Shown here: in pieces, positions 1-50,690 of the stretch
Position numbering within the stretch: position 1 is the stretch's first letter
Layout: each line of letters opens with the position of its first letter
Source of the DNA: Octopus bimaculoides
Lineage: Eukaryota
NCBI RefSeq assembly: GCF_001194135.2
Contig: NC_068989.1
Span: forward strand, 59,327,047 to 59,377,736
Direction: 5' to 3'
Length of the DNA stretch: 50,690 nucleotides
Notes under the pieces: model-generated
What the model was told of the DNA's origin: nothing
What the model saw: the letters and a program-made list of their open reading frames with translations, nothing else
Database searches by the model: none
Translations under genes and position numbers: made by a program

Positions 1-397
1 TTTTTTTTTTTTTTTTTTCTTGTTCGCTGCGATTGCTATTGCAGGAATTGTTGCTAAGCATAACTCTTGATGTTTATGGGTCGTTGATATTAGAGATTTA
101 TCGGCCTGGAAGATAATACTAACACCGTCATGAAGTTGTACTTGACAGTTAATCTGAGCTATTCATCATTTAGATCTCGCGAAATAGGATTGGGTTCAAG
201 TTGTGGCTACAAACGAAATTATTGCGTTGGAAAGGAAGCTCTGTCGTATTTTGGACATGATCATTTTGAATATTGTTTTTCAATACGTACAGCAAAAAAT
301 AAACATTCATTTTTACTTTCTAATCTTTTTTGTTTTCTTTCTTTGCAAATTATTTTACACCTTAGGAGCAAATTTGTATAGATTTTACCCTTTTAAA

Positions 398-1260
398 ATG
401 AGTTTAAATCAGATCGTATCAGACACTGCATTCATATAAATTCAAAAGAGGCTCTTCAGCAATGGAAGCCACGAGAAATGTTCGTTCTGTATGTAGAAAT
501 GATGCTTTAAGTTAAGTCTGGTAATGTAAGTTTCACATGGGGAATTTTTCTCTTGTAGGCCTATTTTACCATCGGTCTAGACAGCCGAACTTTTGAGCTT
601 CTGAAAGCTGCAGTTGAGAAAAATCCAAAACAAGCTGAGAGAATTAGAAAAACAGCTCAATTCAAGTCACATTTCGATCCTGCAACATTTTCATGAATTA
701 GGAAAAGTGTCTGGGCTTGGTCATTAGACCCTTCATCATATGATTGCTTCTCGACTTAATTAAAGAGTCGCTCCCTGCTTGCCATTCAACAGCAGACTTG
801 CCACCGACTCTATTATGAGTAGAATCATCATAAATGATGAAAAGTGAATCCAACGAAAACAACAATGGTTAGCATCCAATGATAAAAGGGTATCCATTTC
901 CAAAACCTGACTATTCTTGAAAAAAGTTATGCTGTGTTTGGTCATATGAAGGTTGTCGTCTATCACGAAGTGTTAGACCAAAACGAAACAGTTAATGCGC
1001 AGAGGTATTGTCGTCAATTGGAAGCATTGCAGAAAAAAAAAAACACCCAGCATTAGTCAAGAAGGGAAAGGTTATCGTTCTCAATGAGGAGGTTTTGCCT
1101 TATAGTCTTTTCTTGTAGTCTTTTCTTTCCTAACCTTGCTCCATCTCATTAGTATCTTTTCAAATCATTGCAAGGTTACATACAATGGAGATATAAAGTA
1201 GTTTATTAAGTCTGAAGAGGTTAACGGATATTGAGTGTTTCTTTGTCTCAAAACCCTGAT
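398..1260 (+). mobile_element. Degenerate mariner (Mos1-like) transposase relic
   Basis: Frameshifted translation gives DRIRHCI..YKFKRGSSAMEATRNV, ELLKAAVEKNPKQ, RIIINDEK, KKVML...VVYHEVLDQNETVNAQRYCRQL and a PNLAPSH-like motif, collinear with mariner HTH and DD34D regions. Many stops; TIRs not resolved. Confidence 0.85.
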
Positions 1261-1421
1261 GAGTTTTATGCTTAAGCGACCAACAATTTACCAGATAGCT
1301 GAGATCATATCAATAATGAGGAGAAATACTTTTCTGATTATATATATCTATCAATTAAGACCAAAGAAGCATTTATTCCTTTCTCAGCTTAAAATGCTAC
1401 ATAATATAATAGAATTCAACT

Positions 1422-1807
1422 AAGGCGCAGGAGTGGCTGTGTGGTAAGTAGCTTGCTTACCAACCACATGGTTCTGGGTTCAGTCCCACTGCGTGGCACC
1501 TTGGGCAAGTATCTTCTACTATAGCCTCGGACCAACCAAAGCCTTGTGAGTAGATTTGGTAGACGGAAACTGAAAGAAGCCCGATATATATATATATATA
1601 TATATNNNNNNNNNNTTGTCCTCCCAGCATCGCTTGACAACCGATAGTGGTGTGTTTACGTCCCCGTAACTTAGCGGTTCGGCAAAGAGAGACCGATAGA
1701 ATAAGTAGTAGGCTTACAAAGAATAAGTCCTGGGGTCGATTTGCTCGACTAAAGGCGGTGCTCCAGCATAGCCGCAGTCAAATGACGGAAACAAGTAAAA
1801 GAATAAG
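1422..1807 (+). mobile_element. tRNA-derived CORE-like SINE (family A), full length
   Basis: tRNA-like head (gagtggctgtgtggtaag...ggttcagtccc), CORE-like ccttgggcaagt segment, internal (TA)n and an A-rich tail. Near-identical to the copies at 24641, 27822 and 36301. Confidence 0.9.
1606..1615. other. Assembly gap (10 N) inside the SINE's internal (TA)n
   Basis: Run of N. Confidence 1.
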
Positions 1808-3557
1808 GGAGAGAACTCCAATGTATTTGTTCTTGTTTAGCCTTAAAGTTAGCACAGATCAAGTGAACCTATGAACAAAGGCGTTCTATCCATTGCCGCC
1901 CCATCGTTTATTCAAACATAGTGTATTAGGACTGTATTGTCTTCTAATTAGTTGTGACCTTCCTTTTGTTGAGATGGTAAGAGTTATTTAAAGGAAAATT
2001 ACCCATTATTTTTTGGACGTTGAGTGACTACTTACAAGTTGCTCCTTACCTTGAAATTCCGTTACTGATAAGCACATCGCATTACAAAATTATAGGTTAT
2101 AATAATAATAGGCAGTGGTGTCGCGTGGGTTGTGGCTGCCCTGGGCAGTAGTGAAACTGACTGCTCCCATCCCTCGACAACAGCAAACACACATATATAC
2201 GAACTGACTGCCCAGTACAGTTCGCACATCACATTCTACATCACTAAGAGTAGGTTTTGGGGGTTTTTTTTAAAAAAAAAAACAGGTTTATTTCTATATA
2301 AAAAAGTGAAATGGCCAAAAGTTGTATGTTTGCGCGTCTCATTTAGTGGTTATGCAGGGTTCAAAGGCAGTAGGTGTGCTCGGATTGCGGCGAAAATTTA
2401 CAGGGACATGTAAAATGATGTGAGGAAGCGACTGGACTAGGTTAGAAATCTCCATCTCAAAAGTTATGGTTACTAGGGCAACAAAACCCATTTTCTATCG
2501 ATTCTACAAGCTGTAAAGGTCGTGTTTTGTGGGCGATTTCAATAAAAAGCACACTTGCATAATCTACAGGCTCTTCTGTTTAGTAGTTCGTCAATATTTT
2601 GTGGAAATTGTTGTTTAAAAGAAAAGATTTTACGGAAATTGTTGTTTAAAAGAAAAGATTTTTTGCTGCTTGCATCTTTGATTTGTTCTGCATAAAAATT
2701 ATACCACCCTGTAAGATTTGATGAAAAATATTTTTGGGATTTTGATTCGTTCAAAAATTCCGCCGATAAGTACAAAAATAATCAAGTTTACGGTTATTTT
2801 TCATATTATCTTCTCGATTTAGTGGCACGAGACGATAGGCATGATTTTTTCGCGTTTCGCCGAAAAGGCTTATCGATTTTTTAATTAATGACGCGTCAAT
2901 AGTATCACACAATACAATACTATTACATTTTTACTTCATCCTTACTTGCATGGATAGATTGGTCCATTATTAAAGCTGAATTACTTTTATTCCATTACTA
3001 CTTAAGCATCTTAATTCAACGATCATAGAAATAAATGCCTCTCGCACAATTCTCTCTTCACCGGTTGCCTATGCGCCACCCTCCCGTTAGCCCGCGTAAG
3101 TCTTCCATTAAATTTTTCCTTTCCCATTTTTCCAAACCGTTCAGTTTGCATTTTGTCTTTTAGGATTGGAAAAAAAAAACGGGAGTGGTGGTGTCAAAAG
3201 GACTGTCATGTGCAACCTGATCACTTCTGCCAGTCAAACTCCTGACTCAAGCATTCACGTCGCGACACTGATTCTGCAAAATTGAGTTGGGTGTGAGTAA
3301 TCGCTTTTTGAGAGATTGTATTATCCATTTGCATAATAGCCTTTTTTCAATCAATTTTTTAATAGCTTTCCATTATTTTTAAAGACTTTACATTTTTTTT
3401 AAATTTGGCGGTTCGAGAATAGACCCGAATGAAATCGGGTCAAAAAGCTAGTCTATTCATATTTGGCACAAATGATAAAAAATGAAGACAAAATTTTAAT
3501 CGCAAAGACAATAGAATGAGTTAGCCTTGTTGTCACACAAGAATGCTAATTAATATC

Positions 3558-3918
3558 GGTTTCAAATTTTGGCACAAGAACAGTAATTTCGGGGAGTGGT
3601 AAGTCCATTACATCGACTCCAGTGTTCAACTGGTGCTTATTTTATCGATAAAAGGCAAAATCGACCTCGGAGGAACTTGAACTCAGAACATCAAGACGGA
3701 CGAAATGACGCTAAGCATTTTGCCCCATTATAGGGGGTGGGAAGGAAATCGATTACATTGACTCAATATTCAACTGGTGCTTTTGATACCTATGTTATCG
3801 ACCCAGAAAGGATGAATGGTAAAGCCGACTTCGCAGGTATTTGAACTCAGAACTTAAAGACGGACGAAACGCCGTTAATAATTTTGCCCTGAATGGTAAT
3901 GATTCTGCTAGCTCGGCA
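3558..3918 (-). mobile_element. Two adjacent degenerate family B SINE copies
   Basis: Reverse complement matches the family B consensus (ttctgagttcaaatt..gaggtcgactttgcctt..gtaccagtt..gtcgatgtaatcgac) twice, at about 3558-3724 and 3727-3918. Confidence 0.75.
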
Positions 3919-4261
3919 CTTTATTGCTCTCTAATTAATGAGAACAATTAGATACTAAATTATTAATTTTGAAAGAAGGGAGGCAACCTTGTTTGAATGA
4001 AAATTAAATATATGCAATGACTGATCGTGAAATTCAGTAAGCGTTTCCAGGCAAGCTTGAGTTTTACTCGACCCTCTTCTGCGAGTCATAGTCCAAGTAT
4101 GACTCTATACTTCTAAACTCACACTCATTCCTGCATTGTATTCCCTCTTTTACTTTCTATCTTTACCTGCTTCAATCTTTAGACTATAACTATGCTGGGG
4201 TACCACCTGGAAGAAATTTTAATCGAATGAATCGACCACAGAACTTACGTTTTCTTTTAAG

Positions 4262-4370
4262 GCTGGTACTTACTCTATTGGTCTTGTTGCCGAACTGCTG
4301 GTTTACAAGGACGTAAACACACCAACAACGGTTGTCAAGCGGTGGTTTTGGACAAACACACACACACATA
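4262..4370 (-). mobile_element. Family A SINE 3' fragment
   Basis: gtaaacacaccaacaacggttgtcaagcggtgg matches the reverse complement of 1625-1665. Confidence 0.7.
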
Positions 4371-4576
4371 TCAAGCAAAAGGAGGTAGTCAGGAATTTCT
4401 TAATTTATAAAAGTTGTACACTACATCAAACAATCTATACATACAGACACATACATAGATATATACATATACATACATGTGTGTGTGTGCGTGCGCGTGT
4501 ATGTGGGTATAGATAAAACTTACTTGGAAGAGGATGCGTAGCGTTCAAGTATATTATATTATATTATATTATATAT

Positions 4577-5116
4577 NNNNNNNNNNNNNNNNNNNNNNNN
4601 NNNNNNNNNNNNNNNNNNNNNNNNNNNNNNNNNNNNNNNNNNNNNNNNNNNNNNNNNNNNNNNNNNNNNNNNNNNNNNNNNNNNNNNNNNNNNNNNNNNN
4701 NNNNNNNNNNNNNNNNNNNNNNNNNNNNNNNNNNNNNNNNNNNNNNNNNNNNNNNNNNNNNNNNNNNNNNNNNNNNNNNNNNNNNNNNNNNNNNNNNNNN
4801 NNNNNNNNNNNNNNNNNNNNNNNNNNNNNNNNNNNNNNNNNNNNNNNNNNNNNNNNNNNNNNNNNNNNNNNNNNNNNNNNNNNNNNNNNNNNNNNNNNNN
4901 NNNNNNNNNNNNNNNNNNNNNNNNNNNNNNNNNNNNNNNNNNNNNNNNNNNNNNNNNNNNNNNNNNNNNNNNNNNNNNNNNNNNNNNNNNNNNNNNNNNN
5001 NNNNNNNNNNNNNNNNNNNNNNNNNNNNNNNNNNNNNNNNNNNNNNNNNNNNNNNNNNNNNNNNNNNNNNNNNNNNNNNNNNNNNNNNNNNNNNNNNNNN
5101 NNNNNNNNNNNNNNNN
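4577..5116. other. Assembly gap (540 N) flanked by AT microsatellite
   Basis: Run of N. Confidence 1.
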
Positions 5117-5604
5117 ATATGCATATATACATACGTAGATGTAGAAACTTACATTTATACGTATATATATGCATATGTGGGCACAGGACGTCACGAAACG
5201 TGTACAACAAAGAAATACGAAGTACGAGTACATGGAATATGAACTATTTCTTCGAACAACGAAAGACACAAATGGAAAACAAGACAAACAACATAAAGAA
5301 CGACCCTTCATTAACTGTTTTGCTGTTTTTCTACTCTCGTATTTCGAGCATTTAACTACAATATACGCTTTCGATAAAACAGTTGCTCCTGCAAAGCAAA
5401 TTAAATAAACTTTGGGATTTTGCGGAGGTTCAAAATTGGTAACACAAACAGGACAGTGAAAGGAAACAGGAAGGGCTGCTAAGCCTAATGGAGTTTGCGG
5501 TGGCGAACGCGTAAATTAAAATTTGGACAGGAGACAGACAAGAACACGTCTTCTTTGTTTCAGCTACAACGGAGAGAAAAAAACACAAGTTAGGAGAAGA
5601 AAGA

Positions 5605-5637
5605 AAGATGGCCGATGGTCACGTGGGAGCCACGTGA
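5605..5637 (+). promoter_or_regulatory. Candidate regulatory cluster: YY1-like AAGATGGCCG plus two CACGTG E-boxes
   Basis: AAGATGGCCG at 5605-5614, GTCACGTG at 5618-5625 and CCACGTGA at 5630-5637, in non-TE sequence. Motif evidence only. Confidence 0.35.
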
Positions 5638-6083
5638 GCAAGGGAGGAGGAGTGAGGGAGAGAGAGTGACAGAGTAATAGGATAGAATAGTGGGAGAAGA
5701 GGAGGTAAAAAATAAGAGAGAGAAAAACGAAACAGTAAAAAGATCGTATAGAGTGTGCATCAGAATTATTAAGATAAAACTTACTTGGAAGAGTAAGTTC
5801 AATCATATAATAATATAAATAATATATATATATATATATATATGATACAAATAATATGTGAGTATATGCATATATACGTACATGTATGTACATACCTACA
5901 TCTAACGCTTGTCAACGTTAAACAGGATGAGGTTTGTGGCATTTTCGTACTATTTCGAATAAATAAACATTTCGGAGTTACGTGAGTAATTAGCGTGTAA
6001 TAATTACCATAAGCGATATAAGAATATGCAAGATTCATAAAAATTGTTTAATATTGAGGATTATTTTGCGTGATTCCACAATC

Positions 6084-6832
6084 GCATCACTCCATATGAA
6101 TTCAAGCAAGGTTAAAACATTTTGCACGTGACCAACTCAGATTTAGCTCAAATTTTGTTTGGTAGTACCTCTATATGCATAAGAAAGACATTCAGAATTT
6201 TAGGTTTTCAACTGCTAAGGGTTTCAAAGATATGCCCCACCAAAATTTGAGGTCCACGCCCCTCGTGGAGCGCGAGGGTAAACTTATACAGATTTTGGTG
6301 CTGAGTATCTAACCATAGTATTTGACTGAAATTGGCTACTCCGGGTAATCAGAACCCAGCTTGTCAGAATCTGCTATCAGTATTACTCTATCTCCCTTCA
6401 TTTTGGAGTAATTGGCCTTTCAAATATGAACCTTTTCATGGGTGGAAAAAGAATCAATATTCTAGGGTCTCCCATGAGGCCAATATGTCTTCAACTTGAG
6501 GACTGATCAGTTCACAATAAGCATATTAACAATGTACAAGGCATAATATATTTATGGGCCTCTGAAAATGGTTCCGCGCGAAAAAAAACACGTTTTTGAC
6601 AATTTTCGCCTCGCAAATTCACCATGTGGACAATTAAACATGAGAATGAAACTTATTCTCCAGGAATGTATGTATCCAAACTTTATTCGGGGCATATCTT
6701 TGAAACCTTTAGGAGTTGAACCCTAAAATTATGCATGTCTTCCTTATGCATATAGAGGTATTACCAAAAGTTCTGAGCCAATTCTGAGTTGGTCACGTGT
6801 ACAGCTCTTGTTGAGTTCAACTGGAATGACCC
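6084..6832. mobile_element. Non-autonomous DNA transposon (MITE) with ~160-bp TIRs and 4-bp TSD; Sola2-like
   Basis: 6084-~6248 is the reverse complement of ~6677-6832 (e.g. cacgtgaccaactcaga / tctgagttggtcacgtg). AATC lies on both sides (6080-6083, 6833-6836). The intact terminus reads GGGTCATTCC. The superfamily call is inference. Confidence 0.8.
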
Positions 6833-7488
6833 AATCGTTAAGGTGGCAGAAAAATTGCTTGATATTTGCATATTTGCATCCTTTTACGTTTTGGGTTCAA
6901 AACCCACTCGCGTTCACTTTGCTTGCCATCAACCTTACGAGGTGATAAAATAACTTCTGGGGTCGATGTAAGTCGATGTAATCGATTATATACTGGGTGT
7001 TGATACCTGCATAACCATAGTCATATAACATAAACCAATTAAAAAAAAAGGAAGAATATTAATTATAGATTAAGCGGTCTTGAATCCAGATGGAATTACA
7101 ATAGCGTAGAATATTTTTCAATTCGATTATAATATTCCTAACATTTATTCATCAGTCTGCTTTATAGTACTGTCACTTAGAAAACTTAAAACTGACATAA
7201 TCTAATTGACAGAGGCGTCATATAAAGCGTGCTTTACAAAACTCAAGAGAAATGTTCACGTCTTGGGAGCCATATGATGAGCTTTCTCCTTAGAACCAGG
7301 TCAAGAGATTTTTCCTCCAAATTTTCCGTTCAAAAAATAGGTAGGCTGTCCTGATGCCACTTTATATCTTTAGAAAGTGTCTGATTATATGACATTTACC
7401 AATTCAAAACTTCCATTGTTATATACTTAAAATAGAGGTGTCTCATTTATTATCAAAATTCTCATCTTTAAGTAGATATTTTCATTGT

Positions 7489-7668
7489 TGCTGTAGGGAA
7501 TTAATAATAATGGTACACTCTTCCTACGTGACTAATAGTATAACCTAGTCACTGAAGTAGCGGAGTACGTAATAGGCAGTCAAAGATAGTCGTGTCTTAC
7601 TGGTTTTACTAAGTATACTGTATACTGAAGTGACCGTTACAACAATCCAACATTTTAAGGATATAACA
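7489..7668 (+). repeat. 5' LTR of the Gypsy element
   Basis: TG...CA ends; direct repeat of 10093-10280, roughly 80% identical by eye. Confidence 0.9.
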
Positions 7669-10092
7669 GTGGCGACGAGAGTCACGTAGAATTAATAAAT
7701 TTGACGATGATTTTAACAACTCACGAGAAGTTAAACTCACAAAGTTTTGTTGTGTGAATTTTACGAAAAATAAATCGTAAAAATTATGGAAAATTTGCTT
7801 GGTCAAGTTGCAAAAACAGCAACAGCAACAATTACTGTTACAACAATAAATACTGCAATTAATGAAGTCGTCATGAAATTCAGAAAAAGTGTTCTAGCCA
7901 GACTATGTCGCGAACTCCATAGCAGAGTTCAAATACGAACCTGACGAAGGAGTTACCTTAGAAGCATACTACAGAAGATATGAGCAAATCTTCGGGAAAT
8001 AACGTAAAGATTGGGACAACGAGATGAAAACGCGCTTAATCTTACCAAAACTGGCGGCAGCAAAACATGAACGTTACAGCAGTTATGTACTTCCAAGGAA
8101 ACCTTCCGACATAAACTTTAATGACACAATAGATATATTGTGTAAAATTTTTAATGAAAAAAGCTCATTGTTCAACATACATTGGAAGTGTCTGAACAAA
8201 GAAAAACAACGAGGACTACAACACATATGCTAGTAGAGTAAACAGGGAATGCGAAATAAATTAACGCCAGATATGTTCAAATGCCTGATTTTTACACAAG
8301 GACTTACTGCCGAAAAGGACACAGAAGTTAAAACTAGAATTCTCGCAAAGCTGGAAAAAAACCTACAGCAAATGTCAGAAGAATGTGAAAGGATAGTCAA
8401 ATTAAGACACGACACAGAGGAAATCGAATGAAAAGATTGTTTCCAAGTAAAGCAAGTGCGAAATTGTCAGAATTGAAATAATGTGTTTTCTAAAAAAAAA
8501 AACTCGACAAAAATCAAGAAATAAACCCATGTTTTGTATGTGGAGGTATACACCTGAGGAAAAATTGTGCATTTAAAAAAAACGGAGTGCTTTCGTTGTT
8601 GTAATATAGGACATATAAAGACCCATTGTAGAATGAAGATGACAAAATGTCAGAACAAAGGAAAAAGAATAAATAGTATTTATCGGAAGAGATTGGTAAT
8701 ATAACAATGAGGAAATTCATGAAAGTGAAAATCAGAAATACAAGTGTTAGACACTGGTAGTGATATCACCATTATAAACGAAAAAACTTTGAATTATGTC
8801 GGTAAGCCGAAATTAATTAAATCGAAAATGGTGGCACATGGTGTTACGGGGAAAATATTATATTTTTTCGGTGAATTCGTATGTAATGTAATATTTCGCG
8901 GTAAAACGAAAAAAGCAGATATATGTATTAAAAAGTTCACTTAATTTATTCGGCACAGAGGGGATGGAACTATTCAAAGTATGGAATATGCCCATAAGTG
9001 TTTTGTGTGGAAATATAGTCGGTTTAGTGGAAGGTTCGAAAGGGGCCGAAGGACTGAAACAAAAAATTGCAGCAAAACAGAGTGGAACACTTGTATGTAA
9101 GCCAAAACGAAATATAAATTGCTCACGATAAAAAGTAAACATTGTTTAAAAGTTGAAGTTCCGTGGTCGAGACTACACATCGATTTCGCTGGACCTTTAA
9201 ATGCTTCATACTACTTAGTGGCAGTTGATAGTTTTTCGAAATGGCCTAAAATTTGAAAGTGTTAAAAATCAACCTTCTCAACTGTGAAATTTTTTACACG
9301 AAATGTTTGTAAGATTTGACACCCTAGACAAGATAATGTTTGATAGTGGAACGTAATTTGTGTCTAGCGAATTTTATAAACTTTGTGAAACGTTCACAGT
9401 AGAACATACTATGGCGCCATACCATCGCAGCTCTAATGGACAGGCAGAGCGCTTTATCAATGCCTTCAAAAGAGCCTTTAGAAAATCGAATAAGGAAGTC
9501 ACCGATGAGGTAGATTTACAATTTTTAAGGTTACCGTGTGACACCAAATCCGAATACACCAGTAGGTAGCTCACCAGCGGAGCTGATGTTTGCAAGGAAA
9601 GTAAAATCAGTCTTTGATAAATTGCTACTTAGTAAGAAAAGAAAAAAGTGCCAGGGAAGACATAGCAAGATTCTTTAAAGTTGGTGAAAAAGTGTATATG
9701 AGGGCATACAAGAATGGAAAGCAGAGTTGGGAAGATAACGTAGGTACCAAATGCATAAGTAAAATGAAGTGTTGGGTAAAAAGTAGAAAAGGTATACAAA
9801 AGAGACACAAGAACCAACTGAAAAAGATTCATGGAAAGCAAACCAAAGAAGTTGGAGGAACCGATAGAATGATTGTACGATACGTTCCAAGTACCAACGC
9901 CACTGCAGGTGATTGAACCCAGGCGTACAAGTGAGAGGAAGAAAAAGAGTCCCTGAAAATAGATTCCAAGCGCAAAAATATCAAATTGTAAGAAAAGAAA
10001 AGAAAAAAAACTCAAAAAAGGGAGGCGGGGGTAAATAAAAAAAGTATTGCTAAATAAAATAAACACTTCCTAAGAAAAGATTAAAGGGAAGA

Positions 10093-10280
10093 TGTTGTAG
10101 GGAATTAGTAATAATGATATAAACCCCGCCCACATGACGAATGGAATAACCTAGAGAAGTACGGGAAGTACCGGAGTACATAGTAGGCGATCAGAGATAG
10201 TCGTGTCTTTATTGGTTTTACTAAGTATACTGTATACCGAAGTGACCCTTATAACAAACCAACATTTTAAGGATATAACG
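10093..10280 (+). repeat. 3' LTR of the Gypsy element
   Basis: Follows the PPT; shares gatagtcgtgtctt..ggttttactaagtatactgtatac..aacattttaaggatataac with the 5' LTR. Confidence 0.9.
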
Positions 10281-13200
10281 ACTGCAAATAATAAGTATAT
10301 TCTTCCCAGCAAACCGTCTTGGAAATCGTGTTTCTTTGGCATTGTAAAATGCGCACCAAGTGTTGCGCCTTGGTAACTGTACGATTCTGAATCAGAGATA
10401 ATGAACCTCAATGCCACATGATCTAGTGTAACTGATCAATGAAACAAAGGTGCATCCATTGTGTTTGATTCTCCATTTAATTTAATATTTACGTGAACAA
10501 ACACATTGAACGGGAAATTCTGATTAACGATATAATGAATGTTACCAAGTACGAGAGGTACCTGAAGAAGGCAGAAACGTTATGACTATAATAACCAAGA
10601 TGAGGGCAAATTGTCTGAATGTAGTATTATTGTATAATAATGATAATTCCTCGTTTCAGAAATTTAGTTAAAAATTAGTGATATCTATTTGAAAATTTGT
10701 TGTGAGTGCTAAAAAGATATAACTATGTTTGTGTTTGTGTGAGTCAATTTGGCTCAAATAATTTGACTACTTCAACTAGAATCAAAGAAAAGTAAATCGA
10801 ACAAATATATACGACTCAGAAAATTAAGGGAAATCTTACAGAAATAAACAATAAATCTTCAGTAAACAACTTTTAAAAAATAGCTGTTGTAAAATGCATA
10901 TGTAGTTGGAATATGACCAACCAAATACTAAAATGTTGCTAACATCGTCCATATCGCCAACCTTTGCTAACAATGAACATAATAGTTTGTAAATGGAGTT
11001 CAACCAATTTGCATCAATGTAAATAATAACAAGGTTCCACTGTGGAATATGACTAAAATATTTTATAACCTTCATTTTCCTACTGTAAAACTATTAGTAT
11101 GCTACAAAACTAGAAGTAACTTTTACCTTTTGACTAAACAAAAATAATAAAGGAAGAACTAAAGAAGAACACAAATTAAATAATATTGAAAAGACCAGAT
11201 TTACTTTCTTGGATGCATGGAAAATGTTTTACACCACTTACTGTATTGTTTCCATTCTATTATATTTGAGATGGGAGCTGTTCAAAGTCTGTCAAAGAAT
11301 GAGGAACAAACTTTAAATTAAAGTGTTTTCTTATTTTCTCATTTCATTTATGACCCAAACCTCACCAGGTCCTGTAATTATCATCCGAAACTTTGACTCC
11401 AAAAGCGTGTATAGAATTTCTGTCATCAGGGATCTTCTCTAGAAACATAAGTGTTTTGGATATCAACTTAAAGCGTGCGGTGAAACAAGTTAAAAAGGTT
11501 CACGACATTCTAGTGTTTCTTTGGAACAACTCATGTAACTGGGACATAGAATTTTCATTGACCGAGATGGAGGTTTCTTTTTTTGGAAGCCGTATATGTT
11601 TGTCAGAAAATAGAAGTAGCAATATGTTCAATTTGATTCTATCAAATGTGTGTTTTTCCAAGAGATTCTTTTACTTTTCGTTTCATTACTGTACCGTTGC
11701 AGAAAAGTTTCAAGTTAATATTTAGTCTATTAGTCAACAACATGTAGCATTTCTTCAACCACCTGACCATCGCAAATGAAGGAAATGCTAAAATGTAATA
11801 CGACCAAGTAGAATTTCTTGTCTCAGAAAATGAATGCAGCGATTTTTAGGATGTTGAAGACTGATGTGGCAGTAGAATTATAACATCGAAAAGTTACAAA
11901 TGCATCAAGTTTACAAGAAGCACAGCCTTATAAAAGCGCAGCTGGTTTTATCACAAGTGCGATGGCTTTACAAAAAAGTGCAGCTGGTCCTACAATAGAC
12001 ACAGCCGACTTCCCTTATAAGAGCAGCTGGTTCCTACCACAAGCGCAACTCAACGAATGAGTTGACTTGAACAAGTATGAGCTGGATTCATTACATTACC
12101 ATCCTAACTTTGTAACAGTTAATATCAAAGAAGATTAATTTTTCTTATTTTATTCTTGTTTGTTTTCCCATATCAACACTATACAGTAACACTGAGAAGT
12201 CGATCTCAATAAGGATACGGAAAACACACCGGGGAATGTTACGAACTGTTACTTCCTTTCCAGACATAGTATGAGATGTCTTAAATTGAAAACTGGCTGA
12301 CAGCCATTTGTAATATGACGTACACTCTTTTGCTTGGTCATTTTGAAGTTGAACGTTTAAACTGAATATAACGACTCCTTCCAGTTATTGCTTCTCGTTA
12401 CGACCGACCCAATAATCTCATATCCCACCACCAACACATTTTCATGTGAAGCTAATCCTCACGCATCACAATACGGTGCAAGTTCTAAGTGCGTAAAAAT
12501 TTTAAAAAAAAACTAAGACCAACTGTTCGATTTACGTCATTTTCGAATTTCGTTCCACTCTACGCTAGAAATACCAAGAATCGATATTGAAGACTGACAC
12601 CATAAGAAAAAGTAACTGATGCTAATCCATTTTTAAAATCGAATTTGTGTTCAAAACGAGTGCTCTGACATTAGTATCGCTCGAGATCAGTTCAGATAAG
12701 GTTTAGTTATCTCAAAGTAATTTAGATTAGATGCGCTCTTTGCTGTGCTGATAAGGCTTGCATTTCTGCCATGCAACTGGAGCAGACCCATAGGCAGACT
12801 ATCACTTTTTGAGACAATTAATCTTACAAAGAACACATCTTATATATAAATGGCAATTTCTGTCTCTCTGTCTGTTACCATCTTAGTGCCTAAACCAGCG
12901 AACCAATATTCACGAAACTTTGCAGACATGTTACACTAACATCCAAATGTGCCCCCACCCACCCAACAAGGGAATTCGGCGAATTGTATGATAAAATAAG
13001 AAGGTTGTAAAAAGTATTAGTCGGAGGGAAAGGTAGTAGCAGAGTGAGGATGAATTATATTAGTGAAGGCGAGAACAGCGATGGCAATGGGATGTTAACG
13101 CTAACGCAGCTTTCATATACACGCAACGCTGCATACATACTTTCGTAAATACACCCACACCCACATACACACACCCACCAACATACACACACACAGAGTA

Positions 13201-13367
13201 AGGTGAGTGTGAGGAATGCGTAGCTTTAAGGAGAGAGGGGGTAGGTGGCTTTTCTGCTGTTCATCGCAAAGAGACACTCACACACACACATACATACGTA
13301 TACATACATTCATATGTCTACTATACACCATTTTAAACTCGTGCTTACCTATATGTATGTTTGTAAA

Positions 13368-13370
<3 letters not shown>

Positions 13371-13426
<56 letters not shown>
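13371..13426. repeat. (GT)n microsatellite
   Basis: Direct reading. Confidence 0.98.
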
Positions 13427-13427
<1 letters not shown>

Positions 13428-13761
13428 ACGTCTTATAACTGTAGGATTTTCCCTGTTGGATTTTGTAGGATTTTCCCTGTTGCTGTCATATTGTGTGATT
13501 TTAAATTACGTCAAAATTTACAAATTTGGTATATTGAAATAATTTTCCACGTTAAATCCGATTTACTTGTTCCTAACATCCGGTTGAATTATATCCAAAC
13601 TGGATTTCAATAAAAATCTATAATGCCCCCCCCCCCTAGAGAGGGGAGTGGTGCTGTAGCACATGTTTATAAATCAGCTACGATAAGCTACGACAAGCGA
13701 CAACGCCAGCTATTATACGCAAACTGCTTATCAATGTATTTGTAAATCTATCTATTTGTCT

Positions 13762-14728
13762 AATTTATTTTACTCAGATGCATATTCGTTTGTTGAAATA
13801 ATATAGGGACATTCCTTATTCACCCACTAATCGAATTAATAGTTTGTAATACCTGTTTTTAGCAATAAACTATTGCCATAAACAACGGGTTGGGCATAAA
13901 GACAGGAAATGAACAGGAAAAGGGATAGGACATGGAATAGTGTAATGGTAAACGGGAACTGGGGATAATCCCCGCTTTCCCGAGTATTACCGGTCACCTC
14001 ATTTATTTTACTCAGATGCATATTCGTTTGTTAAAATAATATAGGGACATTCCTTATTCACCCACTAATCGTATTAATAGTTTGTAATACCTATTTTTAG
14101 CAATAAACTATTACCATAAAGGTTAATAAAATATTTATTGACTTAATTACACCTAACTGATTCTAAAATTTATATAGTCTTTTCTTCTCTAGGCACATGG
14201 CCCAAAAATTTTTTGGTGGGAGGGCAGTCGATTAGATTGATCCCAGTATGCAACTGGTACTTAATTTATTGACCCCGAAAAGATGAAAGGCAAAGTCGAC
14301 CTCGGCGGAATTTGAACTCAGAACGTAACGGCAGACGAAATACCGCTAAGCATTTCGTCCGGCGCCCTAACGTTTCTGCCAGCTCGCTGCCTTTCTAAAA
14401 TTTATATATTGTCATAGGATTGGGGATAGGAATGGGAGCGGAACTAAAACGGGGACTGAACAGGGAACGGGAATAGAACATGGCACAGTGTAATGGTAAA
14501 CAGGAACTGGGAATAACCCTCGCTTTCCCGGTATTACCGGTCAAGTCATTTATTTTACTCGGATGCATATTCGTTTGTTAAAATAAGGATATTCTTATTC
14601 ACCCACTAATCGTATTAATAGTTTGTAATACCTAATATTACCCTAAAGATTAATAAAATATTTAATGGATTAATTACACCTAACTGATTCTAAAATTTAT
14701 ACACTGACATGGGATTGGGAATAGGAAC
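13762..14728 (+). repeat. Three tandem copies of a ~240-320 bp unit
   Basis: atttattttactc(a/g)gatgcatattcgtttgtt..ttattcacccactaatcg..ttaatagtttgtaatacct starts at ~13762, ~14001 and ~14548. Confidence 0.92.
14177..14392 (-). mobile_element. Family B SINE with perfect 16-bp TSD
   Basis: TSD ttctaaaatttatata at 14161-14176 and 14393-14408. The head ggcagcgagctggcagaaacgttag is on the minus strand. The central block resembles the Meta/MESC SINE domain (from recall). Confidence 0.95.
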
Positions 14729-14959
14729 AATTCTACCTAGTACTATATTGGTGGGAATAATGAATTATAAGCTGATTGAAACTTAATTGAAAAAACAATG
14801 TTTGTTAACAATATTTATTTTGCAGTTGGTAAATGGATATTTATCATTTACGTGTTTATTTTTCAGATAAGTAGGTCTAGTTGGCATCTCCAAGCACTTC
14901 AATCCCAAGAATAAGAAGAGACATTTAAGAATATGACGTACACACCACCTAAACAAAAG

Positions 14960-15880
14960 TACATGGGAATATATAGCTGCAACGAAGTACTTCAACAAGG
15001 ACGGTGCGTCCACAGTGTGTGTTGCGTAGAAAGATCTTGTCAGACGGGAACTTGAAAACAGGGTAAATACACGAACATCTTCATGTCATTTACCATCGGA
15101 GAGAAACTTTGGAAGAATTTCGTAGACTCGTATGAACTTTCAAAGCTTAGTCGCTGGATTCTAAGAGACTAATTGGTATATAATATGATGTTGCATATTG
15201 CATAGTTATGTAGAAGGGGCTTCATAGCAGCAGAGAGATTTATTATTCCTGGAGCTGAGATTCTTGCGAGAGAAACATAAATGGTGAGCACGAAGTAAAA
15301 AATACCTCTCAAGGTTTCTATCTGAAATAACATTTTTCGACAGGAAACAGATGGTATGGCGGAAGTTGTTGCGATACAAGTTGCTAAAACATCGACACAC
15401 ATCGATGTTAGATGAATCAACTGATGTTTCTAGCTGTACTCAACTGATCTACTTTACTCACTGTATTGTTGATGATCAGCTGAAGTTGATTAATTCTTGT
15501 CCTTTCTTCTGTTTGGAACAATAACTACAGTACGAGACATTGCTGGTGCGGTGTCAAGCTACACAGCAAAGCATTGGATGCAATGACAAAATCCTTAGAG
15601 CCATTTGTACGGGTGGGAATGTTTCACGTATTAATACGGTTTTAATGCATTGGCAAAGAAAGGTTCTCTGCACTGTGCCGTTCTCATAACCAGCACTCTT
15701 CATTCTAACTTTCTCAAAGACGTAACCTTTGTTATATGAGAAGGTTTATGAAATAAAATAAAAATTCGATCACTTGACACTCGTTTGTCCAGAGTGTTGT
15801 GTGAAGAATTTAGCTTCGAACACAACTGTTTCTGAACACTAAGATGAGATGATTGACAAAGATAACACTACACATCTAAA
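14960..15880 (+). mobile_element. Degenerate hAT (Buster/Charlie, ZBED5/8-like) transposase relic
   Basis: Translation remnants PQCVL..KILSDGNLK, AERFIIP, MLDESTDVSSCTQL, RAICTG, KIRSLDTRLSRVLCEEF..EHN match the order of hAT catalytic-core motifs. Many stops and frameshifts. Confidence 0.8.
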
Positions 15881-17599
15881 ATGTTTGTGACGACATTACA
15901 ATTTTCTCTATCTCACTAAGTTTATAACAGCACTGTACAATAAGTGCTTCATTGTATTAGAATTGTGTGGTGCCCAGTGGCGGTTCGCATACAGGCACTG
16001 CGCAACTGCAGCACCTCTATTTCCACTCGATATTATCGATAACATTCAATATAATGAGTCCTTTTTTCTTTTAAATTCTTTCTTTATACTTGTACATTAT
16101 ATAATCCTTAAGCTTAATGTCAGTAGCCATCCCCTAGTTTATGAAAAAAATGCAAAATTCCTTGTATAGAACTGCGCTCTTCACAGTTCCAGCGACGCTG
16201 TGTTTGGCTGTTGTGCTCATGCTCACATGTCCGAGATAGAAAGCTTCACGCTAGGGAGAGACAGCACTGTCGTTCACGCGGTGCCGGTAAAAGGTAGTAT
16301 TTCGTTTTGACTCCGCGTGTGTTATGCTTAAAAACGTGTTTATATTCTTAAATGTGATAAAGTGTAGAATTAGATTATTATCCTGCTTCCAGCTACAGTG
16401 TTGCTGCCAGGATTTGAAAAATAGAACAGATTACCCCCCATCCTCTTATTTTGTGATTTAGGTGGGGATTGAAAAACAAGGGGGAATTTGCGGCGGTGTT
16501 CAGTGAACATATTAAACACATTACCCGGCAGTGGCTAAAACGCGAACCGATCAAGTTTACGTATAAATATTCTTTTTTATGTGTTTGTTTCCTTTTATAC
16601 AATATTAAAACAACGGCTAAAAGTTAGCACCCCAACTAATTTTATCTACCAGCCGCCATTTTATTTTGGAGTAATTTGGACGTGTTACAATTTAAATTAA
16701 GGTAAAACTAGAAATAAGTTTAAGAACTAGTTACCTACATGTATTGCCTCTATAGAGACCGGCTACATGGCCTGGGTTTGAAATGATTGTCTACATGTTT
16801 CATGCTAAAAAATTCTATATAGAGAGTGTTTACATGTTGTGTGTTTGTAGAGATTGTCTACATGTTCTGCCTCTATAGTGTATCTCTATATGCCACTATA
16901 GAGACCATCTCTATACTATGTGTCTTTAGAGACTAATCAGCGTTCTGACAGTTTACATGTTAGAAATTTGTCCAAAAAGTGAATTGGCTGTCATAGGAAA
17001 AGAGTCGAAAGACCAATAAGAGGAACGAACAATGCGGATAAATTTGTTAAAGGACTCGAATTTTGGATTTTATGTCATCGTCCGATTCGACTCAAGGGTT
17101 CTTATTACAACTTTAACTAATCAAAGCTAATCTTTTGAATATGAGAATCTCAATGAGTCATACGACAGGCGGAGGTGAAAGTATATAATAATTCTAGTTG
17201 GATTGGAATGTGACGGAATGTGACGGAATGTGACTAGCAAGCGTTCATTCGTAACGAGTTGGTAGACGAGTCGCAAGTATATGAAAGGAAATCTGAAGTA
17301 AGAGAAAAGTTAACTAAAATCATTTTTATCTACAAGATAAAATGAAGCTGTGGCAGTATTTGGTTAAAATGGAGACAGCTCATCATGATCTGGCAAAAAT
17401 CTCTGTATTAGCTCAGAGATGGAAAGATTAGCCTGTTTTGTTGTGAGTTATGTTTGGCAATATTAATGCAGTTTGACACTACTGCAGAAGAGATGGTGTT
17501 AATAATGCAAATATCTCGCATTGTTTCATAAATCTTTTGTCTTTGTTTCTGTCCCTCACATTCCTCTCACACCGACATCAAATGTGGCTGAATATTAGA

Positions 17600-18420
17600 C
17601 TCAATAAGGTAATGTGCCACACACACAGACGACAAAAGTTTTGAGATTTACATAAGACACGTCTACATTTGCAACAAACATAAAAGATACGATAAAGAAA
17701 GCAACATTAGACACAAACATATTTAAAGCAATCACAAATACAACATTTAGCCAAAAGAAACAACACTCTACAAACAATATATTGGATACACCATGGACTA
17801 AGTCCATCCAAGCTGGGCCCTAATTTCTTCACAACAAACTACAATATACTAAAAGAACACAAAACAGTATATTTCGTATCATGGCACATTACATACAGAC
17901 CAGCTACACGATGAAACAAGAAATGAAAGACCTCTTGGACATGCAAGGAGTATAGTTAAACAACCAAAGTAACATGAAAAATTGAAAGTAACCCTCTAAG
18001 TAATTTGAAAAATCGAAAGTAACTCTCTAAGTAACATGAAAAGTCGACTACTCAGAAGCAATATTCTTGAGCACTACAACACAGTTCACTAAAAATGTTA
18101 TTTCACCCACCTTACTTAGAGAAACATTAAAAACAAACAAACGTGCTCAGAAATAGCTACCCCTATCAGTACTTACATTATTCCTATGTGCTGGGATGGG
18201 ATGCATACTCGCAATAAGTACAAAGTGACGACAACTGTTGCGCTTTCACCAAGTTTCCTTTACCCGTTCTCACTGAGAACACTACCAAGACCTGCAACCA
18301 TGTAAGAATAAAGTGGACAGTAGAGATAGTACAGCGTATCCAGACTGCAACTGTACCTATACAATTAATCATTGCGTATTAGAATATACAAGAAGGTTAT
18401 CAGATATGTTAAAAGCATGG
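17600..18420 (+). mobile_element. Possible ancient non-LTR retrotransposon relic (RLE-type C-terminus)
   Basis: Weak motifs only: ISTK*RQLL, EHYQDL, KWTVEIV. Confidence 0.25.
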
Positions 18421-18577
18421 TATATGTAGAACAATATATATACAACGACCCACACTACAATGTGACTGCCGATACTCCAGTACTAACCCTATTCGCACCA
18501 GTTCCCAATCTTTCTCCGTCCATAATCTATCCTAATTTATAGAAACAGGTTACACGGTGTCCCATACATACATACAT

Positions 18578-18948
18578 GGTTGGCACTCCGTCGGTTACGA
18601 CGTTGAGGGTTCCAGTTGATCCGATCGATGGAACAGCCTACTCGTGAAATAAACGTGCAAGTGGCTGAGCACTCCACAGACACGTGTACCCTTAACGTAG
18701 TTCTCGGTGAGATTCAGCGTGACACAGTGTGACAAGGCTGGCCCTTTGAAATACAGGTACAACAGAAACAGGCAGAAAGAGGGAGAGAAAGTTGTGGTGA
18801 AAGAGTACAGCAGGGTTCGCCACCATCCCCTTGTGGAACTTTAGGTGTTTTCGCTCAATAAACACTCACAACGCCCGGTCTGAGAATCGAAACCGCGATC
18901 CTACGACCGCGAGTCCGCTGCCCTAACGGCTGGGCCATTGCACCTCCA
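18578..18948 (-). mobile_element. tRNA-derived SINE family C
   Basis: Minus-strand head ggaggtgcaatggcccagccgttagggcagcggactcgcgg..ggtttcgattc. Matches the copies at 26104 and 27001. Flanked by (CATA)n. Confidence 0.92.
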
Positions 18949-19053
18949 CACATACATACATACATACATACATACAAACAAACAATCATACATGCATACA
19001 TACAGATAGACAAACATTCAGACAGACAGACAGACAGATAGATGGACAAGCGA

Positions 19054-20095
19054 GGAACCTCTCCCATCCTGACAATTACCTTATTATCTTTCTTAATTTC
19101 AGCATTTCAATGTGATGGAAACAGAATTTAAACAATTATGTCCCTTATTAGCTCGAGTTCCTCCTAAATGGCACCGATACGATTTCTTTGGAGCCGAGTT
19201 TACCGGAGATTTACTCTCCAATGTCACTCACTAGTCGTCTCTCGCTGTCAAGAAGTCTGACGAAAGTCATGATGTTGCCCACGATGTTAAAGTCTTTGAC
19301 CATATCTGGCCTTTAATATAAGTGATCATATATTATTATTACTATTAAGGTGGTGAGCTGGCAGAATCGTTAGCACGCTGGGCAAAATGCTTAGCAGCAT
19401 TTCGTCCGTCTGCACATTTTGAGTTCAAATTCCGCCGATGTCGAGTTTGCTTTTTAGCTTTTCGCAGTCGATGAAGTACCATCTGAAAACTGGGATCGAG
19501 GTAATCGACTTAAACTCTCCCTTGAATTTGCTGGCCTTGTGCCAAAATTTGAAACCAAAATATTATGCTACTGTATATACAACAACCATTAACTTCTTAA
19601 AGCTATCTGTTAGATTAACAAAGACTCATGCAACATCCACTTGCTCAACAGACCCTTCACAAAAGAATACACACCAAATTTTTGCTTCATAGAATTTCAA
19701 TACTCCGAAATGAAATACCCTTAGAACTGTGTGTTTATTGTGCAACACTTAAAGAGAATTTAATCATGAAGCAGAAGCGTCTAAATACGCCAATCATCTT
19801 CAGCTGATGAAGCCTTTATGATCGATATCCTCGCAGATGCTGTGTTCTGTGTTTATATTAAAGACAACACTAGATGCTTCACTTACGGTAAAAGCAGGCA
19901 TCACTCGTAGTTTATACTCGGAACCTCTCCCATCCTGACAATTATATCATCTTCCTTAATTTCAGCATTTCAATGCGATGGAAACAGAATTTAAACAATT
20001 ATGTCCCTTATTAGCTCGAGTTTCTCCTAAATGGCACCGATACGATTTCTTTGGAGCCGAGTTTACCGGAGATTTGCTCTCCAATGTCACTCACT
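19054..20095 (+). repeat. Dispersed ~178-bp direct duplication (19054-19232 and 19920-20095)
   Basis: ggaacctctcccatcctgacaatta...ctctccaatgtcactcact occurs twice with few differences. Confidence 0.95.
19347..19560 (+). mobile_element. Family B SINE
   Basis: aaggtggtgagctggcagaatcgttagcacgctgggcaaaatgcttagc...ggccttgtgccaaaatttgaaacc. Confidence 0.9.
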
Positions 20096-20705
20096 GCGAC
20101 GTTGTAGTTTATACTCGGAAAGACATTCAATATTAAAGACATGTGCACAAAAATCATTTGAATTTGTAAACCTAAACGAATACAGAAGAAAATAAAGCAA
20201 AGTAAATGCATCATTATGATAGAGGGGGTGGAGTGCAGAAGTGGTGTTACTGCGGCTGCTGCGGCTGTGATGGTATTACTTTCATGTGTAAAAGTGTAGC
20301 TAACTGTCATACGTTCTAGAAAATGGTCAGCTTTGAGTCACAAGTATGTAATTTGAATAAACTAAATATGTCACTTATAAATCTAACACAATAACTAAAG
20401 GACAACATTTCAAGTGCTATGTCGTAAATGTTATTTTTCTTGGCCGTTTCATTCATTCTTTCTACTCCGCCTTTCTTTCGTTCCGTATTTCATTTTACCA
20501 TTTTGTTTTCTTCGCTCTTTTCTTCCTATTTAGTTTCTTTCGTCATTCTTGACACTTTTGTGTGTGTGTGGTTCCTTTTTTCTTTCCTTCCCTTATGCTC
20601 TTTTTTTTTTTTCTTTCTTCATTCTATATCCTTTTTTCAATGCTGATTAATTGAAACTTCTCTTTTTCTCTCTCTCTCCCTCCCTCCCTCTCACCATCCC
20701 TACAG

Positions 20706-21143
20706 TCACGCCCACACTCGCATATTTCCACCGTAACTCAAGCCAACCTTCACTATTAGTCCAGTCAACTGTTATCTTGAAGCTAAGCCCCTGTCTCCGA
20801 GGCTCCGTTACTTTAATACTAGTAGTTGCAGCATTCCGCCCATATTTTCTTACTCTTCCCTCCTCTCCAACCGCCAGCGAAGCATTCGATGTTATTACTT
20901 CTTCGCTGTTGCCGTGTTCACTGATTTTCATTTCCCATTCAAGTAGCATGGCATTACCAGTTTGTGAGAAACAACAGCTGTCTCCTTACGACACGATATA
21001 TATCTAAAGAAAAGGAAATTACTAATATTTTGCTCGAGCACCTGCCTGAGCTGTCCCAACTTGGCCGAGCTAACTTCACAACTAATATACACCCAGTGAC
21101 ATAAGTGTTGTCTCTGTCGACACAAAAACTACCCAACAGAAGT
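20706..21143 (+). other. Putative 5' UTR of the myosin I gene, with two uORFs
   Basis: Long pyrimidine tract then ctacag| at 20705. uORFs at 20889-20924 and 20948-21007. The 5' boundary is inferred. Confidence 0.45.
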
Positions 21144-21241
21144 ATGGCAGCAATTCACGAGGGACCCGAATTTGGTATTGGGGATTTTGTTTTACTATCC
21201 GACCTCACATTGGATAGCTTTATGGACAATTTAAAAACTAG
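21144..21241 (+). CDS. Myo1d: First coding exon of unconventional myosin I (Myo1D/Myo1G, Myo31DF-like)
   Basis: ATG in agtATGG context. Translation MAAIHEGPEFGIGDFVLLSDLTLDSFMDNLKT(R) matches the MYO1G/MYO1D N-terminus as I recall it (EGPEYGKPDFVLLDQVTMEDFMRNLQLR). Ends at AG|GTAAGT, phase 2 within the Arg codon. Confidence 0.88.
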
Positions 21242-22031
21242 GTAAGTTCACTGAACTTGTTTTACTATTGAGTGACAGTCCTCCATTTCTTTTCTTTCTT
21301 TTGTTCTAAGTTAAAGATTGGTTTCTAGAGAAAACAACTGGACTCCAAAATAGTTTACAAAATGATTATTCTATACGGCTATTATCGAAATTCTTTTATG
21401 TTGCAACAGGTAATTACTCGACATTCAAAACGAATGGAAATCTCTAATTTAATTCTGGTGGGTTACAATGTCGTAACTTTCAGAATATCATTTGAAGTTT
21501 GAATGCCCATTTCATAATGATTGTCGAAATACAGGTTTTTATCTTAACTATGATATTAGGAAGTATTTACATATAAAAGCATGCATAGGTAGACACCTGC
21601 TTAGTTTATTGGTTCAAAGTTTATCTCCGCTGTTTGTTTAGCAAGGTTGAAGTAAAAATATCTAGGCTATAATGGCAAAAAGCCTTACCATTGTATTCTT
21701 CCTACAGCTGGCCCATCCAGCTGACCTCTACGGAAGTGGTCTTGACAATTTAACAAATGAAACTCCTGCATGTAAAAGTAAACTTATTTAATTAATAATG
21801 CTGTTAATTAATATGGAACTCATTCAAGTTTGAATACTGCAAACATTGATTGTGAGGCTAGAATTATTTGGCAACTGTTGAATTCAATCAATTCATTATA
21901 TTTTTGTTGTAAAATCAGAATTTTGTTTATTAATAAATTCTAACAAATCCCGTTAATTGTATAGCAAATATCCTTGGGACTATATCATTTTGTTAAAAAA
22001 AAAGACATTTAAAATATCGCTTTTGTTGACG

Positions 22032-22034
<3 letters not shown>

Positions 22035-22090
<56 letters not shown>
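22035..22090. repeat. (TG)n microsatellite
   Basis: Direct reading. Confidence 0.98.
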
Positions 22091-22093
<3 letters not shown>

Positions 22094-23767
22094 ATTTCAA
22101 ACAAAACGTTTATTTGGGCGCCTAACTCTTTCATAGTCAGTCAATTGAAGTAGCACACCTTGCGTATATTGAAAGACTTGAATAATGATCACAAATGTAG
22201 ACTTGAAAACAATAAATAAGTGGATATGATTGTGGAGGGATGCAGCAGTGACTGCTATTTGGCTAACCGAGGTTTTATTAGAATTATATTTTCATTTGTT
22301 AGACGTAGCTATAGTTTCATAAGACAGTGACATGTCACCAGCAGCAAGGTCATATGTCCTGGGGCGGTGTCAAGTTGGTGTTACAATAGACAGTTCGATG
22401 ATTATCTTACGATCGTTCATTTCTTGAGATACTACAACTAAAAACTGTAATGCTTCACCTAGATCTTGTGCATATATTTATGTCAATAGCAGACTATAAA
22501 TGTAGAGGAGAAAGAGAGGTGTGTGTGTGTGAAAGAGAGAGAGAGAGAGAGAGAGATGCTAGGTACACGTGAGTATCTCGTTCATATAAATGCGTGCTCT
22601 GCAGTATTGATACAGCATCGCTGCCTTCTAAGGTTGCATGTTGCTGTACATCACACACAGATGCACGTGTATTTATTTACTTAACTCAGCCTCCTTTACA
22701 ATACATATTCTCACCATATTACCATTTTTAACATCCTTTTCTAGGAATACATTCTGTTTCTGACCTTAGTTCTTTTCTAAAATAACACTATCAAAACACT
22801 GGAATTGTCCTCCTCCTACCCTCCACTACCTCACCATATCACCGAATAAATAATCAATATGTAGACAGAAGGAGAGGGACACGCATTCACACACGTGCTG
22901 TCTCGTATTTGTGGTGTCGAGTTCCTCCTATTTTAGCAGCGATCACTTAATTACACCTTCAGACTGTTATCGGAAGAAAATATCGTTAAATCGAAACCAA
23001 TGTCGACACGAACCGATCTTCTGAACAGTGATTACGGCTCTCTTCCTTACTGTATCGGTTTTTATAATATCAAAGGTTAAACTAACCTTATGGAAAATAT
23101 AACCTTATGATCGATTACTGAACAAACTTTGAAGATTTCCGGGTTTTGATTTTTGTTTTGTTTTGTTTGTTTTTTTGTCACACCTGTTAAAACATGAATT
23201 TTCTCATTGTCATGAAATAACGCGGTCATCGTATGAATAATCTTAACTACTATGATAGGATGCATTGCTTGAAAATATTTATTATTATGGTGCTATTGTT
23301 GAAGTGGTCAGTTACACCTTGACCACTTCAACATTTCTCATAAATTAAATTCGATAAAATAAATTCCTCAGAACTCACAGACCATATCAAAACATATGTT
23401 ATTGTTTTTTGAAGACCATTACTTTTAGTTTTCTTTGTTATAAAGATCTAAATAAACAAGTTGGAATTGCTCAAGAATTTGAACACTTACCTCTGTATGG
23501 CAAATTAGTATTTCTTAAATTTTGTTTAGATGTTGCAGGTAATTTAACATTAATTGAGATTTTTTTTTCTTTAATGTCATTTATTGACTCACCAGAGTGT
23601 TGATTTTTTTTTTTTTTTTAATACAAATAAGCATTCCTAAACCTGTTTTTTCTCCTCACATAGTTAAAATAAATGAATAATAAATCAGCAGTATGAATCT
23701 CAAGTGATGAAAGTTAGAGGTCGTTACAAACCTAATACTGTAAATGGTACGATGGTGTTATTTATTA

Positions 23768-23972
23768 TTGGCAGAATCATTACCATGCCAGACAAAATGC
23801 TTATCAGCATTTCTTCCAGCTTTAGAGTCTGAGTTTAAATGCTGCTGAGATTGACTTTGCCATCTGTCCTTTCTGTGTCAATAAAATAAGTACCAGTTGA
23901 ACACTGGAGGCAATGTAATCAACTAACCGCTTCCCACTAAAATTGCTGGCCTTGTGCCAAAATTTGAAACCA
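23768..23972 (+). mobile_element. Degenerate family B SINE
   Basis: ggcagaatcatt..aaaatgcttatcagc..aagtaccagttgaacactgg..ggccttgtgccaaaatttgaaac. Confidence 0.8.
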
Positions 23973-24640
23973 TCCCTATCATTATTTGTTAAAATTAGCA
24001 AGCTTCATTCATCAAGGGTTCAATGGAGCTGATTTTTCTCTCTATGAAGGCCAAAATGATTGATTTTGTCCTATTTTATATAACTAATCTATTAGCTGAG
24101 AAAGAAAAGTTTGAAGATACAGCTACAATTGATTTACGGTAGGAAAATAAATGAAAAAAAATCCTTAAAGAATATTAAGAAACATGAAGAATTTTTAATG
24201 GATAAATTTAGCTTGTCTACTCTGTCGGAACAATTGTTAAAACAACAGATTAAAACTTGTTTGACTAAAGCTGTTGAGCAAACAATGGTAGCTTGTGGTA
24301 AAAGAGCCAGATTAGTTAATGTTAACATGAACGTGGAAGGCAGTGACAAGAAAATCACCCAAAGGAGCGTGTAGCAACGAGGGAGGAAATAAGAGTATTT
24401 ACTTTCAGACAAGTAGAATTTGCTCGAGAATGTAATTATCTAGTTTAAATTGAATTATAGACATAATGATTTATGCTGACTGATAGTGGTCTTACCCATG
24501 AATAAAGTTCAGTACCTGGAGCAGGAATATAATTCTTTGTAATCTACATCAAGACATAGTTGTTAAAGGCAGCAGTATACCAGTTTACATACTGAAAGGT
24601 TGATGGTTCATACTCCACTAAATTCTGTATCCCTGGTTAT

Positions 24641-24987
24641 TCTTTTATTCTTTTACTTGCTTCAGTCATTTGATTGTGGCCATGCTGGAGCACTGCCTTA
24701 AAGGTTTTAGTCAAACAAATCAACTCCAGGACTTTTTTTTAAGCCTAGTACTTATTTTCTCCGTCTCTTTTGCTGAACCACTAAGTTATGGAGATGTAAA
24801 CACACCAACACTGTTATCAAGTGGTGATGACACACACACACATACACATATATACGATGGGTTTCTTTCAATTTCCGTCTCTCAAATTCACTCAAGGCTT
24901 TGGTCAGCCTGAAACACTTGCCCAAGGTGCTATGCAGTGGAACTGAACCTGGCACCATGTGGTTGGGAAGCAAGCTTCTTGCCACAT
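24641..24987 (-). mobile_element. Family A (CORE-like) SINE
   Basis: Reverse complement of the 1422-1807 type; acacttgcccaaggtgc; internal (CA)n. Confidence 0.88.
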
Positions 24988-26103
24988 TTACCTTAAAGAA
25001 TATAATGATTACATATTCATGCACCATTGTATGAGATAAGTACAAGATGACAGGAGCAGCATTACTTATCCACAGTTAGTACAATGGTTAAGATGAGATG
25101 ATAATCTTAGCTAGGATTGACTTTTAGCTCCCTTAAAGTGATCCTCACACTCACGAAGAAGCTTTTCTTGGTTGAGTCTCCTAAGGTCAGAGGAAAGGCA
25201 AAATTAATAAGTCTGAGAGAGACCCCTGGATGCAGGTGTTGTCTCTCAAACCTTTATCAAATATATAAATGAAGAGGTACTCCATAAATGGTAGTAAACT
25301 CCTTGTTTAGTTGACCTGTTATTGACGGGTATTGTATTTTGTAGTCGGTGTCCAATCGACTCTCAACAGACCAGTATGTGAACCCTACAATGTTGTTGCC
25401 AGTTTTGTCACCAACAACCCAACTATGAAATAGGTACTGCTAATTTAAAGGACTGATTGTAGCATTTCGTTTTTTATCTGATCTGACAACAAGATATTTC
25501 ATAATGGCCAAGGTCTTTCTACCACTGTATCATTACTATATATACAACTGCAAACATAAAATTTGATACAGCTCATTGCTGTCAACAGTGGAAGCATTGT
25601 TACTTTGTGTGCATGCATTGCTGAGCTCAATGTTCCCATAGGCATTGAAGCAGTAAGGTGGAGCCATTTTTGTGTATCTCCTTTTTTCATTTCAAGTAAA
25701 TAACACTTATGTTTACTATCTAACAAACAATTACTCAGTTGTCTTGATTCAGTAATGGTCAGATGAATTCCACTACTACCTTTGAACAGATTACAAACAT
25801 TTAAGTCACAAAATGATGAAAAGTTAGGTGCAAATATATTAAGATGTATCAGAGATAATATATTGATAAATCAAAATGGATTATGACTGTAAATGACCTG
25901 CAAAATCATTTTAAAATGTTAAGGTTACCTTAAGGACTCTTCATTACATGACAATAGAATTATTTCTGTAGAGATAAGCAACTTCTGAAAGTCATGTAGT
26001 GGTGCACGTCTTTGTTTATCATCAAAATGCATCCTGGTAGATAAGTTTGCAAACTGAGAGCAAAATGATAATAGGAACTAAGGACAATACTGGTTGTGGT
26101 TTA

Positions 26104-26485
26104 GTTGTTGGCAGTCTGTCGGTTATGACGTCGAGGGTTCCAGTTGATCCGATCAACGGAACAGCCTGCTCGTGAAATTAACATGCAAGTGGTTGAGCAC
26201 TCCACAGACACGTGTACCCTTAACGTAGTTCTCGGGGAGATTCAGCGTGACACAGTGTGACAAGGCTGACCCTTTGAATTACAGGCACCACAGAAACAGG
26301 AAGTAAGAGTGACAGAGAGTTGTGGTGAAAGAGTACAGCAGGGTTCACCACCATCCCCTGCCGGAGCTTCGTGGGGCTTTAGGTGTTTTCGCTCAATAAA
26401 CACTCACAACGCCCTGTCTGGGAATCGAAACCACGATCCTATGACCGCAAATCCGCTGCCCTAACCACTGGGCCATTGCGCCTCC
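26104..26485 (-). mobile_element. Family C SINE with 15-bp TSD
   Basis: TSD actggttgtggttta at 26089-26103 and 26486-26500. Confidence 0.95.
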
Positions 26486-27000
26486 ACTGGTTGTGGTTTA
26501 ATAATAATGATAATAGACATTGAATTTAGTTAACTTCAACATTGTTCCTCACTTGCATAAAATCCTCTTTTGTTTTTTTAGAAAATCTATGCTACCATAA
26601 GAAAACTATCAGAAACATTTTTGTTAAACAATTTGTGCTCTCTTACTTCAACCACCCATTGTTTGGAGTTCAAAAAACCCTTTATCCATTCACTCAGTTT
26701 AAAAGAAAAAATTTAAATCAATAACATACTTGAAATTCTGACTAAACTAACATCTTTGGAATGCCAAAGCACTGTAAAACAGACATTGTTTATTTGCAAA
26801 GTAAATGTACAACTTTGTCATTCTGTTATCCTCAGTTAACTAACATTCTGGTCATGCTGGGGCATCATTTAGTTTTGCACAAATAGATTGACTCCAGTTC
26901 TTATTTCATTATTTTGTATTTGACTGCTAATGTTAAAGGATATAAAGCTACACAACATAAACACCACCACCAGAAGTTAGAGCTATGTGAATGTAAACAT

Positions 27001-27381
27001 TTGTTGTTGTTGGCACTCCGTCAGTTACGACGTCGAGGGTCCCAGTTGATCTGATCAACGGAACAGCCTGCTCGTAAAATTGTGCAAGTGGCTGAGCACT
27101 CCACAGACACGTGTACCCTTAACGTAGTTCTCGGGGAGATTCAGCGTGACACAGTGTGACAAGGCTGACCCTTTGAATTACAGGCACAACAGAAACAGGA
27201 AGTAAGAGTGAGAGAAAGTTGTGGTGGAAGAGTACAGCAGGGTTCACCACCATCCCCTGCCGGAGCCTCGTGGAGTTTTAGGTGTTTTCGCTCAATAAAC
27301 ACAACGCCTGGTCTGGGAATCGAAACCGCGATCCTATGACCGTGAATCCGCTGCTCTAACCACTGGGCCATTGCGCCTCCA
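27001..27381 (-). mobile_element. Family C SINE
   Basis: Near-identical to 26104-26485; (GTT)n at the tail end. Confidence 0.92.
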
Positions 27382-27821
27382 CAATATTTAATACAAGCAG
27401 ATATGAAAACACACATACGCATATGCAGACACATTACAGACTTCTGTACCTTTTCCATCTACCAAATTCCACTTCAAAGATATTGGTTATCTCAGTAGCT
27501 ACAATAGAAAATATCTGAGATATAGACTAAATCACTCTCATGGTTTAACACCACGACCAGTTGACCTTTGAGCTTGTTTATCAGGGAGTCCACTCTGTTG
27601 CAAATATTTAGGCCAGTTCTCTGGTTTGAAGATAACTACTTTCTGCTCTTCACATTAATTATGGTGGTTTTGAAATAAATCAAAGGCACTGCTTTGGTTC
27701 TTCTAAATCGCTATGACAAAATGCATCAGTTTTCAAGATTTATATATGATCACATGTTTAAAACATTTTCCATAAGCGAAGGAGATCATAATTATTATTA
27801 TTTTGTGAAAATAGACAAGTC

Positions 27822-27967
27822 GGAAGTGGCTGTGTGGTAAGTAGCTTGCTTACCAACCACATGGTTCTAGGTTCAGTCCCACTGCGTGGCACCTTGGGCA
27901 AGTGTCTTCTACTATAGCCTCGGCCCGACCAAAGCTTTGTGAGTGGATTTGGTAGACTGAAAGAAGC

Positions 27968-28036
<69 letters not shown>

Positions 28037-28262
28037 GTATGTGTATGTTTGTGTGTCTGTGTTTGTCCCCCCAACATCGCTTGACAACCAATGGTGGTGT
28101 GTTTACGTCCCTGTAACTTAGCGGTTCAGCAAAAGAGATCGATCGAATAAGTACTAGGCTTCCAAAGAATAAGTCCTGGGGTCGATTTGCTTGATTAAAG
28201 GTAATGCTCCAGCATGGCCACAGTCAAATGACTGAAACAAGTAAAAGAGTAAAAAGAGTAAA
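27822..28262 (+). mobile_element. Family A (CORE-like) SINE with internal (TA)n
   Basis: Collinear with 1422-1807; (TA)n at ~27973-28029; tail (aaaagagt)n. Confidence 0.92.
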
Positions 28263-29256
28263 AGTCACTTGTATAATGATTGTCAGAAAACAATGGCATC
28301 AGAACTTGCACCATTGAGTCTGTGAAGGAAATAAAGTTTCACAAACTAAAGATATGAGACTAAAGTTAGATGCTATAAGCACACACATATCCTCATTGAA
28401 TTCTAAAGTAAAATGTTATGATTCTGACTATGTACTCCCTGATTTCCCTTACTAAGTACAATTAATGTAAGCACCCAGCAATCAGGTCAAACCATGTTTC
28501 AATTCCTTCTCAATGATATTTCATTGAATGGCAATGCTCTTGAAAAAGATATGACCCTCACACAATCATCTTATCCATCTTTAATTAACTCAGCCGTATT
28601 TTATTTTGAAAGTTAATCAAATATAAACTGAATATTTTTGTTATTATACATTTTATGTTTTTCTTTTCTACAAAAATAAAAATATTACAATTTTCAAAAT
28701 ATATTCTTGGAAATCATGAATTTATAAACAAAAGTGGAATTTTTATGTTTATGGATTTATTTTGAAATGTCACATTTGAAAGATAACGGAAATATTAAGA
28801 TTTAGAATTTCATTTAAATTTTGAAATATGTTGTGTCATCACTCAACAACCTGAATATGTGACCAAATATGTCTCAGTAGACAGCATTTCACTTTACTGA
28901 TACTGCTCACACTTAAAGGAAAGACGTGAATGTTATGACATCCCATTTTCTCTTTTCTCATAAATAAATGAAATTAAAATTTCATTTAATAACTAGAGTT
29001 AAAATCAATCATTCTTGAATATTAGAATTCTAGCGGGCAGGTTCTTAATTTTTGTTTTTGTAAAGGATGAACGAAAATGTTCACTGGATAAGACACTAAT
29101 CTACCACAGCTAGACTTTCCCAGAAAGCTTTTGAAGCTAGTTAAATTGAGAGAATGTTTAACCATATGAACTAAAGAAATGCCTGCAGTTGAACTTATGA
29201 CCCTTTGGTTGCTAATCCACTTTTTTTCCTTTAAATTATCATTATTAAATAGAAAT

Positions 29257-29472
29257 GAAAGGTGGTGAGCTAGCAGAATCGTTAGCATGCCAGGCAAAAT
29301 GCTTAACAACATTTCATCCATCTTAATGTTCTGAGTTCAAATTCCTCTGAGGTCGACTTTGCTTTCATCTTTTCAGGATCAATAAAATATGTACCAGTTG
29401 AACACTGAAGTTGATGCAATTGTCTTACCCACTTTCCACTAAAATTGCTGGCCTTGAGCCAAAATTTGAAAC
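29257..29472 (+). mobile_element. Family B SINE with 17-bp TSD
   Basis: TSD cattattaaatagaaat at 29240-29256 and 29473-29489. Confidence 0.93.
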
Positions 29473-30312
29473 CATTATTAAATAGAAATTATAAACTACT
29501 CTAATAAATAGATAGTCGTGTCTGTTTGACAATAGCTTATTTTATGCAACTATGATTCAAGTATTATCACAATAAAATATAAACCACCTTAATTTTCACT
29601 CTCTTCCTCTCTCTTTTTTTACTTTAAGCTGTCTGGTATCAAATTCACAAAACTTTGTGGAAAGCTTTCCAGTTGGGTGCACACTAACACCAGTCTCATT
29701 AGTAATGATTTCTTTCTTCAGTGATATATTCTCAGAGGAAAGGAAATAGAAAATGTGAAGTTGTTGATACTTCTCCTAAAGCACTAACCATATACCTATG
29801 TAAATCAAAGCCAGTAAGTACACTCAGATAGCTGTGAGTTTCTACATGGTCATGTAATTCACCCAGTACAGTAGCTACACACACACACACACACAGTCTC
29901 CAGAAACTTTTATTCAAGAAATACTGACCATGTTTCAATTTCTAAATCTAATAACTATAATAAATACAGGATTATCTTACCTAGCTCAATATACACCATT
30001 GTCATTATTTTGTATAACATTCTGCCTTGTTTAAGGGCAAAACAAGCCACTTGGTTTGGGGAGCTGAAGCCACAATCTTATGTTTGTACATCCAGCAGCT
30101 TAGCACAAGGTCATGTCCCTTCCCTATAATATATATATTTACACTCATACATTCACTCACTACATCAAAGTGGTTGTTCCATGTTACTAGTTTAACCCCA
30201 GGCAGATCTTCCACCAGCTGGTTATTGGTGCAGCACTGCACCCTGTATATATACATATATATTATATTGCTAGCAGGAGGAGTAAACCCCTACCATCCTC
30301 TAGCAGACAATA

Positions 30313-30365
30313 GGATCACAAGACTCGGTTTCAAGCTGGTTGGCTCATTTTCAGTTGTTAGTACG
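30313..30365 (-). ncRNA. Decayed hammerhead ribozyme motif, second copy
   Basis: Minus strand reads acaa-CTGAaaA-t-GAGC-caacca-GCTT-GAAAC-cga-GTC-ttgt; core G8 is mutated. Confidence 0.5.
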
Positions 30366-30992
30366 TGGTCGTCAGAGCGATAGCCAGGGTCTGCTCCAGT
30401 TGGCAATTTATTGTAAACAAAGCGATAATTGGTTACTAATTTCGAACAAGCAAAATAACTAGTTGTAAAATCTCAAGAGATCAGAGTCGTAACTATACTA
30501 ACAAGTAAAGTTAATCGCAACATCAAAGTGGTTGTTCCATATTACTATGCCAGCTGGTTATTGGAGCACACTGCACCCTGTATATACATATCTATTACTA
30601 GCTGGGGGAGCAAACCCCTACCACCCTCTAGCAGACAACAGGATCATGAGTCTGACTCAGTTTCAAGCTGGTTGAGTTAGTCTCATGATCCTGTTGTCTG
30701 TTAGAGGATGATAGAGGTTTGTACCCCTGCTAACAATATATATGTATATACAGCATGCAGCGCTGCACTGATAACTAGCTGGTGAAAGATCTGCCTAGGG
30801 TTAAACTAGTAGCAATGTGGAACAAGTTAATTGATGTGGTGATTAACTTGTTAGTATAGTTATTACTCTGATCTCTTTTTGAGATTATGCAACCAGCTAT
30901 TTTGCTTGTTGCAAGTCAGTGACTGATGGTCATTTTGTTTACAATATATTGCTGGCTGGAGCGGACCCTAACTATTGCTCTGGTGACCAGGT

Positions 30993-31044
30993 ACCAGTGA
31001 CTGATGAGGAGCCAACCACCTCAATACTGAGTCAGTCTCGTGGT
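30993..31044 (+). ncRNA. Decayed type I hammerhead ribozyme motif
   Basis: CTGATGA (31001-31007), G, GAGC-caacca-cCTC, aata in place of GAAA, CTG-agt-CAGT, C (GUC at 31035-31037), then tcgtggt pairing imperfectly with accagtga. Sister copies on the minus strand keep GAAA. Confidence 0.6.
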
Positions 31045-31284
31045 CTTGTTCTCTGCTAGAGGATGGTGAGAGTTCACTCCCCCTGCTAGCAATATATATA
31101 TATATATATATATATAAGCAAGCATATATCTATAATGGCTAATAAAACAAATGGTTTACACATGTTGAGTGTCCCACCCATGAGGAATTGATGTTAGATG
31201 TGTCAAAACAATTGTCATGATTAATAATGAATTCTTGTATATTCCGTCTTCTGTCTTTCATTTGCTATCTATCTATCTATCTAT

Positions 31285-31337
<53 letters not shown>

Positions 31338-31488
31338 AGAAAGTTGGTATGTGAAAGCACGTGGTTGGATGTATAAAAGATAATAAGAGTGAAAAAACTA
31401 CAGAAGGCTTGTGTTACATGGTTAAAGTATATATTTAAATTATGTCAGAAAAATGTAAGAAAAGTGTTATAAAAATGTTATAAAATCT

Positions 31489-31523
<35 letters not shown>

Positions 31524-31937
31524 CTTGTAGTAGAAACTTATTTCATCACATACATGGAAGAAGCTTGGCTCTCAAACAAATGCTACACAGCACAATAGTT
31601 CTATAGTTTTCTTAGATTTGTTTATCAGCCATGCGTATTGGTCAGTAAAGCCTTTGGTAATAGTGTTTAATAAAATGACATTATAGAACATATGAATATA
31701 AATACAAAATGTATGGAAAGATGTGAAGTTACATTTCCAAAGTATGTTATAAAATATTCTTCAATTATAGCATATTGAGAAAGAGACAGGGTTAGCTGAA
31801 GGGACATAGTTTTGACCAGATTTTCTCCTGTCAGGATTTGGGATTAGAATCCCTCGTTTTTGAGCAAGGCTAGACGTGTCTTCTCTATAGTAAAAAAATT
31901 CAAGAACAAAAAGACTATCATATATCTGGCTATTATT

Positions 31938-32152
31938 ATTTTATTGACAGAATCATTAAAACATTAGGAAAATGCTTTATAGTATTTGTTTCAGTTCTTT
32001 AACTCCTGAGTTCAAGCTCAACTGACATCAACTTTGCCTTTTATCTTTCTGGGATTAATAAAATAAAGTACCAGTCAAGTATTAGAGTTAATGGTATCAA
32101 CTAATCCCTTCCGTTCAGCACTGCTGGCCTTAAGCCTAAATCGGAAACCATT
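31938..32152 (+). mobile_element. Degenerate family B SINE
   Basis: gacagaatcattaaaac..aaagtaccagtc..ggccttaagcctaaatcggaaacc; possible TSD atatatctgg at 31920 and 32153. Confidence 0.75.
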
Positions 32153-32442
32153 ATATATCTGGTTCAATTCCTATTATAATCCTTTTATACTCTCTTCTTT
32201 GTTATGAATAATGATTTCTTGTATAGCTAGAGAGCCAATAATTGAGGCCCAAGGATGTAATTGACTTTATTAATACTTATTTAATTGATTTCAATGGCAT
32301 AAAAAGCAAAGAAGATCCAAGTGTATGAACTCAGTTAAGAGGATTGAAACTAAATCTATGCATTAGACAGGTTCTCTTACATCTCATTTGATCTACATTC
32401 ATAGTGCATTGTTGTACCATTCAAAACTTTTTATTCATTATA

Positions 32443-32735
32443 TCATCATCATCATCATCATCGTTTAACATCCGCTTTCCATGCTAGCATGGGTTGGACG
32501 ATTTGACTGAGGACTGGTGGAAACCGAAGGCTACACCAGGCTCCAATCTGATTTGGCAGAGTTTCTACAGCTGGATGCCCTTCCTAACGCCAACCACTCC
32601 GAGAGTGTAGTAGGTGCTTTTACGTGTCACCGGCACGAAGGCCAGTCAGGCGATACTGGCAACAGCCACGCTCAAAATGGCGTATTTTATGTACCACCAG
32701 CACAAGAGCCAGTCCAGGGGCACTGGCAACGATCA
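32443..32735 (-). mobile_element. RTE-related non-autonomous retroposon (family D) with (GAT)n tail
   Basis: Minus strand has ggttggcgttaggaagggcatccagctgtagaaac...cccatgctagcatggaaagcggatgttaaac(gat)n. Older relatives at ~39890, ~47508 and ~38050. Confidence 0.8.
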
Positions 32736-33562
32736 ATATAAAATATGCAAATTATATGTACAGCATTTAAAGCATATAAATTATGCATGAAATAGTTAAG
32801 ACAAATTATATATAAAAGAGAAAAGATATGAAATAGTTAAGGAATATAAAAGTTACTGTAAACAAAATCTGCACCATTTTGTCTTCAATGATAGTCAACT
32901 ACTTATGTATGGATTTTAAAATAAGAATAAGTATCTCCTAGCAAAATTTAATTATGCCTATATATTACTAGGTCTCTGATGTAATCCTATATGAAGTTAA
33001 TGTCATTTAAGCAAGTTTGTTAAAGGCAAACACTTGTTAAACAAACATGTTTGTAGACATAGTATAAAGATATATATTTTAACAGAAAACTATCTGTAGC
33101 TAAGATGTGTTGGCTTCAGCAATTTCTTAGATCTGACAGCACATAAATAAATAATGTTATAATTTAAATTAGGAAGCAAAGCAACTGAAATAACAGACAC
33201 TTATTTCAACTTTGCTATATTAACTTCACATTCAACCAGCCACCACCTGACCAAACTGAATACAAATGATTCATAATGCTAGTTTTAAACTACAATTCAA
33301 CCTAGTTTTAACTTTTCATATCATTGTTATTCCTGTTTAGTTTTTAAAATAGAATATTAATGTCTCTGCTTAGAAATATCAAAAGCAGGGGGTCTTTATT
33401 TTACCTATCATGTATTTGGTTGGTAAAAACTCAATGAAGGAATTAGTTTTTACACTGTAGTTGATGTTGTTAACCTACTTAGAAATTACCATTTCTTTTT
33501 TTTTTATATGTTAAATATTTTCATTAATGGAGATGTTTATTATTTGTTAATTGTAACTAAAA

Positions 33563-34010
33563 TGGCAACAAGCTGGCAGAATCATTAACTCACTAAAGCG
33601 GTGAGCTGACAGAAACGTTAGCACGCCGGGTGAAATGCTTTGCGGTATTTTGTCTGCCATTACGTTCTGAGTTCAAATTTTGCCGAGGTCAACTTTGCCT
33701 TTCATCCTTTTGGGGGTTGATAAATTAAGTACCAGTTACGCACTGGAGTCGATGTAATTGACTCAATCTCTTTGTCTGTCCTTGTTTGTCCCCTCTATGT
33801 TTAGCCCCTTGTGAGCAATAAAGAAATAAGAATCATTAACACACTAGATAAAATACTTAGTGGTATTTCATGTCTTTATGTTCTGAGTTCAAATTCTGCT
33901 GAAGTTGACATAACCTTTCATCAATGAAATAAGTATAAATAGAGCATTGGAATCAATGTAACTGACTAGACCCCTCCACTAAAATTTCAGACCTTGTGTC
34001 TATAGTAGAA
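33563..34010 (+). mobile_element. Young family B SINE (33596-33829) nested inside an older family B SINE
   Basis: TSD gaatcattaac(t/a)cacta at 33579-33595 and 33830-33846; the outer copy resumes after it. Confidence 0.9.
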
Positions 34011-34228
34011 AGGATTGTCAACTAATCAAGTGAGTATATAGGCTCATTCTGCCATTCCCTAATAGTCCCTTTTGTAATCTTGTACATGAAGCAGGGATAC
34101 ATATTTTTCCACAGAAGCCACTTTTGTTGCTAAATCTGTTACATTAAGCAATTAAGTGATGCTGATACAGTTTTTTACATGTTATAAAGTCTTAGAAACA
34201 ATTGTCCAAAATTGTTGATAGTATTACA

Positions 34229-34432
34229 AGGTTGAAACCGCCTCTGGCTCTGTAGTACAAATGTCTTGTTTCCATAAGTTCTGAATTAAAATCTTCCACC
34301 AAACCTTAGTCACAATTTATGTTCCTAACACTAGTTTAATGATAACGAAGTTATTTTTTCTAAATTCTTTGTTATATTTAAAATTAATTGAAAGAAACAC
34401 AGCATCACAAAATAGATACGGTAATGAAAGGG
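34229..34432. mobile_element. piggyBac-like MITE, one end truncated
   Basis: Homologous to 42332-42545; ends in ggtaatgaaaggg|ttaa. Confidence 0.8.
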
Positions 34433-36300
34433 TTAAAGTTTAAACCTCAGTAACATTATATTATTTACTTTCATTGTCATCCTTTAGGCTTCATGTATTT
34501 TTGGTAAATCAGGTTATTGAGGGCTAAATTAACTCTTGAATTAGTTAACCATTTTAGAATCGAGTCAACTTCACTAGATATTTACATTCTAATCCTTTCA
34601 GCTTGAGTTCATATATTACAGAGGTCTTTACAACTCTCTCACCACATAAAACTGGGTTCACTGTGTTAGTATAAGATGCCTTAACCTTCTCATCAACCCT
34701 TTCTAGCATTTATAAAAGTAACGTACCCACTATTTTTTTGTCATTTTACCAAACTACTAAAATCTTTTGTTTTTATACTTATAGTATCTTAATGTCTTTC
34801 TGTTACTGCCAATACTATGAACAATCATCTAGTGTCAGGAAAATTTAACTTTTCAATACCAGTAATATAATTATAATCCTCTTCCATGACTGACTGATTG
34901 CTAGAAACACCTGAGAATAAAGGTGTTGGTGATCAAAGGATAAATTAAAGAAAGCAATCAGTCCATAATTTAGAAGGTTCTGAAGATTTAGTTGTAGTGT
35001 AAACTATTAAAGAATCTACTTTAAACTTGATATGTCTTCATTGATAATGTTAAGCAATGCAACTAACATTTCGTTCTAACTAGTTTTGAACTAAAACAAT
35101 GGCAAATATAACGAGCTTTCTTGAGAAACACCTTAAAATCATCCCCACCATTATTTTAGAAACACATTTTCCCTGCTGCCATAGCTCAATTGAGTTTTTA
35201 GTGGCAAATTGCCACTTGTTTCAATAGTGAGGTGCAACATACATCCTCTCACATATTCCTTGGCTTTTCACTTCTACAAATACTCTCCACTCCTCATTCA
35301 TTTATTGTACAGATCCATGGTGATATGGTTGTCTTTTCTGTATGCAATACTTGACACTATGTGTGTGTTCTTTGGGCCAGCAGTACTTCTCTCACTCATT
35401 CTTTGTATAAAATCAACTGTTGTTAATTTTCATTACTATCATATATTATTCTAATGATCTCACTTTGGTACTTCCTGCATTAAATTTGTCTTGTCTGACT
35501 CCCAGATTCTACTGAATTAGAATTAAGACAAATATCTTGGGACTCCATTGAGAAATGCTGAAGGGAAATAAAACAATGCCAGTTTTGTCCTCTTTGAATT
35601 TACTTCTTCATCATATATATAATTTATTTTTGTTTTTGAAGGAAGTTGTGTCAGAAGAGACTATCTTAAGCAAAAAGAATGGACTCTCTTTATTTTACAC
35701 CTACACATTGGAAACTGAAAATAGATGTTCTTCAATTATCTACATGATATAAGCAAATCATTCTCAAAGACAAGCATGTCTGTTCTTAAAAGAAGAATTG
35801 CTATCATTTACACCACAAAACAATGTTAGTAAAACTTAACATTTGTGATATTTTTCCTGATTATTTTTTGTCTCTACAAACTTACACTGTAATATTACAG
35901 TGTATTCACCCAACTAATGGGTACAGTCTTCTAAAACATTAATGAAAAATCAATACTGGAAATTGATTTCTACCCGAAACAATTGTTTTTGTCCAGTATT
36001 TGTTCTCTAATATATCTCTCATTTCCTAATGGCATCTACTTTTTATTTTGTATTCAGACAAATGCTAAGGAGAAAGTGGAATACATTTGGAGAAAAGATA
36101 ATAACTCTATCTCAGTTGAACTTTATATTTAGTCATTACAGATAAAGCCATGCTGGAGCTCTACCAAACTGACTAGTTAATCCAGTTTGTGGTTACTTTT
36201 CTGAAATATCATCTCAAATATCCCTAGTATGCTCAAACATATTACACCTTCACAACCTGTAATTTAATATCCTATTCTTTGCAAGCCTAGAACTTATTCT

Positions 36301-36556
36301 ATCAGTCTCTTTTGCCGAACCGCTAAGTTACGGAGGATGTAAACACACCACCATCGGTTGTCAAGCGATGGTGGGGGGACAAACACAAACACACACATAT
36401 ATATATATATATACACATATGTATGACAGGCTTCTTTCAGTTTCCGTCTACCAAATCCACTCACAAGGCTTTGGTCAGCCCGAGGCTATAGTAGAAGACA
36501 CTTGCCCAAGGTGCCACGCAGTGGGACTGAACCCAGAACCATGTGGTTGGTAAGCA
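36301..36556 (-). mobile_element. Family A (CORE-like) SINE, partial
   Basis: cgaggctatagtagaagacacttgcccaaggtgccacgcagtgggactgaaccc is the reverse complement of the family A head. Confidence 0.9.
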
Positions 36557-39500
36557 TGTTGGTTGCCTGTTCATTTTTCTTACATTCATAGCACTGCAAA
36601 CTTCTGACCTACTTGTGCAGAATAAATTTTTTTCACAGCTGTGGATGAAAGTCATTGAAAAAGTTTTCTGACTTTTTATCTTTAACTTTGTGGCACAATG
36701 GAAATCTAACAGAAAATTACTGGTACACTTCACATGGAAAGTTACAATTGCTTTAAAGCTAAAAATATAAAAATGGGAAAAAAAACCTATTATTTACTTT
36801 GTTTTATTAGTCATATTTCTGTTTAACAAAATTATAACTCATTTATCAAGATACTCAAACATTATGAATTTTCTAAAGTGTTAAATTACATTCTTAATCT
36901 GGAGTGCACCTAGATATTCCTTACAGTGCATCATTGCAGCACAGTGTGCAATATGAAAAACTCATCGTTTAAAAGAAGTCTTAGAGCTGATAAGTCCTAT
37001 AAATTAAAATACAAATTTTCTATGATTCAATATGTGTCTATAACTGTCATTATTGTAATTAGATTTTTGATATGAAGAGCAGCTATATTCCAAACATTTC
37101 CATTTTCTTCATCAATTACTTCTTTCTGTCATGTCTGACCAATTGCATTCCACCATTGATAATACCATATCCTATTCTCTAGTTTCACTTTATTAGTTAT
37201 CAATAGAATCTTTAACTTCTTGTCTGCCCACACACCCATTTTTTGTATAAACTCCTGATGTTGTACTTTCCTAATTAAATAACACTAAAACTCAAACATT
37301 ATTCCTCTCTGTAATAGCAAATTTTCTGTTACCATCTTTACAACCTTTCTACACTCTAAATGTAATAGTTTCTTGTGACTTTTCCAGTGTAGTCATAGCT
37401 TTGACATAGCTACAATTATATTAGGACTATTGGATATTATTTTCAGATCCAACAAAAGTGACTGAACCATGATACAATGTTTCTCATGCAGTTGTTTCAC
37501 TATTTTAAAGTATTCTGCAAATAAAAGTATATGTATTTTTATGCAAATTTTAATTTGTAAATTATATTCATTTCTTTTTTTAAGCAGCTTTTCAAAATAT
37601 TAGTAATTTTTGTCTAAGTCTTAATTCTATTCACAAATTGTGTAACATCTGACAAAGACTGTAATCATTGACAACATCAACTTACAAAATACTTTCACTC
37701 ACAACAAATTTTTATTAAAGACCTAGTTAAAATGTCCAAGTCTACAACACCTAATTTCTTGCATATAACATTGCTAAACTAAATAAATACATCTTGACTC
37801 CTATCACTAACAACAGTAACAGCATAAATATTTTACAAAGCACATAGTATACCAATGTAAATCATAAACTAACAATCCTTTCAAGTTATATAAGTGACAT
37901 GCAATCATTTTAAAACTATCACAAGCAATATTCTCATTCATATTTCAAAGTAGAAGCAATGATGCATCTTTCCTTGTTACATTTGTCACTGATTTCATGT
38001 TATTTCATTTAATGCCTGCATGGTTTTGACAAATATGTTACTTGAGGCATCGTTTTACAGCAGGATGCCCTTTTCAATGCTAACCCTTCATTGATTTTCA
38101 AGTAAGGGATCTCTTATCCCACACAATTTCAAAGGTTAAAATAACAATAATTTTTTTGACACAAGAAACTAACAACACTGCTTACTTCACTTCCATGTAA
38201 ATGATTTCAAGTATATACAAGCACACACACACATATATTCACATATATATATACGGTCTTCTTTTAGTTTGTATCTACTAAATCACTTGCAAGCCTTTGA
38301 TGAACGTGAGATTGTAGTAGACAACGTTTACCCATGGTACCATCAAACCCAAAACCATGTGGTTGGGAAGTGACCTTAAACACACCACCATACCTGTTTA
38401 TTTTGGAAAATAAGAAAGTAAATAACCATGTAATTAATACATCTCAGAAAACTTAGAAATAATCTTCACAAACCACCCAAACCTAAAAGATAAACTTCCA
38501 ACACTAAAATATAAAACTTTATAAATATTCTAAGCTACAGATGAATATCAATAAATGAAAGAAGCTGTGAGCTGGGTTACTTCCAAGAAAGAGCAAATTT
38601 ATGAGAATGAATGTACATATTGAAGCATATATAATACAGTAAATGTTGACAGCACATGTAAAAATGGAAGATATATTCACAACTTATAAGCATAAGTATT
38701 ATCAACATTTAACATATCAGTTTTAAACTGCCAGAAGACTGAAACCAAAAAAAACAACTCTTTAAGAAATGAAATCATCCTAAAAATATAGCTTCTTTAA
38801 ATACTTTGGATTAGAAGTCCAACAGAAATCAAAGCATGTGTGTGTATCTCAAAGAAGATATTTTCTATTGATATACAAAATTGTTGAAAATCTACCTTAA
38901 CTTTCCTCACACACTGAAATATTCATTTTCTCAAAAGCATAGGATACCCTTGTTTATCAGAACTGTTTCCAAAAATGTCACTTGATGTTTATTCATTAAT
39001 TAGTTTTGTAAAGTTTGACTATCTGATTCCAGGTTTTAGAATGTATTATTGTAGATTAGCTCTTTAGCTAAGCCTTTTGTACTTCCTGACATTGTACCCT
39101 ACAGCTGAAAGCTTTCAACAATTAACAAAAGAAAATAAGGTGTTGCTAACATGTCTACATTATGAAAAGCTATTAATCCTGTCATGCTATAGTTAGATAT
39201 TTTATAATTCTGTAAGTGGTTGTAATTATCTCAAAATCATGCTTTCAGTGTGTATATCTCCATTAAACAGTCCAACTGTTTACACATTTCTTGTCAGTCA
39301 ATCAACTTTCAGTCACAATCTAGGTGTCTGGTGTATGTTTCTAGGAGGCATGAAACTATTGTTTGAATCTGATGGGTTTTTTTTTTTTATACTACAAAGG
39401 AATTTTCACTACCAATCAATTTTTACATTGCATGATGCTGAAATGTGGTGTCAAATGTAATGGCTAAAATCTACTGGAAATTATCACTACTGATTAGCCT

Positions 39501-39886
39501 AGAACATACAAATATTTCTCAGAGCAGCAAGCTATTACAAAGCTTATCAACAAAGACATTTGAATTTATTATCATAAGCTCTATAGTTATCAGTTCCTCC
39601 CGGGTTGTTATATGACTCATAATGGTAACTATGTACAGAATTAGTTGAGAGACCTATTGAGAGTCAAGCCTTTAGCTTTCACTGTTGCTACTGATTATGA
39701 AAATGAAATAGTATACTTCTGTTGAAATGAGTTCAAATATTGAATCTAGGTTTTATTAGATAATTACTTCTTTGATCAATTATCCATCTAATTTTAAAAT
39801 TGACAGATGTATTGTTGTCCAGTTTCATGTCAGTATAATTCAGGAATTTTATATCTAGAAAATTTGATCTCAACAAAGAGAGATAT

Positions 39887-40140
39887 CATCATCCCCATTT
39901 CGCGTCCCATGAGCTGGCAAGTTGGTTCCAGTCTGATTTGGTATGGTTTCTATGCCTGAATTCCCTTCCTAATGCCATCCATTTTACAGTGTGTGCTGGG
40001 TGCGTTTTATATGGCACTAGCATAGGTGCTTTTTCCATGGCATTGGCATGGGTGTTTATTACGCAGACTGACAGAGGTGCTTTTTACATGGACCAGTACA
40101 GGTGCTTTTTATGTGAACTAGCACAAGGGAGCTTGCAAAG
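39887..40140 (-). mobile_element. Degenerate family D retroposon
   Basis: ccagtctgatttgg..ttcccttcctaatgcc parallels 32530-32595. Confidence 0.6.
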
Positions 40141-40207
40141 CAAAAACCTCTTCAGATGGGAGCAGTCTAATAATGAGACGTGTGTGAGTGTGTATTATGT
40201 GTATGTA

Positions 40208-40259
<52 letters not shown>

Positions 40260-40356
40260 GTATGTTTATGCAGGTGTGCATATGTATCTGGTATATAATA
40301 TATATATGTATGCATATATTATGTATGTACATATATATATATTTTTGTATGTATTT

Positions 40357-40944
40357 GGTCTGATCAATAAGTTTCCGGACTGTTGCCATGGTAATGAAGT
40401 TAAAGCACACAGTGAAGCCGCTTGGCACAGATTGACCTTGAATTCTGCTGTGCATGTGCACTAAGTTTTAATGTTCTAGCTCACTTCCACTGTTTATAGC
40501 AGTGCTTGGAAGGAACATATGTAGCATATGATCATCACATTGACTATGACTGGGAAGGTTGCGCAGAGAATCTGCATCAAACTTTGCAAAAAGCTTGGCG
40601 ATACCTGCTCAGAGGCCAATACAAAGTTTTCAAAAAGTTTTCATCATTCTTGGCACACTCGAGATCTTGTGCAACTGAAACCCGAGTGTTTCTTCGGTCA
40701 GCTGAAAGCAGTTTTGGCACAGACTTGGCAGACATGCATCTCATACCCAAATCTTCAGTGATAATGAACTGAACCGCAACTAATCTGCATATCCTCTGAT
40801 AACTCAAGGATGGTGATTCGACAATTTCCCTCACAGCTGCATGCAATGTTTTTCTCAGTTCTGCTGGTTGCAAGTCTATCTGAACCACTTGTACATTTGT
40901 GAGCAGCTCATACACTCCTCTCCATATACTTTCTGCAACCTTGT
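40357..40944 (+). mobile_element. Mariner relic with an internal inversion (40621-40944)
   Basis: TIR-like ggtctgatcaataagtttccggact. Plus strand encodes MTGKVAQRICIKLCKKLGDTCSEA from 40546. The continuation TRLQKVYGEECMSCSQMYKWF..ITEDLGMRCMSAKSVPKLL..NDENFLKTL is on the minus strand. Confidence 0.9.
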
Positions 40945-42151
40945 CATGTTTTGCAGGGTGGTGTTTCAATTTAGCTTACTTAGTAATTTTAACCCTATTG
41001 TGATTTGTAGAGTGGCTTTGGATTACTGATGTCACTTTTAGTAAAAAGTGAAATGTGTGCCTTGAGATGTCTACATCCAAATGAAAACATTAGGCCTTAA
41101 CTAATATTTCTTTTGCAAAGTGAGGGAATTCAGTTATTTAAAAAATGTCCTAGTCATTAAATATATCTTCACCAAATTAGCTGTCTAATTATGATGTGGA
41201 CTGTCTGAAAGAAGGCTAATTTAGCCATGTCACTGTTTACCTTCCCCATTCCAGCAAATGTACCCTTTAGTATAATTGATATTGCAAGTTACTTGCGAAG
41301 ACTAAGTAACAGAAAGATTGTTTTTTTCTGAAAAGCCTTCAAGATAACAAGAATACATCAAGAGAGAGTAAAACTTATTAGTATTCAAAAAGAAAAAGAA
41401 AATGTAGTATTCCTTTAGTTGCATGTGTGGATATTTTAGTTACTTAATGGTCTGGTAATTAAATTCACTTGTAATATATCTATGTAACAACAACTCATTT
41501 CCACATTAGAATTTGCCCTGCCTAAAAAGCAGTATTAAAGCAGGTATTGTCAAGTATCTGTATCATACAGCTGTGGTGGTTAAGTGGTCATTTCAAGGAA
41601 ATGACTCACCAAAGATAGTGTTTTGATGCTTTTTTTTTTTATGAAATCAAGTCATACCAAAAATATTTTGTAAAAAAAAAATACAAAAATGGCGATACTG
41701 GTTATCACCTCTATTTTATGAGTTTATCTCTGTAATCAATATTATTTGCAAGTGAGAAACTTTTCTGATGTTAAAAAAGAGCAACAGAAATTACCCTTAT
41801 TCTTTATTGGCCAACACCCAAGTGATAAGGTTGAACAATAATCATAACTAAATGCTATCTCAGCTGAAGAAAGTCAGACATCAGATTTAGTATAAAAACG
41901 TACAACACTCAATTGTTTCATTGGATTATGATTAAGGAAGTGTATTGTCAGCAATTGCATTTATATCTCATATCTTTAATGAGCAGATAACTATGAAGCA
42001 GGTAAAGCAGTAAAAGTCAATGGTTATAAAAAAAATGTTGCTCAATAAACTGAGACACCATTTAATTAATTTGTTATATTTCTTGAGAAATGTGATATAA
42101 AACCAAGAGAGAAAAGAAAAGTTAATTGCATATTCTTAAATATTGAAAGTG

Positions 42152-42303
42152 ACTGCAAGCTAGTGTACCTCTCTTGCAGGTTAGTGCAATCTCTTCAAGT
42201 TAGCCCTGTCTCTCTTGTAAATCAGCACAGCGTCTCTTTGTTTTTATTGCATGTTGGTGCAATCATTCTTGTAAGTCAGTGCAATCTTTCTTGCAAGTGG
42301 ACA
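42152..42303 (+). repeat. Degenerate ~20-bp minisatellite (ctcttgcaagtcagtgcaat-like)
   Basis: About 6-7 imperfect units. Confidence 0.6.
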
Positions 42304-42331
42304 CTGAATACAGTCACAACAGAATGTTTAA

Positions 42332-42545
42332 ACCTTTCGTTACCAACCTGGCTGAAACTGCCTCTGGTTCTGCGTCCAAATGTCTTGTTTTCATAAGTTT
42401 TGAATTAAAATCTTCCACCAAACCTTAGTCACAATTTATGTTCCTAACACTAGCTGAAAGATAACTAAGCTATTTTATTAAATTCTTTGTTATATTTAAA
42501 GTAATTGAAAGAAACACAGCATCTCAAAATACAGTAATGAAAGGG
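42332..42545. mobile_element. piggyBac-like MITE with TTAA TSD
   Basis: ttaa|acctttcgttacc ... cagtaatgaaaggg|ttaa; second copy at 34229. Confidence 0.85.
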
Positions 42546-42854
42546 TTAAGGTAAAATACCTATAATTGGTTACAGCTTCTTCTTGGTAATTTCAACATAT
42601 AAGTTAGCTTTTTATATTGAAACTGCTTCCATCGAAAGAGAGTTCAGTAAGTTTATGAGCTGAGAACTTCTTGTACTTCATTTGTTGAATCTAATTTTTA
42701 AAGAAATAATTCTATGTGAAACTAACGAAAAACTTTGACACAATAGCAATAAATTTATGAAGCTACACATTTTTACACAGATATAATAAAATGCACAAGC
42801 AGTTTCATTCCCTTCAAAATTGCTCTGAACCGTGGTTTGGACTTTCACAGTTTC

Positions 42855-44190
42855 TTCTATCATGTAGAAAAACAACTACATCCACTTTGTGTAGGTCCCT
42901 CAGGCTCCTTGGGAGAACATTAAAAAGGTATGGGTCCCTGAAACCTGTAATACTTCGACCGTGCGAACCAAAGGAGATGGCGACGTAGACGGTAAAGGCT
43001 ACTTTTTACCACGTCGCACGGTCGAACACAAAATACAAGATTATATATATAAGATAGAAGGCTCATCGTCAGATACGAGCCATGGTGCCAGTAATAAGAA
43101 CTTAGGACGAACTCAACCGTTAGATATATAATGAGAATAAATTTATTTACAAAGTGAAACTGTGTGTGCGTGCATGCGACATATAAAATTAAGACAGTAG
43201 ATAAATCAGGCCTTTGTGTACATGAGAAGGTATACAACAATGTGAAGTGACGGACAGTCGTATAAACAATAGTGTGTGTGAGAGGAACACAGAACATAGT
43301 GTCTGTAACATAGACTGTAAAAAATTTTAAAACACTGAGATAGAGAAAACCAGTTCGTATAAGAGTTACACAAGGAGATAGAATGTTCATACGCAGTAAG
43401 TTGTGGCCAAGGAGCAGAGCTGTAGTATCACACCATGTGTGTTGAGCGTCGAATGTTGCGACCTGTGTTACCTGATACGGAATATTCTCGCTGGTTAGTT
43501 CTGACTGTTGTTCGTGAGTGGAAACTCCACTCATACAGGGAAGATAAAACCGAGCTTGTTGATGTTGGTGTTGCTGGCGACGACAATGGTAGACAGTACA
43601 TTGGTGGTGAAGACGTCGGCGCTGGAACTGGCTGTAGCTGTGTTCTGTATGTGTGTGGTCAACGACCAGACCTGTGAGAGATCTAGAATCGAAGACAATT
43701 GCCGTCGTTGGATCGGCTTATTTATAGGCGAAAAAGGGCTCACCGGAAACCCAGTAAAACTCTCTATCACGTGACTTTACCCCAAAGCCACGATTGGACG
43801 GACGTAATGCCCTCTTAGCAAGCAGAACACGGGGACAATTGCCGTGCAAATAAGAACCAATCAGGATGATGGACAGAAGGGTCCAAGGTAGCCGAAAGCT
43901 ATATGTTAGCAGCTTCGTTATCATTTATGATTGAATGCCCGAGAGTGAAGTTTCACTACAAACCCAAGCTGTTGCGGTAACTGGTCTTGAAGCGCGATGG
44001 CATTGCTGGGATCTTTGGCACTGTCAACCTGTTCTGGCATTTGTGTAGCTTTCAATGCCAAATTACTACATACCTTCAGCCTTTCCCAGTAGCTGAGCTG
44101 TTGCAATGAGACTATCTTCTTTCTGAAGCTTCACAGGATTGTTTCAAGGTCCGCTGTTAGTTTTACACTGTTGGGTGACCGTAGCTGGGT
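42855..44190 (-). mobile_element. CR1-type LINE 3' relic split by an LTR insertion (44071-44190 and 42855-42945)
   Basis: Minus strand: QLRSPNSVKLTADLETIL*SFRKKIVSLQQLSYWERLK before the LTR, and GFRDPYLFNVLPRSLRDLHKVDV after it. Both are typical of the CR1 ORF2 C-terminus. Confidence 0.8.
42946..44070 (-). mobile_element. Solo LTR (~1125 bp)
   Basis: TGTAATA...TACTACA termini and a near-TSD aacc/tacc. On the minus strand: CCAAT (~43795), E-box (43767-43775), TATA cctataaataa (43718-43728) and AATAAA (43142-43147), in U3-R order. CpG-rich. Confidence 0.75.
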
Positions 44191-44397
44191 CTTATAAATT
44201 ATATTTCTTAATACAGAAAGTAAATAAGAAATTTTAACGGAAAATATTGTATGGGTTGAAGCAAAATTTGTCACTCAGTGAACCAAAGAGCCAGTATGGA
44301 AAGAACCAGAAAGAAACCGTCGACAACAGAAAAACACGAAACGGTATGGATTGAAGTGAAATTAATGAAGATACTTCTGTCAGTAAATTATGAAATT

Positions 44398-44602
44398 ACT
44401 TACATCAGTAATTGTGAACTTCTTTCTGTCAGTAATTTGTCGTTTGTTTGTAAATACCGATTCAAAAAATAACATGAAAGTGAATCAATGGCGTATGAAA
44501 ATTGAAAGTGAAAAGAATAGCGTCTGAAAAATGAAAGTGAAAACAAGATATATAGATACATAGAGAGATATGTTACGTCACTGACGGTAGAAAACCGGAA
44601 GT
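44398..44602 (-). promoter_or_regulatory. Candidate promoter or first exon in CpG-retaining sequence
   Basis: ETS ACCGGAAGT (44594-44602), CRE-like TTACGTCA (44573-44580), GAAAGTGAAA at 44504 and 44533 (plus one variant at 44476), and a minus-strand GTAAGT donor at 44403. Confidence 0.35.
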
Positions 44603-44796
44603 AAATATTTAAAAATCTTTGAAAGACGTGAATGTAATATAAAAAGCAAAAGTTTTTATTTTGAAAATATTTTTATAAAAATATCAAATGAAGTCCCTAT
44701 TATATGTCCAAGGTCAAATTATTCAAGCATCAGAAGTATGGAAGTAATTGGTGAAACCGTTTTTGCATTAAAAGTGAATACGCACACATCTCTATT

Positions 44797-44833
<37 letters not shown>

Positions 44834-47463
44834 TATATACATACACACATTCACATATACATGTGGCATTTAGAAGCAGCAAATATAGCATTACAATGTT
44901 AAAAAGCAGAAAGTTTAAATCTGATCAATGTATGTATAGCGTTCTATAACTATATCATAGATTCAAAACAGATGCTGTAATTCTCTTTTATTTAACTTTT
45001 ATGTCAATTACTTATTCTACTTTATCAAGTTCATATTTCAATACAAGCATTCTTCTTTACAATTACAGTTGAAAACCTACTTAAGATTTTGCTCCAGTCT
45101 TTGCTTGAAGGAATGGAGATTTGACATCATATAAAAGCAGTAATAATCCCCACTACCCTCACCCTCCCTCGAATCTGTTCTCTTCACCAAATGACTCATA
45201 TCTTTCTCTGGATACTTAAACTGTGTCAAAATTGTTTTCTATTTGTTGCAAGCCTATTCAGAAAATAAAGCATTCCATTATTTTTTAATGTAGATTTCTG
45301 TAAATTAAATATAAACTTACATAATTAATTATGTCACGCTCTTTGCTTGGTCTTAGTACAGCTATAGTTTAAACAGTATAAGATATCTGTATTTGAAATA
45401 TAAGATATCTGTTATTTATTTTAGGCTGACTAACATCTCAGTTTACCTGTTTCCACATTCTGTAAAATGGTCTTATTTTGCCCTAGTTCCCTTCTCACTC
45501 ATGTTCTTTCCTGCCTGTGTCGTGTTTCTTCTACATATTCTTCCTGTCTCACATTGTGCATTTCTTTCCCATGACCATGTTATATCACAACTTGAGTATT
45601 CTCTATCATCTGTCTGACCCTTTTTCTTCTCCCATTGCTATTTTTACATCAACTATTTCAGTGCTAGAACCAGCAATATGGTTTACCAAACTCTTGAACC
45701 AAGTCCTACACATTAGAAGTCCTACACATCTTTACTTTAACTAGAAAATAATCTATTTTATGGTAAGATTATGTGAAGTTAGTCAAGTTTCATATAACTG
45801 TAACATATATCTTCGATCTCAGAGCTATAATGTAGATCCCATTATATTCTATGCAGATTGATCTGCCATATAATTAGGCTTATGGTTATCAATGTTGCCA
45901 AATCATTAGGTTACCAGTTAATAATTAAACATTAGCTAAGTAACATATATCTATAACATATCTTTAATTTCAGTACTATGATATAGATTTCAATAATGTT
46001 ATTTGATGATCAATACAACCTTATATCAACTGAAGGTTAGCTAAGTAATATATATCTTCAATTTCAATTCTGTGATGTAGATTTCATAATGTTGCTTTAT
46101 GTTGCCATTTAGTTAGGCCACCATTCAACATTAATAGAAGCAAGCAGTGTTTTCTCTAAGACCTCATACAATAACTGGAGCAGTATAAAGAATTCTGATT
46201 CTTATGTTGACTGTTGTCTCTATGACTAGCAGGAATAATCTGTTATAAAGATGTTCCAAATTTAATCTTGTTCCGTAAATAAAAGATGATAGAATTTTTA
46301 AGTTTTTCTCTATTGATTTTCTATGAAATTCAGAGCCAGCACTGCAAGTTATGACATCTTGTATACAAATATGTCTGTGTAAACAATGTGATTGAAGATA
46401 GAAAAAAAATATAATGGGTGTATATGCATATTTCAAGAGTTATTGCTCTTTCATCCAACCTGTCGACTATCTATGAATACATTTCGTAAATACTTACTAA
46501 GCTTAGCAATGTAACACAACTGGATAGACCAATTTACATATTAAATATACTCTTGGTAACTGGTATATATGTAAGCAATTAAAAGATAGTTAGATATTAA
46601 ATGATATTGCTAATGTTGTTAAGTATGTTATATCAATTATTTCAGTTAGAATTAGGATAGAGTGATTGAAAATGTAGAACACTAGGTTAAATTCCTTTCA
46701 AATTTTAAATTCATTCTGAGTGCAGGTTTCATTATGGTCTTCATACTCTCTTGTTAGAGTTGGTGAGGCAACATAAAAGTACTGGAGGTCATTTTAGTTA
46801 GTTTAACATATTTTTAAAAAGTGTCCTAAAGATCACCATTCTGTTGGATTTTTTTGTCATATTGTGAATCCTGACAGAATAGCACAATAATATTCACTGT
46901 TCAATTAAGTCTTAAGCCATAAACATGAATCATGTTCCTGCTTTATTTGTATTTAGCATTTGGTATCATATCATACAAAGATGCATGTATTTGGAGTTCA
47001 TAAAATTCTTTAAATCTGTTCTATATGAAATAGATTTAAAAAGAACTGGATCAAGCGGTATAGCCATTGATTTCAGATGTCCTTCCTCAAGTAACATAGC
47101 TATCTTGTTTGGAAACTCTTAGTCTTTCTATTTCATGGAGAAATAAATTTGTAATTCAGAACTAAATCCTGCCAAATCAGGATAATTTATAATGCACAAT
47201 ACCAATGCTTTAAATTACCATTTTCTAAGTAAAAAAAAAAAAAAATTATGAGTGAAATTTTAAAATGTTAATACCTGCAAGGCCTCAAATGAATTCATAA
47301 AACAAATGGTCAGCTTTAGTTTCATGTGTTACTGAAATATGTTCACTTTGTAATTATCTAGTTATTAGCTGGATTCATGTGTGTGGTGCATTGGGTAAAT
47401 GACTAACTTCAGGTTGATCAATACTTTGTTCATAGAATTTAGTCGAAGTAAACTATGTAAGTG

Positions 47464-47498
<35 letters not shown>

Positions 47499-47507
47499 CC
47501 TTGTACA

Positions 47508-47720
47508 TCATATTTTCCATGTTGTCATGGGTTGAATGGTTTGACAGGATCCAATGGGTTGGAGGCTTACATCTTGCTCTAATGTCTTACTTTTGTCATG
47601 GATTCTATGCTGGAGGGCCTTCCCAACACTAACCACTTTACAGAGTGTACTGAGTGCATTTAATTGTGGTGACAGTGCAGTAGAGGTTACCTTAACATCA
47701 ACAATGCTAAAGAGCCTTCT
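47508..47720 (-). mobile_element. Degenerate family D retroposon
   Basis: catcatattttccatgttgtcatgggttg..ggccttcccaacactaaccactttacagagtgt parallels the 32443 copy. Confidence 0.55.
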
Positions 47721-48435
47721 TAAGCCCAGCATCGCAACTGAAGTCAATTACCAATCACTCATAGGGTGTACTGTGTGCTTTATCACAGTTCTCTGACTGT
47801 GTTTACAGCAGAGCTTATTTTTTAAAAAATTTGACAGAGATAGATAACTACTAAACTGACTGCGCTGTCACCACCAGATTCAATATGTTTGCTTAAAAAT
47901 CCTTGAAGGTAATAATGTTCAGTCTGGTCACATTCCATTGAAAGAATTAAAAGCAAAATAAAATAAACACTAAACTCTGACTAGTAACATTTTTAGAAGA
48001 TCTGACACCTAAATAGTAAACTTCGTTGTTTTAACCATCTTCATAGCAATAGAATAAAACCTTAGCAGTAGAGTTCAACTTCAAGAATTGTTTTGTAAAT
48101 CATTCAGCTATTTTGATGAACTTATATTAAAAACCATTGTTCTGATCAATCATAACTCTTACATATACAATGATGGTGTTCTTTCTGACTGCAAAGAATA
48201 TTTATGCTATCGATATTAATGGAGAACTGCAAGATGTGTTTGTGGTTATAAAACAGAACTTGGCATGGCAACATTTGGCAACGCACCAACTCAATCGAAG
48301 TCTGCAGCTCTGTCAGTATAGAATACTATTTATCTTCAAACCTAAAATGGAAACAGGAAAAATATATAAATGAAGAGTGTAATATTAATAATACCCATAT
48401 GTGTGAGAAAGAGTGTGTGTAGATATATATATATA

Positions 48436-48475
<40 letters not shown>

Positions 48476-48988
48476 TGCACACATTTTTTATTTGGTTTGC
48501 AAGATTCTTTATGTGAATTCATATGTTGAAGCAAATCTTGTCTAGGGAGGGTCATTATGCCAATAAAAATTCAAATAAACACATACACTGGTTCAATACC
48601 ACTTTATTTAACCAACTCACTCTTCAAGGTCTGCTTATACATTTTATTATTTAAATACGTGCATATATATATAAATCAACCTAGTCTAATTTTCATGTTT
48701 TATTATTTACAATTTTTACTAATTGTAAATAATAAAACGTGTAAATCAGACTAGGTTGGAATTTCATTCATTAATATATTCTATACACCAACTCATATGT
48801 GTGTCGCTTTATATTTGTAATATGTTGGTCTTTTAAAATAACCACACACTCAATCATGTTAGTTGAAATTCTAATGAGTTATTCTGACAAATTTTGAGTT
48901 TCAAACAAACTGGAAGTCTGGATTAATGAAGCGTTTGTTTTACTAATCTCCCTCAAGCCTATAAAGATCCACAGGAATAACTACATGG

Positions 48989-48989
48989 T

Positions 48990-49030
<41 letters not shown>
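48989..49030. repeat. (CA)n microsatellite
   Basis: Direct reading. Confidence 0.97.
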
Positions 49031-49033
<3 letters not shown>

Positions 49034-49324
49034 TATTGACTGTTTTTAAAGGGTAGTGCATAGATTAACATCATTTTGGTGTCCACTTTTTTATGCTTCC
49101 ATGGTTCAGATAGAATACATTGAGGCAGATTTTCTGTGACTCTCCTTACCTGTTTCAAAGCAAGGTAACATTTTCCTCACAGGGTAATGGTTTGCTTCCC
49201 AGGGAAGGTTAGACATTAAGGTTTTATGATTGTTTCACTCTTTTTATGACTATCAAATGATGCCAACATAAGGAGAGAAACACAAACACACACACACACA
49301 CACAACACACACACACACACACAC

Positions 49325-49450
49325 AGAGGCTTCTTTCAGCTTTTGTCTACCAAAACCACTCATAAGGCATAGACTATAGTACAAGACACTTCCCCAAAGA
49401 CCCATACAATGAGACTGAACTCAAAACTACATGGTCAGGAAACAAACTTC
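49325..49450 (-). mobile_element. Degenerate family A SINE fragment
   Basis: ggcttctttcag..gtctaccaa..actatagtacaagacacttcccc. Confidence 0.6.
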
Positions 49451-50623
49451 ATAACTGCAAAAAAAAGAAAAAAAAACATTTGCCTGACTTGTCAGAAAGT
49501 CATGAATGTCACACACTCGAGGTGCCATATAATTTGTCTTTCTGTTGAAATACATTCACCTGTCTGTTCTTTAAAAAATATTTTTCATCATAAGATCAAT
49601 AACAAGAAGAATCCACCTAATTTTCCCACACTCAGACTACATAAAGCTACAAGACGTCATTGCAAGAAATCGTGTTTTATAAAAGCAAAGCAGATGTTCT
49701 GCATAGAATTCGGATATCCTTTTCTATACGGCATTAGCAGCATCATAAAATGGTTATTGTCAAAAATCAACAACTTAAACATTTACTGCACTTCAAATAA
49801 CTTTAGTCTGTGTGACATTCATAACTTACTCAATACAAGGAAAATTTCTCCAATGAAAAATCACATTTGAAGCAAAAGGTATTAATTATTTTAACCACTT
49901 TGAGTTGATGGCAGATTGTCAATTATTTGCCTACATTCAATACTTGTAGAATATTGCTTCTCTTTCCATTATAACCTTGAATAAGGCTAGCATATTGACC
50001 ATGAAATAACATACTTTAGGGAATTTTTAGTTATTTAATGGAATAATATTGATTGTTAGCAGGAACAACTGACAGGCTTCCTTCTCTTCAGTTGTATCAC
50101 AAAAACTATGATCAGAAATTATACTTCAAACAAAACACTGGACTTTAGTGAAAGGTAGGGAGTTAAATGCTCCTCACAGTATTTAGATTCATCCATCTAC
50201 ATCCCAAGTTCAAATACTACTGGAGTCAACATTCATTTTTTTTTTTCCTTCCAAACTAGTTATTTTGATCTACAGAAGATTATTCAATTTAACCGCTCCC
50301 TTAAAATTGGTTACTGAATTAAATTAATATTGTGAGTTTCTGTGAATCAATGATTGATGGTATGTGTGAAAGAAGTATCAATGTATAATCAGTGTGATCA
50401 ATTCCTTTAAAATTAGCTTTAAATTTACAAAGCAAATTTTGGGTTTACTAAAACTTCATTATTGACAATTATATTTTTAATTCAACATATCTAAAAGACA
50501 GTTTACACACATGCTTGCATGCATGCACGCACACACACACACACACACACACTTGAAGCTGGTTTATTTGAACATAATCTCTTCTACTCTATTGAGTAAT
50601 ATTTCTGCTTAATCACATAAAAA

Positions 50624-50624
<1 letters not shown>

Positions 50625-50690
<66 letters not shown>
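50625..50690. repeat. (CT)n microsatellite running off the window end
   Basis: Direct reading. Confidence 0.97.

What the first reader, a model, noticed from the sequence alone, without database searches (positions are those of the whole stretch)
30162..31115. Hammerhead ribozyme hidden in a ~358-bp tandem repeat: candidate cephalopod retrozyme or Penelope pLTR family
Seen: three homologous segments. Plus strand 30993-31044 reads CTGATGA-G-GAGCcaaccaCCTC-AATA-CTGagtCAGT-C-tcgtggt. Minus strand 30313-30365 reads CTGAAAA-T-GAGCcaaccaGCTT-GAAA-Ccga-GTC-ttgtg. Minus strand 30641-30675 reads caaccaGCTT-GAAA-CTGagtCAGAC-tcatg. Each copy is damaged at a different position. Their consensus is CUGAUGA-(G)-GAGC/GCUC stem II-GAAA-short palindromic stem III-GUC. 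The variants gctTgaaa and ctcAata are the two CpG-decay products expected from an ancestral GCTCGAAA. Known: type I hammerheads with short or palindromic stem III, one per 150-400 bp monomer, characterise metazoan non-LTR retrozymes and Penelope pseudo-LTRs. Inference: this is a decayed copy of a ribozyme-bearing, non-coding mobile family that may make circular RNAs. One extra nucleotide between A9 and stem II is non-canonical. Whether the family is already described is unknown to me.
Basis: partly seen in the sequence, partly recalled or inferred. Interest (0 to 1): 0.85.

Follow-up and report, generated by a model that had tools for sequence, protein, structure and literature searches.

The report
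Dead hammerhead-ribozyme retroelement in octopus DNA
This ~1-kb stretch is most likely an old, mutated insertion of a small non-coding mobile element that once carried a self-cutting hammerhead RNA; it belongs to a kind already known in other invertebrates, and every ribozyme copy here is now broken.

Summary
The three hammerhead-like segments are at the stated coordinates. The array is not a plain 358-bp tandem. It is two partial tandems of a ~355-bp unit joined head-to-head: 1.5 units on the minus strand (30150-30674) and 1.25 units on the plus strand (30673-~31106).

No present copy is an intact ribozyme. M2 has G8>A, P2 has G12>A and A14>U, and M1 lacks the 5' half and has U16.1>A. Rfam gives no significant hammerhead hit.

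A rule-based ancestor (CpG rule plus majority) restores a complete type I hammerhead, with one unresolved position, G8 versus A8. My descriptor expects a perfect match by chance about 1e-5 times per unit.

The extra nucleotide after A9, the 4-bp helix I, the near-palindromic helix III and the tandem/inverted layout next to (TA)n are published traits of Penelope-like-element hammerheads and insertions.

Shared repeats and transposon proteins indicate an Octopus genome. No other family copy could be retrieved, so there is no family-wide consensus or covariation.

Verdict: a decayed member of the known non-LTR retrozyme / Penelope pLTR class. Confidence is moderate-high and novelty is low.

The parts
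30150..30321 (-). Mb: distal partial unit of the minus arm. It covers the first ~172 nt of the monomer counted from the ribozyme cleavage site. The outer end lies at about 30150-30160.
   Evidence: blastn unit 7-170 = 30325->30157, 79%. Alignment A1. 85% identical to Ma.
30318..30358 (-). M2: hammerhead relic. ACAA / CTGAAAA (G8>A) / extra U / GAGC-caacca-GCUU / GAAA / helix III A-C-cga-G-U (4-nt AGTC deletion) / C17 / UUGU. Predicted cleavage site lies between 30322 and 30321.
   Evidence: Coordinates verified. It is the only descriptor hit with <=1 core mismatch in the window. No Rfam hit.
30322..30649 (-). Ma: full monomer of the minus arm (328 nt; carries a 25-nt deletion and smaller deletions relative to Pa).
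   Evidence: blastn 72% over unit 1-349. Alignments A1 and A2, 79% identity on aligned columns.
30650..30674 (-). M1: 5'-truncated hammerhead relic, loop II to C17 only: caacca-GCUU-GAAA-CUGagUCAG-A(U16.1>A)-C. This is the 5' end of the minus arm.
30599..30733 (.). Head-to-head junction of the two arms (centre about 30666). As RNA it would fold into a ~65-bp hairpin. It is a by-product of the inverted arrangement.
   Evidence: Inverted repeat I5, 55-nt arms, 85% complementary, 13 nt apart. MFE -90 kcal/mol, z -13. Only sub-threshold miRNA-model hits, mir-4524 at 51 bits against a gathering score of 68.
30673..30682 (+). P1: the last 10 nt of a hammerhead (helix III 3' part plus UC; TGAGTTAGTC). 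This is the 5' end of the plus arm.
30683..31037 (+). Pa: full 355-nt monomer of the plus arm, from cleavage site to cleavage site. It has a long-range helix pairing nt ~11-40 with nt ~285-311.
   Evidence: Linear fold z -2.75. Circular fold 68% paired, z -2.6. The helix is kept in both Pa and Ma.
30997..31041 (+). P2: hammerhead relic. GUGA / CUGAUGA (intact) / extra G / GAGC-caacca-CCUC / AAUA (G12>A, A14>U) / helix III ACUG-agu-CAGU / C17 / UCGU. Predicted cleavage site lies between 31037 and 31038.
   Evidence: Coordinates verified. Descriptor hit with 2 core mismatches. Only a 13.9-bit partial hit to the Rfam hammerhead clan, E = 1.1.
31038..31116 (+). Pb: distal partial unit of the plus arm (first ~55-78 nt of the monomer). 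It ends inside the unit's own TA-rich tract, which runs into (AT)12 at 31092-31116.
   Evidence: blastn unit 1-78 = 31028-31106, 81%. TRF (AT)n at 31092-31116.
30125..30140 (.). TA-rich tract about 10-20 bp outside the minus arm's outer end. Together with the (AT)n on the right, it suggests insertion into a (TA)n microsatellite.
   Evidence: The sequence itself. (TA)n target bias of Penelope-like elements: PMC8557442. This is an inference, because TA tracts are frequent in this window.

Best explanation
The locus is one ancient, now neutral insertion of a small (~355 nt) non-autonomous retroelement of the non-LTR retrozyme / Penelope pLTR kind, in an Octopus genome.

The ancestral unit carried one type I hammerhead ribozyme:
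- 5'-RCGA | CUGAUGA | N | GAGC-CAACCA-GCUC | GAAA | CUG-AGU-CAG-U | C (cut) UCGU-3'
- Helix I has 4 bp.
- One unpaired nucleotide sits between A9 and G10.1.
- Helix II has 4 bp with a G10.1-C11.1 pair.
- Helix III is near-palindromic (ACUGAGUCAGU).

Inferred life cycle, by analogy with described retrozymes:
- Tandem copies are transcribed.
- Hammerheads, probably paired as dimers through the palindromic helix III, cut the multimer after GUC into ~355-nt monomers.
- A host tRNA ligase circularises the monomers.
- The RNA is copied into DNA in trans by the reverse transcriptase/GIY-YIG endonuclease of an autonomous Penelope-like element. This produces the characteristic partial tandem plus an inverted, 5'-truncated copy, here apparently within a (TA)n tract.

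Since insertion, the four unit copies have each drifted roughly 8-12% from their ancestor, largely through CpG decay. Every hammerhead is now inactivated, so this locus is a fossil.

Shown: the architecture, the motif, the mutations and the octopus origin. Inferred: self-cleavage, circularisation and mobilisation by a Penelope-like element.
For: (1) Motif. All core blocks and three helices occur in the right order once per unit. The descriptor scan finds M2 as the only hit with <=1 core mismatch in the window, and none in 44 kb of other octopus DNA. Chance rates are 0.15 per window for one mismatch and 0.0015 per window, or 1e-5 per unit, for none.

(2) Reconstruction. A fixed rule (CpG rule where copies show CG/TG/CA, otherwise majority) gives a perfect core in all 64 resolutions of the ambiguous sites if position 8 is G, and one mismatch if it is A.

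(3) CpG decay. 21 of 67 Pa/Ma substitutions are of CpG-decay type. The transition:transversion ratio is 46:21 and only 0-8 CpGs are left per copy.

(4) Match to published Penelope-type hammerheads (PMC4209133):
- a G10.1-C11.1 pair;
- a helix I of 4-5 bp;
- a palindromic helix III / loop 3;
- pairs of motifs on opposite strands 100-700 bp apart.
The palindromic 8-10-nt helix III also matches coral and mussel retrozyme clones, ACAGUACUGU and ACGCGCGU (supplement of PMC7229834).

(5) Dimer. Cofolding two ancestral motifs gives an intermolecular extended helix III at -32.2 kcal/mol, against 2 x -13.4 for two monomers.

(6) Unit. 355 bp and 41% G+C, head-to-tail. This matches metazoan retrozymes (150-450 bp, <50% G+C; mussel 350-390 bp).

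(7) Architecture. Partial tandem plus an inverted 5'-truncated copy joined at the 5' ends, with TA tracts at both outer ends, is the typical Penelope-like-element insertion (PMC8557442). Pairwise identities of the four copies are star-like at 76-86%, consistent with one event.

(8) Host.
- The best protein hits of the neighbouring retrotransposon are from Octopus sinensis and O. bimaculoides.
- The window shares many interspersed repeats with both genomes.
- Penelope elements are abundant in octopus genomes (PMC8967140).
- A cephalopod genome (giant squid) gave 235 Rfam Hammerhead_1 hits (PMC6962438).

(9) Rod-like fold. A 24-bp long-range helix is kept in both full monomers, and Pa is 68% paired as a circle.
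Against: - No copy is intact. Rfam 15 gives no hammerhead hit at gathering score or at E<=10 over the locus. The only hit is a 13.9-bit, E = 1.1 partial hit at P2.
- The CUGAUGA box is present in only two copies, which disagree at the essential G8 (G versus A), so the ancestral state there is a coin toss.
- The evidence comes from one locus with 2-4 related copies. There is no family consensus and no real covariation. The helix I changes are explained by CpG decay, which keeps pairing in 3 of 4 cases by chance.
- The reconstructed 58-nt motif does not adopt the hammerhead fold as its monomer MFE: -7.5 kcal/mol against -13.4 for an alternative in which CUGA pairs with UCAG.
- The self-pairing z-scores (-2.6 for Pa, -1.0 for Ma) lie within the range of control windows.
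- Helix II (4 bp) is shorter than the 6-8 bp reported for Penelope min-hammerheads.
- No Penelope ORF was seen in the window.
- The family could not be found elsewhere.
Confidence: 0.72

Rival explanations
1. Chance resemblance. The ~355-bp unit is an ordinary satellite or an unrelated interspersed repeat (SINE, MITE or foldback element) that was locally duplicated and inverted. In this reading the hammerhead is assembled by picking the best residues from several decayed copies.
For: - Hits with 2 core mismatches occur about 2 times per window by chance, and in real octopus DNA.
- No Rfam support.
- G8 is unresolved.
- The hammerhead fold is not the monomer MFE.
- No second locus of the family was found.
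Against: - A hit with <=1 mismatch falling inside the only ~355-bp repeat of the window has a chance of about 1e-3 per unit.
- The fixed-rule ancestor reaches 0 mismatches, or 1 if position 8 is A.
- The extra nucleotide, the G10.1-C11.1 pair restored by the CpG rule, the palindromic helix III and the tandem/inverted layout all independently match the Penelope-type description.
- No tRNA-like or other small-RNA head was detected.
Confidence: 0.17
2. Fragment of an autonomous Penelope-like element rather than a retrozyme. In this reading the repeats are pseudo-LTRs of heavily 5'-truncated Penelope copies whose ORF part has been lost.
For: - Penelope pLTRs carry hammerheads with the same extra nucleotide, and insertions are tandem/inverted with strong 5' truncation.
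- Retrozymes and pLTRs are phylogenetically interleaved in Xenopus (bioRxiv 10.64898/2026.07.22.740005), so the boundary between the two is soft.
Against: - Units follow each other head-to-tail every ~355 bp with one ribozyme each and no room for an ORF.
- None of the ten window ORFs put through Pfam matched an RT or GIY-YIG domain, and inspection of all ORFs of at least 70 aa showed none.
- A truncated autonomous copy would be expected to keep 3' ORF sequence next to the pLTR.
Confidence: 0.08
3. Functional hairpin-RNA or microRNA-like locus. In this reading the inverted arms are retained because transcription yields a long hairpin that is processed into small RNAs.
For: - A very stable ~65-bp hairpin at 30599-30733 (-90 kcal/mol, z -13).
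- Sub-threshold hits to miRNA models on both strands.
Against: - The hits are below gathering score (51 against 68 bits) and nearly equal on both strands, as expected for any inverted repeat.
- The arms are no better conserved than the tandem copies.
- The hairpin is explained by the head-to-head insertion architecture.
- There is no expression evidence.
Confidence: 0.03

Closest known systems
Metazoan non-LTR retrozymes (Cervera & de la Pena 2020, PMC7229834), e.g. the Mytilus galloprovincialis 350-390-bp repeats and the Acropora millepora 220-240-bp repeats
   Same: - A short head-to-tail unit (~355 bp) of low G+C, non-coding, with one type I hammerhead per unit.
- A 4-bp helix II.
- A palindromic helix III of 8-11 nt. 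The coral clone has ACAGUACUGU, the mussel clone ACGCGCGU and this element ACUGAGUCAGU.
- A rod-like long-range pairing of the monomer.
   Different: - There are only 1.25 and 1.5 units per arm, arranged as an inverted pair rather than a long direct array.
- Helix I has 4 bp instead of about 6 bp, with no recognisable loop 1 / loop 2 contacts.
- There is an extra nucleotide between A9 and G10.1.
- All ribozymes here are mutated.
- Expression, cleavage and circularity are untested.
Minimal or atypical hammerheads in the pseudo-LTRs of Penelope-like elements (Cervera & de la Pena 2014, PMC4209133; Frangieh et al. 2024, PMC11167929)
   Same: [quoted passage not shown]
- A G10.1-C11.1 pair.
- A short helix I (4-5 bp).
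- A palindromic helix III / loop 3, with likely action as a dimer.
- Motif pairs on opposite strands a few hundred bp apart.
- Tandem/inverted, 5'-truncated insertion architecture with a microsatellite target (PMC8557442).
   Different: - Helix II is 4 bp, not 6-8 bp.
- Helix III is a real 4-bp stem rather than 0-1 bp.
- No RT/GIY-YIG ORF sits between or beside the repeats.
- No 30-40-bp 'tail' could be identified.
Amphibian satellite 2 / axolotl retrozymes and Schistosoma Sm-alpha repeats (classical type I hammerhead tandem repeats)
   Same: A ~330-350-bp repeat unit carrying a type I hammerhead that needs a dimeric conformation because helix III is weak (PMC7229834).
   Different: - Those families occur as thousands of copies in long arrays and are demonstrably transcribed and cleaved.
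- Here there is a single decayed locus, with no sequence similarity tested.

Membership tests
Hammerhead ribozyme, type I | Conserved core C3 U4 G5 A6 N7 G8 A9 ... G12 A13 A14 ... (A15.1-U16.1) H17 | tested here: not met
   No extant copy has the full core. M2 has G8>A. P2 has G12>A and A14>U. M1 lacks C3-A9 and has U16.1>A. The rule-based ancestor meets it only if position 8 is resolved as G.
Hammerhead ribozyme, type I | Three helices around the core, with helix I open and helices II and III closed by loops | tested here: met
   - P2: helix I 4 bp (2 of them G-U), helix II 3 of 4 bp, helix III 4 bp.
- M2: helix I 4 bp, helix II 4 bp (1 G-U), helix III 2 bp.
- Ancestor: 4, 4 and 4 bp.
Hammerhead ribozyme, type I | Match to the curated covariance models (Rfam clan CL00010) at gathering score | tested here: not met
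   No hit at gathering score. No hit at E<=10 over 2.3 kb. The best result is 13.9 bits against a gathering score of 37, E = 1.1, a partial hit at P2. Nothing was found at M2.
Hammerhead ribozyme, type I | Covariation supporting helices I-III across family members | tested here: inconclusive
   Only 2-4 related copies exist at one locus. Helix I shows G-C versus A-U and wobble changes that CpG decay alone explains. No other family member could be retrieved.
Hammerhead ribozyme, type I | Mg2+-dependent self-cleavage 3' of H17 | not testable with these tools
   This needs in vitro transcription of the consensus monomer and dimer.
Metazoan non-LTR retrozyme | Short (150-450 bp) head-to-tail repeats, low G+C, no LTR/PBS/PPT and no ORF | tested here: met
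   The unit is 355 bp (328 bp in the deleted copy) with 41% G+C. Head-to-tail junctions lie at 31037/31038 and 30322/30321. There are only short spurious ORFs. The criteria come from PMC7229834.
Metazoan non-LTR retrozyme | One functional type I hammerhead per monomer | tested here: not met
   There is one hammerhead-like motif per monomer, but all are mutated at essential positions. This fits a dead copy of such a family, not an active member.
Metazoan non-LTR retrozyme | Expression as linear and circular RNAs of monomer size that are highly self-paired | tested here: inconclusive
   Expression is not testable here. Predicted circular folds are 68% paired with z -2.6 (Pa) and 61% paired with z -1.0 (Ma). 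Control windows range from +1.1 to -2.6. A 24-bp long-range helix is kept in both copies.
Penelope-like element pLTR hammerhead | Unpaired nucleotide between A9 and G10.1, a G10.1-C11.1 pair, a palindromic 15.2-16.2 / loop 3, and a helix I of 4-5 bp | tested here: met
   - The extra nucleotide is G in P2 and U in M2.
- G10.1-C11.1 is restored by the CpG rule.
- ACUGAGUCAGU is palindromic around a central G.
- Helix I has 4 bp.
The criteria come from PMC4209133.
Penelope-like element pLTR hammerhead | Long helix II (6-8 bp) | tested here: not met
   Helix II is GAGC/GCUC, 4 bp with a 6-nt loop.
Penelope-like element pLTR hammerhead | Flanks an ORF encoding a telomerase-like RT and a GIY-YIG endonuclease | tested here: not met
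   The ten window ORFs put through Pfam matched no RT or GIY-YIG domain, and inspection of all ORFs of at least 70 aa showed none. The only retroelement remnant is an LTR-type one at 7489-10273.
Penelope-like element pLTR hammerhead | Insertion architecture: partial tandem plus an inverted 5'-truncated copy, with a microsatellite target | tested here: met
   There are two arms joined at their 5' ends. Both are truncated 10-25 nt upstream of the cleavage site, and each is a partial tandem. TA tracts lie at both outer ends. The criteria come from PMC8557442. The target assignment is an inference.

The most novel reading that the evidence does not exclude
Octopus genomes may harbour a so far undescribed, possibly still active retrozyme family whose hammerhead is intermediate between two known kinds. 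It has the 4-bp helix II and stable palindromic helix III of canonical retrozyme ribozymes, and the extra 9/10.1 nucleotide and short helix I of Penelope pLTR ribozymes. If so, it would be a molluscan 'missing link' for the proposed descent of retrozymes from Penelope pLTRs, and a source of abundant ~355-nt circular RNAs in cephalopod tissues.
Probability: 0.25. Interest if true: 0.45.

Novelty: new member of a known kind. Interest (0 to 1): 0.3.

Why it matters
If the family consensus confirms the ribozyme, this would extend hammerhead-bearing non-autonomous retroelements to octopods. I found no paper describing them there. The only related record is 235 Rfam Hammerhead_1 hits reported for the giant squid.

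It would also add an example whose ribozyme combines retrozyme-like and Penelope-like traits. That is relevant to the recent proposal that animal retrozymes derive from Penelope pLTRs.

For genome annotation, it shows that such relics escape covariance-model scans once CpG decay has hit the core. This particular locus is a dead copy with no expected activity.

Tried and rejected
Fishing for other family copies:
- Searching the protein database with an ORF translated from the repeat gave nothing.
- A mariner-like ORF meant to reach octopus contigs also gave nothing.
- A DNA pattern matching 3 of the 4 local copies, scanned over JGI metagenomes, gave one hit. On reading, it was a chance match in a high-GC bacterial contig, L001.
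- The same pattern and a ribozyme-based pattern gave no hit in prokaryotic genome contigs or viral contigs.
- Concatenated LTR-retrotransposon fragments retrieved two Octopus proteins and hence 44 kb of O. sinensis and O. bimaculoides DNA. These contain many of the window's other repeats but no copy of this unit, no Rfam hit and no descriptor hit at <=1 mismatch.

Literature:
- String searches for the motif sequence in papers found none.

Ideas considered and set aside:
- A tRNA- or SINE-like origin was rejected: there is no tRNA and no small-RNA model hit.
- A microRNA reading of the central hairpin was rejected. The hits are sub-threshold and symmetric on both strands.
- I considered a fold-back (snap-back) replication origin for the inversion. 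The junction sequence does not match the expected product of priming at the CAA/TTG microhairpin, so I left it as unsupported.
- Helix I 'compensatory' changes were rejected as evidence, because paired CpG decay preserves pairing in 3 of 4 outcomes by chance.
- Monomer self-pairing z-scores are not clearly above background controls.
Full report
**Observation**

- P2 (plus strand, 30997-31041) reads GTGA CTGATGA G GAGCcaaccaCCTC AATA CTGagtCAGT C TCGT.
- M2 (minus strand, 30358-30318) reads ACAA CTGAAAA T GAGCcaaccaGCTT GAAA CcgaGT C TTGT.
- M1 (minus strand, 30674-30650) is only the 3' part: caaccaGCTT GAAA CTGagtCAGAC.

**Architecture**

The locus is not a plain 358-bp tandem array. Tandem Repeats Finder reports no such period.

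blastn of a reference unit (30673-31027) against the window, together with the repeat finder, shows two arms in opposite orientation.
- The plus arm has unit 1-355 (30673-31027) followed by unit 1-78 (31028-31106). It runs into (AT)12 at 31092-31116.
- The minus arm has unit 1-349 (30659 down to 30334, with deletions) followed by unit 7-170 (30325 down to 30157).
- The arms meet 5'-end to 5'-end at about 30666. Both are truncated 10-25 nt upstream of the putative cleavage site.
- The junction would fold as a ~65-bp hairpin (-90 kcal/mol, z -13). This explains the sub-threshold miRNA-model hits.

No other copy exists in the window. The four unit copies are 76-86% identical in all pairings without arm-specific clustering. 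That fits one old event followed by independent decay.

**Is it a hammerhead?**

Against:
- Rfam 15 gives nothing at gathering score and nothing from the hammerhead clan at E<=10 over the locus.
- Narrowing the search to about 90 nt gives only a 13.9-bit partial hit at P2 (E = 1.1, gathering score 37) and nothing at M2.
- Each copy is mutated at essential positions: G8>A in M2, G12>A and A14>U in P2, U16.1>A plus loss of the 5' half in M1.

For:
- I wrote a type I descriptor: CTGANGA, an optional extra nucleotide, helix II >=3 bp, GAAA, helix III 1-6 bp, H17, and helix I >=4 contiguous bp.
- In the whole window, on both strands, M2 is the only hit with <=1 core mismatch. P2 appears at 2 mismatches, together with two unrelated hits at 43072(-) and 33229(-).
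- In 44 kb of other octopus DNA there are no hits at <=1 mismatch and five at 2.
- Sixty dinucleotide shuffles and 68 Mb of first-order Markov sequence give about 2 per window for 2 mismatches. They give 0.13-0.15 per window for 1 mismatch, about 1e-3 per 355-bp unit counting both strands. They give 0.0015 per window for 0 mismatches, about 1e-5 per unit.
- P2 alone is therefore uninformative. M2 lying inside the only ~355-bp repeat of the window is unlikely by chance.

**Reconstruction**

I applied a fixed rule to the four aligned segments. Two adjacent columns become CG when the copies show only CG, TG or CA and at least two of those kinds. Otherwise the majority residue is taken, and ties are left ambiguous.

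The result is nGTACnAnCGA CTGAnnA n GAGC CAACCA GCTC GAAA C[C/T]GAGTCAGTC TCGTGATCC.
- The CpG rule restores C11.1 and G12 (TG in M1 and M2, CA in P2).
- It also restores both strands of helix I (RCGA / UCGU).
- Of the six tied columns, only one is in the core, at position 8 (G in P2, A in M2). A seventh site, C or T in helix III, I also treated as open.
- All 64 resolutions with G8 match the descriptor with zero mismatches. With A8 they have one mismatch.
- CpG decay is a real feature of these copies: 21 of 67 Pa/Ma substitutions are of that type, the transition:transversion ratio is 46:21, and only 0-8 CpGs remain per copy.

**Comparison with the literature**

Cervera and de la Pena (PMC4209133) describe hammerheads of Penelope-like elements with these traits:
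- a conserved G10.1-C11.1 pair;
- a helix I of 4-5 bp;
- a palindromic 15.2-16.2 / loop 3;
- action as dimers;
- pairs on opposite strands 100-700 bp apart.

Cloned coral and mussel retrozymes in the supplement of PMC7229834 have CTGATGA, a 3-4-bp helix II, GAAA, and a palindromic 8-10-nt helix III followed by TC (ACAGTACTGT and ACGCGCGT). The ACUGAGUCAGU found here has the same build.

Cofolding two ancestral motifs gives an intermolecular helix III (-32.2 kcal/mol against 2 x -13.4). The monomer prefers a non-hammerhead fold (-13.4 against -7.5). This is consistent with dimer-dependent activity, but it is only a prediction.

Other points of agreement:
- Metazoan retrozymes are 150-450-bp, low-GC, head-to-tail repeats. 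Mussel repeats are 350-390 bp. This unit is 355 bp with 41% G+C.
- Penelope-type insertions are partial tandems. They often have an inverted 5'-truncated copy at the 5' end and a (TA)n target bias (PMC8557442). This locus has that layout, with TA tracts at both outer ends.
- A 2026 preprint argues that animal retrozymes derive from Penelope pLTRs.

**Host and context**

- A degraded LTR retrotransposon at 7489-10273 gives its best protein hits in Octopus sinensis and O. bimaculoides.
- The window shares many interspersed repeats at 72-90% identity with loci fetched from those two genomes.
- Penelope elements are abundant in octopus genomes (PMC8967140), and the giant squid genome gave 235 Hammerhead_1 hits (PMC6962438).
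- No RT or GIY-YIG domain was found in the window. Ten ORFs were put through Pfam, and all ORFs of at least 70 aa were inspected.

**Monomer structure**

Both full monomers keep a 24-bp long-range helix joining nt ~11-40 to nt ~285-311. Pa is 68% paired as a circle (z -2.6). Ma scores z -1.0, and control windows span +1.1 to -2.6. This is compatible with the retrozyme reading but not discriminating.

**Limits**

I could not obtain any other member of the family. There is therefore no family consensus, no real covariation test and no expression evidence. The helix I changes look compensatory, but paired CpG decay preserves pairing in 3 of 4 outcomes by chance.

**Verdict**

- The best explanation (confidence about 0.72) is a fossil insertion of a hammerhead-bearing, non-autonomous, Penelope-dependent element (retrozyme / pLTR kind) in an Octopus genome.
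- A chance resemblance in an unrelated repeat remains possible (about 0.17).
- It is a new member of a known kind, and every copy at this locus is dead. Interest is modest.

Noticed in passing
window 1428-1806, 4145-4371, 24634-24986, 27825-28262, 36271-36556, 49286-49448: Six copies of a SINE-like interspersed repeat. Several have a microsatellite in the middle. They are 74-90% identical to O. sinensis L002 18960-19354. The spurious ORFs share motifs such as 'EAIVEDTCPRCHAVGLNPEPCGW'.
   Followed up: partly
window 18581-18967, 26109-26487, 27011-27383: Three copies of another repeat family containing the doubled decamer CAGCGTGACA (TRF). It is related to L002 7415-7567 and 14862-15078.
   Followed up: no
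window 7489-10273: A degraded LTR-type retrotransposon. It has a DUF7083 gag-like piece, a DTGS protease motif and an integrase fragment, with the RT region missing. It is 77% identical in DNA to an O. sinensis 'K02A2.6-like' locus.
   Followed up: partly
window 40580-40975 (-): A 132-aa open frame that by eye looks like the N-terminal part of a mariner/Tc1 transposase. It has no Pfam hit and no hit in the protein database.
   Followed up: partly
window about 4575-5124: A run of 550 N, an assembly gap. It creates artificial long ORFs of X residues.
   Followed up: no
window 3561-3914, 14135-14393, 19345-19559, 29240-29470, 33594-34014 and 32422-32719: Further short interspersed repeats shared with the two fetched Octopus loci at 70-84% identity. 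The window appears to be largely repeat-derived, with no evident host exon.
   Followed up: no
window 43072 (-) and 33229 (-): Two hammerhead-descriptor hits with 2 core mismatches, outside any repeat. This matches the chance expectation of about 2 per window.
   Followed up: yes
window 30975-31000 (+): A small hairpin (CUGGU...ACCAG) lies just upstream of the P2 CUGAUGA box. It produced a weak partial alignment to the Rfam type II hammerhead model (13.9 bits). It is not conserved in the minus-arm copy.
   Followed up: partly
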